This document shows positions 1-54,539 of a stretch of 54,539 nt of DNA, in pieces (position 1 is the stretch's first letter; the number at the start of each line of letters is the position of its first letter). The position numbers were made by a program, and so were the translations under genes. The stretch is from a virus. Taxonomy: Duplodnaviria > Caudoviricetes. Below the pieces are notes generated by a model that was not told where the DNA came from, did not search any database, and saw nothing but the letters and a program-made list of their open reading frames with translations. The stretch spans positions 1 to 54,539 of the IMG/VR virus record IMGVR_UViG_3300032214_000203; one strand, written 5' to 3'.

Positions 1-1
1 C

Positions 2-292
2 CGCAGACAGGCAGCGGCTGACGGCGTAATCAGGGTGTTTGAGGGCAGCGAGGGAGTTTTTCGAGACTTTGTGCCAGTGGAGCGGTTGATTGAGGTTCAT
101 AAACGCTTCTTTGACTTGGACGTTTGCGGCGTGTATAACTTAGGAACAGGAAACGTTCAGTCCTTTATGGACGTTGCTACGTCCGTGGCCATTGAAACCA
201 ATGCGGAGATTGTCACCGTGCCGATGCCTGAAATCTCTGGTTATCAGCGGTACACGCGGGCAGACATGACAAAAACAAACGCCATGCTCTAG
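2..292 (+). CDS. ADP-L-glycero-D-manno-heptose 6-epimerase-like NAD-dependent epimerase, C-terminal part (5'-truncated by window edge)
   Basis: Frame is open from base 2 (RRQAAADGVIRVFEGS...). FEGSE..RDFV.V, GVYNLGTG...SF and YQRYTRAD match the HldD/RfaD C-terminus pattern. Confidence 0.75.
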   Translation, partial: RRQAAADGVIRVFEGSEGVFRDFVPVERLIEVHKRFFDLDVCGVYNLGTGNVQSFMDVATSVAIETNAEIVTVPMPEISGYQRYTRADMTKTNAML

Positions 293-301
293 GATGCCAC
301 A

Positions 302-2221
302 ATGCCGCTCTCAAAGCTCCAGTTCCAGCCCGGCATCAACCGTGAATCAACCTCGTACAGCAATGAGGGTGGCTGGTTCGACGTGGACAAGATGCGCTTT
401 CGCGCTGGCTATCCAGAGAAGATTGGCGGTTGGGTTAAGCTGGGCCTGAAATCATTCTTGGGAACGTGCCGTGCTCTGCATGCGTGGAGAACGATTAACC
501 TAGACAACTATCTGGGTCTTGGCACGAACCTCAAGTACTACATCGAAGAAGGCGAAGGCTACTACGACATCACACCAATCAGGGCGACGACCACTGCCGG
601 GGATGTGACTTTTGCCGCAGTCAATGGGTCTTCTGTTCTTACGGTTTCTGACACGGCACATGGTGCTGTAGCTGGCGACTTCGTCACTTTCACGGGGGCC
701 ACCAGCTTAGGTGGGAACATCACAGCCGCAATCCTGAACCAAGAGTATCAGATTGCAACAATCGTCAACGACAACTCGTACACCATTGTTGCTCGTGCCG
801 TGAACACAGTTGCGGATATTACGGTTGATGGGCAGTACACACCCGTGCCTGTGCTTGCCAACGCATCTGATAGCGGAGACGGCGGCGCGGCTGTTGTCGG
901 TGCCTATCAGATCAATACTGGCATCGACACCTCAATTTATGGAAACGGCTGGGGCGCATCGTTTTGGGGCCGTGGCACTTGGGGTTCCGGTGCATCCATT
1001 GATGCGTTGACCGATACGCTCCGCATTTGGTCGCACGACAACTTTGGTGAAGACCTAATCATCAACGTCTATAACGGTGGCATCTATTACTGGGATGCTT
1101 CTGTAGCAACACCCCTTGCGCAGAGAGCCGTTCCATTGACGGCACTGAGCGGTGCCAGCAACCCGCCCACAGTGGCGGCTAAGATCATTGTCTCTGACGT
1201 GGACAGGCACGTTATTGCTTTCGGGTGCAACCCTCTTGGTTCGTCAACGCAAGACCCCCTGCTCATTCGATTCTCCGATCAGGAAAACGCGGCAGACTGG
1301 ACTCCGACAACGACGAACACGGCTGGTGATTTGCTTGTTGGTTCAGGGTCTCGGATCGTCGCTGCTGTTGAGACACGTCAGCAGATACTTGTGTTCACTG
1401 ACATCTCAGTTCACGCGATGCAGTACCTCGGCCCTCCGTTCACATTCGGCATCAACATGATGGCAGAAGGCACAACCATCGTTGGGCCAAACGCTGTTGT
1501 CGCCGTAGATGACAGTGTGTTCTGGATGGGGCAGACAGAGTTCTATGTCTACAACGGCTCTGTGCAAAAGCTTCCCTGTTCTGTCCGGGATTATGTTTTC
1601 TCAAACTTCAACACAGACCAGATCGAGAAGGTGTTCTGCTCGACCAATACATCCTTTGCGGAAATCTGGTGGTTCTATCCTTCTGCCAATAGCGACGTTC
1701 TAGACCGCTACGTCGTTTACAATTACGAACAGAACATCTGGTATTACGGATCGATAGCGCGCAGTGCGTGGATCGACCGTGGCGTTGTTGGCTTCCCAAT
1801 AGCTGCAGGCTTGGATGGTTATCTCTACTATCATGAAAACGGCTTTGATGATGGCAGCACATCGCCATCCTCGGCCATCAATGCCTACATTGAGTCAAGT
1901 CAGTTCGACATTGCTGATGGCAACAACTTCAGTTTCGTGAGCCGCCTGATCCCGGACATCACGTTTAGAAACTCTAGTGCGGCATCGCCATCTGTAGTGT
2001 TTACGATGAAGGCACGAAACTTCCCCGGAGGTGCCTACCTGCAGGATGACAGCGAGACTGTCACCAAGACCGCATCAGTGCCAGTCGAACAGTTCACCAA
2101 TCAGGTGTACGTCAGGCTGCGGGGCAGGTCTATGGCGTTGAAGGTTGAGTCTTTGACAAAAGGAATTGGCTGGAGACTAGGCTCTCCGAGGATTGATGTC
2201 AGACCTGATGGTAGGCGCTGA
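302..2221 (+). CDS. Tail tubular/nozzle (DNA stabilisation)-like virion protein
   Basis: 639 aa, beta-rich with propeller-like repeats (IRFSDQE, VFWMG, EIWWFYPS); lies before the ejection genes. Confidence 0.65.
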   Translation: MPLSKLQFQPGINRESTSYSNEGGWFDVDKMRFRAGYPEKIGGWVKLGLKSFLGTCRALHAWRTINLDNYLGLGTNLKYYIEEGEGYYDITPIRATTTAGDVTFAAVNGSSVLTVSDTAHGAVAGDFVTFTGATSLGGNITAAILNQEYQIATIVNDNSYTIVARAVNTVADITVDGQYTPVPVLANASDSGDGGAAVVGAYQINTGIDTSIYGNGWGASFWGRGTWGSGASIDALTDTLRIWSHDNFGEDLIINVYNGGIYYWDASVATPLAQRAVPLTALSGASNPPTVAAKIIVSDVDRHVIAFGCNPLGSSTQDPLLIRFSDQENAADWTPTTTNTAGDLLVGSGSRIVAAVETRQQILVFTDISVHAMQYLGPPFTFGINMMAEGTTIVGPNAVVAVDDSVFWMGQTEFYVYNGSVQKLPCSVRDYVFSNFNTDQIEKVFCSTNTSFAEIWWFYPSANSDVLDRYVVYNYEQNIWYYGSIARSAWIDRGVVGFPIAAGLDGYLYYHENGFDDGSTSPSSAINAYIESSQFDIADGNNFSFVSRLIPDITFRNSSAASPSVVFTMKARNFPGGAYLQDDSETVTKTASVPVEQFTNQVYVRLRGRSMALKVESLTKGIGWRLGSPRIDVRPDGRR

Positions 2222-2520
2222 TGTCAAACAGGCTTGTTCCAGCACCATACTTTCCAATTCCTCCGAGGGAGTACGATCAGAGGTACTTCAACGAGATCAT
2301 CCGTGCGTTCTCCCTATATCTAGATCAGTCACGCAATCCCGGTGAAGGCAGGAATACCTTTTCTGTTTTTACCAACCTGCAAACTGACGATTTTGGCTTA
2401 GAGACTGGGGCTATATTTAACCACGGTGGGTATGTTAAGATCACGCAGGAAAACACACCACACGTTCGTGGGTCGTCTGGCACTGGCCTTGTCGGCTCCG
2501 TTACCGTGACAACGACATAG
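2221..2520 (+). CDS. Hypothetical virion protein
   Basis: Start overlaps upstream stop (TGATG). The C-terminal VGSVTVTTT resembles the end of 48673..48987. Confidence 0.6.
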   Translation: MSNRLVPAPYFPIPPREYDQRYFNEIIRAFSLYLDQSRNPGEGRNTFSVFTNLQTDDFGLETGAIFNHGGYVKITQENTPHVRGSSGTGLVGSVTVTTT

Positions 2521-2550
2521 TCAGGTTGACGCCGGAAGAGGAAGAACATT

Positions 2551-3381
2551 ATGGGACTTGGCCGAGACAGAAGTGAAAGAAGTGCGCCCGGAGAGGGTAT
2601 TCGCGGCGTGGGTCAGGGCATTGCCAGAGACGTAGCCATGGGGTTTTCAGCGGGGTTTGGGAACCGCGACAAGCAGGCCTCAAACCTCTCAAACAGAGGC
2701 TATACTGACAAAGACATCCGGGACTACCAAGAGCGCACTGCAGCGACGATGGAACGGAATCGTCAAGAGCAGGCCCAGCGTGATCGTGGTGGCAGGGACA
2801 GGAATGAGAGTCTTCCGCCCCGTGTCACGTTGCCAGTTGAGCCGCCAATTACCACGATGCCCATCACACCGGGCCCAGTAACTCCGCCGCCACCGCCTCA
2901 GGTTACACCAGAGATGCGCCGTGAGGCTCTGCGTATTTTTGAATCTCAGCGTGGTGCTGGGCAAGTTCCGTATCAGATGATGCCGTATCAGCAGGGTCTT
3001 GGTAGCTTGCCAATGCAGCAGAATCCCAATGCAAGCCCTGCATTCCAGTACGCAGCTCAGAACTACTCGCGCCTTGGTGGCTCTCAGCGCCTGATGGATC
3101 GCCCCATGGAGATGATGAGCGTGGCTGAGCGCCAGCGAATCAACGAGATGGCGCAAGGTATGCTACCACAGACGCCGCCACAAGTCGGCCCAAATGAAGT
3201 TGCGTCGATACTGTCCAGAATGAGCGCGGGCAAGGGCGGCGGGATGGTTCAGCCTCAGACGCCACGACCTATGCCTCGGCCCAGCCAAGTAAACAATAGA
3301 CCATTGCCCGGTTCTTCTGGCGCAAACCCCAGCATGGGCGGTCTTATGAGCATGCGTAACCGCTTTATGCCGCCTCGATAA
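2551..3381 (+). CDS. Pro/Gln/Met-rich low-complexity hypothetical protein
   Basis: 276-aa ORF with GAGG upstream; fills the gap between genes. Confidence 0.55.
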   Translation: MGLGRDRSERSAPGEGIRGVGQGIARDVAMGFSAGFGNRDKQASNLSNRGYTDKDIRDYQERTAATMERNRQEQAQRDRGGRDRNESLPPRVTLPVEPPITTMPITPGPVTPPPPPQVTPEMRREALRIFESQRGAGQVPYQMMPYQQGLGSLPMQQNPNASPAFQYAAQNYSRLGGSQRLMDRPMEMMSVAERQRINEMAQGMLPQTPPQVGPNEVASILSRMSAGKGGGMVQPQTPRPMPRPSQVNNRPLPGSSGANPSMGGLMSMRNRFMPPR

Positions 3382-3404
3382 GTCACGCAGGTCGGAGTCA
3401 TTAA

Positions 3405-3614
3405 ATGTCCACAGAAGATTCTGTTAACAAGCGCCTTGACCTGATTGAGCCACGAGTTGGACAATTGGAGCGCGATGTGTCGTCCATAAAAACTGAGGTT
3501 CGCATCCAGTTCAAAGAATTGTTCAATAGAACAAAACGGCTGGAAGGCATTCTGGTTGGCACTGCTGGGACAATCATCATCATGCTCATGGGAATACTTT
3601 TTAAAATGGGGTGA
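3405..3614 (+). CDS. Small coiled-coil protein with C-terminal TM helix (XhlA/holin-like)
   Basis: GGAG RBS; heptad region followed by hydrophobic ILVGTAGTIIIMLMGILF; first gene of the lysis cassette. Confidence 0.55.
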   Translation: MSTEDSVNKRLDLIEPRVGQLERDVSSIKTEVRIQFKELFNRTKRLEGILVGTAGTIIIMLMGILFKMG

Positions 3615-3623
3615 GGTGGTAGG

Positions 3624-3809
3624 ATGTTTGAGAAGATTGTCTGGTCAGCAGTCGCGGCCTTTGTTGTGGCGATCATCTATTTTTCTGGTGACGGGTTCTA
3701 TCGTTACCCGTGCCAAGACCCGGTCAACTGGGCTGCGCTTGAATGCACACCACCGATTTGCCTTCGCACTGGCATGTGCGCCACTGACCTGACGGGAGAC
3801 TCGCAATGA
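3624..3809 (+). CDS. Small membrane-anchored Cys-rich protein
   Basis: N-terminal TM, then YRYPCQDP..W...C.PP.C...G.C; GAGGT RBS. Confidence 0.6.
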   Translation: MFEKIVWSAVAAFVVAIIYFSGDGFYRYPCQDPVNWAALECTPPICLRTGMCATDLTGDSQ

Positions 3810-4087
3810 GCAAGAACGACCCTGACTTTATGGAAGCCAAGCTGCGTTACTTCATTGGCGTGGCACTGACCGTGATCCTTGGTGGCACCATCTTTGTCAT
3901 TCTCTATTCGCTGGTCTTCGTGACCCAGCCGCTCGGCGAGTCAAGCGAGAACGACCGCAAGTTCTTTGAACTTCTAACACCCATTGCCTCGTTCATCGTT
4001 GGGGCCTTGGGCGGCGTGATGGCCGCTGGCAACAACCGAAACCGTGGCAACAATGACGAGCCGCCAAGACAGGAGTACACAGAATGA
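3806..4087 (+). CDS. Two-TM membrane protein, holin candidate
   Basis: Two hydrophobic helices, charged C-terminus, upstream of the endolysin. Confidence 0.55.
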   Translation: MSKNDPDFMEAKLRYFIGVALTVILGGTIFVILYSLVFVTQPLGESSENDRKFFELLTPIASFIVGALGGVMAAGNNRNRGNNDEPPRQEYTE

Positions 4088-4311
4088 TTGGTAAACTTAT
4101 TGGGATGTTCATGGGGCGCAAGCTCAAAGAGAAGGCTGTTGACGTGGTCTTGGACAAGGTGAACCTGCCTGACCCGGTGGAGAACGCAATCAAGGTTGCG
4201 GCCACTGGCAACGTCGGTGACCTGCTCGGCGGCATGGGCAAGGACATGGCGCAGGAAGCTGTGCTTGAACAGATCACCAAGAAGGTGCCGATCAAGAGAC
4301 CGAAGAAGTGA
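4084..4311 (+). CDS. Hypothetical protein
   Basis: ATGA overlap with upstream gene; AGGAG RBS. Confidence 0.6.
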   Translation: MIGKLIGMFMGRKLKEKAVDVVLDKVNLPDPVENAIKVAATGNVGDLLGGMGKDMAQEAVLEQITKKVPIKRPKK

Positions 4312-4715
4312 AGTGGCTTGGCATTCTCTTCCTGTCGGCCAGCCCCGCGCTGGCTGACCAGTATGAGATCACCCGCGTGATCGATGGCGACACGGTTGAG
4401 ATCGCCGTGGACTTCCTGCCGAAGCCCCTGCCACCCAAGCTGTCGATCCGCGTGATGGGCATTGATACACCCGAGAAGGCACCGCGCGCTCAGTGTGATG
4501 CCGAGGCAGCGTTGGCTAAGAAGGCAACCGCCTTTACCAAGCGGGCAGTTTCCGACGCCCTCGAGGTTGAAGTCGTGATCCTCAAGTGGGACAAGTATGG
4601 TGGCCGGGTGTTGGGCGAGGTCTACCTAGATCATCAGAGCCTCGCTCAAAGCCTGATCTCTGCAGGTCTTGCCCGTCCGTACAAGGGTGAAGCAAAACAA
4701 TCTTGGTGTGAATAG
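4308..4715 (+). CDS. SNase-like (thermonuclease) nuclease with signal peptide
   Basis: RVIDGDT, IRVMGIDTPE, DKYGGRVLG and LISAGLA motifs; N-terminal MKWLGILFLSASPALA signal. Confidence 0.85.
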   Translation: MKWLGILFLSASPALADQYEITRVIDGDTVEIAVDFLPKPLPPKLSIRVMGIDTPEKAPRAQCDAEAALAKKATAFTKRAVSDALEVEVVILKWDKYGGRVLGEVYLDHQSLAQSLISAGLARPYKGEAKQSWCE

Positions 4716-4724
4716 GAGCCGTAG

Positions 4725-5612
4725 ATGACCCTGCTAACCGTCGATCAACTGCGCGCCATGATCCCGACCAACAAGGAGGTCGAGGAGTGGTGTGAAGCAT
4801 TGAATGAAATGCTGCCGAAGTATGGCATCACCACCGACAAGCGCATTGCCAGCTTTGTCAGCCAGTGCGCCCATGAGAGCATGGACTTCCGCGTGTTGGA
4901 GGAGAACCTGAACTACAAGGAGTCCACGCTGCTGCGCGTGTTCCCGCGCTACTTTGGCCCCGGCAAAGAGAACGCCGCCGAATATGCGGGCAAGCCTGAG
5001 AAGATTGCCAACTATGTGTACATGGATAAGAACCGCTCCAAGGCGGGTGCTTTAGGCAACCAAAAAGATGGGGATGGTTTTTTATTCAGAGGAAAAGGTC
5101 TGAAACAAGTTACTGGCCGTGCGAATACGACCGCATTCGGCAAGACCGTTGGCATGACCGCCGAGGAAGCTGCTGAGTATCTCCTGACCAAGAAGGGCGC
5201 ACTTGAGAGCGCGCTGTGGTTCTGGGGTAGCCGCAACCTGAACGAGGTCGCAGACACGGGCGACGTGACACGTCTCACCAAAATCATCAACGGAGGCGAC
5301 ATTGGCCTCGCGGATCGCAAGGCACGCTATGCCAAGGCCATGGCAGCTATGGGCGGGGCTGTCACTGCGCCCGCTCCTGCCGCCTCTCCAGCGGCCTCCG
5401 TTGGAACTCTACGCAAGGGCTCAAAGGGGGATGCTGTCAAGAAGATGCAGGCTGCGCTTGGCATCAAAGCTGATGGAGACTTTGGGCCCGGAACAGAAGC
5501 TGCCGTTAAGAAGTGGCAGGCTGCCAATGGGCTAACGGCTGATGGCATCGTTGGCCCAAGGACTATGGAGAAGCTGTTCAGCAAAGCGCCCAAACAACAA
5601 AGGTTCAAATGA
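4725..5612 (+). CDS. Endolysin, GH19 (chitinase class I-like) with C-terminal peptidoglycan-binding domain
   Basis: [33 protein letters not shown]; C-terminal LRKGSKG..V..MQ..L...ADGDFGPGT...DGIVGP.T. Confidence 0.9.
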
Positions 5613-5665
5613 ACTTTTAATGTTGGCACCTTGGTGCTAATATCTGCCAAACGTTGAGGTACGCC

Positions 5666-6805
5666 ATGGTTTTGCCACTCCTTATGTCGCTGGGTCTGCC
5701 TGCGCTTGCCGCATCCGGGTCTATCCCTTTCCTTACAACACTGGCCGGAACCGTTGGGACGGCAGGTCTTGCTGGTCTGGGTGCTGGACTTGGATCGTTT
5801 ATTCAAACGGGAGACCTTGGAGAGGGAATCAAGACTGGCCTAACGTCTTTCCTTGGCGGGAAAGTCCTTGGTGGAATCACCGGAGGATCAGGCGCTGCCA
5901 ATGCGCCCATGACGGAGACTGCAATCGGTAACCTTCCAACGCCCCGCTTCTTGCAGGCAGCGCCAGCCGCTAGTGGGGCTGCGGCTGGAACGGCTGGCAG
6001 GGGCGTTCTTGGAAACCTCTTCTCCTCGCCCGGAATGCAACAGGCAGCGGCTGGGGCATTCGCTCCGGGTGTGTTTCAGGCTGGCATGATTGGGCAGACC
6101 ATGTCCGACATGAGCATGGCTCAGAGACAAGCCAGCGATGCAGAGCGCAAGAAAAAAGAAAAAGAAGAAGCCGGAAAGCCACCGATGCCGAGGCCTATGC
6201 GGGCGACATACAACCCAGACCCTTATGCAAGTGGTGGCGGAGAAGGTCTTTACTTCCAGTATCAGAGACCTCCGGCACCTCCCGGATACACCCCGCAATA
6301 TCCATACTACTATTCAAGTGGTGGCATCCTTGGTCTGCGCCGCATGCAAGAGGGCGGAGAGGCTGAGGTCGAAGTCGAAGTCGAAGACGAGATGGAAGCC
6401 AATGGCATGAACGAAAAGGATGTCATTGTTGAGGCCATTCGCGCCATCAAAGGCGCATCTGATCGACCTGAAATTGTTTTGGGAATGTTCGTTCAGAAAT
6501 ACGGAGAGGATGCGCTGCGTGATCTCGTTGATCGCGTCCAGTCTGGTGAGCTTGATGATACTGTCGAGCGTTTTGCTGAAGGCGAGAAGGGCATTGTTCG
6601 CGGCCCCGGAGATGGTTCCGGCGTAGACGACATGGTGCCCGCCACCCTAGAGGGTGAGCAAGATGTTCTTCTCTCTGATGGGGAGTTTGTGTTGAGGAAG
6701 AAGACCGCCGATGCTCTGGAGAAAGCTTACGGTGGTGGCTTCCTTGATATTGTAAATCGTTCGGAAGATGATGCTCCAAGGAAACTCGAAGCAATGGTGG
6801 GATAA
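5666..6805 (+). CDS. Internal virion/ejection protein
   Basis: ATG 5666 after GAGGT; Gly/Ala-rich N-terminus; GPGDG..DD.VPA.....LSDGEFV motif. Confidence 0.6.
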   Translation: MVLPLLMSLGLPALAASGSIPFLTTLAGTVGTAGLAGLGAGLGSFIQTGDLGEGIKTGLTSFLGGKVLGGITGGSGAANAPMTETAIGNLPTPRFLQAAPAASGAAAGTAGRGVLGNLFSSPGMQQAAAGAFAPGVFQAGMIGQTMSDMSMAQRQASDAERKKKEKEEAGKPPMPRPMRATYNPDPYASGGGEGLYFQYQRPPAPPGYTPQYPYYYSSGGILGLRRMQEGGEAEVEVEVEDEMEANGMNEKDVIVEAIRAIKGASDRPEIVLGMFVQKYGEDALRDLVDRVQSGELDDTVERFAEGEKGIVRGPGDGSGVDDMVPATLEGEQDVLLSDGEFVLRKKTADALEKAYGGGFLDIVNRSEDDAPRKLEAMVG

Positions 6806-7285
6806 GTGCTGAGAATAAGTTCGGTGCCGCAAGACGCGGTGAGGATGGTATGGAAGGATGTTGACCGGGTACTGAGAAAAAGCGTAGCGACCGTCAAGAA
6901 CAAGTCTGATGTTATCGACATTTTAGATGGCATGTTTGATGGGACATACGCTCTTTGGGTCGTACTGGATGACGACAACAACATCGTTGCTGCATTCACC
7001 ACACGACTGATTGTGTATCCGCAGCGAAGGGCACTAGCCTTAGATTGGGTTGGCGGCACCCGCATGAAGGAATGGGCCGATCAGATGATTGACACCATGA
7101 TGCGCTACGCGGGTGAACTGGGGTGTGAACACCTCGAAGGATATGGTAGAAAAGGCTGGGGTAGGTTCTTGGAGAAGTATGGATTCTATCCAGAATACAC
7201 AGCCTACCGAATGGAGTTGAGCGATGGGCAAGGGCAGATCACAGGCACCGACAGAGTCAACGGTACGGCAAACGAATCTACCTGA
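6806..7285 (+). CDS. Hypothetical protein, possible GNAT-like fold
   Basis: GG...W...G.GRKGW.R.L..YGF pattern in the ejection gene block. Confidence 0.5.
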   Translation: MLRISSVPQDAVRMVWKDVDRVLRKSVATVKNKSDVIDILDGMFDGTYALWVVLDDDNNIVAAFTTRLIVYPQRRALALDWVGGTRMKEWADQMIDTMMRYAGELGCEHLEGYGRKGWGRFLEKYGFYPEYTAYRMELSDGQGQITGTDRVNGTANEST

Positions 7286-8873
7286 ATACGCTGACCCGTA
7301 CTTCCGTCGCCTGCTTCAGGGTGCTGAAGAGTCAATGATGCCGTTCGACCCTGTTACGGGGGAGAGCACATACGTTCCCTATCAGGGTGAGCGCATTGCT
7401 CCGTCCGAAATGTACGGTGACATTCAGGGGTCTCGTGCCATGGTCAGGGGCATTGCTGAGAGCGGCATTGCTGGCATGCCTGAAGCTATGGACGCTGCGC
7501 GTCGTGGCATGGGATATCAAGACGAAGCTATCCAAGGTCTGCGTGGCTTGGCCAATTATGATACTGGCCAATTTGATCAATACGGGGGCTTCAAGGCTGG
7601 CTCTGGAACATCCATGATGGATGAGTTCCAAGCCTTTAACCCAACGCGGTACGAAGGATTCAGGGAAGCTGAGTTTACGCCTTTTGGGGAATTTGATCAG
7701 TATCAGTTCCGTGGGCCTGCGGAGTTTAGCAGCTTTGAGTTCCGCCCTGACTATCAGTTTGAGGGGTTCCAGTATCAAGAACCCGAACGCTTTACGGGTT
7801 CTGCCGTAGGGCAGTACATGTCTCCGTACATGCAGTCTGTTGTAGATCAACAGCAGCGTCAGGCTCAGTTGGAGTTTGAGCGGCAGGGTGCTTCCCGCGC
7901 AGCTCAAGCCGTTCAAGCCGGGGCATTCGGCGGTTCGCGTCAGGCTGTACAGGAGGCGCTTGCCGAGGAAGCCCTTGGTCGCCAGATGGGTGACATTCAG
8001 GCTCGCGGTTCTCAGGCTGCGTTCGAACAAGCGGCGCAACAATTCGGTCTGGATCGCGCCGCCCGCATGGAGACAGAGCGCGCGCAGGCGGGAGAGTTTG
8101 CGCGAGTACAGGCAGGTCAGGCGGCTGAACAAGCGCGTGTTGATCAGGCGCGCTTTACAGAGCTGGCTTCTCGTGAGCAGGCACAGGCCGCTGAGTTTGC
8201 TCGCTCCGGTGATCAAGCTGCCGCAGAAGCAGCGCGTGTTCAGGCGTCTAAGTACCAAGACTTGGCACGCATTCAGGCTGGCAAGGCATCCGAAATGGGT
8301 CGCGTTCAGGGGGCTCAGGCCGCAGAAAACGCTCGCATGGATGCAATCATGCAGCAAGAAATGGCTCGCGTTCAGGGAGCCCGTGCTGCAGAGCAGGCTC
8401 GCTTGGATCAAATTTCCATTGGAGAGGGCGCTCGCGTTCAAGGGGCTGAGGCCTCTGAGCTTGGTCGCGTTCAGTCCGCAGGAGAGCAGTCGCGTCAGTT
8501 CGGTGCAGGCCAAGGTCTTGCTGCGTATCAGGCGATGGGCAGTGGTGCCGGACAGCTTGCTGGACTTGGCGCTGGCCTTGCTGGCCTTGGAGAACGTCAA
8601 CGTGCAGCCGACATTCAGGGGGCACAACTTCTTGAAACGGTTGGCCGCGATATTAGGGCGGAAGATCAGGCTCGTCTGGACATGGCGTATGAGGACTTTG
8701 TGCGCCAGCGTGACTACCCGATGAGCATGTATGAACGCTTTGGTAATCTTATGCGCGGCATTCCCGTTACGCCGAATGTGGAAGAGCAGCGTTTTGCTTC
8801 GTACAATCCTGTCCAGCAGGCGCTGGGCGCTGGGATTTCGGCGCTTGGACTTTATAGAGGGCTGACAGCATGA
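7224..8873 (+). CDS. DNA ejection/pilot-like protein with 11-residue repeats
   Basis: YMSPYMQSVVD...AGAFGGSRQA motif; 12 hendecad repeats. Confidence 0.65.
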   Translation: MGKGRSQAPTESTVRQTNLPEYADPYFRRLLQGAEESMMPFDPVTGESTYVPYQGERIAPSEMYGDIQGSRAMVRGIAESGIAGMPEAMDAARRGMGYQDEAIQGLRGLANYDTGQFDQYGGFKAGSGTSMMDEFQAFNPTRYEGFREAEFTPFGEFDQYQFRGPAEFSSFEFRPDYQFEGFQYQEPERFTGSAVGQYMSPYMQSVVDQQQRQAQLEFERQGASRAAQAVQAGAFGGSRQAVQEALAEEALGRQMGDIQARGSQAAFEQAAQQFGLDRAARMETERAQAGEFARVQAGQAAEQARVDQARFTELASREQAQAAEFARSGDQAAAEAARVQASKYQDLARIQAGKASEMGRVQGAQAAENARMDAIMQQEMARVQGARAAEQARLDQISIGEGARVQGAEASELGRVQSAGEQSRQFGAGQGLAAYQAMGSGAGQLAGLGAGLAGLGERQRAADIQGAQLLETVGRDIRAEDQARLDMAYEDFVRQRDYPMSMYERFGNLMRGIPVTPNVEEQRFASYNPVQQALGAGISALGLYRGLTA

Positions 8874-10747
8874 ACATCATCGATCTACAGGAACGTCTGA
8901 AGGATTTGCCTGAACAGTCTTTGATGCAGGAAATGCAGATGCCGACTGGCACTGCGCCTCAGTTCCTTGTCTTGAGCGAACTAAAGCGCCGCAAGCGGAT
9001 GCGCGATGAGTATCAGCGTCAGCAGGCACAGGGCATGCAGACTGTGGCCGAAGAAGCTATCACTGCGGCGGGCATGCCGCAGGAAGGCATCATGGGTATC
9101 TCTCAGGCAATGGCCCCGAGAAGTGCAATTGCACAAGATACTGGCGTCAATGACATGATGCAGGCCGAGGCGACCCGTGCGCCACAGCCTCAAGAGATGC
9201 CAGTGCAGGGCATGTACGACGGTGGCTACGTTCGGAAGATGCAGGTTGGTGGGTTCCCTGAGGATGACTATCTAGTTTTTCTTGAGCGAATGAATCTTAC
9301 CGACTCGCCTGCAGCACGCAGAATGTACGCCAGCGAAGCTGGACGTGATGCCACGTCTTCCGGAATCTCCAACGTGAGTGCGGATGTTTCTGCATTCTTG
9401 CCCGGCGCTAGTGGGGCTGCAACTATAGACTTTGATGCCTCCGAAATGGGAGTGCCTTCAGGTGGTGAAAGGTCTTTTGGTCAGCGATACATAGGCGATC
9501 CGCTGCGTAGCTTGTTTCAGCCTGTTGGCGAGTCAATGCGCGAAACGCTGCAGCCTGTAGGAGAAGACCTCACGCAGGTGCTAAGGGGCAGACCGCAGGA
9601 GGACTACGCCTTTGTACCACCTAGAGACCCGCGCCTAGACCCTCAACCGTTGTCGTATGATCAGATCATTGCTCGTGCGCAAAGTGGCGCTATGCCGTCT
9701 CTTGATCAACTACAAAGCTCAGTTGAGGCTGGACTTCTGACTAGTCAGCAAGCGGCAGATGTGCAGGCAATGACTGAGGGCACTGGGTACATGCCGAGCG
9801 AGCAAGAAATTGCCGCAGCCCAAGCACCGGGAATGAGTCCTGTAATTCCAGATGACCCAAGACTTGTCACTGATCCATATCTTTTGCAAAGTGCGCGCAC
9901 TCAGCTTGGACAGGGTGTTGGAGACTACCTTGCTGGCGCGTTTGGAGATCGGAGTGTGCAGGAACAGTTAGACCTTAACGCTGCCCGCTCCAGAGCTATT
10001 GAGGAAACGGTATCGCAAGGCGTTGACAGCACTGCTGCAGTATCAGAAGCCAGTACTACCGCACCACGCACGCAGGCCGATGGCCTTTCATACGGCCTTG
10101 GATCGCTTGATACTGGCACTATCGCTGTGGGCCCTGACGGGATTCCGCTTTCGTTCGGCACTGCAGCAACTGGTGCTGCAACGCAGCCTAGCACAACCAC
10201 ACCTGATATTTCAGGTGGCGGCGGTGGTGGCGGCGGTGGTGCGCTTGGCTCAATTGAGGGGCGGATTGCACGCATGATCGAGGAACGTGAGAAGTCTGCT
10301 CAGGCTGACAAGTGGCTGGCTCTTGCCCAGACTGGTCTGGCACTGATGGCTTCTGATCAGCCCACCATTGGTGGCGCTATTGGTGAGGCTGGGCTTGCAG
10401 GGATTGGTGCCATGCAACAAGCTCGCAGCGCCTATGACAAGGACATCCTGACGCTTCTTGATGCACAGGCTGGCGTACAGCGTGCTCGTTCTACAGGTGC
10501 CCGTGGGTCGCAACCAAAAGCGCGAACCCCGGCAGAACTTAAAGGAGCACTTGACGTTTTCGAGGGGGAGGTTCAGCGACTTGCAAAACCAATCTACGGC
10601 CCTGACCCAACTGATCCCGTAGGAATGAAGCAGGCAATTGTCGGATATGACTACAGCTCTGTTCCTTCAGATGTTATGAATAACTACACAAGTCTGAGAC
10701 AACAATACTTGCAATTGTTCCAGTCTCCTGTGGATGTAACATCATAA
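8870..10747 (+). CDS. Internal virion/ejection protein
   Basis: 625 aa, ATGA overlap, Gln/Ala/Gly rich; between the pilot-like gene and the giant gene. Confidence 0.6.
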   Translation: MNIIDLQERLKDLPEQSLMQEMQMPTGTAPQFLVLSELKRRKRMRDEYQRQQAQGMQTVAEEAITAAGMPQEGIMGISQAMAPRSAIAQDTGVNDMMQAEATRAPQPQEMPVQGMYDGGYVRKMQVGGFPEDDYLVFLERMNLTDSPAARRMYASEAGRDATSSGISNVSADVSAFLPGASGAATIDFDASEMGVPSGGERSFGQRYIGDPLRSLFQPVGESMRETLQPVGEDLTQVLRGRPQEDYAFVPPRDPRLDPQPLSYDQIIARAQSGAMPSLDQLQSSVEAGLLTSQQAADVQAMTEGTGYMPSEQEIAAAQAPGMSPVIPDDPRLVTDPYLLQSARTQLGQGVGDYLAGAFGDRSVQEQLDLNAARSRAIEETVSQGVDSTAAVSEASTTAPRTQADGLSYGLGSLDTGTIAVGPDGIPLSFGTAATGAATQPSTTTPDISGGGGGGGGGALGSIEGRIARMIEEREKSAQADKWLALAQTGLALMASDQPTIGGAIGEAGLAGIGAMQQARSAYDKDILTLLDAQAGVQRARSTGARGSQPKARTPAELKGALDVFEGEVQRLAKPIYGPDPTDPVGMKQAIVGYDYSSVPSDVMNNYTSLRQQYLQLFQSPVDVTS

Positions 10748-10763
10748 TAAGCGGGGTGTAGTT

Positions 10764-13700
10764 GTGGGTATTATCAGCGTACAAAGCCCAACGACAGGCG
10801 GAAGCTACTCTGTAAGAATTGCAGGTGATGTTCCTACCGCAGAAGAACAGCAGCGCATTGACGCATATCTCGCGCAGCAAGACGCCACGTTTGCAAGAAC
10901 TGCTAGTCAATTGTTTCCTAGTGTCGCTCCGGCAGAAGCGCCAGAAGCCCCTGTTGAGGAAGATGACGGCACGGCTATTGGCCGTGGCTTTCAGCGTGGC
11001 CTCCAAGGCATCCGATCCCTCACTGGCACCACAATCGAAGAGGCTGGGCGCGCTCTTGGTTTGGAGGGTGTGCAGGAATTTGGCCGCGGCATGGAGACCG
11101 CTGCCGAAGAGGAGTTCCGCAAACTCCAAGAAGTCAGGGCGCGAACTGGGCTGTATGATGTAGAGGATTTAAGTAGCGCCCTCACCTACGGCGGTGAGAC
11201 ATTCGGCGAACAGGCTCCGATACTTGCACAGACACTGGCTGGCACTGCCGCTGGTGCTGCCATTGGTTCTGCCGTTCCAATCGTTGGCACGGGGATTGGT
11301 GCTGTTGTCGGTGGTGCAATAGCATCTCTGCCCCTTTTGTTTGGCGGGAACGTCCAGCGGCAAGAGGAGCAGGTAGCGGCTGGCGAATTGGATGAGGTCA
11401 GCGTCCAACGTGCACTTGCGACAGCCATTCCTCAAGCTGCACTCGAAGGTATCGCTGGTAGAATCCTTGCGTTTACACCGCTGCGTCCCGGCGTAGGCAA
11501 CGTTTGGGCAAGGGCTGGCAAGGGTGGCGCGGCTGGTGTCGTGGCTGAAGTCCCAACCGAAATTACACAGCAGTTGCTGGAGCGTGCGCAAGCTGGCCTG
11601 CCCATCGACAGCGATGATGCTATCAAAGAATACGTCGAAGCTGGCGTGGCCGCTGGTATTCTTGGTGGCCCGATTGGTGCCGCTGGTGGTGTGGTGCAGC
11701 GTGATGTTGCGCCCAAGGAACTCGATGATGACTACAAAGAGTTAGCCCTTGAGGGTGATCGCAGGATTAAGTTTGCCGAGGAAACGGAGCGGCAGATTGC
11801 AGAAGATCGTGCGAAGGCTCTTGCCTCCGCTGGCATTGACCCTGATGCACCGCTTGGCATTGAGGGGCCGCAGCAACGCCTTGCGCTTCCTGCGCCTGAG
11901 ACTGTTGATATTGCGCCCGAGACCGCAATCGCTGACGAAGAGTTCGCTAACCTGAGCTTTAACAAGGCTCAGTATGAGCGTGTGCTGCAGCAGGTAAAGG
12001 CCGACATTACCAGCGGGAAGAAGATCAACATCCCTGCAATCCAACAGCGCGTAAAGGCTGACATGCCTGATGTTACCGTACCCAAGGTGCGTGACATCAT
12101 GAAGGAGCTTCAGGCTCGCGACTTTGTCGTGGAAAACCCGGTAGCAAAAAAGAACAAGTACGTCGCCAAGAACGCTCTGGCACCGGAAGTAAACACGCCT
12201 GACGTTTCTTACCGCCGACAGATTGATACTGCCGCAGACTTCATCAAAGCGGATCAGTCAAAGCTGGAGCGCCTGCGCTATGACCTGCAGGCGGCAGAAG
12301 CATATGGTCGCGATCTAAATGGCAACAAGGTTACGCCGGATCAGGTGAACGCAGAGATCGCCCGCACAGAGCAGGGCATTGCGAAGAGCCAGCAAAGCAT
12401 TGAGCTTGCAAACCAGCGCCTCAAGACACTGGGCCGCGACACGCACGTCCCCCGCATTGAGAAGGTAGGCCTGCCGCCCAGCATGAAGGCTGTGCCTGTC
12501 GCTGAAGCCACACCGGATGCCCTTCGACCGCGCTTTGAGGCACAGCAGAGCGCCATTCGCGGTATGAAGGAGCAGATCACTTCCGTTAACAAACAGGTTA
12601 GCAAGCTCAACGAAAACGCCAAGAAGCGCACTTTAAGTTCTATTGAACTTGATCGCATGCAGAAGCTGCAACAGCAGCAAGCTGAGTTGTCTACGCGCCT
12701 TGGAGAGGCACAGGCAAACCTGAAAACACCTGAGAAGATTTTTCAGGAAGCAAAGGGTGAGCAATTCCGTGAGCAAGAACGGCAGCGTGAGATTGAGCGT
12801 AAGCTTATTGCAGCCCGCGCTCGTGCGGCAGCGGATCAGGTTAAAGCGCAGGAAGATCAGGGTGTGTCTCCGATCTCTTCAGCGTTCAATGCGAAGCAAG
12901 CGAATGTTCTCAAATCTCTCCAAACTCGACTGAACAATCTCGGCCTCAAAGATGTAAAGCTTGAGGGCGCACAAAGGATTGAGGGTGCTGAGGGCATGTT
13001 TGATCCAGTTACCAAGGTGCTTAGCCTTGGTATGGGCCTGTATGATCCGAAGATGACGGATCAACAGTTGTTCGATGCCACCTCTGAGGTGATGAACCAT
13101 GAGGTGGTTCATGCGCTGCGGGCTATGGGTTTGTTCAAGCCCAATGAGATGAAGACTCTCGAGCGTTTTGCAGAGAAGACCAAGTACGTCAAACGTACAA
13201 AAGACGGTACGCAAAAGCGGAACTACACATACCTTGACCGTGCAAATAAACTGTATCCAGACCTCACTCCGACACAGCAGAAAGAAGAAGCCTTTGCGGA
13301 AATGTTTCGCGACTACACGGCTGGCCGTCTGAAGCTTGGTGGTGGGCCGCGTGCTTTCTTCGAGAAGATCAAGAAGTTCTTCAAGGCTCTAATCGGTGCG
13401 AACGTTGATCAGGGCTTCACCCGTGTGGAGGATATCTTCCAAGGCATCCGCCGTGGTGAGATTGGTGCCCGTGATCGTGTGGCACCTGCCGCACCCGCTG
13501 CGCAACCTGCCGCCGCTGCGCCGATGCAGTCACGCATCCCTGCTACGGAAGAAGACATTCGCCCGCAGCAAGACATCCGCATGCCAATCAATCCAAACCT
13601 GCCGAACGATCAAGTGCGGGCACAAATTCAAAGGCTCACAGACCAGAACCGCCCCCTCGTTAAGCGGCTGATCAAGCGCATCGACGAGCGGTTCGGCACC

Positions 13701-16700
13701 AAGTCTGGCGACAATGTTAAAGACCTGTCCAAGGTCACGCAGAAGGCGCGTCGTCCCTCTATCTTGGCAGCTAAGCCATGGCATGATGTGTCGCACATCC
13801 GCGACAGCTACCGCTTCAAGACAGTGGTCGATGACTTCCGTAATGTGCCCGCCATCTTTGACGAGCTTTTGGCTGATGGCGTTGGCCTCGTGAAGATCGA
13901 TACCAACAAGCTATTCGCGCCGAAGGAGTGGGGCTGGCGCATCATTGCGTTCGATCTGCGCATGCCGAACGGCCAGCTTGTTGAGTGGTATTTGCCGCTC
14001 AAAGAACTTGAAGCAGAGAAGAAAGCCAAAGGCCACCTCATCTTTGAGGAGTGGCGGAACAAGACGCAGGAAGAGCTTTCCGCCCAGCGCGATGAATACT
14101 TCGCGTCAATCCGGCGCAGCTATGAGGGCTACGATCAAGCCTTCCAAGCAGCACTGGATCGCATGGGCGTCAGCCGTCAGGAAGCGGAAGCCTCTTGGAG
14201 AAGCGCAGAGAGTTCGTTGCTCGACGCTGCACGGAACGCCCGGAGATCGTCCGGCGTGGGGATTTCTTCCGCAGCAAGCGCAGAGACTGGCTTGACGGCA
14301 CCATCCATGGTGCGCACTGCAGTGGAGCCGTCCGCTCCGTATATGATGGCACGCCCAGTGCCGTCCTCGACCAGTGCAAAAGCTTCTGCCATTGTATCTA
14401 CCTCCGATGATTACATGCCGGACGCACCTGCAGAGGAGCGCCCCTTGTTCTCTAGGTTGCCTCGCTCCTCGATGGTAGCGGGCCTGCGGGACTTTATCAA
14501 AAATAATCCCGATGGTTTCACCATTGACTCTACCACATTCGACCCTGCCGCTGGCGGGTTTGTTGTGGCACCCCTAAAGGAAGCCGAAATAATTGTCGGA
14601 GAGTCCTTGCCAGAAGAGGTTCTACTAGGTTATATAGAGGATAACAAGGATATTGCAAGGGCAATCAATCGTCCCGTCTACTTGGGGGGATGGTTCGACA
14701 GCCAGAGCCAGCAGTACTTCTTGGACAACACACTGATTGTTCCCACTGCGGAAGAGGCGTTGTACATCGCCGAAGCTGCAGACCAGTTGGCAATCTTTGA
14801 CCTGAATAACTTTGAGGAGATCAGGACAAATGCAGGAATCGAACGACTCAAACAAAGTGGAACTTATCGGGGTGACGCCGCAGTCGGATACCAAAGAAAC
14901 CTTGCGGAGGTTGGTCGCCGCTTTGCGCAAGCAAGGGATCAACGTCGTGCCCGCATCCAAGAACAGCTTGTTGGAGGACTAGAGCGTCCGCGCCAGTCGC
15001 GCCTCGTTGTGCCGCTGACGCCCGAGCAGCGGTCGGCAAGCATCATCGACTACCTCAATCCGAACACTGGCAAGCCGCTCTTCAAGAAGAAGCCCGGAAG
15101 TGAAACGCTGGTAAGCTTTGCGAATAAGTTGCTGGAGCTTCGTGGCACCCGCACATACGACATCGTTAACTCTGAAGCGGATCGTCGTGAGATTGCGCAG
15201 ATCATGGCTGCAGAGGCAGAGGCTGCGCTTCTGTCGAGCCGCGATGCGCTGGGCTGGTATGACAGCACACTGAAGTTGGCGAAGCAAATCCTGTACCCTG
15301 TGTACCCAGAGATTTCGCCCACTCGTCCCGACGGCACCCCCAACCGGATGCACGATCCTGCAGCGGAGCATGCCTTCGACTACGCTACGGCAGTCACATC
15401 CAACGGCATGGCTGTCGTGGACAACTACCAGTTTGCGTCAGAGCAGTACGATGCGTGGAAGGCGAGCCCCGATGGCAAGTTCCCTGTCGTTGGCAAGGGT
15501 GATCAGGGCGGCTCAATGCTGTCTGCGTTTGAGTTCTGGAATGCGCTTGTCGATGTAGGGTACGACTCAAATCAAATCTCTCAGCTACTCACAACGCAGT
15601 TGCCACGCTCAGAGGTTAACAACATTCTGAAGGAAGTCTTTGGTGTTCGTCGTCTGGCAGACCTGCCAGTTCAAGCTGACACCAAGGAAGAGGCTGACAC
15701 CGTTGTGTCGGTGGCATACGTCATTGGCCCGAAGATTGGCAACGGCTTCTACCAAAACCTGCGTGGGAACTTCAACCCTCTGACAATGGATCGCTGGTGG
15801 ATGCGCTTTGTAAATCGCATCACCGGGAACCCGCTTGTGATCCACACCGAGGAGAGCCTTGGCAATACGTTCAACAAGCTGTGGAACTACGTCAGCAATC
15901 CTGATGGCCTGACAAATATGGAGCGCGACATTCTTCGTCGTGCCCAAGAAAACCTGAACATGACCAAGCTGGAAAGAAGTGACATTGCACTTTTGTCTAG
16001 CGAGATGGACAAGGTTTGGAACAAGGAGTTCTTCAACAAGGCCTACAACGACAAGCTCCGCGACCTTCAGAACGAAGGCATGGACTTTGAGATTGTGAAA
16101 GGTTCTGTGCGCGGCCCGGATGCCGAGCGCGTCAAGCGCCTTGCTCGTGAGGCTCGCCCCGAAAAGCCAGCCATGTCCAAGGCGGCGACCACCCTTGTGA
16201 AGAAACTGAAGCCGTCTCTTGAGGAGGCACCTCGCAACGCACCTGATCGCACCGCTATGCGTGATGCAGCAAATCGTGCCCGCGAAATCCTAAGACGTGA
16301 CCTTGGCGTCGAGCTTACCAATGCCGACTTCCAAGCCCTCATGTGGTACGCAGAGAAGCGCATCTTTGATGCTGGCGGCGTGAAGCGTGGGCGCGGTGAG
16401 GACAATGACTATGCGGATGGTGCGATTGCCATCGCCAAAGCGAAGGGAATATCCGATGCAAAAATTGAAGCCGCACTCCCCGAGGCAGAACGAGGCCGAG
16501 TCCGTGGTGTCGAATCTCAACTCGCAGGAGATCAAGATGCTGGCGGCAGGGTTGGCGAACTGGTTCGAGAACCAGAAGCGGGAGACTTCTTCGCCCCAAG
16601 AAGACTGACGCTCGTCCCTGAGGATGACACTATCGAAGCGAACATGACGCCCAGAGAACGGGCTGAGGTTCGTCAGGCACTGCAGGGCGCAGAGATCGAT

Positions 16701-19700
16701 CAGGAGATGCCGAGGCAGATGTACTCGCGCATGCCCGTGGCTGAGGCATACATGCCCACTCGTGCGCCTGTAGACAACAAGGCTGGCCCGACACCGATCT
16801 ACGGTTCCATCATGGAGCGTGGCCGCTTGTTGCCCGTTGTTCTGCCGAAGGGTTCGCACCGCGTCTATGAGAGCGGTATCGAGGTTGGCAATGGACTGTT
16901 CCATATCCAACAGCGTCAGCACGACAGGGAGCTTGTCGAGAACTCCAAGTACAAGCGCGTAGAGAATGCCATCTATGACCTGATGCGCCGTTGGCAGAAT
17001 CAAGGCTATGAAGATGGCGAGTCTGTCGTCGGCTACAACAGCCGCGACGGTATTGTGCTTGAATGGCGGAACAACCTTGCCTTCAGTTCTCCTCCCCTCC
17101 TTCTCGTTCTTGAGCGTGGCAGTGAGGTGCAAGGCGCTCCACTGCGTGATGCCTACTACGTCAAGACATTCTTCCCCGTCCTGAAGAAGAAGGATCGCGC
17201 AGCACCAGAGCGCAAGGCACAACAGCAGCGTCTCTATAGCCGCCTGTATTCCACCACTGCGACACTGGCACCACAGGTCAAAGCCAAGACCCTGAAGCTG
17301 GACTATGCGCGTGCGGCAGACTTCCTTGCAAAGGGTCTGCGCGTTGTGGTCACGCCCGACAAAGCGCAAGCCGCAGCCGACACGATCCTTCGCAAGTTCC
17401 AAGACAACATGCTGCCCGTTGGCCGCATGATCCAAGAGCTACAGGCCAAAGGCCTGACGATTACCGACGCCATGGATACCTATCTGAAGGAAGAGTTGTA
17501 TCACGGCGTTGTTGGCAACGAACTGAACCGTCGTGAAGAAGGCATCTACAAGGACGCTCTCAATGCAGTGAAGGCACTGAATGTGAATGCTGGCATGCTC
17601 GATGGGCTGCAGCGTGCATCTGATGCTGCGTCTGGCACTGGGGATGGCTTTGTGAAACAGGCGCGCCAGTCGGCTGGCAGCGACAAGCTGGCCTTGGCTG
17701 AAGCGTACCTCTACGCCAAGCATGCGAAGGAGCGGAATGCCTACATCCGTACCATCGATCCTAAAAACGACAGTGGCTCAGGCATGCAAGACGCAGAGGC
17801 TGACGCTATCCTGCGTTGGTTCTCTAGCTTGGATGCTTCCAATGCTGCGGCAATAGCCAACCTCAACACTGCAGCCCGTGGCATTGTGGCTGACACCAAC
17901 CGGGTTCGCGTTGACAGCGGGCTGATCCCTGATCAATTCGACCAGATTGTGGATGAGGACGGTCAGGTGATTAACCGCCCAGAGTACGACTTCTTCGTGC
18001 CTCTGCGTGGTATCTACGACCCTGAGGCTGCGGAGTCTGACGGCACCACTAGCGCCGCTGGCGGTCAGCTTTTTGGCGGAAGGGGTCGCCCCGATCCTCG
18101 TGCCCTTGGCCGCTACAAGTATGCCACTGACGTACTGGCAAACCTGATTAATCAGAACCAACAATCTGTATCTCGTGGCGAGCGCAACAAGGTCGGCCAA
18201 TCGTTCTTGGAGTTGCTTCGTGCAAACCCATCAATGACAAAGGCATACGCAGAAATTCTGACGAAGACGCCCAAGCGCCGCGCACTGAGGAGCGGGCGTG
18301 TGCGTGAGATCACTAACTTCGCTGCGGCACAAGACCCGAACATCTTTGTCGTGAAGGAAGACGGCAAGGATGTGTACGTCGAGCTGTTCAACCCGAACCT
18401 TGGCGCTGCGCTCAAGGGTGACAACGGCGTTGGCGCTGGCGCTCTAGGCTACATCGTGCGGTCTATGGGCATGGTGAACCGCTACCTGTCCAACATCAAC
18501 ACGTCCTATAACCCCGAGTTCTTCATCACCAACTTCCTTCGCGACTTGCAAGCTGCAGGCGTAAACATCCAACAGTTCGACGAGCAGGGTCTGACAACTC
18601 AGATCGTCAAGGATGTGCGCAAGGCTCTCGCTGGGATCAAGCGTTCCATCCGCAACAAGGACGACTCGTCCGAGTGGTCTCAGATTTACAGAGACTTTGT
18701 GAATGCTGGCGGTCAGAACGTCACGAACCAGATGTCTACCGTCGCAGATCAGATGGATAACATCCGCAGTCTGGTCGGGGATATCTCCGACAAGGGTGCC
18801 CGTGGCAGGTGGAACCAAGTTAAAAACAGCTTCGTCGGTAAAGGCGCTGGCTCTCTTCTGAGCTTTATCGAAGACTACAACACGGTGGTCGAAAACGGCA
18901 TCCGCGTTGCGACGTACAAGACGCTGCTCGACCGTGGGTTCACGCGCGAGAGGGCGGCACAGGCGGCTCGCAACGTGACTGTGAACTTCGCCAAGGGTGG
19001 CGAGTACAAGTCATTCCTGAATGCGTTCTACCTGTTCTACAACGCGTCTCTGCAGGGTTCGTTTGCCCTTCTGAATGCGGCACTGCGTTCGCGTAAGGTG
19101 CAGGGTATCTGGGCTGGCGTGATTGCTGCGGGCTTCCTGCAGGATCAACTGAATGCCTTGCTGTCCGATGAGGACGAAGACGAAGACAAGCAGTATGACA
19201 AAATTCCAGACTACATTCTGGAACACAACTTCATCCTGCCCGATCCGTTCGGCTTTACAGATCGCTCTTACATCGCCATCCCCATGCCGTATGGCCTGAA
19301 CATGGCGCACAACATTGGTCGCGCAACAAGCCGTGCATTGCGCGGTGAGTACGATGCAGGCGAGGCGACGGGCAGCATCGTTGGGAATATCGTTGACACC
19401 ATCAACCCGCTTGGTGGGTCTGAAAGCTTTGCAAACTTTGTTGCGCCAACCGTGGTCGATCCGTTCATTGACATCATCGAGAACGAAGACTTCGCGGACA
19501 AGCCGATCTTCAAGGAAGCATTCCCCGGAGATCGCGGGCCCGACAGTCAAAGGTACTGGGCAACGACAAACCCATCTGCAATCTGGGTGGCGCAGAACAT
19601 CAACTCTCTCACTGGTGGCACCTCTGCTATCCCCGGCTTCATCGATGCATCTCCAGATGTCCTGAACTTCTGGTTGGAGTTTGCGACAGGTGGTGTCGGT

Positions 19701-20126
19701 CGCTTCGTGCAGCGCACGGCAGAACTTCCTGTCCGCGTTTACGAAGAGGGTCTGAATGACGAACTCTACCGAGAGGTGCCGTTCGTTCGTAAGATCATTG
19801 GCAGCGTATCGACTCGCGAAGACTACGGTCGCTACATCGAAAAGCGCAATGCGATCTTGCTGGCAGGGGATGAAATCAAAGAGGCCATCGACAATCAGGA
19901 TCGTGAGCGCGCGCTTGCTGCTCGTGAAGAGTTTGCCGAAGAGCTTCGCTATCTTCCCCGCGTTCGTGCAATCGACAACGCGATCCGTCAGGTGAACCAG
20001 CAAATGAACAAGCTGCGCGACAACCGCAACATGCCCGATGAGCAAAAGCAGGCTATCATGGATCGTCTCGATGAGCGCAAGCAGGCGCTGATCTTGCGTG
20101 GCAATCAAATCCTGATGGACTACTGA
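10764..20126 (+). CDS. Giant polyvalent internal virion protein (metallopeptidase, RelA/SpoT-like, SAM-lyase-like, HhH-like, PBECR-like, LPD38-like domains)
   Basis: 3120-aa ORF. HEVVH..EEAFAE; VK...K..K..D..R..GW..VE..GH; GGW.D..YFLD..Q.AIFDL; GPK.....NL.G....TMD.W..QA..W; G.GLFHI...H; C-terminal EN..R......NF...G....N.FYLFYNA..QG..IPMPYG. Confidence 0.85.
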   Translation: MGIISVQSPTTGGSYSVRIAGDVPTAEEQQRIDAYLAQQDATFARTASQLFPSVAPAEAPEAPVEEDDGTAIGRGFQRGLQGIRSLTGTTIEEAGRALGLEGVQEFGRGMETAAEEEFRKLQEVRARTGLYDVEDLSSALTYGGETFGEQAPILAQTLAGTAAGAAIGSAVPIVGTGIGAVVGGAIASLPLLFGGNVQRQEEQVAAGELDEVSVQRALATAIPQAALEGIAGRILAFTPLRPGVGNVWARAGKGGAAGVVAEVPTEITQQLLERAQAGLPIDSDDAIKEYVEAGVAAGILGGPIGAAGGVVQRDVAPKELDDDYKELALEGDRRIKFAEETERQIAEDRAKALASAGIDPDAPLGIEGPQQRLALPAPETVDIAPETAIADEEFANLSFNKAQYERVLQQVKADITSGKKINIPAIQQRVKADMPDVTVPKVRDIMKELQARDFVVENPVAKKNKYVAKNALAPEVNTPDVSYRRQIDTAADFIKADQSKLERLRYDLQAAEAYGRDLNGNKVTPDQVNAEIARTEQGIAKSQQSIELANQRLKTLGRDTHVPRIEKVGLPPSMKAVPVAEATPDALRPRFEAQQSAIRGMKEQITSVNKQVSKLNENAKKRTLSSIELDRMQKLQQQQAELSTRLGEAQANLKTPEKIFQEAKGEQFREQERQREIERKLIAARARAAADQVKAQEDQGVSPISSAFNAKQANVLKSLQTRLNNLGLKDVKLEGAQRIEGAEGMFDPVTKVLSLGMGLYDPKMTDQQLFDATSEVMNHEVVHALRAMGLFKPNEMKTLERFAEKTKYVKRTKDGTQKRNYTYLDRANKLYPDLTPTQQKEEAFAEMFRDYTAGRLKLGGGPRAFFEKIKKFFKALIGANVDQGFTRVEDIFQGIRRGEIGARDRVAPAAPAAQPAAAAPMQSRIPATEEDIRPQQDIRMPINPNLPNDQVRAQIQRLTDQNRPLVKRLIKRIDERFGTKSGDNVKDLSKVTQKARRPSILAAKPWHDVSHIRDSYRFKTVVDDFRNVPAIFDELLADGVGLVKIDTNKLFAPKEWGWRIIAFDLRMPNGQLVEWYLPLKELEAEKKAKGHLIFEEWRNKTQEELSAQRDEYFASIRRSYEGYDQAFQAALDRMGVSRQEAEASWRSAESSLLDAARNARRSSGVGISSAASAETGLTAPSMVRTAVEPSAPYMMARPVPSSTSAKASAIVSTSDDYMPDAPAEERPLFSRLPRSSMVAGLRDFIKNNPDGFTIDSTTFDPAAGGFVVAPLKEAEIIVGESLPEEVLLGYIEDNKDIARAINRPVYLGGWFDSQSQQYFLDNTLIVPTAEEALYIAEAADQLAIFDLNNFEEIRTNAGIERLKQSGTYRGDAAVGYQRNLAEVGRRFAQARDQRRARIQEQLVGGLERPRQSRLVVPLTPEQRSASIIDYLNPNTGKPLFKKKPGSETLVSFANKLLELRGTRTYDIVNSEADRREIAQIMAAEAEAALLSSRDALGWYDSTLKLAKQILYPVYPEISPTRPDGTPNRMHDPAAEHAFDYATAVTSNGMAVVDNYQFASEQYDAWKASPDGKFPVVGKGDQGGSMLSAFEFWNALVDVGYDSNQISQLLTTQLPRSEVNNILKEVFGVRRLADLPVQADTKEEADTVVSVAYVIGPKIGNGFYQNLRGNFNPLTMDRWWMRFVNRITGNPLVIHTEESLGNTFNKLWNYVSNPDGLTNMERDILRRAQENLNMTKLERSDIALLSSEMDKVWNKEFFNKAYNDKLRDLQNEGMDFEIVKGSVRGPDAERVKRLAREARPEKPAMSKAATTLVKKLKPSLEEAPRNAPDRTAMRDAANRAREILRRDLGVELTNADFQALMWYAEKRIFDAGGVKRGRGEDNDYADGAIAIAKAKGISDAKIEAALPEAERGRVRGVESQLAGDQDAGGRVGELVREPEAGDFFAPRRLTLVPEDDTIEANMTPRERAEVRQALQGAEIDQEMPRQMYSRMPVAEAYMPTRAPVDNKAGPTPIYGSIMERGRLLPVVLPKGSHRVYESGIEVGNGLFHIQQRQHDRELVENSKYKRVENAIYDLMRRWQNQGYEDGESVVGYNSRDGIVLEWRNNLAFSSPPLLLVLERGSEVQGAPLRDAYYVKTFFPVLKKKDRAAPERKAQQQRLYSRLYSTTATLAPQVKAKTLKLDYARAADFLAKGLRVVVTPDKAQAAADTILRKFQDNMLPVGRMIQELQAKGLTITDAMDTYLKEELYHGVVGNELNRREEGIYKDALNAVKALNVNAGMLDGLQRASDAASGTGDGFVKQARQSAGSDKLALAEAYLYAKHAKERNAYIRTIDPKNDSGSGMQDAEADAILRWFSSLDASNAAAIANLNTAARGIVADTNRVRVDSGLIPDQFDQIVDEDGQVINRPEYDFFVPLRGIYDPEAAESDGTTSAAGGQLFGGRGRPDPRALGRYKYATDVLANLINQNQQSVSRGERNKVGQSFLELLRANPSMTKAYAEILTKTPKRRALRSGRVREITNFAAAQDPNIFVVKEDGKDVYVELFNPNLGAALKGDNGVGAGALGYIVRSMGMVNRYLSNINTSYNPEFFITNFLRDLQAAGVNIQQFDEQGLTTQIVKDVRKALAGIKRSIRNKDDSSEWSQIYRDFVNAGGQNVTNQMSTVADQMDNIRSLVGDISDKGARGRWNQVKNSFVGKGAGSLLSFIEDYNTVVENGIRVATYKTLLDRGFTRERAAQAARNVTVNFAKGGEYKSFLNAFYLFYNASLQGSFALLNAALRSRKVQGIWAGVIAAGFLQDQLNALLSDEDEDEDKQYDKIPDYILEHNFILPDPFGFTDRSYIAIPMPYGLNMAHNIGRATSRALRGEYDAGEATGSIVGNIVDTINPLGGSESFANFVAPTVVDPFIDIIENEDFADKPIFKEAFPGDRGPDSQRYWATTNPSAIWVAQNINSLTGGTSAIPGFIDASPDVLNFWLEFATGGVGRFVQRTAELPVRVYEEGLNDELYREVPFVRKIIGSVSTREDYGRYIEKRNAILLAGDEIKEAIDNQDRERALAAREEFAEELRYLPRVRAIDNAIRQVNQQMNKLRDNRNMPDEQKQAIMDRLDERKQALILRGNQILMDY
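14177..14392 (-). CDS. Nested antisense small protein, candidate antitoxin of the RelA/SpoT-like module
   Basis: 71 aa; GGAGGT 7 nt before ATG; not in codon register with the host gene; the host frame is Ser/Ala-rich linker here. Confidence 0.6.
   Translation of the reverse strand: MAEAFALVEDGTGRAIIYGADGSTAVRTMDGAVKPVSALAAEEIPTPDDLRAFRAASSNELSALLQEASAS
14830..14982 (+). CDS. Nested +1-frame small protein following the SAM-lyase-like module
   Basis: MQESNDSNKVELIGVTPQSDTKETLRRLVAALRKQGINVVPASKNSLLED*, 50 aa; GAGGAG at 14814-14819. Confidence 0.5.
   Translation: MQESNDSNKVELIGVTPQSDTKETLRRLVAALRKQGINVVPASKNSLLED
16456..16608 (+). CDS. Nested +1-frame small protein following the HhH-like module
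   Basis: MQKLKPHSPRQNEAESVVSNLNSQEIKMLAAGLANWFENQKRETSSPQED*, 50 aa; AAGGGA 7 nt before ATG. Confidence 0.45.
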   Translation: MQKLKPHSPRQNEAESVVSNLNSQEIKMLAAGLANWFENQKRETSSPQED

Positions 20127-20599
20127 GCCAGCTTAGGAAACCAGCGAACGTCAAAGATGTAACTGTCTTTGGCGTTTCCTTGTGTGTCGTCCACGCGCGT
20201 CTGGTATTTGTGCAAGTGAACTTTTCCAGATCGCACCATGCGTTCTAGACGGGTCATGTCTGCCCAGTGGGTGCCCTGATAGTCAGGGTACTGCACGTCC
20301 AGTATGATGATAATGTTGGGATACAACTGGTAATACCGACGCAGGTCTTTCCTGTTAATGGAGACCGCGTAGGTCGGTGGTATCCCGAACATTCTTTCGG
20401 AATAAATCCACGGCGTGGTCAGTGTCTTGAGATCGCATGGCATGTCGATGCGCATGTCGTAGGTGAAGATGTCCTGCTCTTTGGCAGGGTTCATCCTCAC
20501 CTGTACGTCATTGAACCTGCGCTCTGCGACAAACTTATCTTCAAGCTTGCGACCGCCTTGGCACCATAGGTACTTGTCGTTGAAGTCATCAAACATCAT
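20120..20599 (-). CDS. Hypothetical protein, possible PD-(D/E)XK fold
   Basis: Start moved to MMFDDF (overlaps AlpA stop); E...D......DLK pattern; converges on the giant gene. Confidence 0.55.
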   Translation of the reverse strand: MMFDDFNDKYLWCQGGRKLEDKFVAERRFNDVQVRMNPAKEQDIFTYDMRIDMPCDLKTLTTPWIYSERMFGIPPTYAVSINRKDLRRYYQLYPNIIIILDVQYPDYQGTHWADMTRLERMVRSGKVHLHKYQTRVDDTQGNAKDSYIFDVRWFPKLAQ

Positions 20600-20789
20600 T
20601 GACGGCATCACCGCCCTTGCCTTCGATCCACGCCACGATATCGCTGTATCTCCAGCGCGTGAGGCGGGGCCCAAGGTTTATGGCTTTGGGAAATGATGCA
20701 TCCTCTCTGATGATCTTGCGTAGGGTTTTTGTGTGGATCATCGTCATCTCAGAGAGCTTCTGGATGTCGATCAGTTTTGTTTCTTCCAT
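20589..20789 (-). CDS. AlpA/excisionase-like HTH DNA-binding protein
   Basis: FPKAINLGPRLTRWRYSDIVAWI is the AlpA-family signature. Confidence 0.8.
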   Translation of the reverse strand: MEETKLIDIQKLSEMTMIHTKTLRKIIREDASFPKAINLGPRLTRWRYSDIVAWIEGKGGDAVNDV

Positions 20790-21220
20790 ACTCTGAAGTC
20801 CTCTCTTAGCTCTTCAAACTTTCTGCGTGCCTCTGGGTTGTCACGAAACTCTGTTCGCGAAGCTATCCCACAATAATCTCGAACAGCCTTTATGGCCGCA
20901 GGTTCCATGTTGCGAGGATCGTAAGACCCCACAAGGCCAACACCAACGAGGTAGGCGGCGAACTCTGCATTGCGGCACAGCAAACCTGCTGATGCAATCA
21001 GCCGCTCCACACGCTGCTGTTCTTCTCGCGTCTCTGGCTCATCGTGGTCGTTCAGGCGAACCATAGCGACCATGTATCTAGTGCCCACCCAGTCGGTATG
21101 AAGTTCCGGCGGGCAGTCGTTGGGGTGTACATTCAGTCGCAGCACAATGCCGTTTCTGTCTTGCGACATGGACACCTTCACAGCCTCGAACCCAATGGCT
21201 GCATCTCTGAGGTTACTCAT
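20771..21220 (-). CDS. Hypothetical phage protein
   Basis: Start MSNLRD after GGGAG; coupled to neighbours. Confidence 0.65.
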   Translation of the reverse strand: MSNLRDAAIGFEAVKVSMSQDRNGIVLRLNVHPNDCPPELHTDWVGTRYMVAMVRLNDHDEPETREEQQRVERLIASAGLLCRNAEFAAYLVGVGLVGSYDPRNMEPAAIKAVRDYCGIASRTEFRDNPEARRKFEELREDFRVWKKQN

Positions 21221-21494
21221 TGTACTTCTCCCAGTTCTGTTTGGCCCATTCGATTGCGTCGATACCTTCCAAGTCCCACCACGTTTGTTCGTCTCCAAAA
21301 TGGTGCAGCTTCATATGGCAATCGTGGCACAGAGGCACGGCCCAGTTATCTCCCGTTTTGTAGCCTACACCACGCCGCTCCCCACGTTGCAGATGGTGCG
21401 CCTCTGCGCCACGCCTGCAGACCAAGCACGGGGCACCGCGCAAGGTCTTCAGGTAGTTCTCATCCCGAACTTTGTTTTGTTTCGGGATGAGCAT
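21213..21494 (-). CDS. Zn-binding HNH-like nuclease (DUF968/Ref-like)
   Basis: CLVC..AHH...G.G.K..D..AVPLC..CH..LH. Confidence 0.75.
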   Translation of the reverse strand: MLIPKQNKVRDENYLKTLRGAPCLVCRRGAEAHHLQRGERRGVGYKTGDNWAVPLCHDCHMKLHHFGDEQTWWDLEGIDAIEWAKQNWEKYNE

Positions 21495-21496
21495 TC

Positions 21497-21982
21497 TTAA
21501 AATGGACTCGGTGATGGCCCATTTTTAGTCATATGGAACCTTGTCTTGTTGCGTATCTTCATGAACTTTTTCTCTGCCAACTCGAACCAATCCGGTGCGT
21601 AGTTTGCAGACGTAGAACCGCCACGCATGACGCTGTCGAAGAGTTCAATGCGATCTGCTTTGTTCATGACGTTGTACTTCTTCGCGAAGTACGACGCCGT
21701 CAGGAACTTATCAAACCACTCCACATCGTCAGTCACAATGAAGTTCAACTCACCGAAACGAAGCGACGTAAAACTGCAAGAATGAAGGGCGACGTACTCC
21801 GCGATGTTCTCTGGCGGCTCGAAGCCCAACTCTTTGAGAGACCTAACTGCTTGCTTCGCGTCGTTGCACAGAACCAGATAGTCGTCGTCCGTGTCTGTCG
21901 GCGGTGGGTTGCATGTGCGCCTGCTACCGACAGGCACCATGACGTAGTCGCCGTCACTGAGTTGCTCGATGATCGATGTCAT
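21497..21982 (-). CDS. Putative Pol-beta-superfamily nucleotidyltransferase-like protein
   Basis: VGSR.......DTDDDYLVL (GS + DxD) near the N-terminus. Confidence 0.5.
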   Translation of the reverse strand: MTSIIEQLSDGDYVMVPVGSRRTCNPPPTDTDDDYLVLCNDAKQAVRSLKELGFEPPENIAEYVALHSCSFTSLRFGELNFIVTDDVEWFDKFLTASYFAKKYNVMNKADRIELFDSVMRGGSTSANYAPDWFELAEKKFMKIRNKTRFHMTKNGPSPSPF

Positions 21983-21989
21983 GCTTCAC

Positions 21990-22289
21990 CTAAAATGGGA
22001 TATCATCATTGAGGTCGTTGCTCGGCGGTGCCTGATACCTAGTGACGGCCTGCTGTGTGCGCTCGCGCATGACGCTAACCTTCACCGACAGGAAGGTCTT
22101 GCCGCTCTTGGATGTCTTGCGCCATCCCACAAGGTTTACCTTTGGGTGATCGCCTCCGCTCTGCATCTGTTGATACAGATCGCGGACGGTCTCCGCGTCG
22201 ATCTCCAAGTTGCCAGTGTAGTCGGGTTGCTTGTCGCTCTGCTTGCGGTCATTGGCAAACAGAACGCCGGATGCTGGGAATTGGCTCAT
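21990..22289 (-). CDS. ssDNA-binding protein-like
   Basis: KQPDYTG, GW.K.SK.GK.FLS, acidic tail NDDIPF; next to the annealing protein. Confidence 0.7.
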   Translation of the reverse strand: MSQFPASGVLFANDRKQSDKQPDYTGNLEIDAETVRDLYQQMQSGGDHPKVNLVGWRKTSKSGKTFLSVKVSVMRERTQQAVTRYQAPPSNDLNDDIPF

Positions 22290-23026
22290 GATGCTTCTCC
22301 TTGGAAATGAGCTTTGCGTGCTTTGAACGTCGCCAGCACCTGCTCATGCAGGGATGGGGACGCATTCTTTAGTTGGTTGAGAACGCCAACGTTCAACGAC
22401 CAGACCTTCTTCAGTTCCTCTTCGTCTTTGGTGAAGTGGTTAACGACCTCGCACATAACGTCCGCCACCATATCCCATCCCTTTGTCTTGCGCTCATCGC
22501 CCTCGACGCCCTTTACCGATGGCGTCTGAGGCTCAGGCTGCGGTGGAGCGGGTGCTGTGGCTGCGGGTGCCGTCACCATAGCGGCGGCAGACTTGGCCTT
22601 CTGCGGTGCCTCTGCGGGGCTCTGCGGTGCATCCTCGCTTTGGGGCAGGTCTTCGCCCGCGTAGATGTAATGCCCAAGGCCGTGGTAGCTGATCGCTTTG
22701 GCGAGTGCCCGCTGCATCGCAGTGTTGATGGCGAAGCTGTCTGGCTTCACGACCGCCTTGTTCTTGTAGTCAAGGACGGGGAAAAGTTCAGTCGCACTAA
22801 TTCCGTCCACCGTCACGGTGACCTGCACATAGGCAAAGCCATTGGCGTCGATGATGTACGGCATGCCGTTAGGCTGGATGTGCTTCTCGAAGGTCGCGTC
22901 AGGATAGTTATCCTTCAGCACGCCCCACGCCCACGCCCAAGACAGGTAGGTCAGGCCGTTCTTCTTCTCCGTGTGATCGTTGACGTTTATCTTGGAGAGA
23001 GTTTCCCATGCGGATTTTTTAGTCAT
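22286..23026 (-). CDS. Sak3-like single-strand annealing protein (DUF1071)
   Basis: L.KINVNDHTEKKNGLTYLSWAWAW...INTAMQR.L.KAI..HGLG.YIYAGEDLP. Confidence 0.85.
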   Translation of the reverse strand: MTKKSAWETLSKINVNDHTEKKNGLTYLSWAWAWGVLKDNYPDATFEKHIQPNGMPYIIDANGFAYVQVTVTVDGISATELFPVLDYKNKAVVKPDSFAINTAMQRALAKAISYHGLGHYIYAGEDLPQSEDAPQSPAEAPQKAKSAAAMVTAPAATAPAPPQPEPQTPSVKGVEGDERKTKGWDMVADVMCEVVNHFTKDEEELKKVWSLNVGVLNQLKNASPSLHEQVLATFKARKAHFQGEAS

Positions 23027-23921
23027 TGGTTTTCCACCCTTTGAATTGTTCGCAGAACTCAGCGACGGAACAGTAGTTGCCCTCGCATCGTGTCAGTTCG
23101 CCTCTGCGGAATTGGATTTCAAACTTGTCCTTTCCGCTCTGCTCTTCGACGTAGGCTTTGGCCTCGTCCATGCTGCCGCACAGCTTGGTCGCTCTCTTGG
23201 CACCCACCTTATGCACCGCCCACTGGCTGGGCTTTGCCCACTGCTCTTGCTCATTGCACATCGCCATGCGGTCGTAGAGATCGTACTCCGCCTGCGCCCC
23301 CTGATGCAGGGTGATGCGGTCGATGATGTAATCTTCCCGCTCCTTGGCGCTCCACAGCGGCAGATCAACGATCACCACCGGGGACTGAGGGTACTCGCTG
23401 TCGAACTCAGCCTTCTTGCGCTGCCAATCCCTCAAGACAGCGCAGATGCGAATGCCGCTGACCTTCTTCTGTCGGTTGGTGCCGTTGTTGGAGTTCTCCA
23501 CCAGCCAAGCGTAGCAGTTCTGTTGCTTGACCCACTCGTCCTTCCCAAGGATCACCGACCACGCGGATGTAACCTTGTAGTCCGTGATCTGAACGGTGCC
23601 GTCGGGAAGAACCTCTTGGTGGTCAAGTGCCCCAGACAAAGTCCAGCCCGCTGCCTCTGCGTAGAGACGCTCTTCCATCATGACGTGGCTGGGATCGTCG
23701 GCACTCTCAAGGACGTGATGCACAGCGGTGCCGAACAAAGCCCAGATCATATCTGATGCGTCGGTCTCAAGCTGATCCTTGTGCTTGTCGCGCATCAAGC
23801 GCACACGCGGCGAGTCGATGAGCGTGGTGACGCTGATGTCAGCCTTGCCCTTCGTGTACTTGTCGTTCCGCGCAAAGTTGTAAAAGGCGTCGGGCAGGTT
23901 GAACCTGTTCGTGATTTTCAT
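23019..23921 (-). CDS. PD-(D/E)XK exonuclease (Cas4-like)
   Basis: GTAVH..LE, LSGALD, TDYKVT, Q.N.Y, terminal C..YC....FC; start MKITN after GGAG. Confidence 0.8.
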   Translation of the reverse strand: MKITNRFNLPDAFYNFARNDKYTKGKADISVTTLIDSPRVRLMRDKHKDQLETDASDMIWALFGTAVHHVLESADDPSHVMMEERLYAEAAGWTLSGALDHQEVLPDGTVQITDYKVTSAWSVILGKDEWVKQQNCYAWLVENSNNGTNRQKKVSGIRICAVLRDWQRKKAEFDSEYPQSPVVIVDLPLWSAKEREDYIIDRITLHQGAQAEYDLYDRMAMCNEQEQWAKPSQWAVHKVGAKRATKLCGSMDEAKAYVEEQSGKDKFEIQFRRGELTRCEGNYCSVAEFCEQFKGWKTND

Positions 23922-23943
23922 TGATGTCTCCGCTTTTTTTTGT

Positions 23944-23973
23944 ACTCTAACCACACATAGAAATTGATGTCAA
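23944..23973 (-). promoter_or_regulatory. Sigma70-like promoter of the recombination operon
   Basis: TTGACA-N18-TAGAGT on the minus strand, about 20 nt upstream of the exonuclease start. Confidence 0.55.
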
Positions 23974-24386
23974 CAGGGGTATATATGGTGTACGAAGAGA
24001 TAACATTTACTATACTTGGTGAGCCAGCCTCTAAGGCCAACAGCCGAAAGGCCGTGATGTTTGGTAAGCGCCCTGCTTTTATCAAGTCGGACAAGGCGCG
24101 GGGGTATGTCAATGTGTTCGCAGCCCAGTGCCCCAAGCTTGCAGTGCCCTTCGAAGAAGATGTTCGCGTGGAGATGTTGATCTACTACGCATCCCGTCGC
24201 CCCGATCTGGACGAGAGCCTGATCCTCGACTGCATGCAGGGCCCGATCTACCTCAACGACAGGCAGGTCAAACAGAAGATGATCTACTGGGGTTTGGACA
24301 AGGCGAACCCACGCACAGTCATCAGGGTGAGTGCCGTCGAAAAAATTCCATCTCACCTATTACTAAAGCCGGAAGACGTTATGTAG
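23964..24386 (+). CDS. rusA: RusA-like Holliday junction resolvase
   Basis: GEPASKAN, RRPDLD...ILD......NDRQV, NPRT.I.V; true start may be 23985. Confidence 0.75.
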   Translation: MMSTGVYMVYEEITFTILGEPASKANSRKAVMFGKRPAFIKSDKARGYVNVFAAQCPKLAVPFEEDVRVEMLIYYASRRPDLDESLILDCMQGPIYLNDRQVKQKMIYWGLDKANPRTVIRVSAVEKIPSHLLLKPEDVM

Positions 24387-24430
24387 ATTATCTATAAGTC
24401 GGAAGACGTAGTAGGTATATATATATAACT
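24368..24430. repeat. Element A copy 1: two CGGAAGACGT boxes 30 bp apart plus AT-dinucleotide tract
   Basis: Boxes at 24370 and 24400; near-identical copy at 37929-37993. Confidence 0.85.
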
Positions 24431-24460
24431 CTAAGTATAAGGCGAGATCGAACGACCTCG

Positions 24461-24490
24461 TTGACGGGCACCCCCAGCATCTCTTAGGAT
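24461..24490 (+). promoter_or_regulatory. Putative promoter of the primase-helicase
   Basis: TTGACG-N18-TAGGAT, then GGAG and GTG 24518. Confidence 0.45.
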
Positions 24491-24517
24491 GGTTCGGTCA
24501 GAGTTGGAGACCGAGCC

Positions 24518-26299
24518 GTGCAAATCGAACAACAAGTTCGCGGCGAGGCATACAGATTAGGGTTAGGTCAGCACAAGATTAAGTGCCCTAGCTGTAGCCA
24601 CAGCCGTAAGAATAAAACCGATAGAACGCTCTCGCTCCGCATCGAACAAGACCGCATCCTGTATCAATGCTGGCACTGCCAGCAACAGGGCATTGTTCCG
24701 TTGCGTGAGGAGATGCCAGAGCCAAAGGTGATGCCTATGTCCGTCGCGAAGAATGTCGTTAAAGACCCACTGTCAGCCGAAGCCGTCGCATGGCTTAACG
24801 CCCGTGGCATATCGAGGGAGACCGCCGAGAAGGCTGGCGTATCTTCGACGCGCCATTGGGTGCAGGCACTTGGCAAGGAGACCGAGTGCATTCAGTTCTC
24901 CTACAAGAACAAGGGGCAAGAATACGCATACAAGATCAGGTCAATGGAGGGCAAAGGTTTCTCCTGCAATGGCGCACCGCAGACCTTCTTCAACATCGAG
25001 AGCGTGAAGCGCAACGATTGGATGATCATCTGCGAAGGCGAGATGGATGCGCTGGCATTCATGGAAGCCGGGTATGACAGCGTTGTTTCCGTCCCGAACG
25101 GCGCAGTGATGAAGGTTGTCGATGGGCAGATCGATCCCAAAGAAGACAACAAATTCAAGTTCTTATGGGAAGCGAAGAAGCAGATCGACAACGCCGCTCG
25201 CATTGTCATTGCCACTGATAGCGACGAGCCCGGTCAGGCGATGGCTGAGGAGATGGCCCGCCGCATTGGCAAGGATCGTTGCTGGAAGGTGGAGTTCCCT
25301 GCCGGGTGCAAGGATGCCAACGACGTGCTGATGTTGGCTGGCAAGGAAGGTGTCGATGGCATCGTTGTGAATTGCAAGCCGTGGCCTGTCGCTGGTCTTT
25401 ACGACGCCGAGCATTTCTATGAAGAGCTTGACGACATTTACGACAGGGGCATGGGGCGTGGCGAAAGCACAGGCTATGACAACGTGGATGAGTTCTACAG
25501 CGTGGTGACAGGGCAGCTTACAGTGGTCACCGGGCACCCGTCATCCGGCAAGTCAGAGTTCATTGACCAGATCATGGTCAACTTAGCGCAGTCAAAGGAT
25601 TGGAAGTTCGCCATCTGTTCTTTTGAAAACGAGCCGCGCCTGCATATTGCGAAGTTGATTAGCAAGTACCTACGCAGACCGTTCTTCGATGGGCCGAGTG
25701 GTCGAATGACCAAGGATGAATTGGATCGCGGCAAGGAATTTGTTCAGTCGCACTTTTCTTTTTTGTATCAGGCTGACGGCTCTCTCTCCTCAGTGGAGAG
25801 CATCATTGAGAGGCTGAAGGTTGCAGTTCTGCGGCACGGTGTGCGCGGCGCGATCATCGACCCCTACAACTACATCCAGAAGGGCCGCGATGTCAGTGAG
25901 ACGGATTGGGTGTCTGATGTCCTGACCAAGCTGCGCGTCTTTGCTCAGGCACACGGCATCCACCTGTGGTTCGTGGCACACCCGACGAAGATGATGCGCG
26001 ATCAAAGCGGCAAGGTGCCAGCACCGAAGGGGTACGACATCTCTGGCTCTGCGGCATGGTTTGCCAAGGCAGACATTGGCCTGACTGTTCACAGGCCCGA
26101 CCCCGCTAACTCCATCAGTTCAGAGATACACATCTGGAAGTGCCGCTTCTCATGGGTCGGCAAGCAGGGGCAGGCTGAGTTGGACTTCGATGTTCCGACC
26201 TCGACGTATAAGGGGCACGTCCCCGATCCGTTCTTGGATACAGCTATCGTGGTGCCCAGACCTTTGAGTTACAAAGATGACGACGACTTCCCATTCTAG
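24518..26299 (+). CDS. Bifunctional DNA primase-helicase (T7 gp4/Twinkle-like)
   Basis: CPSC..CWHC zinc finger, TOPRIM EGEMD and DSD.PG..KDAND, Walker A GHPSSGKS, IIDPYN, VAHP.K, DISGSA. Confidence 0.92.
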   Translation: MQIEQQVRGEAYRLGLGQHKIKCPSCSHSRKNKTDRTLSLRIEQDRILYQCWHCQQQGIVPLREEMPEPKVMPMSVAKNVVKDPLSAEAVAWLNARGISRETAEKAGVSSTRHWVQALGKETECIQFSYKNKGQEYAYKIRSMEGKGFSCNGAPQTFFNIESVKRNDWMIICEGEMDALAFMEAGYDSVVSVPNGAVMKVVDGQIDPKEDNKFKFLWEAKKQIDNAARIVIATDSDEPGQAMAEEMARRIGKDRCWKVEFPAGCKDANDVLMLAGKEGVDGIVVNCKPWPVAGLYDAEHFYEELDDIYDRGMGRGESTGYDNVDEFYSVVTGQLTVVTGHPSSGKSEFIDQIMVNLAQSKDWKFAICSFENEPRLHIAKLISKYLRRPFFDGPSGRMTKDELDRGKEFVQSHFSFLYQADGSLSSVESIIERLKVAVLRHGVRGAIIDPYNYIQKGRDVSETDWVSDVLTKLRVFAQAHGIHLWFVAHPTKMMRDQSGKVPAPKGYDISGSAAWFAKADIGLTVHRPDPANSISSEIHIWKCRFSWVGKQGQAELDFDVPTSTYKGHVPDPFLDTAIVVPRPLSYKDDDDFPF

Positions 26300-26447
26300 A
26301 ACGCTGATCACTGTCAGAACCCACGCAGATGGAGTTGTTCTGTTTGTGTGGGTTGATGGCAAAGAGGTGGCGCAGGTGGTGATGGATGCGCCACACTACC
26401 TTAACCACATCCATGAGATATGCAGCGCAGCAAGACTCAATTGTTGA
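26277..26447 (+). CDS. Small hypothetical protein (not in ORF track)
   Basis: MTTTSHSRTLITVRTHADGVVLFVWVDGKEVAQVVMDAPHYLNHIHEICSAARLNC*, overlapping the helicase end. Confidence 0.45.
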   Translation: MTTTSHSRTLITVRTHADGVVLFVWVDGKEVAQVVMDAPHYLNHIHEICSAARLNC

Positions 26448-26543
26448 CCGCAATAAATTGCGCTGCTACATGTTGTGCCAGACAGCCATTGGCACACAGT
26501 GCTTGGTGCGTCTCCGCTCTGACCGTTCGTAGAACACACCTAG

Positions 26544-26571
26544 TGGGTGGCTTTTTAGCCACCCATTTTTT
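26544..26571 (+). terminator. Intrinsic terminator between convergent units
   Basis: TGGGTGGCT-TTTT-AGCCACCCA followed by T6. Confidence 0.8.
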
Positions 26572-26773
26572 AATGGTGCGTTGAGTTCGCGGCCTCTGCT
26601 TCTGCCCTACTCATCTCATTGAGAATAAGCCCAACTGATGTTGCGATAATTGGCCAGTCTTCTCTAAAAGAGTACACCTCCACCGTTCCGACAAACAGTT
26701 TTATGATGTCAGCCGCCCACATTTTTTGGGGGAGTGAGGCTATGATCTTTTCGATTTCGTCTTGGTCGTTCAT
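26570..26773 (-). CDS. Hypothetical protein
   Basis: 67 aa; AAGGTG RBS. Confidence 0.6.
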   Translation of the reverse strand: MNDQDEIEKIIASLPQKMWAADIIKLFVGTVEVYSFREDWPIIATSVGLILNEMSRAEAEAANSTHH

Positions 26774-26794
26774 GGCAAGATCACCTTTCCTGTT

Positions 26795-27553
26795 TCAATC
26801 AAGGCCAAGCAGTGCATCCGTTACCTCCTTCTTTATGCGGCGGCGAAGCAGGCTCTCCGCCTTGGCAAAGTCTTTGTTGAGTGCAGTGATGCGCCTGTTG
26901 CCGTTGTCCCAGCACATTACCCATCCTTCGTGCAGAACCGGAACACCGCCCGTGCCTGTCATGGTGATGCAGTTGTAAGCCCGCACATCATCCGCACGAA
27001 GGCGATCTAGCTTGCGCTCACTGGCGCGAAGGATCAGGTGGGTCTTGTCTCCATCAGATACGGTAGAAATTCCCCTGTTATAAACGCTCCTGATCCATGT
27101 CAGTGGGACATTTATCCTGTAGCTCTTACCAAAGTAGTGAGAGCTTTTCACATCGATGTATTCGTGGACGGACTTCTTGGCATGGATGCTATCCACCTTC
27201 ATCTTTGGAAAGCAACTGGCAACAAGCGACTTCATCCAGAGTTCGGTGCTTGCTTTGGCTTGCTCAAAAATTCCATCTTGTTTTCTGTTGATCAAGACGG
27301 CACGGCAGTTAGCGAGTTCTATATACGCCGCGTGGAGTGCGTTGTAGATGCCAGAATTAAAGGGATCACTCAGTATCCTTGCGAAGTCCGGCACCCCATG
27401 TGGTGGGGGAGTGCCATATTTATATTGATTTGGGTCTCTGCAGAAAGTCTTGCGTTGTTCTGGCGTGAAGTGCAGCATCTTGAACGTCTGGTCGAGATAG
27501 TATCCTGCCATTTTTGATCGCGCGTAGATGGCGCGTGTGTCCATGTTTTTCAT
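26795..27553 (-). CDS. Hypothetical protein
   Basis: 252 aa; GGAG RBS; palindrome upstream at 27570. Confidence 0.7.
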   Translation of the reverse strand: MKNMDTRAIYARSKMAGYYLDQTFKMLHFTPEQRKTFCRDPNQYKYGTPPPHGVPDFARILSDPFNSGIYNALHAAYIELANCRAVLINRKQDGIFEQAKASTELWMKSLVASCFPKMKVDSIHAKKSVHEYIDVKSSHYFGKSYRINVPLTWIRSVYNRGISTVSDGDKTHLILRASERKLDRLRADDVRAYNCITMTGTGGVPVLHEGWVMCWDNGNRRITALNKDFAKAESLLRRRIKKEVTDALLGLD

Positions 27554-27734
27554 TTCCGATCTCCGATTTGTTCGTTTGAACTTTTGTTATTGTTCTGCAC
27601 CCGCCAAAAGCGAGCGCCTGATATATTGATTGAGTGATTGCGAGGGGCACGATGGTGGATGATGAGCCGTAGCGCAGTCTGATCTTCGACCAACACAAAG
27701 CCTGTGTGCGCCCCTCATGGACTAGGCTATCGCC

Positions 27735-28043
27735 TCAACCCATTGCTTGCAACCGTTTCTGTTCTTCTAATTTCTTCAAGGCGCGCTCGACCGAAGCCTT
27801 GCTGGCCGACAGCTTCACCTTCTTGGGCGGCTGGTATGGCTCAATCTTATCGACCCATACACGTTCCGGTGCGGTAAGCGGCTTGCCGAATGTCATGAGC
27901 GGCAGCACAATTCCGAACCGTTCGCATGCAGCCTCGATACTTTTTCTGTGGAAGCCAAAGTGTTTACTTGCCTGCCCTGCATTCCAGCGTTTAGCCAGTG
28001 CGCTCTCCATCATATCGCGCGTTATAATCCTGCGGCCATTCAT
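27735..28043 (-). CDS. HTH-containing protein
   Basis: WNAGQASKHFGFHRKSIEAACERFGI resembles a Fis-type HTH; AGGAG RBS. Confidence 0.55.
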   Translation of the reverse strand: MNGRRIITRDMMESALAKRWNAGQASKHFGFHRKSIEAACERFGIVLPLMTFGKPLTAPERVWVDKIEPYQPPKKVKLSASKASVERALKKLEEQKRLQAMG

Positions 28044-28206
28044 TCTCGGCTCTCCTTTTGATGGTCTCGATTTCAGGCAATCTCTGCCTAGCCATATACT
28101 CTATCAGCTCAAAGTCTGATTGCTGAACCCACCAACCCGGCAGCTTGACGTAGCCTGCTTCACGCAGGGCGCGGGCCGCAGGGCTATCGCTGGATGCTCG
28201 GCTCAT
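27991..28206 (-). CDS. Hypothetical protein
   Basis: TGATG coupling with the upstream gene. Confidence 0.55.
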   Translation of the reverse strand: MSRASSDSPAARALREAGYVKLPGWWVQQSDFELIEYMARQRLPEIETIKRRAENEWPQDYNARYDGERTG

Positions 28207-28379
28207 CAGTCGCTGTCCGTTGTGATTTCGTAAGCCACGAGATGCAGAACACCAACGGCGGCGGCGAGGGGCATTCGTCCGCTATACTCATAGATCAGGG
28301 CTTTGATGCGGTCGCCCAGTTCCCCGGTCACGTCCTCGGCCCGCTTGCCGTCGCCCTTAAAGATGCGGATGTCACTCAT
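28206..28379 (-). CDS. Small hypothetical protein (not in ORF track)
   Basis: MSDIRIFKGDGKRAEDVTGELGDRIKALIYEYSGRMPLAAAVGVLHLVAYEITTDSD*; AAGGAGGT RBS. Confidence 0.65.
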   Translation of the reverse strand: MSDIRIFKGDGKRAEDVTGELGDRIKALIYEYSGRMPLAAAVGVLHLVAYEITTDSD

Positions 28380-28563
28380 GGGGCACCTCCTTCACATTCG
28401 CCCGCAGATACAGCTTCTTGGCCCCTGCCCCGCAGGTCGGGCATTTGGTTTCCCGCACCAGCTTGGACAGCTTCCGCGCATCCATCGGGAACAACGGCCC
28501 TGCGGAGAAGCCTGTGGCGCACTCGCCGCAACGGAAGTGCAGGCGCTTGTCTAGGTCAGTCAT
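28372..28563 (-). CDS. Zinc-ribbon protein
   Basis: CGEC...CPTCG; start MTDLDK after AAAGGAG. Confidence 0.65.
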   Translation of the reverse strand: MTDLDKRLHFRCGECATGFSAGPLFPMDARKLSKLVRETKCPTCGAGAKKLYLRANVKEVPHE

Positions 28564-28795
28564 GGGTGTCTCCTTTGATCTCTGCGAGGGTGGCGCGGCG
28601 GTGATGCCACCAATCGTTGTATTTTGGTGTGCCGTGTCGAAAGGGGCATTCCTCAAGGGCCAGCCCCACCGCCTTCGCCAGTTTGGCAGTCAGGGCTTCG
28701 ATGCGGTCGGCGGATTGGCGGCACCAATCGCAGGCCATCTCTTTGGTCGCATGTAGTGGATAGCCGCACGCGCCACAGCATTTTTCGTCAGTCAT
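28556..28795 (-). CDS. Cys-rich hypothetical protein
   Basis: CGAC..CDWC; GGAGGT RBS; ends RATLAEIKGDTHD. Confidence 0.65.
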   Translation of the reverse strand: MTDEKCCGACGYPLHATKEMACDWCRQSADRIEALTAKLAKAVGLALEECPFRHGTPKYNDWWHHRRATLAEIKGDTHD

Positions 28796-28970
28796 CGTCC
28801 ACCTCCATCATCTGCTTCACCAGTGCTGGCACCTTGCGCCACTTGTACAGGCTTGAGACACCGACGCGGTGCGTCTCAGCCGCATGCTGCACGCCGAAAC
28901 GCTCGGCATCCTGCAAGGCGGCAAGGCGCAGGCAATCCGTCAGCCCGTAGTCTGGATGCAGCCCGGTCAT
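28788..28970 (-). CDS. Small HTH protein
   Basis: GVQHAAETHRVGVSSLYKWRK; start MTGLHP by ATGA overlap. Confidence 0.6.
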   Translation of the reverse strand: MTGLHPDYGLTDCLRLAALQDAERFGVQHAAETHRVGVSSLYKWRKVPALVKQMMEVDDD

Positions 28971-29137
28971 TTGACGCAACTCCCCTGCACCCACTGCTTG
29001 TCGGCGGCGAGGCACTGCTCGTAGCGCACCTGACCGCGCTCCAAGTCAGCGAAAATAATTTGCCCCATGCCGTAGAAAAATAGTCCCGCAACGGCGGTGA
29101 TGGCCAACGGCACGGCGTTGTCCCAGAAGTCACTCAT
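28967..29137 (-). CDS. Small membrane protein (not in ORF track)
   Basis: MSDFWDNAVPLAITAVAGLFFYGMGQIIFADLERGQVRYEQCLAADKQWVQGSCVK*; AAAGGAG RBS. Confidence 0.65.
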   Translation of the reverse strand: MSDFWDNAVPLAITAVAGLFFYGMGQIIFADLERGQVRYEQCLAADKQWVQGSCVK

Positions 29138-29309
29138 GGCTCTCTCCTTTGATCTCTGCGAGGGTGGCGCGGGCCTTCTCTGCCAGAAACTTATTGCCAG
29201 TGTCCTTGGCGTATCGCTCTACGCGTCGAGTAAAATCCACCAAAACGGCTAACTGGTTTATGCGCTTTGCCGCCTCTCCTTCCCAAGAGTTGTCCGGTTT
29301 ATCTTTCAT
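29130..29309 (-). CDS. Hypothetical protein
   Basis: Start MKDKPD by ATGA overlap; ends RATLAEIKGESHE. Confidence 0.6.
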   Translation of the reverse strand: MKDKPDNSWEGEAAKRINQLAVLVDFTRRVERYAKDTGNKFLAEKARATLAEIKGESHE

Positions 29310-29545
29310 CTGCGCCCCCTGTTCCAAGCCAGCCGCGAAATCTTGTTGGCCAAGTCATCCAGTTCCGCTACGCTGATGCCGGGATTGTCGAGCAGGGCGG
29401 TGTAGATCGCCCCAGTCAGGCGGCGAGACGGCAGGATTGCCGACCCCTGAATGATTGCGGCCACCGCCTCTGCCTGCACGTCCCGTGTCGGCATCCGCGC
29501 CGCTTGTTTCTTCCAGAACATCATCTCTCTCCTCATGATGGTCAT
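29306..29545 (-). CDS. Hypothetical protein
   Basis: ORF in the early operon; true start probably MMFWKK after GAGGAG. Confidence 0.6.
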   Translation of the reverse strand: MTIMRREMMFWKKQAARMPTRDVQAEAVAAIIQGSAILPSRRLTGAIYTALLDNPGISVAELDDLANKISRLAWNRGRR

Positions 29546-29547
29546 TG

Positions 29548-30675
29548 TTATGCTGCCTTCAGGTAGGTCGTCTCACCCCAAGGCGCTGCTGTTGCGTGGC
29601 TCCAACTCGACACCCACAATGTCGGATAGCTGGGTTCCTCTTCAGGATAATCCCAAACTTGCAGGTCACTCAAGTAAACCATGTTGTCCACCTCTAGCTC
29701 GTTATCTTCGATGTACTGGAACACGGGCGAGACCATCGTGCCGCCGCGACCGCCGACGTGTATCTCATCGATCACCTCGCCGCGCTCATAGCGCCGCACT
29801 GTCCGCACCTTTGTGTCGCAGGTGATGACCGTGACCGACGCTGGCATGATGTCCTCGCTGATCGCGTTCAACTCGCCAAGAAACTGTGTCAGTTCGCCAT
29901 GCGACACCGACCCGCTGGTGTCTATGCCGATCACCACGTTGCCAGCGCCGATCCTCTGGATTGAAGGCGCGACGATGCCAGCCATGTGATACATCGCACG
30001 CTGCGGTCGGCGCATGCTGTAGTCGTCGGGTTGGTCGCCACCAATGAACCGCCGCATGACATCACGCCAATCAACCTGCGCCTTCTTCATTTGCTGGATC
30101 ATCTGATCGATCTTGAGTGGCAGCTTGCCGACAGCCTTGGCTGCGTTCGCCGCCATCATGACCTTGCTGTCGATGCTGGCTTCCATCTGCTGCTGTTCAG
30201 CGTTCGACAGTTCCTTCCCGCTCTTGCCCTTGGCATCGACCACCTCGCCAAAGCCACTGCCCTTTGCCTTCTCGCCTATGTTCTCAGGCAGTCGGTCGTA
30301 AGCAGCCTCGGCGCTGAGGTCTTTGTATTGCTCATCCATCAGCGCACCCATTGGCAGGATGAACCCACCCTCGAACAGGATGGGGTTGATGACGTAGTCG
30401 CAGGCATAGTTCCAACGCTCAGGATCACGCAGCCCACGCCGCAGCATGTGCTTCATCACGATGTGCATGACCTCATGTGCCAGCACGCCAATGCATTCGT
30501 CTGGCGTCATCCGATCCACGAAGTCGGGCGACCACATGATGGACAGCCCGTCCGTACACATTGTCGGGATGGTCGGATCAGGTGAGACCTTCACCGACAG
30601 GCACAACGATCCAAAGAACGGGTGCCGCACCACCAACTGGGTGATGGCACGGGACATCTTCATTTGTGCGTCCAT
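29548..30675 (-). CDS. Metallopeptidase-like + vWA domain protein (DUF2201-like)
   Basis: TMCTDG, LAHEVMH, WNYACDYVIN, IDTSGSV (MIDAS), GRGGT; start MDAQ after GGAGG. Confidence 0.85.
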   Translation of the reverse strand: MDAQMKMSRAITQLVVRHPFFGSLCLSVKVSPDPTIPTMCTDGLSIMWSPDFVDRMTPDECIGVLAHEVMHIVMKHMLRRGLRDPERWNYACDYVINPILFEGGFILPMGALMDEQYKDLSAEAAYDRLPENIGEKAKGSGFGEVVDAKGKSGKELSNAEQQQMEASIDSKVMMAANAAKAVGKLPLKIDQMIQQMKKAQVDWRDVMRRFIGGDQPDDYSMRRPQRAMYHMAGIVAPSIQRIGAGNVVIGIDTSGSVSHGELTQFLGELNAISEDIMPASVTVITCDTKVRTVRRYERGEVIDEIHVGGRGGTMVSPVFQYIEDNELEVDNMVYLSDLQVWDYPEEEPSYPTLWVSSWSHATAAPWGETTYLKAA

Positions 30676-30753
30676 GTTTTCCTCCAAAAAGTTCAAGTGA
30701 ACTAAAAACCCCGTAGATTTTGCTAGCAAATTTCATTCGGGGTTTAGTTTTGT

Positions 30754-31773
30754 TTACAGGATCAGGTTCTTGCCCACGGTCATGATCCAATCGCGCACAG
30801 GATCGACCTGCTTCAGTGACTTGTCGCGCGACAGTGCATCCTTGACCACGAAGGCAGCGAACTCTTGCTGCGGCAGGCGCATCAGGTACTTGATCACGTT
30901 GCCTGCGTTCTTGGGGTTCATCTTCACCGACAGCGCAGCGCAGATGGCGTACATCACAGCCGGGTCTTGGCTGATCATGGCCCCCATTGGGTTGGCAATC
31001 AGTTCGTCCATGTCCGGCACGATGCTGTACATCTCAATGAACCCTGTGAAGTCAGCCGTTGCACCGCGCCCGACCTGACCCGCCAGTGCCTCGCGTTCGT
31101 TCACCGGGCTGAGGCCCCATGACATGATCGATGCCACCCGTTCCCACGAACGTGGCGATGGGCATGCGTTCGCGTCACGGTCGAACTTGTGCAGCCACTC
31201 GGGGCGGAAGCGAAGGAAGGCACACACCCGCTCGTCGATCTTCTTGTTGTAGAAGTACTGGATGGTGTCTTCGAGGTCGGCCTCGACCTCAAGGAACATC
31301 AGGCGATCCTTGAGGTGGGACGGCATGGTGTTGGTGCCCGCACGATCTGAGGTGCGGTTGCCAGCGGCGACGATCACCCACCCCTCGGGCAGTTGATGCG
31401 GGCCGACCCGGCGTTCGTTGACGATCTGCGCCGCGATGTTCTGGTTCGCGGTCGGTGCCTGAGGCAGTTCGTCGAGGAACATAACGCCTTTGCCCTCGGT
31501 CGGCATCCAATCAGGGCGCATGCGGATCATGCTCTCGCCGTCCTTTGATGGGACAGGCCAGCCGCCCAGTTCGCCAGCGTCGTACTGTGCCAGCGACAGG
31601 ATGCTGCACTGCATGTCCATGCTTGCCGCCACATCCTTGACAACAGTTGTCTTGCCTAGGCCAGCGCCACCGATCAGGTAGGGCACAACGTACTGCGCAT
31701 CGCGTGCGTTCTTCAGGCTAAGGGCGTGGGTGATGGCCTTCTCGACAATGGCCTGTGCTTGGGAAAGTTTCAT
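30754..31773 (-). CDS. MoxR-like AAA+ ATPase
   Basis: Walker A GGAGLGKT, Walker B FLDE, AAGNR, L.DR, PSPRSWE. Confidence 0.88.
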   Translation of the reverse strand: MKLSQAQAIVEKAITHALSLKNARDAQYVVPYLIGGAGLGKTTVVKDVAASMDMQCSILSLAQYDAGELGGWPVPSKDGESMIRMRPDWMPTEGKGVMFLDELPQAPTANQNIAAQIVNERRVGPHQLPEGWVIVAAGNRTSDRAGTNTMPSHLKDRLMFLEVEADLEDTIQYFYNKKIDERVCAFLRFRPEWLHKFDRDANACPSPRSWERVASIMSWGLSPVNEREALAGQVGRGATADFTGFIEMYSIVPDMDELIANPMGAMISQDPAVMYAICAALSVKMNPKNAGNVIKYLMRLPQQEFAAFVVKDALSRDKSLKQVDPVRDWIMTVGKNLIL

Positions 31774-32129
31774 TGGTCGTTCTCCATTTCTCTGATGATC
31801 TTGTTAATTTGTTGGTCGATCCGCTCTTGGTCTTGGCGGATGCTGACGTGGAAGGATTTGTTTTCGAGCATGGCGCGTTGCTCTCGCAGCGCCACAACGC
31901 GCGGGTCTTTGTCGGCCAGTGCCTTTTGCTGCGCGAAGCGGCGGGACGTGCGGACGCTGGCATGCGCGTCTTTCATGGCGCGGGACAGGTCTTGCCTGCT
32001 GACGTGACCGAAATCTCGACGCGACCACTTGTCTTGCGCGATCCACAGCCAAGCGAGGCGCATCGCTGCGCCTTTTGACGAGAAGTCCATGGTCTGGCTT
32101 TGCAGGCGTGTGATCGTTTCAAGCTTCAT
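31770..32129 (-). CDS. Hypothetical protein
   Basis: Start MKLET by TAATG coupling. Confidence 0.6.
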   Translation of the reverse strand: MKLETITRLQSQTMDFSSKGAAMRLAWLWIAQDKWSRRDFGHVSRQDLSRAMKDAHASVRTSRRFAQQKALADKDPRVVALREQRAMLENKSFHVSIRQDQERIDQQINKIIREMENDQ

Positions 32130-32674
32130 TACAGGCTCCAATTGTTCAGGCAGATAGGCCCGATCCCAAGTTCGATAGACACCGGGTCGGTCAGTGGCCG
32201 ACCACAGCATGAGCATTGCCCGGTCAGCTTGCCGTGCTTGACGGCCTCACCTTTCGGGTCACGCGCCACAGCGACAACGTTGTCAGGCACGTCAGAGGCA
32301 CAGGTCTTGGCAGGCACGAACATGCTGCCCACGATCTTGCCTTGATAGTCCGGGCCGCGCTTGACGTAGACAGCGCCAGCGTTCTTGCCGTTGGTGGGTG
32401 CCAGCGAAAAGGACAGGGCCGCAGCGCGGAACACGGGCTTCTTCACCTTGGCGTGCAGGAGCAGGTCTTTGATGCGCGACACATCGACGGCCCGCGTCAT
32501 GTCCTGCTTCTGCGTTGCTGTCTGCTTGACCTTCAGGATCATGCGCTCGGCTGCGTCCCACTGGCGCTCCGACAGTTCGCCCTTGCGCTGGTACTGCAAC
32601 AGCAGGCTGTGGGCGAAATCGTTCCACTCGATCATGGGCTTCAGCGCCTCGACGATCTCTTCGTATTCCATCAC
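32129..32674 (-). CDS. DUF6011-like Zn-finger protein
   Basis: C-terminal CSCCGRPLTDPVSIELGIGPIC. Confidence 0.75.
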   Translation of the reverse strand: MMEYEEIVEALKPMIEWNDFAHSLLLQYQRKGELSERQWDAAERMILKVKQTATQKQDMTRAVDVSRIKDLLLHAKVKKPVFRAAALSFSLAPTNGKNAGAVYVKRGPDYQGKIVGSMFVPAKTCASDVPDNVVAVARDPKGEAVKHGKLTGQCSCCGRPLTDPVSIELGIGPICLNNWSL

Positions 32675-32799
32675 ACGCGCTCCTTATGTGCCTGCAGTTC
32701 GCGCAGGATGTTGACAAGGGCCAAGGCGTGCCCGCCGTTCTGGATGGCGTCACGCGCGATCAACTCGATCTGATCGAGCGTCTTCTGCATCTGTTCCAT
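32671..32799 (-). CDS. Small hypothetical protein (not in ORF track)
   Basis: MEQMQKTLDQIELIARDAIQNGGHALALVNILRELQAHKERV*; GGGAG RBS. Confidence 0.55.
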   Translation of the reverse strand: MEQMQKTLDQIELIARDAIQNGGHALALVNILRELQAHKERV

Positions 32800-32916
32800 T
32801 TCGATCTCCCGTTTAGTTCGTTTGAACTTTTCACCATGTGTCGGGCATCGACAGCATGGCGAACATGACGATCACCATCACGACCTTGAAGGCCAGAAGC
32901 TCTGCGATCTCGCGCA

Positions 32917-33261
32917 TCATGCGAACACCCCCTCTTCTTCGCAGGCCTTGAACAGCGCGCCGATCTCCTCGCCGGAGAACCGCTTGCCCTTGCTGTTCAT
33001 GGGGTAGGTGCGGATCACGCTGCTACCCTGCGTCGTGACGTGCTTGAAGGTCACGGGCTTGCCAGCTTTCTTCATGGCCAGCATGAACACCCCAATGTCG
33101 ATGTCTTCTTCGAGGAAGACAGTCGGCTTGTAGTTCTTGACGACAGCGTAGCTAAACCGCGACACGTCTTCGAGCGTCACACCGACGCCCAGCATGTCCT
33201 GATACGGCACCTCAAGCCAGCCGTGGCCGTCGTCGTGGTGGAACGTGTAGGTCATGGTCAT
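32917..33261 (-). CDS. Hypothetical phage protein
   Basis: FH.D.GHGWL.V...FLEED.D motif; AAGGAG RBS. Confidence 0.7.
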   Translation of the reverse strand: MTMTYTFHHDDGHGWLEVPYQDMLGVGVTLEDVSRFSYAVVKNYKPTVFLEEDIDIGVFMLAMKKAGKPVTFKHVTTQGSSVIRTYPMNSKGKRFSGEEIGALFKACEEEGVFA

Positions 33262-33449
33262 TTCTCCTTTTTCCCCCAGATCAGCACCTTGCCGATCACC
33301 TTCGACCGCAGGTCATCGCGGCCCAACAGTTCCTTGATGAAGTATTCTTCAAGGTCTTCGAAGCTTTCGAACTCGCAGCGGGTGTGTTCTTTCCCGTGCG
33401 CCTTGATCACAGTTTGTTTGATGAACATGTCACATCCTTTCTGTTCCAT
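33258..33449 (-). CDS. Hypothetical protein
   Basis: Coupled ORF; true start probably MFIKQ after AAAGGA. Confidence 0.55.
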   Translation of the reverse strand: MEQKGCDMFIKQTVIKAHGKEHTRCEFESFEDLEEYFIKELLGRDDLRSKVIGKVLIWGKKEK

Positions 33450-33484
33450 TGGATGCTGGCCCTGCAGGGCCAGACACCGATAGA

Positions 33485-34165
33485 TCAGAACTCGCCCAGC
33501 CCCTCGGCCACAAAGGCAGAGACCGCAGCGTCCACGGTTTCATTCTCGGCACCCGCGCCAGCCTGTGCCGCCTTGGCAGCATCGCTGTTGCGGTAGGCAC
33601 GACGCGCCGCCATCAACTCGCGCATCGCGTTCTGGAACTCGTCCAGTTCCTCGTCGCTCAGGCCGTCCTTGAAGACGTTGCCCTGCACGACCTTGCCGTC
33701 TTCGTCCTTGGCGCTCGACCACTTGCCGACCACCTGTTCGGCCAGCATCTGGGCCTTGGACTTCTCAGCCTCGCCCTTCACGGCCTTGGCCAGCTTGTTC
33801 TCGCTGTCGATGCCGCTGCCGTCCAAGAACTCGCGCACCATCTGGGGGGTCGCGTTGGACATCCCGCCCAGATCGAACAGGCGCACAGCACCCACGCTGT
33901 TTTCAATGTAACGCTTGGCGGTTGCCTCCTTCAGGCCCGCCTCTTCAAGCAGGGCGGAGCGCAGTGCCTTGCTGACGGCGCGGGGCAGGTTGCCCTTGAC
34001 CAGCTTGACCGGGGCGATGCTGGCGATCAACTCGCAGTAGGCACCGATCTTGCGGCTGTTGGCGACTTCGTTGTTCGCCTTGTTGTCGGCCTTGAGGCCA
34101 GCGATCTCGGCCTCGGCGGCGTTGATCACATTGATGGTTTCGTCGGCAATAATGAACTTAGACAT
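33485..34165 (-). CDS. Hypothetical Ala-rich helical protein
   Basis: Start MSKFII after GGAGG; the upstream extension in the ORF track overlaps another gene. Confidence 0.7.
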   Translation of the reverse strand: MSKFIIADETINVINAAEAEIAGLKADNKANNEVANSRKIGAYCELIASIAPVKLVKGNLPRAVSKALRSALLEEAGLKEATAKRYIENSVGAVRLFDLGGMSNATPQMVREFLDGSGIDSENKLAKAVKGEAEKSKAQMLAEQVVGKWSSAKDEDGKVVQGNVFKDGLSDEELDEFQNAMRELMAARRAYRNSDAAKAAQAGAGAENETVDAAVSAFVAEGLGEF

Positions 34166-34244
34166 CTGGGTTCCTCCATCTGGCTGTCTATGTTGTCGAG
34201 GTGATCCTCGGGATACCAGCCCCGCAGGGCTGGACACCGGAAGT

Positions 34245-34688
34245 TCACGCTGCCACGGGCAGGGCGTTGGGGCGCTGGCAGGCGATCTGCTTTGCCATGA
34301 CGCTGAAGGCGAGGGCTGCATGTTTCGGCAGCGAAGCCCAGCCAAAGCTGCAGCACACCGACACGCCGTCTTGGCTGACCACCACATCGCCGACCGACAT
34401 CGAACGCAGGCCCTTGCAGTGGTAGATGGGCTGGACACCCGTGTCGAACGGCGCGCCGTTGTCGTAGTCGAACACGGCATCCACGCTGCGGGCCTCAACC
34501 GTCAGGCCGTGGTGGTACAGGCCGACCAGCGCAGCGCACATGACGTGCATGGGCATCTCGGGGTTGTCACCCTTTGCGAAGGTGAGGCGACTGTAGGTGA
34601 TGCTCTCCGGCGAAGCGTTCCATCCCTTGGCGTTGATGGCAGCGGAAACGGCGTCGGACAGGTGCAGTTTGTAGACGTGGTAAAGCAT
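34245..34688 (-). CDS. YodL-like domain protein
   Basis: LRSMSVGDVVV followed by C...GW; AAGGAGG RBS. Confidence 0.6.
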   Translation of the reverse strand: MLYHVYKLHLSDAVSAAINAKGWNASPESITYSRLTFAKGDNPEMPMHVMCAALVGLYHHGLTVEARSVDAVFDYDNGAPFDTGVQPIYHCKGLRSMSVGDVVVSQDGVSVCCSFGWASLPKHAALAFSVMAKQIACQRPNALPVAA

Positions 34689-34689
34689 T

Positions 34690-34845
34690 TCAGGCCTCCT
34701 TATGGCTCAGTGCTTGGATCAAAATCGCGCTGTCTGCGGCGTTCAGCAGCAACTCGGCGAAGGGGTGTGTTTTGTGGTAGGCAGCAATGCGCTTGGCATT
34801 GGCGGCTGACGGGTCAGCGATGTAGAGGGCAAGCAGTGTGGACAT
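34690..34845 (-). CDS. Small hypothetical protein (not in ORF track)
   Basis: MSTLLALYIADPSAANAKRIAAYHKTHPFAELLLNAADSAILIQALSHKEA*; TAATG coupling. Confidence 0.55.
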   Translation of the reverse strand: MSTLLALYIADPSAANAKRIAAYHKTHPFAELLLNAADSAILIQALSHKEA

Positions 34846-35051
34846 TACCACGCCCCCATCATCTCGCTGCGATGCTCATCCAGCACCTTCACCACCCGCT
34901 TGCAGGCAGCGATGGCAGCCTTGGGCGTCTTGGCGCCGCCAATGGCAACGGCGATATCTTCATCACTCCAGCACTCGGCCAGAAAGTCCCAGCCGCCCTT
35001 GCCCCAATGGGCGTCGGCGTGGTCGCGAACAGCGCGGATCAGTTCATCCAT
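34845..35051 (-). CDS. Hypothetical protein
   Basis: GAGGAG RBS; GGWDFLAECWSDEDI. Confidence 0.65.
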   Translation of the reverse strand: MDELIRAVRDHADAHWGKGGWDFLAECWSDEDIAVAIGGAKTPKAAIAACKRVVKVLDEHRSEMMGAW

Positions 35052-35061
35052 GTCAGTCTCC

Positions 35062-35229
35062 TCAGTTCAGGGCGCAGTCGAGCATGATTGCCCGACGCTC
35101 AGCCTCGGCCAGCGACACACCAGCCTTGATTGCATAGGCCTCGATCAGGCCAGCGCAGCGATCAGCAGCGCCGGGATAGTTCGCTCGCAGGGTGCGGGCT
35201 GCATTCTCAAGGATCATCTTCGCAGTCAT
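35062..35229 (-). CDS. First early gene, hypothetical
   Basis: Start MTAKM after GGAGG. Confidence 0.6.
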   Translation of the reverse strand: MTAKMILENAARTLRANYPGAADRCAGLIEAYAIKAGVSLAEAERRAIMLDCALN

Positions 35230-35600
35230 GGGATTTCCTCCAGTTGATTGAGCCACCAAAACGGCCCACCAAAGGGCCGTTCGAATTGTTCAATCATAAG
35301 CACCTCTGCCGTTCTCTGGGGATCAGGCCAGCGCAACGCTGAGCCATCCGACCCTTCCGATACCAGACCGTGTTTTAAGCGATCACCTGAGCATCAGTGC
35401 TGCACCCCGTTTGGTGGGAAGACCCCGCTTTGTGGGCCGACCAGACTGCCGGGCGAAAGCCCCTGTCCAATCCGCGCTAGGCGAGAACCTGATCCTGCTG
35501 GCCGTGCGAGGCCTTTATGTCAATTCCGCTGGATCGTGGCGGCGGTGCCGGGGTCAGGGTGGGGGGGCCAAGCGCCGCGCCGTCCCTTCCGACACCAATA

Positions 35601-35629
35601 GACTTATTCCCCTTTCACTCCCTTGTCAA
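35601..35629 (-). promoter_or_regulatory. Putative major early promoter
   Basis: TTGACA-N17-TAAGTC on the minus strand at the head of the leftward operon. Confidence 0.55.
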
Positions 35630-35854
35630 CACCTATGTTCCCTTGTTTACCCTTACATGCAGCATGGCAGAAAGCCCAATCATCACAGGGGTTTGGGATG
35701 GCAAAAAAGCCGGGAACGTGTAGGATGTTGAAAGTTCGTTGGAACTTTTTCTGGCATCACGCTGGGGCCAGATCAGCCAAAACGAATCACCCCAAACATT
35801 CAGGGGGGTGAATGTATCAAACCCCGAAAGCCCAGCGCAGCGCAGGACAGATCG

Positions 35855-36412
35855 ATGACAGATAAACCCAAGCTCACAGTGGTAGGCGGATCAGGTGACA
35901 CCACAGGCACCAACACAGATGCCAAGACCCCAAGGGGAAGGGCATACAAAGGCCAGCCAAAGACAAGTGGCCCAAAGACGCCAGTGAACAGCGAAGGCCT
36001 CACAGCCAAGCAGGAGGCGTTCTGTCACGCTATCCTCGGCGGCAAGGGATGGAGTGACGCATACCGCGAGGCATACGATGCTGAGAACATGAGCGCCGCA
36101 AGCGTCCATCGCGAGGCATATGCACTGGCAACCAGCCCCAAGATTGCATCAAGGCTGGAGCGTGCAGAGAAGGAAAGACAGGCGGAACAGCGCATGCAGC
36201 GGCTCTCTCGAGCAGAGCGTGTCATTGAAAAGCTTGAAGGTATCGGTGTTCGGGGCGATGCTGCAGACGGCACACAGGTGCGGGCACTGGAACTGTTGGG
36301 CAAGACGCTGGGCCTGTTCGTTGACCGGGTCGAGACAGAGGATAAGACGCCGCGTGATGCAGACAGCATCCGTGCAGAACTGGAGCAGCGGATCAACAGG
36401 CTGATGGGTTAG
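35855..36412 (+). CDS. terS: Terminase small subunit
   Basis: LTAKQEAFC......SDAYREAY...ALELLGK.LGLF. Confidence 0.85.
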   Translation: MTDKPKLTVVGGSGDTTGTNTDAKTPRGRAYKGQPKTSGPKTPVNSEGLTAKQEAFCHAILGGKGWSDAYREAYDAENMSAASVHREAYALATSPKIASRLERAEKERQAEQRMQRLSRAERVIEKLEGIGVRGDAADGTQVRALELLGKTLGLFVDRVETEDKTPRDADSIRAELEQRINRLMG

Positions 36413-36728
36413 TTCAATTGCACTTCTGGCAGGGGGGGGTCTTGGCGGGGGGGGTGTCCTTTATTCCCGCAGCCTTCAAACGCGGGCCGTACAGTGGCGG
36501 TGTGTGCTGTCGGGTAGGGTGACCGCCGACACCATAGACTTGGGCCTCTAGCGGGCAGCACAGCGCGTCTGCGGTGCATCTGCTTGCCATGTGCTGCACA
36601 TCCAGCCATCCACACGGTGCAGCGGCGTCAGGACGGTCGGCCCACGACGGAAACGGCCATGGTGCGACCCCCACCTACCCCCATCCCCCCTGACTGCGGG
36701 CTGGCCGACAGCCGAGACATACATGATA

Positions 36729-36792
36729 TTCCGCTCAAACAATTAGCAAACCGCTAGAAAACCCTTCTTCTTCCGCTCAAGCAATTAGCAAA
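36729..36792. repeat. 22-bp direct repeat (42-bp period) in the non-coding terS-terL interval
   Basis: TTCCGCTCAA(A/G)CAATTAGCAAA at 36729 and 36771. Confidence 0.85.
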
Positions 36793-37079
36793 TTCTCACA
36801 AAACCCCCTACCCCCCCTCTTTTTTTCCACTACTCAACCGGAGATAGGTAAAAACCCGGAAAAACACCAGACATGCCTAGGAATCCTACACCCCCCGGTA
36901 GTATTTCTGGCTAAGATTCAGAACTGTTCCGCTATTTCTTTGAACTTTTCACACAAAGCGTGTCGTCTGGGATTACCCGCCAACGCAACTGCGAATGTGT
37001 AACGGCTACAGGTCTGGGAGGCGGGTGTTTTTTTTGTTTTGACCCTACGACGTTGGGTGCCGTGCGTGAGATGCGCGGT

Positions 37080-37544
37080 TTACCAGTTCCCTCTGGCTTT
37101 TCCGATGAAGTAGACGGCGGCCACGAGGATGGCGACGGCGCAGATTGAGGCGGCTATGCCGACGCTCCAGAGGATCACGGCCTCTTTGATCTCCGCTCTG
37201 CGGTATTCGGTCTCTTGGCGCTGTTTGCGGACGCGCCGTATGGTTTCTTTGTACTCTTCTAGACCGTCATGGCCGTATGTGTAGCCAATCATTGTCTCAA
37301 CGTCCTTCTTCATCTGCTGCACCTTCTTCTGTGCAGCGAAGATGTTCATGGCTTCTTCTTCGGCGGAGCCACCGAACTTCCACCATGGTGGGTTTTGGGC
37401 TTTTTCTGCGGCGTAGTTGATGTCCGCGTAGGCACCCGCGAACTTCGACATGGCTTGGGTTGCGTCACGCCCTGCGGATATGAGCGACTGGATGTTTGAC
37501 ACGGCACCTGCCGCGATGGAAAGGGCGGTAAACGGGTCGATCAT
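37080..37544 (-). CDS. Hypothetical protein with C-terminal TM helix
   Basis: Start MIDPFTA after GGAG; helical body, hydrophobic C-terminus. Confidence 0.7.
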   Translation of the reverse strand: MIDPFTALSIAAGAVSNIQSLISAGRDATQAMSKFAGAYADINYAAEKAQNPPWWKFGGSAEEEAMNIFAAQKKVQQMKKDVETMIGYTYGHDGLEEYKETIRRVRKQRQETEYRRAEIKEAVILWSVGIAASICAVAILVAAVYFIGKARGNW

Positions 37545-37702
37545 TTTGATATTCTCCGAACGAGCGGGCATGCGCTGAATGGCTTTTGGACGAAGCTATG
37601 GTGGGTGCCGTCAGGTGAGGTGTACCTGCATATCTGAACGAAGGTGTTGCGACCTTCGAGCCAGAGATGTGTGAAAGATACAAAGATCAGGACGACTTCC
37701 AT
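37541..37702 (-). CDS. Small Cys-containing hypothetical protein
   Basis: MEVVLIFVSF...CRY...CP; GGGAG RBS; ATGA overlap; TTGAGC-N17-TATAGA upstream (37744-37772). Confidence 0.5.
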   Translation of the reverse strand: MEVVLIFVSFTHLWLEGRNTFVQICRYTSPDGTHHSFVQKPFSACPLVRRISK

Positions 37703-37928
37703 GGCGGTTCTCCCGCCTGAGTCTCCCGCCTCAGACATGAAAATCTATACACGAATCGAGCCCTTTGCTCAACACGGTGCCAGACATGAGATGCCACAAT
37801 GTCGTGTGACAAGACTCTTTCCGATTAGGTTAACGGAGGAGGTAGCGCCGTTAACCTTTTAGAGTCCGTAAGAAGTTCTCTTGAACTTTTCTCGCGCACA
37901 CGCGCGAACGACGTATAGACGTTAAGGA

Positions 37929-37993
37929 GTCGGAAGACGTTATGTATAGTGTATATAAGTCGGAAGACGTAATAGGTATTATATATATATACT
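37929..37993. repeat. Element A copy 2
   Basis: CGGAAGACGT at 37931 and 37961, then TA tract and (CG)n run. Confidence 0.85.
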
Positions 37994-38117
37994 ATTACGC
38001 GCGCGCGTTAGTAGTTATATACTTAGGGCCGTGAGGTTTGGGTTTCTCCCACCCGTGCCTCATAGGCAGGCAGGCGCACCCCACCCGCGTCTGTCTGCCG
38101 CCACAAAGGAGAGCCAC

Positions 38118-39626
38118 ATGAGCAGTCTTGCCGCACTGAAGGATAAGATCGGCACCCTCCCACTGGAGGAGCAAGCCAAGCTCCTTGATCTCCTGACGGA
38201 GCTTGAGGAGGCTGAGAACAAAACTGCCGCGAAGGATAACTTCATGGCATTCGTTAGGATGATGTGGCCGAGCTTTATCGGCGGCAAGCATCACAAGACA
38301 ATGGCCGAGGCCTTCGAGCGTGTTGCGCGCGGAGAGTTGAAGCGTCTGATCATCAACATGCCACCTCGACACACCAAGTCAGAGTTTGCATCCTACCTTC
38401 TGCCCGCTTGGTTTCTTGGGAAGTTCCCAGAGAAGAAGGTTATTCAGACGGCACACACAGCCGAACTGGCCGTCGGCTTTGGTCGTAAGGTAAGGAACCT
38501 GATTCAGTCAGAAGACTTTAACAAGGTTTTCTCTGGCATCACGCTGTCGTCAGACTCAAAGGCCGCTGGCCGTTGGAACACCAACAAGCGTGGCGACTAC
38601 TTCGCTATCGGTGTCGGTGGTGCCGTCACAGGTAAAGGCGCAGACCTTCTGATCATCGACGACCCGCACTCCGAACAAGAGGCACAGCAGGGACAGTTCA
38701 ACCCTGAAGTCTATGACCGGGTCTATGAATGGTACACCTCCGGCCCACGTCAGCGTCTCCAGCCCGGTGGTGCCATCATCATCGTTATGACTCGATGGGC
38801 AAAGCGAGACCTGACAGGTCAGATTCTGAAATCCACGGGAGACCGTAAGGGCATGGATGACTGGGAGGTCATTGAGTTCCCGGCAATCATGCCATCAGGA
38901 AATCCGCTCTGGCCCGAGTTCTGGTCGTTGGAAGAACTGGAGGCACTGAAGGCAGAACTTTCTATCTCGAAGTGGTCTGCCCAATACCAACAAGACCCAA
39001 CCTCTGAAGAGGGGGCACTCATCAAGAGGGACTGGTGGCGCGAGTGGCCGGAAGACGAACCCCCCTCTTGCGAAGCTATCATTCAGTCTTGGGACACGGC
39101 ATTCTTGAAAACGCAGCGAAGCGACTACAGCGCCTGCACGACGTGGGGTGTGTTCTATCACCCGGACAAGAATGGCAAGTCTATGCCAAACATTATCCTG
39201 CTTGATGCCTACAAGGAGAAGCTTGAGTTCCCAGACCTGAAGCGCGCAGCCTACGATAAGTTCAAAGAGTTTGACCCCGATCAGATGATTGTTGAAAAGA
39301 AAGCATCTGGTGCTCCGTTGATCTTTGAGCTTAGGGCCATGGGCATTCCAGTGACAGAGTTCACGCCCTCACGGGGGCAAGACAAGATCGCGAGGGTGAA
39401 CGCCGTTACAGACCTGTTCGCCAGCGGAGCGATATGGTATCCTCCCACGCGATGGGCAGAAGAGGTCATCGAGGAATGCGCCGCGTTTCCTTCTGGGGAG
39501 CACGATGACTTTGTGGACTCGACCACTCAAGCTCTGTTAAGGTTCAGGCAAGGTGGCTGGGTGAGAGCCGAATCTGATGACTGGGATGACGAGCCGAAAT
39601 ATCGCAGGCCAGTCGAGTACTACTAG
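38118..39626 (+). CDS. terL: Terminase large subunit
   Basis: NMPPRHTKS, GKGADLLIIDDP, MTRW, QSWDTA, HDDFVDSTTQA; ATG 38118 after AAGGAG. Confidence 0.95.
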   Translation: MSSLAALKDKIGTLPLEEQAKLLDLLTELEEAENKTAAKDNFMAFVRMMWPSFIGGKHHKTMAEAFERVARGELKRLIINMPPRHTKSEFASYLLPAWFLGKFPEKKVIQTAHTAELAVGFGRKVRNLIQSEDFNKVFSGITLSSDSKAAGRWNTNKRGDYFAIGVGGAVTGKGADLLIIDDPHSEQEAQQGQFNPEVYDRVYEWYTSGPRQRLQPGGAIIIVMTRWAKRDLTGQILKSTGDRKGMDDWEVIEFPAIMPSGNPLWPEFWSLEELEALKAELSISKWSAQYQQDPTSEEGALIKRDWWREWPEDEPPSCEAIIQSWDTAFLKTQRSDYSACTTWGVFYHPDKNGKSMPNIILLDAYKEKLEFPDLKRAAYDKFKEFDPDQMIVEKKASGAPLIFELRAMGIPVTEFTPSRGQDKIARVNAVTDLFASGAIWYPPTRWAEEVIEECAAFPSGEHDDFVDSTTQALLRFRQGGWVRAESDDWDDEPKYRRPVEYY

Positions 39627-39636
39627 GAGCTTGTGA

Positions 39637-42081
39637 ATGGCTATTGAAAAGCGCATGGAGCCGTCGGACTTCGACATCGAAGGCACTGATGCCGAGGAAA
39701 TCGAAGTAGAAATCGTCAACCCAGAAGCTGTGTCCATCGACACGGAAGATGGTGGGGTGATCATTGACTTCGAGGGTGGTGCTTCTGAAGAGCTTCTTGA
39801 GACAGACCATGACTCGAACCTTGCTGAGTTCATTGATGAGTCTGACCTGCAAGCCATGGCCGCCGAGCTTATTGATGATTTCAATTCAGACCGGGAATCC
39901 CGCAAGGAGTGGGCACGAGCCTACGTTAAGGGCCTAGACCTTCTTGGCATGAAGATCGAAGAGCGCAGCCAGCCGTGGCAGGGTGCCTCTGGTGTGTTCC
40001 ACCCCGTCCTGACCGAAGCCGTTGTTCGCTTCCAAGCGCAAGCCATGAGTGAGCTTTATCCGGCCTCTGGCCCTGTTCGCACCAAGATCATGGGCAAGCT
40101 GACGCCTGAGAAAATGGATCAGGCTGACCGGGTAAAGACGGAGATGAACTACATCATCACCGAGGAAATGACCGAGTATCGCGATGAGATGGAGCAGATG
40201 CTGTTCAAGCTTCCGCTTGCTGGCTCTTCGTTCAAGAAGGTCTACTACGACCCCATCCTTGAACGCCCGTGTGCCATGTTCATCCCTGCAGAAGACTTTG
40301 TTGTTTCCTACGGTGCCTCAGACCTCATGACGTGCCCGCGTTACACGCATGTTATGAAGAAAACCAAGAACGAAATCTTGGAGATGCAAGTCGCTGGTAT
40401 GTATCGAGAGGTAGAGCTTCCCGATCCAGCGCCCGATTTCTCCGACATCCAAGACAAGTACGATGAGCTTGATGGGGAAAGCGCCGTCCTTGAGGACGAT
40501 GATCGCTACACTCTCCTCGAGATGCATGTCAGCATGAACATGCCGGAAGACTTTGACGACCCGGATGGAATTGCCCGCCCCTATGTGGTGACCATCGACA
40601 AGTCATCGAAGGAGGTTCTTGCCATCCGCAGGAACTGGTATGCCGACGACCAGAAGAAAAAAAAGCGGATGCACTTCGTCCACTACAAATATCTTCCGGG
40701 TCTAGGGTTCTATGGCACAGGTCTTATCCACCTCATGGGTGGTCTGGCCAAATCAGCGACATCGATCCTTCGGCAGCTCATTGATGCTGGCACTTTGTCA
40801 AACCTTCCGGCTGGTCTCAAAGCCCGTGGCCTGCGCATTAAGGGCGATGACACGCCCCTGATGCCGGGCGAGTTCAGGGATGTGGACGTGCCGGGCGGAG
40901 CGATCCGCGACTCGATCACGTTCATTCCTTACAAGGAACCGTCAGCAGTTCTCTACTCGCTACTCGGAAATATCGTTGAGGAAAGCCGCCGCGTGGGCTC
41001 AGTCGCAGATATTCAAGTTGGCGACATCAGCGCGCAGGCACCCGTTGGTACAACGCTGGCACTGATGGAACGCTCCATGAAGGTCATGAGCGGCGTACAA
41101 GCCCGCCTACATGCTGCCATGAAGAATGAACTCCGCATTCTTGCGAGGATCATTCACGACTACATGCCCGCCGAGTATGCCTACGAAATGGATGGCGACT
41201 TCAATCGCATCGAGGACTTTGACAAGCGCATTGATGTTATCCCGGTCTCTGACCCGAACGCTGCCACCATGGCGCAGCGGATCATGCAGTATCAAGCTGC
41301 CCTACAGCTTTCACAGCAGGCACCACAACTCTACGACATGGGAAAGCTTCATCGTCAAATGCTGGAGGTTCTCGGCATTCAGGACGCAAGCGACATCATC
41401 AAACTTCCGGAAGACATCAAGCCTGCAGACCCAGTCACAGAAAACATGATGCTGCTGAAGCAAGAGCCAGTGAAGGCATTCAAGTACCAAGATCACGAAG
41501 CTCACATCGCTGTCCACATGGCGGCAATGCAAGACCCGAAGATGCGCGAACTGGTTGGCCAGTCTCCGTTTGCTCAGGCAATTGGGCAGGCTATGGCGGC
41601 GCACGTCACCGAGCACGTTGCCTTCCAGTATCGTCGCAACATCGAGAAGATGCTTGGCGTCGAACTGCCAAACGAAGATCAGGCACTTCCCGAGGATGTC
41701 GAGATCGAAATCTCTCGCCTTGCCAAAGACGCAGCCGAAAAGCTTCTTCAAAAGGATCAGGCCGAAGCTCAGGCAGCGCAGGCACAGCAGCAAATGCAAG
41801 ACCCTGTTGTGCAGATGCAGCAACAAGAGCTTCAACTCAAGCAGCAGGAACTGCAGCACAAGATCAAAATGGACGAAGCAAAGCTGCAGCTTGATGCGCT
41901 AAACAAGCAAACCAACGCACAGCTTCAGGCTCAGCGGATCAGTTCCGAAAACCAAAGGGCTGGCGCGCAGATTGGTGCCCGCCTCGCTGCGGAACTTGAC
42001 AGAGGACAGCGTGAAGACAAACAGGCTGGAGCAAAACTTGGAATCGAAATAGCAAAGGAGCTTGCTAAGGGAGATGGATGA
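39637..42081 (+). CDS. Portal protein
   Basis: 814 aa after terL; GSSFKKVYYD, GFYG.GL, C-terminal Gln-rich coiled coil (P22-like barrel). Confidence 0.88.
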   Translation: MAIEKRMEPSDFDIEGTDAEEIEVEIVNPEAVSIDTEDGGVIIDFEGGASEELLETDHDSNLAEFIDESDLQAMAAELIDDFNSDRESRKEWARAYVKGLDLLGMKIEERSQPWQGASGVFHPVLTEAVVRFQAQAMSELYPASGPVRTKIMGKLTPEKMDQADRVKTEMNYIITEEMTEYRDEMEQMLFKLPLAGSSFKKVYYDPILERPCAMFIPAEDFVVSYGASDLMTCPRYTHVMKKTKNEILEMQVAGMYREVELPDPAPDFSDIQDKYDELDGESAVLEDDDRYTLLEMHVSMNMPEDFDDPDGIARPYVVTIDKSSKEVLAIRRNWYADDQKKKKRMHFVHYKYLPGLGFYGTGLIHLMGGLAKSATSILRQLIDAGTLSNLPAGLKARGLRIKGDDTPLMPGEFRDVDVPGGAIRDSITFIPYKEPSAVLYSLLGNIVEESRRVGSVADIQVGDISAQAPVGTTLALMERSMKVMSGVQARLHAAMKNELRILARIIHDYMPAEYAYEMDGDFNRIEDFDKRIDVIPVSDPNAATMAQRIMQYQAALQLSQQAPQLYDMGKLHRQMLEVLGIQDASDIIKLPEDIKPADPVTENMMLLKQEPVKAFKYQDHEAHIAVHMAAMQDPKMRELVGQSPFAQAIGQAMAAHVTEHVAFQYRRNIEKMLGVELPNEDQALPEDVEIEISRLAKDAAEKLLQKDQAEAQAAQAQQQMQDPVVQMQQQELQLKQQELQHKIKMDEAKLQLDALNKQTNAQLQAQRISSENQRAGAQIGARLAAELDRGQREDKQAGAKLGIEIAKELAKGDG

Positions 42082-42262
42082 TACTGTGGTCGCGCTGATA
42101 AAGCGCACGATACAAGAGTCCAAGCAAAGTCTGGAACAATATCTCGCGGGTGGTGGCGCGGATAGCTTCGAACAATACAATCGCGCCGTTGGCCGATATG
42201 AAGCCCTGCGCCTCATAGAAGGAGAAATAGCGGACATAGAGAAAAGATACATTGAAAGTTAG
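42074..42262 (+). CDS. Small hypothetical protein
   Basis: MDDTV...GG..SFEQY...VG pattern between portal and GroES. Confidence 0.65.
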   Translation: MDDTVVALIKRTIQESKQSLEQYLAGGGADSFEQYNRAVGRYEALRLIEGEIADIEKRYIES

Positions 42263-42279
42263 AACTTTTAAGGTATCTT
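42252..42279 (+). promoter_or_regulatory. Putative promoter for head genes
   Basis: TTGAAA-N16-TATCTT with a GAACTTTT half-site in the spacer. Confidence 0.4.
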
Positions 42280-42350
42280 GCGAACCGGGAGAGCTTCGCG
42301 GGTAGTCCGCGCAGGGTGACTGTGAGCCTTAAATCACTGCAGGAACGAGA

Positions 42351-42719
42351 ATGTACACGGGTGAGACAACGACAGACGAGCGCGTAGCGTCTAAACTACC
42401 GCAGCCTCAAGGATACAAAGTCCTTATTGGCGTCCCAGAAATCAGCGAAAAAACCGAAGGTGGTGTCTTCATGCCGGATGGCTTGAAGTCTGCTGAAGAG
42501 ACAGCGTCAATTATTGGCTTTGTCATGAAGGTTGGGCCTGATGCCTACAAAGACGAAAACAAGTTCCCGAACGGCGCTTACTGCAAAGAAGGCGACTTCG
42601 TGATCTTCCGTTCGTACTCTGGCACGAGATTCAAGATTCATGGGAAAGAGTTTCGACTCATCAACGACGACACCGTGGAAGCGGTTGTTGACGATCCAAG
42701 GGGGTATAGCCGAGCATGA
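42351..42719 (+). CDS. groES: Co-chaperonin GroES-like protein
   Basis: P.GYKVLI, EKTEGGVFMP, VMKVGPDAY, GDFVIF..YSGT, LINDD.V.AVV. Confidence 0.88.
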   Translation: MYTGETTTDERVASKLPQPQGYKVLIGVPEISEKTEGGVFMPDGLKSAEETASIIGFVMKVGPDAYKDENKFPNGAYCKEGDFVIFRSYSGTRFKIHGKEFRLINDDTVEAVVDDPRGYSRA

Positions 42720-43669
42720 ACCGCGCACTTGAACAGGACGATTTTGAATTTGAGGAAGAGACCTCCTCAAAAGTTCAATCGAACAAATCCGAAGACGAAG
42801 ACTTTGAGATCGAGGTAATCGATGACACGCCCGAGCCGGATCGCGGCAAGGCGCGTCGTGCGGATGATACCGAGGCTCAGGTTCCAGAAGACGATGAGAT
42901 TCAGTCTTACAGCGAGGGTGTGCAGAAGCGCATCAAGCAGTTGAAGTTTGAATACCATGAAGAGCGCCGCCGCAAAGAAGAGGCCGCACGTCTTCAAGAA
43001 GAGGCACTGCGCTACGCCCAGCAGGTTAAAGCTGAGAACGACAAGCTTCGCAAAACGCTTGAAGAGGGCGAAGGCGTTCTTGTCAATCAAGCTAAGGGCC
43101 GCGTTGCTGCCGAGCTGGACAAGGCAAAGGCCGCCTACAAGGCAGCCTATGAGGCTGGCGACTCAGATGCTCTGATTGAGGCACAGGAGCGTTTGACCAC
43201 GCTTCAGGCTGAGAAGATGCGGTATGACAGCTATCGTCCGCAACCGCGTCAGGCTCAAACTCCCGCACCGGAATATACAAAGCCGCAGCCACAGCCGCCT
43301 CGTCCAGACGAGAAGGCTTTGTCTTGGGCGCAGAAGAACACTTGGTTCGAGCGCGACTCAGAGATGACTGGCTACGCTTATGGGCTGCACGAGAAGCTCG
43401 TAAGAAGTGGAGTTGATCCGCGAAGCGATGAGTATTACAATCAAATTGACCGTGCGGTTCGCCGCATGTTCCCGGATAGGTTTGACATTGGGAAAATTGA
43501 GGAAGCAGCACCCCATCGTCAGGCTGGTAACGTGGTCGCCCCCGCCGCTAGAAGCGGAAAGAAACCACGCAAAGTGCAACTGACCTCGACGCAGGTCGCT
43601 CTCGCCAAGCGGCTTGGTCTGTCAAATGAACAATATGCGGCGCAATTGCTGAAGGAAATGAACAAATGA
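42716..43669 (+). CDS. Scaffolding protein (putative)
   Basis: Acidic N-terminus, long coiled coil, C-terminal LT..QVALAKRLGLS.EQYA; before the capsid genes. Confidence 0.7.
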   Translation: MNRALEQDDFEFEEETSSKVQSNKSEDEDFEIEVIDDTPEPDRGKARRADDTEAQVPEDDEIQSYSEGVQKRIKQLKFEYHEERRRKEEAARLQEEALRYAQQVKAENDKLRKTLEEGEGVLVNQAKGRVAAELDKAKAAYKAAYEAGDSDALIEAQERLTTLQAEKMRYDSYRPQPRQAQTPAPEYTKPQPQPPRPDEKALSWAQKNTWFERDSEMTGYAYGLHEKLVRSGVDPRSDEYYNQIDRAVRRMFPDRFDIGKIEEAAPHRQAGNVVAPAARSGKKPRKVQLTSTQVALAKRLGLSNEQYAAQLLKEMNK

Positions 43670-44109
43670 CGGATCGCACCCCACGCAATGTTGAAACGCG
43701 CGAAGCGGAAAAACGTAAGGTGACATGGGAAAGACCTTCGATGCTGCCTACCCCCGAACCTCGCGATGGGATTTCCTACCGCTGGATTCGCACATCCACT
43801 TTGGGTAACGCAGACAACACGAATGTCTCTTCCAGATTTCGTGAGGGCTGGACACCTGTCCGTGCAGCTGATCATCCAAACCTTCAAATTGTGTCCGACA
43901 TCGACTCTCGATTTAAGGACAACATTGAGGTCGGTGGGTTGCTGCTTTGTCAGAACGCTACCGAAAAAGTTGAGGCTCGGATTGAAGCCCAGCGCACAAT
44001 GGCCGCAAACCAAATGAGTGCTGTGGACAACAACTACCTCAAGAACTCAGACCCTCGCATGCCCGTCCTGAAACCAGAACGTGCTACGCGAACTTCGTTT
44101 GGTAAGTGA
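43666..44109 (+). CDS. Head-associated hypothetical protein
   Basis: YRWIR...N...R.REGW.PV...IEVGGLLLC. Confidence 0.7.
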   Translation: MTDRTPRNVETREAEKRKVTWERPSMLPTPEPRDGISYRWIRTSTLGNADNTNVSSRFREGWTPVRAADHPNLQIVSDIDSRFKDNIEVGGLLLCQNATEKVEARIEAQRTMAANQMSAVDNNYLKNSDPRMPVLKPERATRTSFGK

Positions 44110-44154
44110 ACCTAAACAGTCGCTTGCCTTTGTTGAAATCTAGGAGGATGAGAT

Positions 44155-44766
44155 ATGGCTACTACTGCCGCTCCTTATGGCCTTCGTCCGGTGAAACGCG
44201 CCGACGGTATGCCTTACGCTGGGGCTACGTCCCAGTACCTCATCGATCCGGCTGGTGAAGCGACGAACCTGTTCTATGGTCAAGTCGTTATCATTGGCGC
44301 GGATGGATACATTGCTCTTGCTACCGGGACGGGTTCCGACCTGACCACGAACAGCATCAGCGGCACAACTGGTGTCGGCGCTATCGGCGTCTTCGTTGGT
44401 TGTGAGTATGTGAACTCTTCGGGGCAACTCGTTCAGGCACAATACTACCCTTCTGGTACTGCCAACGGTGGCACGATTAAAGCCTATGTCGTCGATGACC
44501 CCAATGTCTTGTTCCAAGCTCAGCTTGACGGGTCGGGTGCTCAGACGGTCATTGGCACCAACACGTTCTTTGCTGCGGCTCAGTCTACCTCGACAGGCTC
44601 GACCTCGACGGGTAACTCGACCTCGGCACTGGATGCCACCGTCCAAACCGCAGCGGCTGCATTCCGCATCGTTGCTCATGTGTCACCTGCGAGTGATGCG
44701 TTTCCGGATGTACTTGTAAAGTTCAATCCGGGCGCTCATCAGATGACTAACAACGTCGGCCTGTAA
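44155..44766 (+). CDS. Capsid decoration/minor capsid protein (putative)
   Basis: AP.GLRPV...GVFVGCEY...VVDDPNVLF; AGGAGG RBS; directly before the MCP. Confidence 0.65.
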   Translation: MATTAAPYGLRPVKRADGMPYAGATSQYLIDPAGEATNLFYGQVVIIGADGYIALATGTGSDLTTNSISGTTGVGAIGVFVGCEYVNSSGQLVQAQYYPSGTANGGTIKAYVVDDPNVLFQAQLDGSGAQTVIGTNTFFAAAQSTSTGSTSTGNSTSALDATVQTAAAAFRIVAHVSPASDAFPDVLVKFNPGAHQMTNNVGL

Positions 44767-44777
44767 GGAGTTGTGAC

Positions 44778-45686
44778 ATGGCTATTTCACGCGCCCAACT
44801 TCTGAAAGAACTCCTGCCGGGCCTTAACGCCCTGTTCGGCTTTGAGTACGGTAAGTACGAAAACGAGCATGCAGAAATCTACGAGACCGAAACCTCTGAG
44901 CGTAGCTTCGAAGAAGAAGTCAAGCTGTCTGGTTTTGGCGCAGCTCCGGTGAAAGCTGAAGGTGCATCTCTCTCGTATGACAACGCACAGGAATCTTTCA
45001 CTGCCCGTTACAACCACGAAACCGTGGCAATGGGCTTCTCCATCACTGAAGAAGCGATGGAAGATAACCTGTATGACTCGCTGTCTGCGCGTTATACGAA
45101 GGCTCTGGCTCGCGCCATGGCTTACACCAAGCAGGTTAAGGCAGCATCGCTGCTGAACACCGGGTTCGATGTCTTCACCTCTGGTGATGGCGCGTTCCTG
45201 TTCAGCACTACGCACCCGACTGTGGCTGGCACTAACAATGCCAACCGTCCGTCGGTCGCGGCTGACCTTAACGAAACCTCGCTCGAGCAGGCTGTGATTG
45301 ATATCGCAGCATACACTGACGAGCGTGGCCTGCTGATCGCTGCACGTCCGCGCAAGCTGATCGTGCCGCCGTCCCTGATGTTCGTTGCGACCCGTCTGCT
45401 GCAGACTGAGCTGCGTGTCGGCACCGCCGATAACGACATCAACGCTCTCAAGTCGAACGGCTCGATCCCGGAAGGCTACCGTGTCAACCATTATCTTATC
45501 GATAATGACGCATGGTTCCTGACCACGGACGTTCCGAACGGCATGAAGCACTTCGTGCGTACTGCAATGCAGACCGCTATGGATGGCGACTTCGACACCG
45601 GGAACGTTCGCTACAAGGCCCGCGAGCGTTACTCGTTTGGCGTTTCCGACCCGCTGGGTATCTACGGTTCGCCGGGCGCTGCATAA
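44778..45686 (+). CDS. Major capsid protein
   Basis: MAISRAQLLKELLPGLNALFG..., KLIVPP.L, RYKARERYSFG.SDP; strong codon bias; terminator follows. Confidence 0.9.
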   Translation: MAISRAQLLKELLPGLNALFGFEYGKYENEHAEIYETETSERSFEEEVKLSGFGAAPVKAEGASLSYDNAQESFTARYNHETVAMGFSITEEAMEDNLYDSLSARYTKALARAMAYTKQVKAASLLNTGFDVFTSGDGAFLFSTTHPTVAGTNNANRPSVAADLNETSLEQAVIDIAAYTDERGLLIAARPRKLIVPPSLMFVATRLLQTELRVGTADNDINALKSNGSIPEGYRVNHYLIDNDAWFLTTDVPNGMKHFVRTAMQTAMDGDFDTGNVRYKARERYSFGVSDPLGIYGSPGAA

Positions 45687-45702
45687 GTTCAATTGAACTT
45701 AT
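45683..45702. promoter_or_regulatory. Perfect copy of the recurring GTTC-N4-GAAC palindrome
   Basis: ATAAGTTCAATTGAACTTAT; other copies at 5603, 27570, 30691, 32816, 35734, 37875, 42773, 49271. Confidence 0.65.
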
Positions 45703-45738
45703 AAAGAGGGGGCGGCTTCGGTCGCCCCTTTCTTTTTT
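45703..45738 (+). terminator. Intrinsic terminator after the MCP
   Basis: GGGGCGGC-TTCG-GTCGCCCC followed by a T tract. Confidence 0.88.
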
Positions 45739-45848
45739 ATTGTGCGCCGTGTACACTTCGCGCAGGGTAACATCAGCCACGCAGACAGGACGCCCGACCT
45801 GACGATGCACAGACTGCGCGGCGAATCCTTGTGCAAAGGGGTAATTCC

Positions 45849-46448
45849 ATGGCTAACACAACTTTCAGCGGCCCCGTCCGCTCGCAGAATGGCTTCCAGA
45901 CCATCTCCGTAAACGCAACCTCCGGAACTGAAACTCTTACAGGGTCTTTTGGTTTCGCCATGGGCACCCCTGCCGCCACTGGCGCAGGCATTGAGGGCAC
46001 CGCCGCCGTTTACGAGACTTCGGTTGCTCGTAACAACGGCATCGTTACCACCTCGATCATGATCGACCTTACTGGCCTGCACTCGGGCGGCACCGCTGGC
46101 GACATCATCGGCAAGAACGGTTCTGGCGTTGCCTACATTGGTCGCGTCACCGCAGCAAACAGCGGCACCGTGTTTGGTGTCCGTATGACTTGCTATGAGC
46201 TTCCGGCTGGCGGCGACACCGACATCGACCTGTACTCGGCGACCGAGGGAACTGGCGTTGAAGACACCGCAATCACCGCTCTGGCTGAAACCCAGATCAT
46301 CAACTCTGGCACTCTGGCTCTCGGATCGGTTGTCTACGGCACCGATATCGCTGCCAATCAGTATCTCTATCTGGTTGGTCAGGGCACCTCGAACGCGGCC
46401 TACACCGCTGGTCGCTTGCTGATCGAAATCTTTGGCTACGACGCCTAA
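45849..46448 (+). CDS. Virion structural protein
   Basis: MANTTFSGPVRS start; Gly/Thr/Ala beta-rich. Confidence 0.7.
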   Translation: MANTTFSGPVRSQNGFQTISVNATSGTETLTGSFGFAMGTPAATGAGIEGTAAVYETSVARNNGIVTTSIMIDLTGLHSGGTAGDIIGKNGSGVAYIGRVTAANSGTVFGVRMTCYELPAGGDTDIDLYSATEGTGVEDTAITALAETQIINSGTLALGSVVYGTDIAANQYLYLVGQGTSNAAYTAGRLLIEIFGYDA

Positions 46449-46460
46449 TAGGAGTCTTTC

Positions 46461-46988
46461 ATGGACGACGTATACGTTCGATCTGGCCATCTGCACAGCA
46501 GTGGGTTTATTTACAAAGAGCGAGCCGCAGTAAAGGCTATCGATGTTGTGGGTAGCTCAAGTGCTGGTATATTGGAGCTATGGGACACAAACCTAGCTCC
46601 TGTAGCCGGAACCTATGGGCGCTCTGGAACAACCGTTACTGTCACAAAAAATGCGCATGGCCTGTCTACTGGCGATTTTGTTGGCATTTCGTTTCAGCCA
46701 GATGCTGGGGTTATTGCCACTCCGGGGAACTACAAGATCACTGTCACGAATGCGAATACTTTTACCTTGACAGACATCAACTCCGGAACAATCTCCAACA
46801 ACCCGGTGTGCCGTTATGTTTCGTCTGTAGTAGATGGAAACAGTGCTAGATGGATGGCTACCTACCATACCTCGGCTAGCGACATATTCTTTAACGGGTT
46901 TTCAATTCCCGGAAATGGATTGTTGGCTCGAATCGGGTTGTACGTTTTCGCAAGCAACCTCGACTCGATCAACATCTACTACGGATGA
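46461..46988 (+). CDS. Virion structural protein
   Basis: AGGAG RBS; TVTVT..AHGL.TGDFV...Y.I.V...NTFT insert also seen in 302..2221. Confidence 0.65.
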   Translation: MDDVYVRSGHLHSSGFIYKERAAVKAIDVVGSSSAGILELWDTNLAPVAGTYGRSGTTVTVTKNAHGLSTGDFVGISFQPDAGVIATPGNYKITVTNANTFTLTDINSGTISNNPVCRYVSSVVDGNSARWMATYHTSASDIFFNGFSIPGNGLLARIGLYVFASNLDSINIYYG

Positions 46989-46992
46989 TCCC

Positions 46993-47253
46993 ATGGCAAA
47001 GACGCCCGCGTGGACACGCAAGGAAGGCAAAGACCCAAAGGGTGGCCTGAATGCAAAAGGGCGGGCGTCAGCCAAGGCTCAGGGTATGAACCTCAAGCCT
47101 CCGGCACCGAGTCCCAAGACCAAAGAAGACAAGGGTCGTAGGGCTTCCTTTTGTGCCCGGATGACAGGCATGAAGAAGAAACTCACGAGTGAGAAGACCA
47201 AGCGCGACCCCAACAGTCGCATTAACAAGAGCCTTCGGGCTTGGAACTGCTGA
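46993..47253 (+). CDS. Small basic protein
   Basis: MAKTPAWTRKEGK.PKGGLN.KGR...RRASFCARM...W.C. Confidence 0.7.
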   Translation: MAKTPAWTRKEGKDPKGGLNAKGRASAKAQGMNLKPPAPSPKTKEDKGRRASFCARMTGMKKKLTSEKTKRDPNSRINKSLRAWNC

Positions 47254-47261
47254 GGTGATGC

Positions 47262-47402
47262 ATGCCGCTTACCGCTAAAGGCAAGAAGATCAAGGCCGCT
47301 ATGGCCAAGCAGTACGGGAAGGAGCGCGGTGAGCGCGTCTTCTACGCCGCTGAGAACAAGGGTTCTATCAAGGGTGTAGCCAAGAAGGGGAAGAAGAAAT
47401 GA
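47262..47402 (+). CDS. Small basic protein (not in ORF track)
   Basis: MPLTAKGKKIKAAMAKQYGKERGERVFYAAENKGSIKGVAKKGKKK*; GAGGT RBS. Confidence 0.7.
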   Translation: MPLTAKGKKIKAAMAKQYGKERGERVFYAAENKGSIKGVAKKGKKK

Positions 47403-47557
47403 TCAGTCGCGCAAACATGGGTAAGCAGATCGCAACTGCGCCATCCAGCAAGAAGCCAAAGATGATGGCCAAGGGTGGCAAGGCTTTCAAGACCTGCGCC
47501 TCTTGCCCGTCGCCTGCAAAGTGCAAGGCAGCAGGTCGTTGCCTGAAGGCAAAGTAA
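47399..47557 (+). CDS. Small basic Cys4 protein (not in ORF track)
   Basis: MISRANMGKQI...MAKGGKAFKTCASCPSPAKCKAAGRCLKAK*; coupled at both ends. Confidence 0.65.
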   Translation: MISRANMGKQIATAPSSKKPKMMAKGGKAFKTCASCPSPAKCKAAGRCLKAK

Positions 47558-47739
47558 TGAAAAAGACTAAGTCACGCGTCAACGAAGCTGGGAACTACAC
47601 AAAGCCTTCCATGAGGAAGGCTCTGTTCGAAAGCATCAAGTCGGGTGGCAAGGGTGGTAAGCCGGGTCAGTGGAGTGCTAGGAAAGCACAGATGCTGGCG
47701 CAGCAGTACAAAGCCAAGGGCGGGGGGTACAGAGATTGA
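47557..47739 (+). CDS. Small basic protein (DUF5872-like)
   Basis: NYTKP..RK...GGKPGQWSARKAQ.LA..YK..GGGY. Confidence 0.7.
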   Translation: MKKTKSRVNEAGNYTKPSMRKALFESIKSGGKGGKPGQWSARKAQMLAQQYKAKGGGYRD

Positions 47740-47990
47740 AAGCTTCCCAGAAAAGTCTAAAGAACTGGACGGAGCAGAAGTGGCGAACCAAATCTGGTAA
47801 GCCGTCCACTCAGGGGCCCAAGGCAACGGGAGAGCGTTATTTGCCTGAATCGGCAATAAAGGCTCTTTCGCCTGCTGAGTATGCCGCAAGCACCAAGGCC
47901 AAGCGTGAAGGCACACGCAAGGGCAAGCAGTTTGTAGCGCAGCCCAAGAATATTGCCAAGAAAACCGCCGCTCACAGAAAGGCCAAATGA
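47736..47990 (+). CDS. Small basic protein
   Basis: QKSLK.WT.QKW.TKSGK...GERYLP..AI..LS. Confidence 0.7.
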   Translation: MKASQKSLKNWTEQKWRTKSGKPSTQGPKATGERYLPESAIKALSPAEYAASTKAKREGTRKGKQFVAQPKNIAKKTAAHRKAK

Positions 47991-48673
47991 TGGCTGTAGT
48001 CACACCAGACCTGCCAGAACTCTTTGAGGAAGCCTACGAGCGGGCGGGCCTTGAGATGCGTTCGGGCTACGATCTTAAAACGGCGCGGCGTAGTCTTAAC
48101 CTGATGACGCTGGAGTGGCAGAACCGTGGACTCAATCTGTTCACGATTGATTCCGGCACACTTGCAATCACTGCAGGCACCGCAACTTATACAATGCCAT
48201 CTGATACCATTGACCTCCTAGAGCATCAGGTTCGTACAGGAACTGGTACAAATCAAACCGACACGGCGCTTGAGCGCATCAGTGTCTCGACATATGCCCA
48301 GCAGACCAACAAGAACACGCAGGGGCGTCCAACTCAGATTTATGTGCAGAGGTTGCCAACCGAAACGAAGATCACACTGTGGCCAGTCCCAGATGCTACG
48401 ACGCCTTACACTCTGGCATACTATCGCCTGAAGGGAATTGATGGCCTGTCGTCGGGTATTGGATCATCTACCAGCTCTGTGCCGCCTCGGTTCGTTCCTG
48501 CTCTTGTGTCTGGTCTTGCCTATTACATCGCCATGAAGAAGCCAGAAGCCGCGAACCGCGTTGCTTCCCTGAAGCAGGAATACGAGTTCCAGTTTAATCT
48601 GGCATCCGGCGAGGATGAAGAGCGTGCATCCGTAAGGTTTGTTCCGTTCAGCTCTTACATGATGGGTGGCTAA
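47987..48673 (+). CDS. Head-tail adaptor/tail tubular protein A-like
   Basis: EEAYER.G...ARRSLNL...W.NRGLNL...GRPTQ...LWPVPD...GLAYY. Confidence 0.65.
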   Translation: MMAVVTPDLPELFEEAYERAGLEMRSGYDLKTARRSLNLMTLEWQNRGLNLFTIDSGTLAITAGTATYTMPSDTIDLLEHQVRTGTGTNQTDTALERISVSTYAQQTNKNTQGRPTQIYVQRLPTETKITLWPVPDATTPYTLAYYRLKGIDGLSSGIGSSTSSVPPRFVPALVSGLAYYIAMKKPEAANRVASLKQEYEFQFNLASGEDEERASVRFVPFSSYMMGG

Positions 48674-48987
48674 TGTCATACGCCAAGGGAAAGTATGCAT
48701 TTGGTTTCTGCGACAAGACCGGGTTTCGCTACCCGCTCAGTGATCTTGTCTGGGAATACAACAATGGGGTCAAGACGGGCTTCCGTGTAGGTCGGGATGT
48801 TGCTGATCCCGATCAGCCGCAAAACTTTCTTGGCCGCGTGAAAATCAATGACCCGCAATCTTTGATGAACCCAAGGCCCGACACATCTCAGGATGCCAGC
48901 AGGCAGCTATGGGGTTGGAATCCGGTTGGGAATCCAGCACAGTATATGGTAGGGTCTGTTGGAACCGTGACTGTGGTCACAACGTAA
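48673..48987 (+). CDS. Hypothetical virion protein
   Basis: YAKGKYA...CD..GFRY...PQ......DPQ.L..PRPD. Confidence 0.65.
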   Translation: MSYAKGKYAFGFCDKTGFRYPLSDLVWEYNNGVKTGFRVGRDVADPDQPQNFLGRVKINDPQSLMNPRPDTSQDASRQLWGWNPVGNPAQYMVGSVGTVTVVTT

Positions 48988-48997
48988 GGAGATCGAC

Positions 48998-49270
48998 ATG
49001 CAAAAGTCACCTCGTCCGAAGGCAAATCCATTCAATAAGCCAAAGCGTCCGCGCACCAGAACTGACAAAGAGATCGATGATATGGCAGATCACTCGATCA
49101 AGCAGGGCGTGAAGTACCAAAAGGCTGGCGGAAAGCTTGAGATGGTCAAGAATGGTGGCAAGAGTGTGCCAGCCTTTGCTGCCGATGGAGTTGGAAAAAT
49201 GCGTGATGGCGGCGGCATGTGCCGTGGCATGGGGTCTGCCACTAAGGGTGGCAAATACCGTATGGGGTAA
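48998..49270 (+). CDS. Small basic protein
   Basis: AAGGAG RBS; VPAFAADGVGKM..GG..RGMG.AT.G. Confidence 0.65.
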   Translation: MQKSPRPKANPFNKPKRPRTRTDKEIDDMADHSIKQGVKYQKAGGKLEMVKNGGKSVPAFAADGVGKMRDGGGMCRGMGSATKGGKYRMG

Positions 49271-49276
49271 GTTCAA

Positions 49277-49933
49277 ATGAACTATTCTGAGCTAGTACAA
49301 GCGATTGAGGACTACACGGAAAACACGGAGACAACCTTCGTGTCCAATATCCCAACGTTTGTACGTCAGGCTGAGGAACGAATCTACCGCACGGTAATGA
49401 TCCCAGAGCTTCGCAAGAACGTCACTGCAAACATGACGGCATCTAACCGTTTCTTGGCGCGACCCTCTGACTTTCTATCTCCGTTCTCTCTTGCTGTGAT
49501 TGATGGAGATGGGAACTACACGTTCCTATTGGACAAGGATGTGAACTTCATTCGAGAAGCTTACCCATCCAATTCAACAACTGGGCTGCCAAAGTACTAC
49601 GCAGAGTTTGATGGCGATGTGCAGTCCACAAACTCTCCGGGCCACTTCATGCTTGGGCCGACCCCGAATGCCAGCTATAGCGTTGAGCTGCACTACTACT
49701 TCGACCCGCCGTCGATTGTAGATTCCGGCACATCTTGGCTTGGCACCAATGCAGAAGAGGTCTTGCTGTATGGAAGTTTGATTAATGCTTACATCTTCAT
49801 GAAGGGTGAGCAGGATGTCATGGCCGCATATCAGCAATCATACGACAACGCACTTCGCCGCCTTGTGAACCTTGGCGATGGACGGTTGAAACGCGACAGC
49901 TATCGAGATGGCGAGCCAAGGATCAACATGTAA
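49277..49933 (+). CDS. Tail/connector protein (putative)
   Basis: MNYSEL..AI.DYTEN...AE.RI...G.PKYY...PTP...LLYGSL..AY.FMKG. Confidence 0.65.
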   Translation: MNYSELVQAIEDYTENTETTFVSNIPTFVRQAEERIYRTVMIPELRKNVTANMTASNRFLARPSDFLSPFSLAVIDGDGNYTFLLDKDVNFIREAYPSNSTTGLPKYYAEFDGDVQSTNSPGHFMLGPTPNASYSVELHYYFDPPSIVDSGTSWLGTNAEEVLLYGSLINAYIFMKGEQDVMAAYQQSYDNALRRLVNLGDGRLKRDSYRDGEPRINM

Positions 49934-50229
49934 TGTTTGAGGTCAAGCTAAGCATTCCACGCGATGAGCCTGTTGTCTTGGTGAAGACAACCCACAACCG
50001 TGGCTTCACGCCAGAGGAATTGGCGGAGCAGTGCGTGAACCGAATTGTGTCTGTCTCTGATAGCGCGCATCCGGGGATTCGAGATCAGGCTCGCGCGTTT
50101 CAAGGCAACATTGAAACGCTTGTGGCGAGCTACATGCGGCAGGCTATTCGCAGTGACCGTACAACTGTGTATAATGCGCTAACAGATGCGGGCCATCCGG
50201 AACTGGCCGAACTCATAAGGAGACTCTGA
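49933..50229 (+). CDS. Hypothetical protein
   Basis: TAATG coupling; TT.NRG.TPEE.A. Confidence 0.65.
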   Translation: MFEVKLSIPRDEPVVLVKTTHNRGFTPEELAEQCVNRIVSVSDSAHPGIRDQARAFQGNIETLVASYMRQAIRSDRTTVYNALTDAGHPELAELIRRL

Positions 50230-50230
50230 C

Positions 50231-50668
50231 ATGGCCTTCACTGGCAACTTTATGTGCACGTCCTTTAAACAGGAAGCCCTGCAGGGCGTACACAACTTCA
50301 CCAACGGCACGGGCAACACCTTTAAGCTGGCGCTCTACACCAACAGTGCCTCGTTCACGGCAGCGACAACGGCATATACCTCAAGCAACGAGGTAGGTGC
50401 TTCTGGGTCGTATTCGGCTGGTGGTGGCGCTTTGACCAATGTCACGCCAACAACCAGTGGCACGACAGCCTTTGCTGACTTTAACGACCTGACATTCACC
50501 TCGGCCACAATCACGGCTCGCGGCGCGTTGATCTATAACGACTCTGCTGCTGGTGATCCGGCTGTTGTTGTATTGGACTTTGGGTCAGACAAAACCTCAA
50601 CTGCTGGGGACTTCACTGTTGTCTTCCCAACGGCAGACGCCTCGAACGCACTTATCAGGATCGCCTAA
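50231..50668 (+). CDS. Virion structural protein
   Basis: CTSFK.E...G.HNF...FKLALYT...ARGALIYN...VLDFGSDKTS. Confidence 0.7.
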   Translation: MAFTGNFMCTSFKQEALQGVHNFTNGTGNTFKLALYTNSASFTAATTAYTSSNEVGASGSYSAGGGALTNVTPTTSGTTAFADFNDLTFTSATITARGALIYNDSAAGDPAVVVLDFGSDKTSTAGDFTVVFPTADASNALIRIA

Positions 50669-50671
50669 GAC

Positions 50672-51286
50672 ATGACAGATGTCGTCGTCCCCTTTAGCGG
50701 CTGGGGCCGAGCGGGGTTCGGCGAACTCGCTTGGGGTGAAGGCAGTATTGCTGTTGGCTTTGCCACTGGTGAAGTCGGCAGCGTTGCGGTTACCACAACT
50801 GAGAATGTGTCTGTCAGTGTTACTGGCGTCTCTGGGTCTGGTGAAGTCGGGACGGCAACCGTTGAGGCTGATGGCTTTGCGGTTGTTACTGGCGTTGCCG
50901 CATCTGGTGAAGCTGGAAGCGTCACGGTCTCTGAGGGCTCAGGCGTATCTGTAAACGTCACAGGCGTTGAGGCCGTTGGGGCCGTAGGAACGGCTGGCGT
51001 GCAGGAATCTGTCTCGGTCAGCGTTACCGGGGTTGAGGCTACTGGCGGCGTTGGAAGCGTTGCTATTGTTGGCGAGGCAAACGTCAGCGTCACTGGCGTT
51101 AGCGGAACTGGGCAGGTCGGTCAGGTTACTACTATCTGTGATGCCAATGTTTTCGTGATTGGCGTTTCGGCTACAGGACTTGTCAAACCTGTGCTAGTGT
51201 GGGGCAGGATTGTCCCAGACCCCGGAACTGTTTATACTGAGATTACACCCTCAGTCGGCACCATCTGGACTGAAATCGCGGCGTAA
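50672..51286 (+). CDS. Val/Gly/Thr repeat fibre-like protein
   Basis: About 20-22 aa repeats V.VTGV.A.G.VG.V. Confidence 0.65.
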   Translation: MTDVVVPFSGWGRAGFGELAWGEGSIAVGFATGEVGSVAVTTTENVSVSVTGVSGSGEVGTATVEADGFAVVTGVAASGEAGSVTVSEGSGVSVNVTGVEAVGAVGTAGVQESVSVSVTGVEATGGVGSVAIVGEANVSVTGVSGTGQVGQVTTICDANVFVIGVSATGLVKPVLVWGRIVPDPGTVYTEITPSVGTIWTEIAA

Positions 51287-51295
51287 GGAACCAAA

Positions 51296-52099
51296 ATGCC
51301 AAGTTCATATACTCAGACAGGCATAGAGCTGATTGCCACTGGTGAACAGTCTGGCACATGGGGCTCGACCACAAACACCAACCTGCAGATCATTGACCGC
51401 CTAACCAACGGAATTGGTGCAATTGCACTTTCCGGAACAACGCATACACTGACGACAGCGGATGCAACGTTGTCTGACGGACAGTATGCTGTTCTGGTTT
51501 TCGGTGGAAGCCCGAGTGGAACCAACACGGTGACCATCTCGCCCAATGACGGACAGCATTTGTATGTTGTTAAGAACTCCTCGGGACAGAGCGTAGTTCT
51601 GACGCAGGGCTCTGGTGGCAATGTCACTGTAGCCAACGGCGACACAAAGATTGTGTACAGTGATGGTGCTGGCGCAGGGGCTGCTGTGGTAGACCTTACC
51701 GCTGACCTTGCCATGTCGAGCGTCAACATCACTGGCGGCTCAATTACTGGCATCACCGATTTGGCAATTGCGGATGGCGGTACGGGGGCTTCAACTGCAG
51801 GCGCTGCACGCACAAACCTCGGACTGGGAACTGGAGACAGCCCAACGTTCACTGCTGTCACTGCTGGTCAGGTGGACATTACGGCGCAAGGAGACCTTCG
51901 CCTTCAGGACACTACGGGCGGACAGTACATTGCGCTTCATGCTCCCGGCACTGTTTCCGTCAGCTACACTCTAACGCTACCTGCAGCAGATGGCACGAGC
52001 GGACAGGCTTTGGTGACAGACGGCTCCGGAAATTTGAGCTTTGGTAGTGCGGGCATTTCAACAGGCAAGGCCATCGCCATGGCCATCGTGTTCGGCTAA
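51296..52099 (+). CDS. Tail fibre-like protein
   Basis: GEQSGTWG.TTN.N, GGTGASTA..AR.NLG, YTLTLP.ADG..GQ.L.TDGSGNLS, C-terminal KAIAMAIVFG. Confidence 0.7.
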   Translation: MPSSYTQTGIELIATGEQSGTWGSTTNTNLQIIDRLTNGIGAIALSGTTHTLTTADATLSDGQYAVLVFGGSPSGTNTVTISPNDGQHLYVVKNSSGQSVVLTQGSGGNVTVANGDTKIVYSDGAGAGAAVVDLTADLAMSSVNITGGSITGITDLAIADGGTGASTAGAARTNLGLGTGDSPTFTAVTAGQVDITAQGDLRLQDTTGGQYIALHAPGTVSVSYTLTLPAADGTSGQALVTDGSGNLSFGSAGISTGKAIAMAIVFG

Positions 52100-52110
52100 G
52101 GAGATAAGCT

Positions 52111-52485
52111 ATGGCAAACCCGAATATCGTCAACGTCACCTCGATCTACGGCAAGTCAGCCGTGGTCAACCTGACAACCACTTCTGCAACCGCAGTGGTG
52201 AGTAATCCAGCGTCGAGCGGCAAGGTCTTCAAGATCAACTCGCTTGTGGTCTCAAACGTGGACGGCACAAACGCTGCCGACATCACGGTCAGCTACTACA
52301 GCGAAGACGACATTGGCGGAACGGCGACCCAGATCGTGAGCACCGTGAGCGTGCCTGCGGATGCCTCGCTGGTGGTGATCGACAAGAACACCTCGATCTA
52401 CCTTGAAGAAGACCGCTCGATTGGAGCAACGGCTGGTGCAGCGAACGACCTCAAGGTGATAATCTCTTATGAGGACATATCATAA
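52111..52485 (+). CDS. Tail-associated hypothetical protein
   Basis: MANPNIVNVTSIYGK...VPADASL...SYEDIS; AAGGAG RBS. Confidence 0.7.
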   Translation: MANPNIVNVTSIYGKSAVVNLTTTSATAVVSNPASSGKVFKINSLVVSNVDGTNAADITVSYYSEDDIGGTATQIVSTVSVPADASLVVIDKNTSIYLEEDRSIGATAGAANDLKVIISYEDIS

Positions 52486-52487
52486 AA

Positions 52488-53081
52488 ATGCAGGAGCAGC
52501 TTGTGGAAAAAGCTGCCTGCGTTTATTCCGTGACCAATAAGGTTAACGGAAAAATGTACATTGGCGTGACTGTTGAATACGAACGTCGGCAGCGCAGCCA
52601 TCTTAAACACAACATCAGAACCCGGTCGCTGCTCAAAAAGGCTGTCGCAAAATACGGGGAAGAGAACTTTGTGTTTAAGGTTCTTTGCATCGGAACGAGG
52701 GACTACTGCTATCTCGTGGAACCCCGGTTCATAGCTGCGTACAACACCCGCACGCCTGAAGGGTACAACATCTGCTCTGGCGGAAAAGGTTCCAAGGGCT
52801 TGCTTGCAGAGTACAACGGGATGTACGGTAGAACCGGCGAGCTCCACCCGCACTTTGGCAAGCCCGGGTACAGGAAAGGTATTCCTCACACAGAGGAAAC
52901 AAAACAGAAGATGCGGGAGGCGCATCTAGGTAAGGTTTTCTCCGAGGAGACTCGGAGGAAGATTAGCGAAAACGCTAAGAAAAGGCCTGAGCACATGGCC
53001 AAGATGTGGGAGGCGGCACGAGTGGCTTGCGAAAAAAGAAAACTCTTGGCCATGAAAACGCCCCTAAAGGACGAGGAGTAG
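52488..53081 (+). mobile_element. Free-standing GIY-YIG homing endonuclease with NUMOD3 repeats
   Basis: VYSVTNKVNGKMYIG, R..SH, E, GYN; HTEETKQKMREA and FSEETRRKISE. Confidence 0.85.
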
Positions 53082-53084
53082 ACC

Positions 53085-54461
53085 ATGACTACGTCCCAAG
53101 GCGGCTACGTCGACGGCGGCTTTGACCTTCTGAAAGCCCCCGACGCCCCGACCATCACGTCTGTCACGAACGGCATCGGAACCATGTCCGTGGCATTCAC
53201 TGCGCCCGCCAACCCCGGCGGAAGCGCGGTCACGGGCTATACGGTCACGGCGATCAACGAAAGCACCGGGGCATCCGTCGGCGCGACTGGGTCGGCGTCT
53301 CCGATTACTGTAGCCACGGGCGCAGGCACCTTTAGGGTTCGATCTGCCGCAACCAACATCTATGGGCCGGGTCGGGTGTCTGCGTTCAATACTGGGAACG
53401 TGGTGTTTTCTGGGGCGAGCTTGTGGAGCTGGGGCGAGAACAGCGTCGGCGCAGTTGGCGATGGAACTGTCATCAACCGCTCAAGCCCCGTTCAAATTGG
53501 TGCTTTAACTACTTGGGGCTTTGTTTCTAGTAGTCGCGCTACAAAAACCGCTCTAAGAGCCGATGGAACCCTATGGGCTTGGGGGCAAAATGCTTTCGGC
53601 GCCTTGGGCCAAAACAATACTATCAATAGATCAAGTCCCGTTCAGATCGGTGCTTTGACAAACTGGTCGAAGTCGTCGGCCTCTGTGAACCATGTCGTGG
53701 CGACTAAGTCTGATGGTACGTTATGGTCTTGGGGAAATAACAGCTCCGGAGAACTTGGAGACGGCACAACTGTCAACAAATCTAGTCCCGTTCAAGTCGG
53801 CGCACTCACCAATTGGGCTCAGGTTTCCGCTGTTTCCGGTGTTACAGCCGCTATCACAACTACTTCACAGTTGTGGACATGGGGTTCTGGAAGTTATGGT
53901 CGCCTCGGGCAAAACAGCACCGTTAGCCGATCCAGCCCCGTTCAAATCGGCGCACTCACCAATTGGGCTCAGGTTTCTGTGGGCGAATCAACGGGTGCGC
54001 AGCATGCAGTAAAAACAGATGGTACACTTTGGGGGTGGGGAAGATATATTGGCGATGGAACTGCGACATTTCGTTCCAGCCCTGTTCAGATCGGCACCCT
54101 TGCAGACTGGGCTCAGGTCTCTTGCGGTGCAAGCGGAGAACATACGTCGGCCATCAAAACGGATGGGACTCTTTGGTCTTGGGGTATAAACACTTTTGGA
54201 CAACTTGGAGACGGCACCACAAGCAATCGACTGAGCCCCGTGCAAATCGGCATTCTGACAAATTGGTCTCAGATTTCAACCTCTGGGCTCGCCGATGTGT
54301 TTGCGGTAAAAACGGACGGCACTCTTTGGGCATGGGGACGAGGAACTGATGGTGACCTTGGTGACAACACAAATGCCAACAAGAGCAGTCCCGTTCAGGT
54401 CGGTGCCCTTACATCATGGTACTTGGTGAGCAACACCCTCGCCCTCTACGGAGTAACCTAA
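53085..54461 (+). CDS. FN3 + RCC1/BLIP-II beta-propeller repeat protein
   Basis: AP.APTI..V..F.AP..GGS.VTGY FN3; seven repeats of DGTLW.WG.N..G.LG....SSPVQ.G.LT.W. Confidence 0.88.
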   Translation: MTTSQGGYVDGGFDLLKAPDAPTITSVTNGIGTMSVAFTAPANPGGSAVTGYTVTAINESTGASVGATGSASPITVATGAGTFRVRSAATNIYGPGRVSAFNTGNVVFSGASLWSWGENSVGAVGDGTVINRSSPVQIGALTTWGFVSSSRATKTALRADGTLWAWGQNAFGALGQNNTINRSSPVQIGALTNWSKSSASVNHVVATKSDGTLWSWGNNSSGELGDGTTVNKSSPVQVGALTNWAQVSAVSGVTAAITTTSQLWTWGSGSYGRLGQNSTVSRSSPVQIGALTNWAQVSVGESTGAQHAVKTDGTLWGWGRYIGDGTATFRSSPVQIGTLADWAQVSCGASGEHTSAIKTDGTLWSWGINTFGQLGDGTTSNRLSPVQIGILTNWSQISTSGLADVFAVKTDGTLWAWGRGTDGDLGDNTNANKSSPVQVGALTSWYLVSNTLALYGVT

Positions 54462-54539
54462 ATGCCGAATTTCTCCGCAAAATGGGGCTTGATGGAGCAA
54501 CTGCAGGCCGTGGCCGCAGGGACGTGGACGGGGATTCCG
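54462..54539 (+). CDS. Start of next gene (3'-truncated)
   Basis: MPNFSAKWGLMEQLQAVAAGTWTGIP..., GGAG RBS, open to the window end. Confidence 0.6.
   Translation, partial: MPNFSAKWGLMEQLQAVAAGTWTGIP

Follow-up and report, generated by a model that had tools for sequence, protein, structure and literature searches.

The locus described here raises the question of what short open reading frames are doing inside a very large phage virion gene: whether they are genes at all and, if so, whether their products serve the protein domains whose coding sequence they share. The window, meaning the whole stretch of DNA analysed, is a 54.5-kb phage genome in which terminase, portal and virion genes are also encoded. 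The product of its giant gene (Table 1) matches virion-structural PHROGs at the N-terminus and giant-protein families at the C-terminus. It has the traits of a polyvalent protein: it is very large and multidomain, carries an LPD-type domain, is encoded in a virion-gene neighbourhood and contains cassettes that are exchanged among relatives as swappable units. A junction motif, [Q/F/Y]-Ser-Arg-[I/L/M], occurs in five copies, at aa 923, 1230, 1412, 1988 and 2159, which define four cassettes, in agreement with a preliminary description of this DNA. The same description spoke of a peptidase region; a zincin-type HExxH motif is indeed conserved in 18 of the 18 representatives that hold the region (22 representatives in all), but no Pfam peptidase match to the giant protein was found, and the motif is the sole peptidase sign. 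The giant protein's own putative HExxH peptidase probably separates the cassettes by cleavage at the Ser-Arg junctions.

Giant multidomain proteins delivered together with DNA are described in the available portion of Iyer et al. 2017 (PMC5512222), where LPD38 and RelA/SpoT appear among the phage-type domains and a zincin-type peptidase is proposed to cut the protein into units. The present protein resembles these polyvalent proteins of phages and conjugative elements in being giant and multidomain and in its HExxH and LPD38. It differs in that cassettes 2, 3 and 4 match no Pfam family, and in its nested partner genes; the word "overlapping" has 0 occurrences in the accessible text of that account. 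The available part of a recent preprint (bioRxiv 10.64898/2026.04.10.717836) reports that an LPD38 protein, gp47 of phage phi24B, was found in virions by proteomics.

Table 1. Features of the giant gene, with positions in the window
Feature	Position	Strand	Basis and remarks
Giant polyvalent virion (ejection-type) protein gene	10764..20126	+	3120-aa ORF; LPD38; PHROG matches; phage structural module
HExxH (zincin-type) motif	13098..13112 (aa 779-783)	+	Sequence read
Cassette 1 (307 aa)	13530..14450	+	Junction-motif boundaries; possible RelA/SpoT-like domain
N1, 71-aa antisense ORF	14177..14392	-	ATG; GGAGG upstream; by-product, not a gene
Cassette 2 (182 aa)	14451..14996	+	Alignment-defined; domain without recognised fold
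N2 Shine-Dalgarno site GAGGAG	14814..14819	+	Sequence; kept in relatives
N2, overlapping gene, 50 aa, +1 frame	14830..14982	+	Conserved start, Shine-Dalgarno site and open frame
Cassette 3 (576 aa)	14997..16724	+	Structure model: HhH-GPD-glycosylase-like helical domain, small HTH-like subdomain, disordered linker
Cassette 3 part placed against N3 (residues 172-248)	15510..15740	+	Complex-model interface; includes HhH (15711-15761), flanks Lys246 (15732)
N3 Shine-Dalgarno-like site AAGGGA	16443..16448	+	Sequence; kept in relatives
N3, overlapping gene, 50 aa, +1 frame, predicted cassette-3 binder	16456..16608	+	Conservation; complex model
Cassette 4 (171 aa)	16725..17237	+	Junction-motif boundaries; no nested gene detected
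LPD38 domain	19185..19736 (aa 2808-2990)	+	Profile match, 129.7 bits vs cut-off 27

Three ORFs preceded by Shine-Dalgarno sites, read in other frames than the giant gene and each lying inside its own cassette, had been pointed out as hidden genes; these sequence features are all present. ORF length by itself is uninformative and no better than chance: the 3.7-kb stretch holds 35 ORFs of at least 40 aa, and the minus strand of the giant gene also carries ORFs of 365 and 381 aa. Homologues were compared, with synonymous codons resampled on each homologue's own protein as a test of openness, and only two of the three behave as genes. N1 is a by-product of the sequence on the other strand. Its ratio of observed to expected synonymous change is 1.0, and its frame stays open because the main-frame amino acid sequence forces it to: given that protein, the probability of an open frame is 1.00 in 9 of 13 cassette-1 representatives and 0.48-0.66 in the other 4, while the ATG is absent from two of the 13 (L025 and L026).

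N2 and N3 are almost certainly conserved protein-coding overlapping genes, to judge from the comparative evidence. Across the 3120 codons, the longest +1 stop-free runs common to the 22 representatives are those of N2 (43 codons) and N3 (31), the next being 19. An open frame with ATG and stop is present in 13 of 15 representatives for N2 and in 16 of 21 for N3 (L035 being counted among the 21 though not alignable), with the exceptions accounted for by insertions, a GTG start or a stop that comes later; when codons are resampled, the three features occur together with a probability per lineage of 0.001-0.065 (N2) or 0.006-0.19 (N3). Synonymous differences in the main frame are reduced to 0.21 (N2) and 0.40 (N3) of those expected, and the three lowest 25-codon windows of the whole giant gene fall within these two genes. 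The start is ATG in 32 of 35 copies of N2 and in 64 of 68 non-redundant copies of N3 (the others being GTG in three and TTG in one). A Shine-Dalgarno-like site lies 5-17 nt upstream in 32 of the 35 distinct N2 copies scored (control frequency 0.17) and 67 of the 68 N3 copies (control 0.18), and the N2 site is retained even in relatives with a third-position GC of about 30%. The conserved frame, start and ribosome-binding site and the confined suppression of synonymous change that mark dual coding are thus found for N2 and N3 and not for N1.

The two products are hydrophilic, helix-containing proteins of neutral character (median pI 7.1 for N2 and 6.6 for N3), so they are not acidic DNA mimics, and they are unrelated to each other (hhalign probability 0.7%). 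It had been suggested that each nested ORF lies over a linker following a catalytic-looking domain. This holds for N3, which overlaps the end of the helical subdomain and the disordered linker of cassette 3, but not for N2, which lies over the well-conserved C-terminal part of cassette 2. The expectation that standard annotation would miss such genes is true of the two real ones, and no published description of them was found in the literature.

A close formal parallel is Rz/Rz1 of phage lambda, in which a small +1-frame gene with its own start lies wholly inside a larger gene and the two products bind each other. N2 and N3 share this arrangement: each has its own start in the +1 frame and is fully enclosed by a larger phage gene. 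Rz/Rz1, however, is a lysis system with one pair per genome, while here a modular virion polyprotein holds two unrelated nested genes, each tied to a domain, and a signal peptide or lipobox is not evident in either.

In the sequences compared, N2 and N3 are each inherited with their own cassette, as had been proposed. N2 is found in the +1 frame in all 130 of 130 cassette-2 domains and N3 at 182 of 199 cassette-3 loci; among the 17 without it, three are cut at contig ends and 14 form part of a distant clade. Both pairings are kept where cassette 2 comes after cassette 3. Tight linkage of a small gene to a module, as in effector-immunity pairs, is therefore seen for cassettes 2 and 3. In a sister family, 11 loci have the small-protein gene nearly free-standing downstream of a C-terminal cassette-3 domain, with overlaps of 4-149 nt, while in 9 loci it is fully nested; the two arrangements are joined by 17 BLAST links (best 2.6e-9). 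Nested and nearly free-standing forms within one family are what the idea of a captured two-gene module predicts, and for cassette 3 that idea is borne out in part; by hhalign, N3 has weak homology to the partly free-standing family (probability 25%, E 7.7e-4), and HMM iteration pulled in 0 of 19 terminal cassette-3 loci. It does not extend to N2, which is nested even within a short 291-aa protein ending in cassette 2 and so is not a captured downstream gene. Over the loci compared, cassette 3 nearly always has a small gene at its 3' end, nested or free-standing.

Polymorphic toxins (CDI, Rhs, T6SS) also have exchangeable effector modules, the toxin being the last domain and the immunity gene lying separately downstream. 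The modules described here share the exchangeability and have a small protein encoded at the module's 3' end, and terminal cassette 3 with its downstream small gene has the same layout as a toxin-immunity cassette. Unlike in those systems, the partner gene is overlapped by the main ORF, which continues past it in a different frame, and the small proteins are candidate partners only.

The other cassettes offer less. Cassette 1 is replaced or missing in some relatives; in one contig from a public sequencing run, positions 13534-14394 are swapped for 967 other letters. It had been likened to a toxSAS enzyme with a nested antidote. The antidote would be N1, which is not a gene, and there is no Pfam match to RelA_SpoT even at E up to 10 and none to PDB profiles; Atlas gives a weak lead, to a cluster with RelA_SpoT in 17% of its members (score 0.92). 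A RelA/SpoT-like domain is possible. Cassette 2 gave no match in Pfam, PHROG, PDB or Atlas searches, and its structure model (pLDDT 40.8) is too poor for use. No nested gene was detected in cassettes 1 and 4 by shared +1 open runs or by the scan of synonymous change, so such modules do not need an antidote as a rule.

Cassette 3, a member of a family of 2404 clusters, gave a usable model (pLDDT 80.7, pTM 0.72). With VIA-align, HhH-GPD enzymes make up 20 of the best 21 rows (Z 9.2-5.8, rmsd 4.0-5.3, 168-232 residues aligned), though such Z values are possible by chance for helical proteins; the best match is to 3n0u (Z 9.2, with 192 residues aligned at rmsd 4.1), a moderate one for a helical protein. 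Foldseek against the PDB gave no match at E 0.001 or better. The hallmark of HhH-GPD enzymes is a helix-hairpin-helix with a Gly/Pro-rich loop after it and then an Asp that serves in catalysis; bifunctional members have a Lys as well. In the cassette 3 model, a Gly-rich hairpin lies between helices 239-243 and 247-255. Lys246, in that hairpin, and Asp265 (15789), 19 residues further on, are invariant in 29 sequences. These two may be counterparts of the HhH-GPD catalytic residues, their spacing presumably resembling that in endonuclease III. Cassette 3 is tentatively predicted to fold like an HhH-GPD DNA glycosylase, and it may have the corresponding enzymatic activity.

In complex models, N3 with cassette 3 scored 0.73 (runs of 0.71, 0.73 and 0.77), as against 0.00-0.01 for three controls. 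The score passes a mark that 58 of 80 solved complexes attain, as do 2 of 110 mismatched pairs; this calibration is only rough here because custom alignments were used. The partner has a pLDDT of at least 64 and the runs share at least 62% of contacts. The model thus supports binding of N3 to the helix-hairpin-helix region of cassette 3. The helix-hairpin-helix is the DNA-binding element of HhH-GPD enzymes, so a partner bound there should block DNA. The modelled interface residues are not more conserved than the rest of cassette 3 (0.703 vs 0.676, with 35% of shifted patterns as high), and the most conserved motif of N3, an N-terminal His-Ser-Pro-x-Gln, falls outside the confident modelled contacts. 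Phage inhibitors of a host glycosylase are known in Ugi and p56, acidic DNA mimics that sit on the DNA-binding face of uracil-DNA glycosylase. N3 is comparable as a small phage protein predicted to lie on the DNA-binding face of a glycosylase-like domain, and unlike them in being near neutral and in its predicted target, the phage's own HhH-GPD-like domain, which is of another fold.

The following explanation is put forward tentatively, with rather less than even confidence in it as a whole, including the antidote-like role of the nested partners. The giant gene would encode a virion-packaged polyvalent protein assembled from exchangeable cassettes. Ribosomes would restart in the +1 frame at the internal Shine-Dalgarno/ATG sites within cassettes 2 and 3, so that N2 and N3 would be made from the same late mRNA as the giant protein, each as a dedicated partner of the domain whose coding sequence holds it. 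N3, seated on the cassette-3 helix-hairpin-helix, would most likely act as an antidote-like inhibitor, keeping a putative glycosylase off DNA in the cell that is making progeny; the partner would be lost on ejection, when the polyprotein unfolds to enter the next host. N2 may follow the same logic with cassette 2. Counted against an antidote-like role are the near-neutral pI of both proteins, the lack of extra conservation at the interface, the position of the N3 His-Ser-Pro-x-Gln motif outside the confident contacts, cassettes 1 and 4 doing without a nested gene, the moderate fold match and the weak homology of N3 to the partly free-standing family.

N2 and N3 could instead be cognate partners that help their domains, by chaperoning their folding, packaging or ejection or by being packaged with them as small subunits. 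The linkage and predicted binding speak equally for such a role, hydrophilic helix-containing proteins of this size would suit it, and the missing partners of cassettes 1 and 4 fit a fold-specific need over toxicity. The modelled site of N3, which covers the helix-hairpin-helix beside the invariant Lys, argues the other way, and we regard a helping role as somewhat unlikely, though a serious contender.

That the two are real overlapping genes acting elsewhere, for example in host defence or regulation, and placed here by space-saving overprinting, is unlikely. Overprinted genes of unrelated function are common in small viruses, according to the available part of PMC8227390, and N2 and N3 resemble such genes of the phiX174 type in dual coding with synonymous change suppressed in the older frame. 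The nesting of N2 in the 291-aa protein looks like plain overprinting, and the modelled interface leaves out the N-terminal motif of N3. At 54 kb, however, this tailed phage is not obviously short of space, and its overlap is tied to a module and a predicted interaction. Co-inheritance is strict, both across deep divergence and in either gene arrangement, the N3 complex model passes where its controls do not, and no copy of N2 or N3 was seen off its cassette in the loci examined, which were themselves chosen by their cassettes.

Programmed frameshifting is frequent in phage structural genes, and by this route the +1 frames, which close with conserved stops, would become alternative C-terminal tails of truncated polyproteins. 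This is very improbable. The ATG and the Shine-Dalgarno-like site are kept as described above, in 54 of 68 N3 and 31 of 35 N2 copies the start is preceded by a +1 stop no more than 8 codons away, leaving little room for a shift site, and related small proteins occur as separate genes. Constraint with no extra coding at all, from RNA structure, chance or the recombination joints of the cassette ends near which N2 and N3 sit, is barely credible, given negligible consensus RNA folds (7 pairs at -1.64 kcal/mol and 3 pairs at -0.05 kcal/mol), a codon-position pattern that contradicts it (inside both genes it is main-frame position 1, the wobble position of the nested frame, that varies most), a +1 protein better conserved than the main-frame protein (identity 0.71 vs 0.68 for N2, robust z 13.6; 0.52 vs 0.48 for N3, robust z 10.6), and start, Shine-Dalgarno site and stop retained over GC contents of 40-57%.

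The reading preferred here, of N2 and N3 as dedicated antidote-like partners of cassettes 2 and 3, would mean that this giant virion gene could come equipped with partner or antidote proteins of its own.

Besides virion proteins, the virus record (54,539 bases, with an estimated completeness of 92%) encodes a large terminase, portal, primase/helicase and endolysin-like protein. The product of its giant ORF has a single Pfam match, LPD38 at aa 2808-2990; among PHROGs, its N-terminus matches a virion structural family and its C-terminus giant-protein families. All 18 of the representative homologs in which the region around aa 779 is present keep the HExxH motif found there. It fits the phage-type polyvalent proteins as set out in Iyer et al., 2017 (PMC5512222), and a related LPD38 protein, gp47 of phi24B, is present in virions by proteomics according to a preprint (bioRxiv 10.64898/2026.04.10.717836). 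The motif [Q/F/Y]-Ser-Arg-[I/L/M], found at aa 923, 1230, 1412, 1988 and 2159, delimits four cassettes within it.

Features of the giant gene, and one further ORF of the record, with their positions
Feature	Coordinates	Strand	Remarks
Giant ORF	10764-20126	+	3120-aa product
Cassette 1	13530-14450	+
Cassette 2	14451-14996	+
Cassette 3	14997-16724	+
Cassette 4	16725-17237	+
N1, ORF nested in cassette 1	14177-14392	-	71 aa
N2, ORF nested in cassette 2	14830-14982	+	50 aa, +1 frame
N3, ORF nested in cassette 3	16456-16608	+	50 aa, +1 frame
Antisense ORF inside giant gene	16290-17435	-	381 aa, no synonymous constraint
Antisense ORF inside giant gene	19011-20108	-	365 aa, no synonymous constraint
ORF at record end	53085-54461		458 aa; PHROG match "regulator of chromosome condensation" (RCC1-like repeats)

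Scanning viral contigs yielded 36 homologous loci (designated here by L-numbers), 51-76% identical across the cassette region, from which clustering at 97% nucleotide identity gave 22 representatives with GC contents of 40-57%. In the protein alignment each cassette is present, absent or replaced independently of the others; the Ser-Arg motif is retained at the joints, and additional cassettes are inserted immediately before it. A contig from one public run (X1) joins position 13534 to 14394 through 967 other letters, so that a close relative has exchanged cassette 1 along borders that all but coincide with the Ser-Arg joints. At locus L288 (1611-2486), a 291-aa protein begins with a Gly-rich and hydrophobic stretch resembling the N-terminus of the giant protein and passes straight into cassette 2, which makes it the same architecture in minimal form, with one cassette.

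The preliminary description had pointed to three nested ORFs with Shine-Dalgarno-like sites, N1, N2 and N3, as genes that standard annotation would miss, and all three were indeed found with their sites. Their size alone is unremarkable, since this 3.7-kb stretch holds 35 ORFs of at least 40 aa. Across relatives, conservation of ORF and ribosome-binding site and constraint on the nested frame hold for N2 and N3, which are protein-coding genes, each linked to its own cassette. Over the whole gene, the longest +1 stop-free runs common to all representatives are those of N2 (43 codons) and N3 (31), the next being 19. When each homolog's protein was held fixed and synonymous codons were drawn from its own usage, the probability per lineage of an open frame with an ATG and the terminal stop was 0.001-0.065 (N2) or 0.006-0.19 (N3); the three elements are seen together in 13 of 15 representatives for N2 and 16 of 21 for N3. 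The exceptions are L026 and L027, where sequence has been inserted or the stop comes later (ORF lengths 96, 50 and 60 aa), L032, with a 50-aa ORF, L034, which has a GTG start, and L035, which could not be aligned.

A Synplot-like count over 19 of the 22 representatives (L032, L034 and L035 being left out) gave observed/expected synonymous change of 0.21 for N2, 0.40 for N3 and 1.0 for N1, and the gene's three lowest 25-codon windows lie at 14910-14984 (0.05), 16455-16529 (0.24) and 14829-14903 (0.27). The fourth lowest, 12660-12734 (ratio 0.43), draws on a small number of sequences (expected count 87), and none of its alternative frames was conspicuous for conservation. Variability at main-frame position 3 falls to 0.16 and 0.29 in the N2 and N3 regions, compared with 0.48-0.64 in the flanks, and the most variable position within both regions is main-frame position 1, the wobble position of the nested frame. 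Among nine deep lineages, protein identity in the +1 frame is 0.71 vs 0.68 in the main frame for N2 and 0.52 vs 0.48 for N3; elsewhere in the gene, +1 identity follows 0.58 times main-frame identity minus 0.02, which gives N2 and N3 robust z values of 13.6 and 10.6. RNAalifold detected no RNA structure across the two regions, and a count of two sigma-70-like sites, with 1.4 expected, gave no signal of internal promoters. Nine public runs were listed, all of them as contigs, and the four aligned with the window gave nothing on transcript ends, strand or translation. Contig pieces from two RNA libraries (X5 and X6) cover parts of the window, a coverage that does not show transcription.

N1, which had been put forward along with the other two, can be ruled out as a gene. 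The main-frame protein bars stops from this antisense frame, with a probability of openness of 1.00 in nine of the 13 cassette-1-bearing representatives, so its openness is a by-product; its ATG is absent from two of the 13, and the synonymous ratio shows no constraint. The two longer antisense ORFs listed in the table look like by-products of codon composition of the same kind.

Wider scans enlarged the collection to 206 loci. An N3-type ORF occurs in 182 of the 199 with a cassette-3 match, always +1 relative to the local cassette-3 frame, the main ORF itself being frameshifted in two of them; of the 17 lacking it, three are truncated by the end of the contig, and the other 14 form part of a distant clade. 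The frameshifts, at about 4142 in L114 and about 4325 in L176, split the cassette-3 frame shortly before N3, and could be assembly errors or genuine breaks. Among 68 non-redundant copies of N3, 64 start with ATG, three with GTG and one with TTG, and 67 have a Shine-Dalgarno-like site, vs a fraction of 0.18 at control positions. A +1 ORF of the N2 type accompanies every one of the 130 cassette-2 domains, with 39 distinct sequences among them; 35 of these could be scored, the other four being missed by the anchor pattern, and ATG and a Shine-Dalgarno-like site were each found in 32 of the 35. Where cassette 2 follows cassette 3 (L032, L077), N2 and N3 still accompany cassettes 2 and 3, respectively.

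By hhalign, N2 is not related to N3 (probability 0.7%), and neither has a Pfam or PHROG family match. Protein database searches returned 11 small proteins for N2 and five for N3, all close relatives and all unnamed, and no distant free-standing family of either. Some gene callers have therefore picked up the two nested genes, but mostly they are missed, as had been anticipated. At a few loci (L026 7307-7594, L069 4142-4414, and L035/L036), N2 or N3 lacks the usual stop and continues as an Arg/Lys-rich tail. This tail recurs at several loci in which another cassette opens, in the main frame, with a conserved Gly-Pro-Asp-x-Asn-Leu motif, and is probably a by-product of that motif.

Pfam, PHROG and PDB sequence and profile searches returned nothing for cassettes 1-4. 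For cassette 1 there is a weak RelA/SpoT lead; the structure model of cassette 2 (pLDDT 40.8) was set aside, and the Atlas gave no usable match for that cassette. The cassette-3 model is better (pLDDT 80.7, pTM 0.72). Foldseek found no PDB match for it and, in BFVD, only pieces of other polyvalent proteins. In a VIA-align comparison with all PDB representatives, HhH-GPD enzymes -- among them 8-oxoguanine glycosylases, endonuclease III, MutY, AlkA, MagIII, ROS1 and queuine salvage enzymes -- make up 20 of the 21 top rows, the best being 3n0u (Z 9.2, rmsd 4.1, 192 residues aligned) and the sole other row a phage base-modifying transferase. For a helical protein, Z values of this order are moderate, which makes an HhH-GPD-glycosylase-like fold likely for cassette 3, rather than proven. 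The model has a helix-hairpin-helix with a Gly-rich hairpin at residues 239-255; Lys246 and Asp265 are invariant across 29 sequences, at a spacing that we take to be reminiscent of the catalytic Lys/Asp pair in endonuclease III. A subdomain at residues 463-518 is similar to small HTH domains in VIA-align (Z about 5), and N3 overlaps residues 487-538, the end of this subdomain and a disordered linker. At an E of 0.001 or better, the family numbers 2404 clusters (50% identity).

Modeling of the cognate pair, also suggested in the preliminary description, speaks for binding of N3 to the cassette-3 domain: the predicted complex scored 0.73 (0.71, 0.73 and 0.77 in the individual runs), with 0.01 for the best of three controls. 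Among 80 solved complexes 58 attain this mark, as do 2 among 110 mismatched pairs, a calibration that is only rough, own alignments having been used. The partner's pLDDT is at least 64 and contact agreement between runs at least 62%. The modeled contacts join N3 residues 13-40 to cassette-3 residues 172-248, including the hairpin and the neighbors of Lys246; the conserved N-terminal motif of N3 lies outside the confident contacts, and the modeled cassette-3 interface is no more conserved than the remaining domain.

The nested genes had been seen as immunity genes of captured toxin-immunity pairs, overprinted by the polyprotein. Of a further 80, more distant cassette-3 loci, 59 have an internal domain, 19 a C-terminal one and two a truncated one. 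With ORFs located by position rules, 72 of the 78 untruncated loci have a non-main-frame ATG ORF of 35-150 aa starting near the cassette-3 end. BLAST single linkage (E below 1e-4) placed the small ORFs in two main groups. The first has 31 members, all nested in +1 and including the classic N3 type; the second has 20, of which 11 follow a terminal domain (overlap 4-149 nt) and nine are fully nested in giant ORFs, with 17 BLAST links across the two arrangements (best 2.6e-9). Since one small-protein family occurs in both arrangements, its conservation is not a side effect of the main frame, which supports the second group as a putative two-gene module able to be read through into a polyprotein. 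The small-protein families were linked by BLAST single linkage and by a weak hhalign match of the second group to N3 (probability 25%, E 7.7e-4); an iterated N3 profile HMM recruits 20 of the 59 internal distant loci and none of the 19 terminal ones. The capture proposal thus finds its two-gene layout at cassette 3, in the second group, but not at cassette 2, where the N2-type ORF is almost wholly nested even in the 291-aa protein that ends with this cassette (HMM E 5.8e-10). A separate 85-aa ORF with a His-Ser-Pro-x-Gln motif, which follows an ended cassette-3 protein in L084, was rejected as an N3 relative (3.3 bits; hhalign 3.6%, not significant), and a scan for its own relatives returned only itself.

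One locus, L289, belongs to a cultured phage, Limnohabitans phage DC33 (PQ492659.1), where the cassette-3 domain lies in a giant ORF annotated as hypothetical and an unannotated +1 ORF at the end of the domain (3564-3791) is similar to those of L275, L283 and L247 (E 1.7e-11 to 1.5e-8). The taxonomy line of this entry reads Inoviridae, a misfit with a 39-kb phage bearing such a gene.

The coding status of N2 and N3 and their linkage to the cassettes are established, and N3 binding is supported by a model. Beyond this, we infer a mechanism in which N2 and N3 would be made by internal initiation on late mRNA and each would bind its own cassette domain; N3 would cover the DNA-binding hairpin of the glycosylase-like enzyme while progeny DNA is present, and the enzyme would be set free in the next host through unfolding at ejection. 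Neither N2 nor N3 is an acidic mimic, and such a partner is missing from cassettes 1 and 4, so an antidote role is only a best guess, not a result. A broader reading is offered tentatively and with some doubt: cassettes of polyvalent ejection proteins may be self-contained modules of effector and antidote, the cassette-3 superfamily being a virion-delivered DNA glycosylase whose small partner, free-standing or overprinted, silences it in the producing cell and is stripped off by unfolding at ejection, and overprinting would allow a toxin-immunity pair to occupy an internal position in a polyprotein.

Overlapping genes in tailed phages are considered rare and difficult to prove, and to our knowledge polyvalent proteins are known from domain analysis only. 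The nearest analog in layout is Rz/Rz1 of lambda, and in logic the effector-immunity cassette. The literature searched, which lay largely outside the subscription journals, yielded no description of genes nested within those for polyvalent or ejection proteins; the founding polyvalent-protein paper (Iyer et al., 2017, PMC5512222) never uses the word "overlapping". The present locus supplies two statistically clear nested genes, conserved over dozens of diverged lineages and each tied to one exchangeable domain, with a concrete binding model for one of them, and it points to a large, uncharacterized family of glycosylase-like domains along with a candidate family of natural inhibitors. As phage DC33 is in culture and has, along with cassette 3, a +1 ORF that is conserved but unannotated, the idea is open to bench testing. 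Should the partners prove to be inhibitors, they would explain how a DNA-damaging injected enzyme can be synthesized beside the phage's own replicating DNA, and would extend the effector-immunity logic of bacterial toxins to the virion proteins of phages.

Follow-up and report, generated by a model that had tools for sequence, protein, structure and literature searches.

The window, that is, the whole stretch of 54,539 nucleotides analyzed here (IMG/VR record IMGVR_UViG_3300032214_000203), comes from an SU10-like phage, the record being about 92% complete. Its structural module is permuted, with the terminase, portal, capsid, and adaptor genes on a common strand, and at the end of this module, preceded by these genes on the same strand, lies a large open frame (10764..20126, plus strand) that by the ORF list and its translation encodes a giant polyvalent protein of 3120 residues. 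The N-terminus of the protein (aa 43-314) matches a PHROG family of virion structural proteins, the C-terminus matches phrog_14770, phrog_616, and phrog_10691, and an LPD38 domain is found at 19185..19733 (aa 2808-2990, plus strand; Pfam PF18857, E 1.8e-37). The protein is probably packaged in the virion. A HEVVH motif (13098..13112, aa 779-783, plus strand), situated upstream of the domain described below, marks a candidate zincin-type processing peptidase; the segment around it has no Pfam match, is conserved in 59 orthologues, and is followed downstream by EEAxAEMF.

The central part of the giant protein contains a stretch of approximately 215 residues, a mobile module of giant polyvalent proteins, that resembles small alarmone synthetases of the RelA/SpoT type. 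The boundaries derived from 107 and 231 homologues, 13566..14213 (aa 935-1150, plus strand), enclose the span 13600..14170 given in an earlier note and make the conserved domain slightly wider. The AlphaFold model of the domain (pLDDT 95.9) matches alarmone synthetases in Foldseek with a best E of 1.5e-7 at probability 1.00; the list of 23 entries consists entirely of RelA/SpoT-family enzymes, with SaEAS, RelP, RelQ, Tas1, and CapRel at E 1.5e-7 to 1e-5. In VIA-align, small alarmone synthetases score from Z 15.2 to 14.2, including SaEAS (8vx3_B, Z 15.2, rmsd 3.1, 185 residues aligned) and 6fgk_D and 5ded_B (Z 15.0 each), followed by Tas1 (Z 13.1), CapRel (Z 12.1), and FaRel2 (Z 8.2), and other Pol-beta-type nucleotidyltransferases do not exceed Z 8.1. 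A profile of 33 diverse copies of the domain, run against 177,635 PDB sequences, has B. subtilis RelP as its top match (6fgk_A, E 4.8e-4), and the motifs line up in this alignment; RelP of S. aureus appears twice, at E 0.14 and 0.19, and the unrelated SdcA ranks second (E 0.016). No Pfam model, RelA_SpoT included, and no NCBIfam model reaches the domain of the window, and among the 33 family members eight match Pfam RelA_SpoT, weakly (best E 0.0012). The hhalign comparison with a profile of five long RelA/SpoT enzymes is not significant (probability 0.4, E 0.15), yet places the same motifs opposite each other. Judged by the profile and the models, the likeness to small alarmone synthetases is greater than expected by chance, and the RelA/SpoT-type fold suggested in the earlier note is borne out by the RelP profile match, Foldseek, and VIA-align alike.

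All five peptides quoted in that note as synthetase motifs are present in the plus frame of the giant gene, namely NVKDLSKVTQKARR (nt 13713-13754, aa 984-997), IRDSYRFK (nt 13797-13820, aa 1012-1019), PKEWGWR (nt 13920-13940, aa 1053-1059), VEWYL (nt 13980-13994, aa 1073-1077), and GHLIFEEWR (nt 14031-14057, aa 1090-1098). Conservation of the individual residues was counted over 215 unique copies of the domain. The triphosphate-binding motif K986-x7-K994-x2-R997 (13719..13754, plus strand), aligned with K80, K88, and R91 of S. aureus RelP, is retained in 215/215 copies. Position 984, where the classical RxK begins with Arg, is Asn in the window, and in the family it is Asn (125/215) or Ser (80/215) and never Arg. 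The strand H1011-I-R-D1014-S-Y-R1017-F-K1019 (13794..13820, plus strand), identified by the RelP alignment and hhalign, carries the predicted Mg-binding Asp: D1014, invariant in the 215 copies, aligns with the Mg-binding D107 of S. aureus RelP (residue roles as described in the available text of PMC5794853) and is the Asp of RDSYR singled out in the earlier note. In the same strand, R1017 is conserved in 214/215 copies, and K1019, aligned with the adenine-stacking R112 of RelP, is Lys in 195/215. The G-loop P1053-K-E-W-G1057-W1058-R1059 (13920..13940, plus strand), the acceptor-base site, aligns with P146...G150-Y151-R152 of RelP, and the place of its Tyr, position 1058, is occupied by Trp in 195, Phe in 17, and Tyr in one of the 215 copies.

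The predicted catalytic Glu belongs to the strand L-V-E1074-W-Y1076-L (13977..13994, plus strand), where ExQ is read as ExY. hhalign sets E1074 on the Glu of EVQIRT, and the residue falls within strand 138-142 of the model; the HMMER alignment to 6fgk instead pairs the place of the catalytic Glu with an upstream Glu, and the match of E1074 is one that we infer. E1074 is conserved in all 215 copies, and position 1076 is Tyr in 206 and Gln in nine. In the helix G-H1091-L-I-F-E-E-W-R1098 (14031..14057, plus strand), H1091 aligns with the His of EHKIYYK of RelP, the place of the ribose-binding His, although hhalign moves this match by five residues; H1091 is retained in 214 and R1098 in 215 of the 215 copies. 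The conserved residues of the domain map onto the roles of K80, K88, R91, D107, E174, and H190 in S. aureus RelP, and equivalent roles are described for FaRel2 (PMC11782079, available text). The departures are three: both adenine-stacking Arg are gone (Asn/Ser at 984 and Lys at 1019), the G-loop Tyr is replaced by Trp, and the Gln of ExQ by Tyr. The earlier reading of GY as GW and of ExQ as ExY holds for the window and family-wide, and the active site can be called deviant at these positions, whereas the Asp, the Glu, the Lys/Lys/Arg set, and the His are invariant or nearly so. In RelP and FaRel2 the donor adenine is held between the two adenine-stacking Arg; as the entire family lacks them, it may use another donor base or even a different chemistry.

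Compared with RelP/RelQ (SAS2/SAS1) and SaEAS (PDB 6FGK, 6EWZ, 5DED, 8VX3), the domain matches the whole fold (165-185 of 216 residues, Z 14-15) at 13-18% identity and shares the catalytic Asp and Glu and the Lys/Lys/Arg triphosphate cradle; the equivalents of Arg78 and Arg112 are those replaced by Asn/Ser and Lys. The residues H1011, R1013, R1017, D1046, and D1064 and a PNGQ turn are additionally invariant in the family and have no counterpart in the alignments with these enzymes. The latter are free homotetramers, whereas here the domain is a part of a polyprotein.

An ORF of 71 codons plus stop (14177..14392, minus strand), abutting the span reported in the earlier note and overlooked there, is nested in antisense orientation within the giant gene. 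It spans the domain's final 12 codons together with a linker rich in Ser, Ala, and Pro (aa 1139-1210 of the giant protein) and is a candidate for a Tis1-like immunity protein. Its ATG is preceded by GGAGG (14401..14405, minus strand) at a distance of 8 nt and, about 80 nt upstream, by a promoter-like site, TTGATA and TACCAT with a 17 nt spacer (14472..14500, minus strand; 9/12 in the consensus scan); the scan of this region, purely a pattern match, yielded two sites versus 0.5 expected from shuffles.

The profile of 12 free-standing small genes located beside solo copies of the enzyme identifies antisense ORFs in the corresponding position at 18 further loci (E 4e-13 to 0.03) but does not recover the ORF of the window itself. 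Two rounds of iteration bring the matches to 72 sources, among them the window at E 1.3e-5, a partly circular result in that the window ORF joined only after iterations including antisense translations. Among the loci with enough downstream DNA, 76/83 match the partner profile; in six of the other seven the frame is open, and in four of those six the protein is recognizable. The translation signals are conserved as well: among 51 unique embedded loci, an ATG lies within five codons of the expected start in 40, a Shine-Dalgarno-like motif is present in 41, compared with 5.0% of 9444 other same-strand ATGs, and GGAGG in 33, compared with 0.56% of the same set. The small gene adjoins the enzyme in four arrangements (divergent upstream, convergent downstream, same-strand downstream, and nested) and is kept beside or inside the enzyme gene in at least 80 loci.

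The model of the antisense product of the window has pLDDT 87.6. Tis1, the immunity protein of Tas1 (6ox6_B), ranks first in the Foldseek search of PDB (E 1.0, probability 0.63) and in VIA-align over 48,161 representative chains (Z 3.9, with the next unrelated chain at 3.5, which the rule of the tool counts as a tie), and again in a second VIA comparison. Profiles of the small protein found nothing among PDB sequences and Pfam. A complex was modeled for the solo enzyme and small neighbor of Obscuribacter, not for the window's own pair. Its score is 0.67 (runs 0.65, 0.67, and 0.82) against 0.01 for the best of three controls, a mark that 58/80 solved complexes and 2/110 mismatched pairs reach; the contacts agree by at least 52%, the partner pLDDT is at least 83, and the interface is centered on residues 125-132, the G-loop matching P1053-R1059 of the window. 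The model supports binding of the small partner over the G-loop, although, with the Tas1-Tis1 complex already solved, the score could stem from resemblance to that known complex and not from an interaction of the Obscuribacter pair. According to the available text of PMC11782079, Tis1-like proteins neutralize (pp)pApp synthetases by acting at the acceptor site, whereas tRNA-targeting synthetases are neutralized at the donor site by zinc-finger-like domains.

We suggest that aa 935-1150 belong, as a divergent enzyme still competent in catalysis, to the RelA/SpoT small-alarmone-synthetase (toxSAS-like) superfamily. The domain would be a Mg-dependent pyrophosphokinase transferring the beta-gamma pyrophosphate of a nucleoside triphosphate to a 3'-OH, the acceptor most likely being an adenosine nucleotide, with (p)ppApp as the product, as in Tas1/Apk1, Apk2, and FaRel. 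The giant protein would be a late product, probably loaded into the capsid and leaving it together with the DNA, and the domain would act in the newly infected cell, perhaps once freed by the upstream HExxH peptidase-like region. The 71-residue antisense-encoded protein could be a Tis1-like inhibitor that binds over the acceptor site at the G-loop and protects the cells producing the giant protein from the enzyme. Virion delivery of the domain is plausible from the gene context, because the gene is located at the end of the structural module and its product combines an N-terminal virion PHROG match with a C-terminal LPD38, and because injection of polyvalent proteins was predicted in the literature (PMC5512222, available text). 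The chance that all parts of this reading hold together is, in our estimate, about even. Counting against it, the window yielded no gene for a (p)ppApp hydrolase or another HD-domain protein, and depletion of ATP at entry looks costly for a phage.

Alternatively, an active synthetase could use GDP/GTP or, like the exported SaEAS, which makes both alarmones (PMC12691689, available text), both purines, and an injected burst of (p)ppGpp would stop host rRNA and growth-related transcription. This was proposed for the RelA/SpoT domains of polyvalent proteins by Iyer and colleagues (PMC5512222, available text); the closest structures by Z, SaEAS at 15.2 and RelP and RelQ at 15.0, are (p)ppGpp makers, and the G-loop retains an aromatic residue together with the flanking Pro, Gly, and Arg of RelP. 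However, the Z-scores of Tas1 (13.1) and RelP (15.0) cannot separate substrates, the positions of the ExQ Gln and of both adenine-stacking Arg are unlike those in all (p)ppGpp synthetases aligned here, and a Tis1-like partner at the acceptor site is so far tied to (pp)pApp makers in the available text of PMC11782079; we regard this acceptor as unlikely. Pyrophosphorylation of the tRNA 3' CCA end, as by FaRel2, CapRel, and PhRel2, would halt host translation at entry. The changed G-loop and base pocket permit an altered acceptor, CapRel and FaRel2 are structurally similar to the domain (Z 12.1 and 8.2), and a phage-borne enzyme of this kind is known in PhRel2 of phage Lily (PMC11782079, available text). 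It is a still less likely activity: the modeled partner sits on the G-loop, not at the donor site where the known tRNA-targeting enzymes are blocked, by zinc-finger-like domains and not Tis1-like proteins (same source), and a translation block at entry would also hit the early proteins of the phage itself. Finally, the domain lacks a Pfam signature and the canonical RxK Arg, D-x4-R Arg, G-loop Tyr, and ExQ Gln, as might be expected of a pseudoenzyme or of a nucleotide-binding or structural module devoid of pyrophosphokinase activity. The inactivity that the earlier note allowed for is nevertheless very improbable, because none of the 215 copies, although they have diverged to about 40% identity, has lost the metal-binding Asp and Glu or any of the three basic residues that bind phosphate, and because a dedicated, probably inhibitory partner gene is retained at so many loci.

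The antisense ORF, in turn, could be an untranslated relic, left when an ancestral fusion read across a convergent immunity gene, an arrangement that persists in locus L019; today the stretch would be no more than a flexible linker of the giant protein. Wobble positions are common to the two frames, and a stop on the antisense strand requires a Tyr, His, or Gln codon in the sense frame. The linker has none of these, and its Ser/Ala/Pro-rich composition alone would be expected to keep the antisense frame open. A relic would also be consistent with the failure of the partner-only profile on the window's copy and with a change in the nearest relatives of the window, where a Trp that is otherwise almost invariant in the small protein is Val or Ile. 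Contigs from RNA libraries carry no information on the strand transcribed. Against a relic stand the well-placed ATG and GGAGG of the embedded loci, the model of the window's product at pLDDT 87.6, and the likeness to free-standing homologues, which persists across clades with enzyme domains only 40-50% identical. Moreover, across the overlap, conservation within the clade of the window is higher in the antisense than in the sense frame (identity 0.633 versus 0.574, BLOSUM62 3.04 versus 2.58), whereas in the neighboring domain the sense frame is ahead (0.739 versus 0.625, 3.97 versus 2.82). We consider a relic unlikely.

The closest known parallels of the proposed synthetase-inhibitor pair are the type VI effector and immunity proteins Tas1/Apk1-Tis1 (PDB 6OX6) and the phage MuF-fused Apk2-BcTis1, Apk2 being carried on a capsid-associated MuF protein (PMC10083569, PMC11782079, available text). 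As here, a toxSAS synthetase is fused to a delivery protein, and a small immunity protein acts at the acceptor site, as proposed for the candidate partner. Neither protein of the window matches these systems at the sequence level, and ExY replaces ExQ and Trp the G-loop Tyr. Further, the synthetase of Tas1/Apk2 is C-terminal and its immunity gene follows the toxin gene, whereas here the domain lies mid-protein and the candidate immunity gene is nested antisense within the toxin gene. FaRel2, CapRel, and PhRel2 share with the domain the toxSYNTH fold and the phage link, and differ in being inhibited at the donor site (PMC11782079, available text) and not on the acceptor loop, as modeled for the partner here.

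RelA/SpoT domains in giant, virion-gene-encoded proteins predicted to be injected, as here, were described by Iyer, Burroughs, Anand, de Souza, and Aravind in 2017 (PMC5512222), where both LPD38 and RelA/SpoT are listed as phage-type-only domains; this description was overlooked in the earlier note. The present family falls below the Pfam RelA_SpoT threshold, and the available text of that paper mentions no partner gene for these domains. The nested antisense gene appears to be new as an arrangement, whereas this kind of polyvalent domain is already known. ORFs wholly embedded in antisense orientation, as here, are described for pop, antisense to ompA, and for long overlapping genes of P. aeruginosa (PMC7103648, PMC8850804, available text). 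Such bacterial overlapping genes are young and taxon-restricted, whereas the ORF considered here has free-standing homologues, occurs across phage clades and, unlike the bacterial examples, appears functionally tied to the domain it overlaps.

The synthetase-like domain occupies residues 935-1150 (window 13566-14213, plus strand) of a 3120-residue protein, whose open frame (10764-20126, plus strand) includes the span flagged by an earlier note as a virion-delivered RelA/SpoT-like enzyme. The record of 54,539 bases, with a completeness estimate of 92%, encodes small and large terminase subunits, an SU10-type portal and two SU10-type adaptors, a capsid protein, and a virion structural protein, together with a primase-helicase and the recombination genes Sak, exonuclease, and RusA. 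No integrase was seen among the window genes, and a search of the window at E 0.01 or better gave no HD-type hydrolase, Nudix, or MazG gene. Within the structural block the giant gene comes last, and it shares its strand with the terminase, the SU10-type portal and adaptors, the capsid, and the virion structural protein. The N-terminus of its product matches a PHROG of virion structural proteins, and the C-terminus matches LPD38 (E 1.8e-37) and three PHROGs without known function. From the place of the gene, the virion PHROG match, and LPD38, the product is assigned to the phage "polyvalent proteins" as defined by Iyer et al. 2017 (PMC5512222). According to that paper, such proteins combine many unrelated domains with LPD domains and are encoded among late or virion genes; the giant protein resembles them in its length, in carrying LPD38, and in the location of its gene. 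A HEVVH motif at residues 779-783 and a downstream EEAxAEMF, both without a Pfam match, are conserved in 59 orthologues; with its HExxH and downstream Glu, this region is a candidate zincin-like processing peptidase.

All five motifs quoted in the earlier note are present in the giant protein, at residues 984-997, 1012-1019, 1053-1059, 1073-1077, and 1090-1098, and the RelA/SpoT-type fold proposed there is indeed predicted. The AlphaFold model of the domain (pLDDT 95.9, pTM 0.88) has the fold of small alarmone synthetases (SAS) and their toxic relatives (toxSAS), a central antiparallel sheet with helices on its flanks; these enzymes score above other Pol-beta nucleotidyltransferases in VIA-align. 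Foldseek against PDB gave 65 matches at E 1e-3 or better (best 1.5e-7, probability 1.00), and all 23 among the matches listed are RelA/SpoT-family enzymes. The VIA-align Z was 15.2 for SaEAS, 15.0 for RelP and RelQ, 13.1 for Tas1, 12.1 for CapRel, 8-11.5 for the long Rel/RelA/SpoT enzymes, 8.2 for FaRel2, and 8.1 for the best other nucleotidyltransferase. In a viral structure library, the best matches are parts of large proteins from uncultured phages, with identities of at most 20%; some of them are named RelA/SpoT, DdrB-like, or ART-PolyVal-like.

Sequence comparisons give a fainter signal. Pfam RelA_SpoT (PF04607), which was found in 11 of 14 control genomes, matches neither the protein nor the window, with thresholds of E up to 1 or 0.001; direct Pfam, PHROGs, and NCBIfam scans of the domain and the whole protein returned nothing relevant for the domain, and the single domain sequence gave chance matches only against PDB sequences. 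Profile A1, built from 33 diverse domain copies that are 38-61% identical to the window copy, ranks B. subtilis RelP first among PDB sequences (E 4.8e-4, motifs in register), the unrelated SdcA second (E 0.016), and finds S. aureus RelP at E 0.14 and 0.19. PF04607 matches eight of the 33 A1 members, weakly (best E 0.0012), and is the sole family matching more than two of them. When A1 was compared by hhalign with five long RelA/SpoT enzymes taken from MAGs, the match fell short of significance (probability 0.4, E 0.15); the same alignment pairs K986, D1014, PKEWGW, and E1074 with the canonical motifs. Since the fold searches and the profile search concur on the family, we regard the homology of the domain to RelA/SpoT synthetases as established by predicted fold and profile, despite the failed hhalign test.

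In S. aureus RelP, according to two papers (PMC5794853; PMC11782079), R78 and R112 sandwich the donor adenine, the phosphates are held by K80, S84, K88, and R91, Mg by D107 and E174, the ribose by H190, and the acceptor base by Y151 of the G-loop. The window residues aligned to the adenine-stacking arginines are N984 and K1019, those aligned to the phosphate holders are K986, K990, K994, and R997, and those aligned to D107, E174, H190, and Y151 are D1014, E1074, H1091, and W1058, respectively. The equivalence of E1074 with the catalytic Glu (EVQIRT) follows hhalign and strand position, HMMER having placed the Glu differently. Among 215 unique domain copies, K986, K994, R997, D1014, and E1074 are kept in every one and H1091 in 214; the Ser position of RxKxxxSxxxKxxR is variable. 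Position 984, the first Arg of RxK, is Asn in 125 copies and Ser in 80 (205 of 215 for the two) and never Arg, and position 1019, the Arg of D-x4-R, is Lys in 195. The G-loop Tyr, position 1058, is replaced by Trp in 195 copies and Phe in 17 and kept in one, an aromatic residue being retained, and the Gln of ExQ, position 1076, is Tyr in 206 copies and Gln in nine. Further residues, namely H1011, R1013, R1017, D1046, D1064, and the MPNGQ turn, are invariant or nearly so in the family and have no RelP counterpart. As judged from these alignments, the chemistry-bearing residues are intact and both base pockets appear remodelled. The "deviant active site" of the earlier note is right for the base pockets; the inactive domain that it offered as an option is unlikely, since the residues that bear the chemistry are intact.

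Two further loci outside the window show other variants of these motifs. In an Obscuribacter MAG, another divergent RelA/SpoT-like protein (L036, minus strand, open frame of 366 codons; Pfam RelA_SpoT E 9e-5) has a GW G-loop (KTGWR) together with EIQVQP, so the G-loop Trp is not unique to the polyvalent family. In an actinomycete MAG, the region L035:3408-5389 (open frame of 470 codons) encodes a C-terminal RelA_SpoT domain (E 4.6e-16) with ASVQVRT at the expected ExQ, where the catalytic Glu seems to be replaced by Ser.

The domain behaves as a mobile module. With residues 935-1150 as query, it was found in 107 of 2232 candidate proteins, which are 1716-5460 residues long. Its position varies widely among these giant proteins, and its companions in other proteins, according to precomputed Pfam, include ART-PolyVal, DdrB-ParB, a methylase or helicase, RadC, InPase, and others. 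Profile A1 has 1318 matches at E 1e-3 or better among 1.84 billion representative proteins, 464 of them at 1e-10, and 289 representative clusters at E 1e-30 or better form the domain family. Pattern scans located 61 loci in viral contigs and 29 in species genomes, the latter exclusively MAGs, from many phyla. By tblastn, the domain has no match in 50,697 cultured phage records or in 72,556 plasmids, and all relatives found come from metagenomes or MAGs. DNA nearly identical to the window was detected in 17 runs with half or more of the sampled words, within 12 studies that contain such DNA; the habitats are freshwater, wetland, lagoon, and sludge, and the window itself may derive from one of these runs.

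Solo forms of the domain, that is, free-standing synthetase-like genes with closed frames of about 265 codons, occur in Obscuribacterales and other Melainabacteria-type MAGs, and beside each lies a conserved gene of 71-83 codons. This small gene adjoins the synthetase gene in 14 free-standing cases, where it is divergent upstream (loci L007, L008, L009, L011, and L013-L016), convergent downstream (L019), or directly downstream on the same strand (L020, L021, and L023-L025). The loci with divergent pairs are on Obscuribacterales-type MAG chromosomes with several solo genes per genome; all their solo genes encode a conserved terminal tail, rich in Lys and Glu, that contains KEDDL[LMT]R, the small partner is located about 80 nt upstream of each, and the pairs look like chromosomal toxin-immunity modules. 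For instance, the L015 solo gene occupies 5974-6765 on the plus strand and its partner 5678-5893 on the minus strand. At L008:5454-5597, L011:5385-5549, and L013:5457-5621 (minus strand), the first small gene is followed in tandem by another copy that is more divergent (tblastn E from 1e-7 to 8e-6). In the Melainabacteria-type locus L024, the synthetase-like domain is interrupted at about 6483 by an in-frame stop following ...GIYEQ, beyond which both the reading and the partner gene go on; either the gene is a pseudogene or the stop reflects a sequencing error.

A fixed neighbouring domain was sought around the embedded module, and the segments of the window protein match only its approximately 60 orthologues. 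The sole flank common to unrelated polyvalent proteins is a Ser/Ala/Pro-rich linker (14214-14392, plus strand; residues 1151-1210), the conservation of which is better explained by an antisense ORF than by the linker itself. The ORF list places this frame at 14392-14177 on the minus strand, with 71 codons and a stop; GGAGG stands 8 nt ahead of its ATG, with a weak promoter-like site some 80 nt upstream. Profile A5, made of 12 sequences taken solely from free-standing partner genes, matches 18 further loci at E 4e-13 to 0.03, in which the ORF runs opposite to the giant-gene strand and starts about 150-200 nt beyond the domain; the window ORF was missed by this partner-only profile. After two iterations 72 sources match, with the window at E 1.3e-5, a partly circular result as antisense translations enter the profile. 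The small protein is matched in 76 of the 83 loci with sufficient downstream DNA. In six of the remaining seven the frame is still open, and in four the same protein is recognisable; in L006 the frame is not open.

Openness of the antisense frame was dropped as evidence, since antisense stops need sense Tyr, His, or Gln codons. Testing codon positions to tell which strand is coding was dropped too, as both frames have their wobble positions in common. With these codons rare in the Ser/Ala/Pro-rich linker and the wobble positions shared, an open antisense frame proves little by itself. More weight is carried by translation signals, frame conservation, foldability, and gene calls. Among the 51 unique loci with the small gene nested antisense, an ATG lies within five codons of where the start is expected in 40, and a Shine-Dalgarno-like motif is present in 41 and GGAGG in 33, compared with 5.0% and 0.56% for the two motifs at 9444 other ATGs on the same strand. 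In the window clade (14 sequences, near-duplicates removed), the antisense frame of the overlap is the better conserved, with identity 0.633 versus 0.574 for sense and BLOSUM62 score 3.04 versus 2.58, whereas in the neighbouring domain sense is ahead of antisense (0.739 versus 0.625; 3.97 versus 2.82). The same comparison for free-standing copies gave 0.463 versus 0.424 and 2.16 versus 1.37; in distant clades the frames are nearly equal (0.292 versus 0.289), and there the antisense-built alignment may favour antisense. The model of the 71-residue window product, from an alignment of 42 homologues, has pLDDT 87.6. The protein database holds 30 clusters of the small protein, all unnamed and without a Pfam family, and a few of them are called genes 74-96% identical to the window copy. 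A near-invariant Trp of the small protein is Val or Ile in the nearest relatives of the window. Contigs from RNA libraries contain scattered pieces of the window without strand information and are uninformative either way; no piece from the metatranscriptome run covers 14177-14392.

Profiles of the small protein have no match in Pfam or among PDB sequences. For the window model, Foldseek against PDB places Tis1 (6ox6_B), the immunity protein of Tas1, first, weakly (E 1.0, TM 0.53), and VIA-align over 48,161 chains again places 6ox6_B first, at Z 3.9 (rmsd 3.7, 61 aligned), which by the rule of the tool is a tie with unrelated chains at Z 3.5; in a second VIA-align look 6ox6_B was once more the first match, again weak. 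The weight of these model comparisons lies in a coincidence, namely that first place goes to an immunity protein whose enzyme belongs to the same superfamily. The L015 solo enzyme modelled together with its neighbour scored 0.67 (runs of 0.65, 0.67, and 0.82), and the best of three controls scored 0.01. Among solved complexes, 58 of 80 attain the mark of 0.67, as do 2 of 110 mismatched pairs. Contact agreement was at least 52% and partner pLDDT at least 83. The predicted interface is centred on the G-loop, residues 125-132 of the solo enzyme, and takes in residues 171-172, the equivalents of W1097 and R1098. Since the Tas1-Tis1 complex has been solved, the score of this homologous pair may partly be recall of a likeness to it.

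According to one paper (PMC11782079), synthetases of (pp)pApp, for example Tas1 and FaRel, are inhibited at the acceptor site by Tis1-like proteins, and tRNA-pyrophosphorylating enzymes by zinc-finger-like domains at the donor site. By analogy with this dichotomy we favour, with modest confidence, an adenosine nucleotide as the acceptor of the domain. In the known (pp)pApp synthetases with Tis1-type immunity (Tas1/Apk1, Apk2, and FaRel), the small immunity gene is adjacent; here the candidate immunity gene is adjacent or nested.

We lean slightly towards the reading that a Tis1-like immunity gene lies within the gene for the giant virion protein and is translated antisense there, overlapping the end of the toxin-like domain whose neutraliser it would encode. 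This truly dual-coding stretch of about 215 nt would be conserved across many clades, in over 80 loci of phages and prophages, with toxin and antidote forming one indivisible cassette that moves between polyvalent proteins. The giant protein, judging from gene context and PMC5512222, would be made late and packed in the virion. The small protein, as the product of the other strand, would sit over the acceptor loop in whichever cell makes it: a producing cell or, for a temperate phage, a lysogen with a silent late strand. After ejection, freed or not by the putative HExxH region, the domain would pyrophosphorylate its acceptor in the new host; the phage might gain by shutting off the host, by interfering with nucleotide pools or signals, or by antagonising related phages.

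RelA/SpoT domains of phage polyvalent proteins have been predicted since 2017 (PMC5512222), and earlier work also describes toxins fused to MuF, and Apk2 with its Tis1-like immunity (PMC10083569, PMC12691689), so the core idea of the earlier note belongs to a known kind. The papers examined contained no assayed RelA/SpoT domain from a giant polyvalent protein, and full-text searches, judged by titles and abstract openings, gave no precedent for the domain family or for an immunity gene antisense in a toxin-domain gene. Relative to these sources, three elements appear to be new: a large family that standard models do not detect and whose active-site signature is distinct; the pairing of this family with a small, candidate Tis1-like partner; and the putative nesting of this partner antisense inside the toxin-bearing gene.

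Functional antisense overlap of protein genes is disputed in prokaryotes, the candidates being mostly young and without homologues. A small protein that is both free-standing and embedded provides an internal control for this question. Annotation pipelines miss the domain family, as it escapes standard models, and the remodelling of its donor and acceptor pockets could point to a substrate that is new for the enzyme class. If true, the nested gene would explain how toxic modules are shuffled among polyvalent proteins without killing the producer cell, and would suggest that gene callers routinely overlook immunity genes within large phage genes.

Several other genes of the window deserve mention. 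In the virion-gene block upstream of the giant gene, a staphylococcal-nuclease-like gene (4308-4715, plus strand) precedes a gene for a peptidoglycan hydrolase with PG_binding_1 (4725-5612, plus strand); the products of both are possibly ejected together with the giant protein. A MoxR-like AAA ATPase and a single DUF2201 metallopeptidase-like plus VWA-like protein form an adjacent pair in the early or middle region (29548-31773, minus strand). Between the portal and capsid genes lies a GroES/Cpn10-like co-chaperonin gene (42351-42719, plus strand; Pfam Cpn10 E 1.1e-13). Finally, a GIY-YIG/NUMOD3 homing-endonuclease-like gene (52488-53081, plus strand) is found within the structural block and is followed by a gene for an RCC1-repeat protein (53085-54461, plus strand), which may be a tail fibre or receptor-binding protein.

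Follow-up and report, generated by a model that had tools for sequence, protein, structure and literature searches.

The closest described systems to the locus analysed here are the polyvalent proteins of phages, for which Iyer, Burroughs, Anand, de Souza and Aravind (2017; PMC5512222) put forward autoprocessing by an embedded MPTase as a prediction, themselves drew the analogy with viral polyproteins, and listed LPD38 and RelA/SpoT as phage-type-only domains. No cleavage-site motif is given in the available part of that article, where the words 'cleavage site' occur once, in a reference title. The protein gp47 of phi24B is a 2811-aa LPD5/LPD1/LPD38/MuF-C protein that is abundant in virions and has been proposed to be an ejection protein (bioRxiv 10.64898/2026.04.10.717836); the available part of the preprint makes no mention of its processing, which we count against autoprocessing, and gp47 was not among the matches of a phage tblastn with the central region of the protein described below (P0001).

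Architecture of a giant phage-type polyvalent protein

P0001 (3120 aa) is a phage-type polyvalent protein encoded by a single ORF (Table 1), in which a zincin-like HExxH peptidase is followed, in order, by a RelA/SpoT fold, an unknown domain, an HhH-glycosylase-like domain, a BECR-like domain and an LPD38 C-terminus. PHROG 14770, 616 and 10691 match the C-terminal part, and phrog_6958 ('virion structural protein') matches the N-terminal part, where a Gly/Ala-rich hydrophobic stretch (~aa 150-330) precedes a long helical coiled-coil-like sequence; the only PDB sequence matches of the N-terminal region are coiled coils (profile positions 473-580). Pfam recognises neither the peptidase nor modules 3-5. 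The source genome is that of an uncultivated phage and is near-complete; by the window we mean the whole 54,539-nucleotide stretch of DNA that was analysed.

Table 1. Features of P0001 and their coordinates in the window.
Feature	Nucleotides	Strand	Residues (aa)	Basis or context
Whole ORF, P0001	10764..20126	+		phage-type polyvalent virion protein; Pfam LPD38 E 1.8e-37; PHROG matches
N-terminal region	10764..12890	+	1-709	without motif; phrog_6958 over aa 43-314
Zincin-like metallopeptidase module	12891..13463	+	710-900	AF2 topology, invariant residues, fold matches
HEVVH	13098-13112	+	779-783	peptidase module
Site 1, QSRI, AAAAPMQSRIPATEE	13527..13538	+	from 922	inside pLDDT<50 segment aa 907-933
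Module 2, RelA/SpoT-type (small alarmone synthetase-like) nucleotidyltransferase fold	13605..14249	+	948-1162	Foldseek, VIA-align
Disordered Ser/Ala/Pro-rich module-2 tail	14235..14456	+	1158-1231	pLDDT<50, model residues 488-561
Site 2, FSRL, AEERPLFSRLPRSSM	14448..14459	+	from 1229	at end of disordered module-2 tail, pLDDT<50
Module 3, alpha/beta domain	14484..14969	+	1241-1402	AF2 model
Site 3, QSRL, GLERPRQSRLVVPLT	14994..15005	+	from 1411	pLDDT<50 over aa 1401-1416
Module 4, large helical domain, HhH-GPD DNA-glycosylase-like core	15018..16520	+	1419-1919	AF2 pLDDT ~90
Site 4, YSRM, EMPRQMYSRMPVAEA	16722..16733	+	1987-1990	coil modelled at pLDDT ~80
Module 5, beta core, BECR/RelE-like fold	16758..17195	+	1999-2144	VIA-align
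Site 5, YSRL, AQQQRLYSRLYSTTA	17235..17246	+	from 2158	pLDDT<50 over aa 2149-2168
C-terminal conserved part	17244..20123	+	2161-3120	LPD38 and PHROG matches; without motif
LPD38	19185-19733	+	2808-2990	Pfam

The domain names given in the first-pass annotation fared unequally. 'Peptidase' and 'RelA/SpoT' are supported by AF2 models and fold matches (VIA-align, and Foldseek for RelA/SpoT), module 2 matching 8vx3 (Foldseek E 1.3e-5; VIA-align 8vx3_A Z 13.5, rmsd 3.1, 185 aligned) and 6ewz (Foldseek E 3e-5). The names 'HhH-like' and 'PBECR' gained support from VIA-align, at middling Z only (3n0u_A, Z 8.9, 7ugk_A, Z 8.7, and 7rdt_A, Z 8.6, for module 4; the CDI toxin 7m5f_C, Z 7.0 over model 566..741, and BrnT 3u97, Z 4.6, for module 5), and Foldseek returned no match for module 4 at E<=1e-3. 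'SAM-lyase-like' found no support, the Pfam, PDB-sequence and Atlas searches yielding no identity for module 3. Modules 4 and 5 occur in 120 and 119 of the 120 homologues, respectively, and P0005 and P0019, in which the RSH domain has been lost or exchanged, retain part of the module-2 tail.

An intact zincin-like peptidase lies ahead of the first junction

The AF2 topology of the peptidase comprises a helix, three strands, the HExxH helix and further helices after it, among them a conserved EEAxAEMxRD helix at aa 841-850, and seven residues are invariant in 37 sequences (H779, E780, H783, E795, E841, E842 and E846). As modelled, its nearest folds are protein-cutting zincins (endopeptidases), not LAS-type wall hydrolases (VIA-align: 2ejq, Z 7.0; anthrax LF 1yqy, Z 6.9; zincin-like 3e11, Z 6.9; Wss1 5xbn, Z 6.3; PPEP-3 9g0j, Z 6.2). 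The module matches 1174 cluster representatives at E<=1e-3 and is present in 115/120 homologues, and at least four of the five without it (P0035, P0091, P0096, P0110) begin within one of the later modules and fall short of the others in length; HExxH is found in all 111 of the distant representatives of at least 1500 aa. A catalytically intact peptidase of this kind embedded in P0001 fits the first-pass reading of the motifs described below as cleavage sites, as in viral polyproteins.

It is quite improbable, in our judgement, that these motifs are cut by another protease, be it a host enzyme encountered upon ejection or a head or maturation protease of the phage that escaped detection, with the zincin directed at host proteins or the cell wall. 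In favour of such a division of labour, the available part of Iyer et al. (PMC5512222) also allows MPTases as effectors against host proteins and the phi24B authors, in the part of their preprint available, suggest a peptidoglycan role for the gp47 metallopeptidase (bioRxiv 10.64898/2026.04.10.717836). However, the peptidase belongs to the constant core of these proteins and invariably sits just ahead of the first site, and its nearest folds are those of endopeptidases. Several virion-module ORFs could still house a second enzyme, being without a function assignable by PHROGs or Pfam (42716-43669, 43666-44109 and 44155-44766), but no prohead protease was found among 20 virion-module ORFs (PHROGs; 10 of those also by Pfam), nor any further protease family in the window (PHROGs, Pfam), and the 302-aa capsid protein appears to lack a long N-terminal extension of the sort that requires a maturation protease.

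A short linear motif recurs between the modules of P0001

Five [QFY]-S-R-[ILM] sites lie where the first-pass annotation had placed them (Table 1) and, as it had also stated, nowhere else; they are the sole SR[ILMV] in P0001, where xSRx occurs 11 times in total. In P0001 the motif reads [P/R]-x-[QFY]-S-R-[ILM], family-wide [KR]-[FYQL]-S-[RK/x]-aliphatic, with a deeper core of [KR]-[FYQL]-S-x-aliphatic. The Ser-Arg codons (TCA CGC, TCT AGG, TCG CGC, TCG CGC and AGC CGC at sites 1-5) differ, as the first-pass annotation had stated, and no nucleotide context common to the five sites was found. Invariant in A1 are S923 and R924 of site 1, F1229 and R1231 of site 2, and S2159 of site 5 (nearly invariant in A4); Ser1412 of site 3 is invariant in 37/37 diverse sequences.

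The further claim that the motif marks every domain boundary stands for four sites, which are in AlphaFold linkers at pLDDT<50, each at the C-terminal end of its linker and directly ahead of the next folded domain (4/5 sites within the 11.6% of modelled residues at pLDDT<50; AF2, binomial P 8e-4). It is overstated for site 4, which is in an ordered coil between the N-terminal helix (~aa 1963-1971) of the BECR-like module and its beta core (AF2, VIA-align), 45 aa downstream of a disordered stretch (aa 1921-1941), and it is wrong for the N-terminal boundary of the peptidase, at the end of the first 700 aa, where the motif is missing. No motif was found at aa 1921-1941 (inside module 4) or within the 960-aa C-terminal part.

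From the composition of P0001, 0.22 [QFY]SR[ILM] and 1.9 SR[ILM] are expected, giving a nominal Poisson P of 3.7e-6 for five or more [QFY]SR[ILM]. The pattern was picked after the fact, and in an unbiased scan of P0001 (14,641 reduced-alphabet 4-mers and 1,331 3-mers) it was not within the 12 best 3-mer patterns, while the narrower S-[KR]-[ILMV]-P ranked 7th among 4-mers (P 1.4e-3); the motif count in P0001 alone is therefore not decisive. The position of the sites in linkers and their conservation in homologues are beyond chance.

The motif stays at junctions as modules are exchanged

The scan of homologues against their domain boundaries, which the first-pass annotation had proposed as a check, came out in favour of the motif: among 34 non-redundant relatives (clusters at 85% identity in module 4), strict S[RK][ILMV] was present at 107/141 junctions vs. 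161/5000 control windows, and a relaxed motif at 129/141 vs. 463/5000. Junctions had 125 S[RK][ILMV] in 8544 aa, a density of 14.6 per 1000 aa, and module interiors had 76 in 55466 aa (1.37 per 1000 aa). Modules not found in P0001 have the motif both before and after them (P0033, P0041, P0045, P0051/55 with a zeta-toxin module, P0102, P0112, P0115 and P0118); deletion of modules 2 and/or 3 leaves sites back to back (P0005, P0016, P0047 and P0050); and in P0117-P0120, where module 5 is ahead of module 4, the new junctions keep R-[YM]-S. The upstream half, AAPMQSR, remains with the peptidase, and the residues after SR vary with the downstream module (P0005, P0016, P0019, P0025 and P0047). Judged from sequence, the motif is retained independently of flank homology, across inserted, replaced and re-ordered modules.

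Frequent gain, loss and re-ordering of modules, with break points at or near the motif, is also what would be seen if the motif were a by-product of shuffling (junction sequence conserved through recombination) or of a habit of capping helices or linkers, with no reader of its own, and the pattern is not statistically outstanding in P0001 alone. We nevertheless hold this to be very doubtful, since homologous recombination has nothing to use at sites that share no nucleotide context and differ in their Ser and Arg codons, and since the Ser remains invariant down to 35% identity although the linkers around it vary. Moreover, variants shift in concert within proteins: all sites are S-K-L in P0100 and P0116, and the variant is K-x-S-[AMQ]-[IVL] in P0056 and R-[YMQL]-S-[IVM] in P0117, P0119 and P0120, which points to one common reader. 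A stand-alone module-3 homologue (P0269, 161 aa) has the motif at neither end, so the motif is no part of the fold. These observations support a functional signal that acts at the protein level and is located at the module boundaries.

Flexible-linker position and concerted variation would be expected of any motif with a common reader, and the signal might be one for docking or handling that is left uncut, in line with the secretion or threading signals that the first-pass annotation offered as its alternative. It might guide the chain through the portal and tail channel as it is threaded or unfolded step by step, bind a chaperone or a capsid-interior partner, or make ejection pause. Very long ejected proteins have to cross the tail channel unfolded, and site 4 is modelled packed on a domain rather than free. 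We consider this explanation unlikely, as it gives no reason why an intact peptidase should constantly and directly precede the first site, leaves unexplained why the motif coincides exactly with the starts of exchangeable enzymatic modules that differ in their targets, and has no known candidate reader. As for cutting by another protease, lineage-specific concerted variants could follow host switches equally well, and a search for peptidase columns that co-vary with the residue at position +1 of the sites gave no clear candidate.

Against autoprocessing, enrichment in 120 more distant peptidase-bearing giants was just ~2-fold ([QFY]SR[ILM], 41 vs. 21 for the reversed pattern and 20.9 ± 3.7 in shuffles), [RK]xS[RK][ILMV] was hardly more frequent forward than reversed (84 vs. 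80), and S[RK][ILMV] occurred 100-220 aa past an HExxH in just 41/111 distant representatives.

Candidate autoprocessing and comparison with known systems

Our best reading, to which we give about an even chance, is that the motifs are autoprocessing sites of the embedded peptidase; the motif with its junction positions and conservation, the intact catalytic residues and the folds are shown, and both the cutting and an enzyme acting in cis are inferred. P0001 would then be a virion-borne polyvalent protein organised like a polyprotein, whose conserved N- and C-terminal parts, with putative packaging, ejection and membrane functions, bracket the peptidase and an exchangeable effector cassette (a RelA/SpoT-type nucleotidyltransferase, the unknown domain, the HhH-glycosylase-like domain and a BECR-like putative RNase). 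The short linear motif ahead of each module would serve as recognition and cleavage site, with a first cut in cis ~144 residues past HExxH and the remaining cuts in cis or trans, presumably within the capsid or following ejection into the host, and with predicted products of aa 1-924, 925-1231, 1232-1413, 1414-1989, 1990-2160 and 2161-3120. Zincins usually prefer a hydrophobic P1', and because of this preference and because module swaps begin there, our guess for the scissile bond is Arg|aliphatic. A cut at site 4 would sever part of the module-5 fold as modelled, and the ordered coil there counts against autoprocessing, as do the missing motif at the N-terminal boundary of the peptidase and at aa 1921-1941, the rank of the pattern in the unbiased scan of P0001 and the outcome of the search for co-variation between peptidase and sites. 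If autoprocessing is true, a built-in zinc protease would split P0001 into separate effectors.

In MARTX toxins, the translocation parts at the two ends are conserved and flank a cassette of exchangeable effectors together with a cysteine protease domain; activated by inositol hexakisphosphate, this internal domain cuts the unstructured inter-effector linkers after delivery. The terminal parts of P0001 similarly bracket an exchangeable cassette and an internal protease; this is an analogy only, as P0001 has a zincin in place of the cysteine protease, has no sequence relation to MARTX and is a phage virion protein rather than a bacterial toxin against eukaryotic cells. Like P0001, the polyproteins processed by picornavirus 3C or potyvirus NIa are single translation products that contain their own protease and carry a short conserved motif at each domain junction, but they belong to eukaryotic RNA viruses, use chymotrypsin-like or papain-like proteases, and yield proteins for replication and structure instead of effectors directed at the host. 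The prohead proteases T4 gp21 and phiKZ gp175 cut head-packed phage proteins at short Glu-ending motifs; their substrates resemble P0001 in being phage proteins with a short consensus motif, whereas the enzyme is a separate head-maturation protease that removes targeting peptides, the candidate enzyme of P0001 is inside the substrate, and the P0001 motif is Ser-Arg-aliphatic. Like phi24B gp47, as described in the available part of the preprint (bioRxiv 10.64898/2026.04.10.717836), P0001 combines giant size, LPD38 and a metallopeptidase domain, although the gp47 peptidase is of the MuF-C family and the remaining domains also differ. P0001 shares with the polyvalent proteins of PMC5512222, so far as that article is available, its nature as a giant phage protein with several unrelated enzymatic domains, LPD38, RelA/SpoT and an HExxH MPTase; unlike in that account, which predicted processing and in its available part named no site, the peptidase and modules 3-5 are missed by Pfam, and the junctions are marked by a motif that is defined here.

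Results

The window (54,539 bp, estimated to be 92% complete) codes for tail and virion genes in addition to the terminase, portal and capsid genes tabulated below, and the giant ORF (P0001) lies downstream of the lysozyme-like gene and of unassigned virion genes. PHROGs matched its C-terminal third and likened its N-terminus to phrog_6958 ('virion structural protein'), which, like its position, is context for a putative packaging in the virion and delivery into the host. When the whole ORF and seven pieces of it were searched against Pfam, LPD38 was the sole match (PF18857; aa 2808-2990, E 1.8e-37, 129.7 bits vs. a cut-off of 27), with none to peptidase, RelA/SpoT, SAM-lyase or PBECR families. 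A profile of 15 full-length homologues drew only coiled-coil noise from PDB sequences (E ≥ 0.02), and tblastn with aa 880-2212 against 50,697 phage records gave three matches, to module 4 only (28% of the query covered, 29% identity). Within one ORF, unrelated enzymatic or effector domains (zincin, RSH, HhH-GPD-like and BECR-like folds, as modelled) are combined with an LPD domain, LPD38, and the protein is a new member of the polyvalent class defined by Iyer et al., 2017 (PMC5512222).

Elsewhere in the window, a 122-aa ORF between the portal and head genes (42351-42719, +) resembles a phage GroES co-chaperonin family (phrog_3188, E 6.5e-14). The portal-to-capsid interval (42716-44766, +) holds three ORFs (317, 147 and 203 aa) that matched only PHROGs of unknown function or nothing; these ORFs may include a scaffold or a protease that escaped detection. 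The 458-aa ORF that ends the tail block (53085-54461, +) has RCC1-like repeats (phrog_4219, E 3.4e-51, four stretches) and may be a beta-propeller receptor-binding protein.

Genes of the window and modelled domains, linkers and [QFY]SR[ILM] sites of the giant ORF. Homologue counts refer to the best 120 of 221; AF2, AlphaFold2 model.
Feature	aa in giant ORF	Window (nt)	Strand	Homologues	Remarks
Lysozyme-like gene		4725-5612			with peptidoglycan-binding domain
Giant ORF	3120 aa	10764..20126	+		end of structural block
Large terminase		38031-39626
Portal		39637-42081
HK97-type capsid protein		44778-45686
Zincin-type unit (peptidase)	710-900			115/120	AF2: helix, three strands, HEVVH helix, later helices
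Site 1, QSRI	922	13527
Module 2, alpha/beta domain	948-1162			65/120	AF2
Disordered tail after module 2	74 residues				AF2
Site 2, FSRL	1229	14448
Module 3 domain	1241-1402			78/120	AF2
Site 3, QSRL	1411	14994
Module 4, large helical domain	1419-1919			120/120	AF2
Disordered acidic/Gly stretch DQDAGGRVGELVREPEAGDFF	1921-1941	16521-16586			without motif
Ordered coil-and-helix segment	after 1921-1941				AF2; packs with module 5
Site 4, YSRM	1987	16722
Module 5, beta-rich domain	1999-2144			119/120	AF2
Disordered stretch	2149-2168				AF2
Site 5, YSRL	2158	17235
C-terminal part	2161-3120			119/120

As the first-pass annotation had reported, the motif stands at these five positions with differing Ser-Arg codons (TCA CGC, TCT AGG, TCG CGC, TCG CGC and AGC CGC at sites 1-5), and the giant ORF holds no further SR[ILMV] tripeptide. 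The DNA around the five sites has nothing in common, and DNA-level recombination sites were rejected on this ground; the idea that translation also starts internally, at the I/L/M codon next to Ser-Arg (ATC, TTG, CTC, ATG and CTG), was rejected for want of a consistent, rightly spaced Shine-Dalgarno-like sequence. Composition alone predicted 0.22 occurrences of [QFY]SR[ILM] vs. the five observed (nominal P 3.7e-6, for a pattern chosen post hoc), and an unbiased reduced-alphabet enumeration of 3- and 4-mers left this pattern outside the best-ranked ones, with only S-[KR]-[ILMV]-P surfacing (P 1.4e-3, among 14,641 4-mer patterns). Because the pattern was picked post hoc and was not top-ranked in that enumeration, its count within the giant ORF is not decisive. 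The top 3-mer was TPE; LTPEQR after site 3 (15009-15029) and MTPRER before site 4 (16632-16652) are probably helix N-caps at module starts. A six-frame scan of the window found four more [QFY]SR[ILM] in frames overlapping other genes and one further in a likely gene: NYSRLG (nt 3064), probably there by chance, in a 276-aa low-complexity Pro/Gln/Met-rich ORF of the virion block (2551-3381, +) that matched no PHROG or Pfam family.

Two AlphaFold2 models built from 37-row alignments (aa 671-1429, mean pLDDT 69; aa 1400-2212, mean pLDDT 83) placed the sites relative to the domains. Sites 1, 2, 3 and 5 lie inside segments with pLDDT<50, each at the segment's C-terminal end, and such residues make up 11.6% of those modelled (P 8e-4 for four of five sites). 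The proposal that the motif marks every domain boundary did not hold throughout: no motif stands before the peptidase or at aa 1921-1941, and site 4 falls outside the pLDDT<50 segments, in an ordered coil (pLDDT ~80). The model of module 2 resembles the small-alarmone-synthetase / RelA-SpoT fold (8vx3_A, Z 13.5 over 185 aligned residues at rmsd 3.1; E 1.3e-5 with Foldseek), in agreement with its initial RelA/SpoT label. Module 4, as modelled, is similar to HhH-GPD glycosylases (Z 8.0-8.9) and module 5 to the CDI toxin 7m5f_C (Z 7.0, 112 aligned) and BrnT (Z 4.6), the 7m5f_C alignment beginning at a helix upstream of site 4; Foldseek with the aa 1400-2212 model returned nothing from PDB at E ≤ 1e-3. 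The SAM-lyase-like label for module 3 found no support, with no identity from Pfam, PDB profiles or sequences, or the ESM Atlas (best score 0.83, to unnamed viral clusters, a lead only), and the fold-search lists, filled by the other domains, barely tested it. Module 3 also has a genuine homologue that stands alone (P0269, 161 aa, on a 44.8-kb contig); this protein begins at the first folded residues and carries the motif at neither end.

The modelled peptidase unit has the zincin core (DSSP order H40-55, E62-67, E74-77, E82-86, H96-117, H123-135), with HEVVH (aa 779-783) on model helix 96-117 and E841, E842 and E846, the candidates for the zinc-binding Glu, on helix 166-182. HExxH, E795 and the EEAxAEMxRD helix, including these three Glu, are invariant in 37 sequences. 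The model matched protein-cutting zincins (anthrax LF 1yqy, Z 6.9; 3e11, Z 6.9; 2ejq, Z 7.0; Wss1 5xbn, Z 6.3; PPEP-3 9g0j, Z 6.2), middling scores that we weighed together with the HExxH motif.

Of 8000 candidates scored in a word-indexed search with aa 880-2200, 221 reached E ≤ 1e-3, and we examined the best 120 of these. The family is a mosaic of modules: at least four of the five homologues without the peptidase, which are among the shorter ones, begin within a later module, and in P0117-P0120 the BECR-like module 5 stands ahead of the HhH-like module 4. In these four proteins a short 'LTPxQ...V' helix directly upstream of the R-Y-S motif moves along with the BECR-like module. A zeta-toxin-type kinase (PF06414) occupies the RelA/SpoT slot in P0019-P0023, P0029, P0051, P0055, P0058 and P0115, and the last ~33 residues of the RelA/SpoT module's disordered tail are retained in P0019-P0023 and P0029.

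Through this shuffling, x-[KR/ML]-[FYQ]-S-R-[LIVM] is kept at the same junctions in most lineages. Module deletions bring sites close together (922 and 987 in P0005, 951 and 983 in P0016, 907 and 921 in P0050), and the motif flanks the zeta-toxin replacement modules of P0019-23, P0051 and P0055 as well as the extra modules of P0033, P0041, P0045, P0102, P0112, P0115 and P0118. Scanned against module boundaries in 34 non-redundant clusters (85% identity in module 4), as the first-pass annotation had proposed, strict S[RK][ILMV] reached 14.6 per 1000 aa at junctions vs. 1.37 inside modules, and was present in 107/141 junction windows vs. 161/5000 control windows (relaxed form, 129/141 vs. 463/5000), counts that measure conservation and not independent events because the junctions are homologous to each other. 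The logo reads R/P/Q at -4, P/V/R at -3, K/R/M/L at -2 and F/Y/Q at -1, then S, R>K, L>I>V>M and P/T, and at site 3 all of 37 diverse sequences have the Ser. In lineages that lack S-R-aliphatic, variants are concerted within a protein: S-K-L at every junction of P0100 and P0116, K-x-S-[A/M/Q]-[I/V/L] in P0056 and R-[Y/M/Q/L]-S-[I/V/M] in P0117, P0119 and P0120. By sequence comparison, selection on the motif acts at the protein level, and its link is with module limits and not with any fold.

An attachment to module limits combined with concerted change within a protein points to a single reader, and the intact zincin, always directly upstream of the first site, is the sole constant candidate in the same polypeptide. 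The upstream half of site 1 goes with the peptidase, whereas what follows Ser-Arg varies with the next module, a pattern that fits a cut after Arg. We therefore favour, at about an even chance, autoprocessing of a polyprotein-like ejection protein with the embedded zincin as the candidate cleaver, which would split the chain into a scaffold joined to the peptidase at the N-terminal end, four effectors, and the LPD38 part at the C-terminal end. Cleavage of the sites by some other protease is unlikely; a scan of 20 ORFs showed none. Prohead-protease cleavage was considered separately and rejected, no such protease being detected in 20 ORFs by PHROGs, 10 of them also by Pfam.

Several observations argue against autoprocessing: site 4 lies inside the modelled fold of module 5, no site precedes the peptidase, no covariation of protease and sites was found, and the motif is weakly enriched in distant relatives. 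Comparison of peptidase columns with the residue class at +1 of the sites gave no discriminating column; D825 is Q in P0117/119/120, where +1 is non-basic, and equally in P0118, which has Arg there. Complex prediction for the peptidase (aa 700-905) and a 35-aa site-3 peptide scored 0.02 vs. a mark of 0.32, an uncontrolled score that speaks for binding as little as against it. With aa 691-924 as the query, exhaustive HMMER searching gave 1174 cluster representatives (E ≤ 1e-3), mostly of 2000-4400 aa, and HExxH is kept in 111/111 representatives of at least 1500 aa among the matches listed. In 120 distant proteins of at least 1000 aa, [QFY]SR[ILM] occurred 41 times vs. 21 for the reversed pattern and 20.9 ± 3.7 in shuffled sequences (20 shuffles), and [RK]xS[RK][ILMV] 84 times forward vs. 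80 reversed. S[RK][ILMV] follows HExxH by 100-220 aa in 41/111 listed representatives, ~15 of which, by reading of the list, share a distance of 123-154 residues and a similar context. Conserved domain motifs dominated tripeptide enrichment in the 120 distant representatives, making it uninformative on the linker motif; leaving aside Cys-containing tripeptides and the peptidase motifs, TPE was enriched most (201 vs. 57.7 expected). The exact motif thus belongs to the giant ORF's own family, and wider clades may use other variants or none.

Discussion

In the main text of Iyer et al., 2017 (PMC5512222), a zincin-like MPTase is the commonest domain of polyvalent proteins and is proposed to free the other domains, in the capsid or after injection, a processing likened explicitly to that of RNA-virus polyproteins; that text gives no site motif, and 'cleavage site' appears there solely in a reference title. 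The conserved junction motif makes this 2017 hypothesis directly testable. A different LPD38 giant, phi24B gp47, is abundant in virions with a proposed ejection role (bioRxiv 10.64898/2026.04.10.717836, 2026), and the preprint text available to us does not mention processing. No paper found in our literature search names, in its main text, a cleavage motif of polyvalent or ejection proteins. As far as these searches show, the junction motif is a new feature of polyvalent proteins.

Polyvalent proteins occur widely among phages and conjugative elements, and their processing by embedded metallopeptidases is, to our knowledge, still a prediction. It is conceivable, at somewhat less than an even chance, that a large and mostly uncultivated set of phages, with 1174 cluster representatives sharing this peptidase, combines one zincin and a conserved ejection scaffold to deliver interchangeable host-directed enzymes, each delimited by a cut site, [KR]-[FYQL]-S-[RK]-aliphatic, that coevolves with the protease. 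Effectors would then be insertable between any two sites and automatically released in the host. If cleavage at the motif holds, the free swapping of modules would be explained, giant phage proteins could be parsed by rule into functional units, including modules without a recognisable family, and a compact protease-and-site pair would be at hand for the release of cargo proteins; if cleavage fails, the motif would still be a useful marker of module limits for annotation. The architecture of the giant ORF is reminiscent of MARTX toxins and also of the prohead-protease processing of internal proteins. Were its modules indeed interchangeable and released in this way, the motif would amount to the first cleavage code defined for this protein class, and the giant ORF would be to phages what MARTX toxins are to bacteria and polyproteins to RNA viruses.
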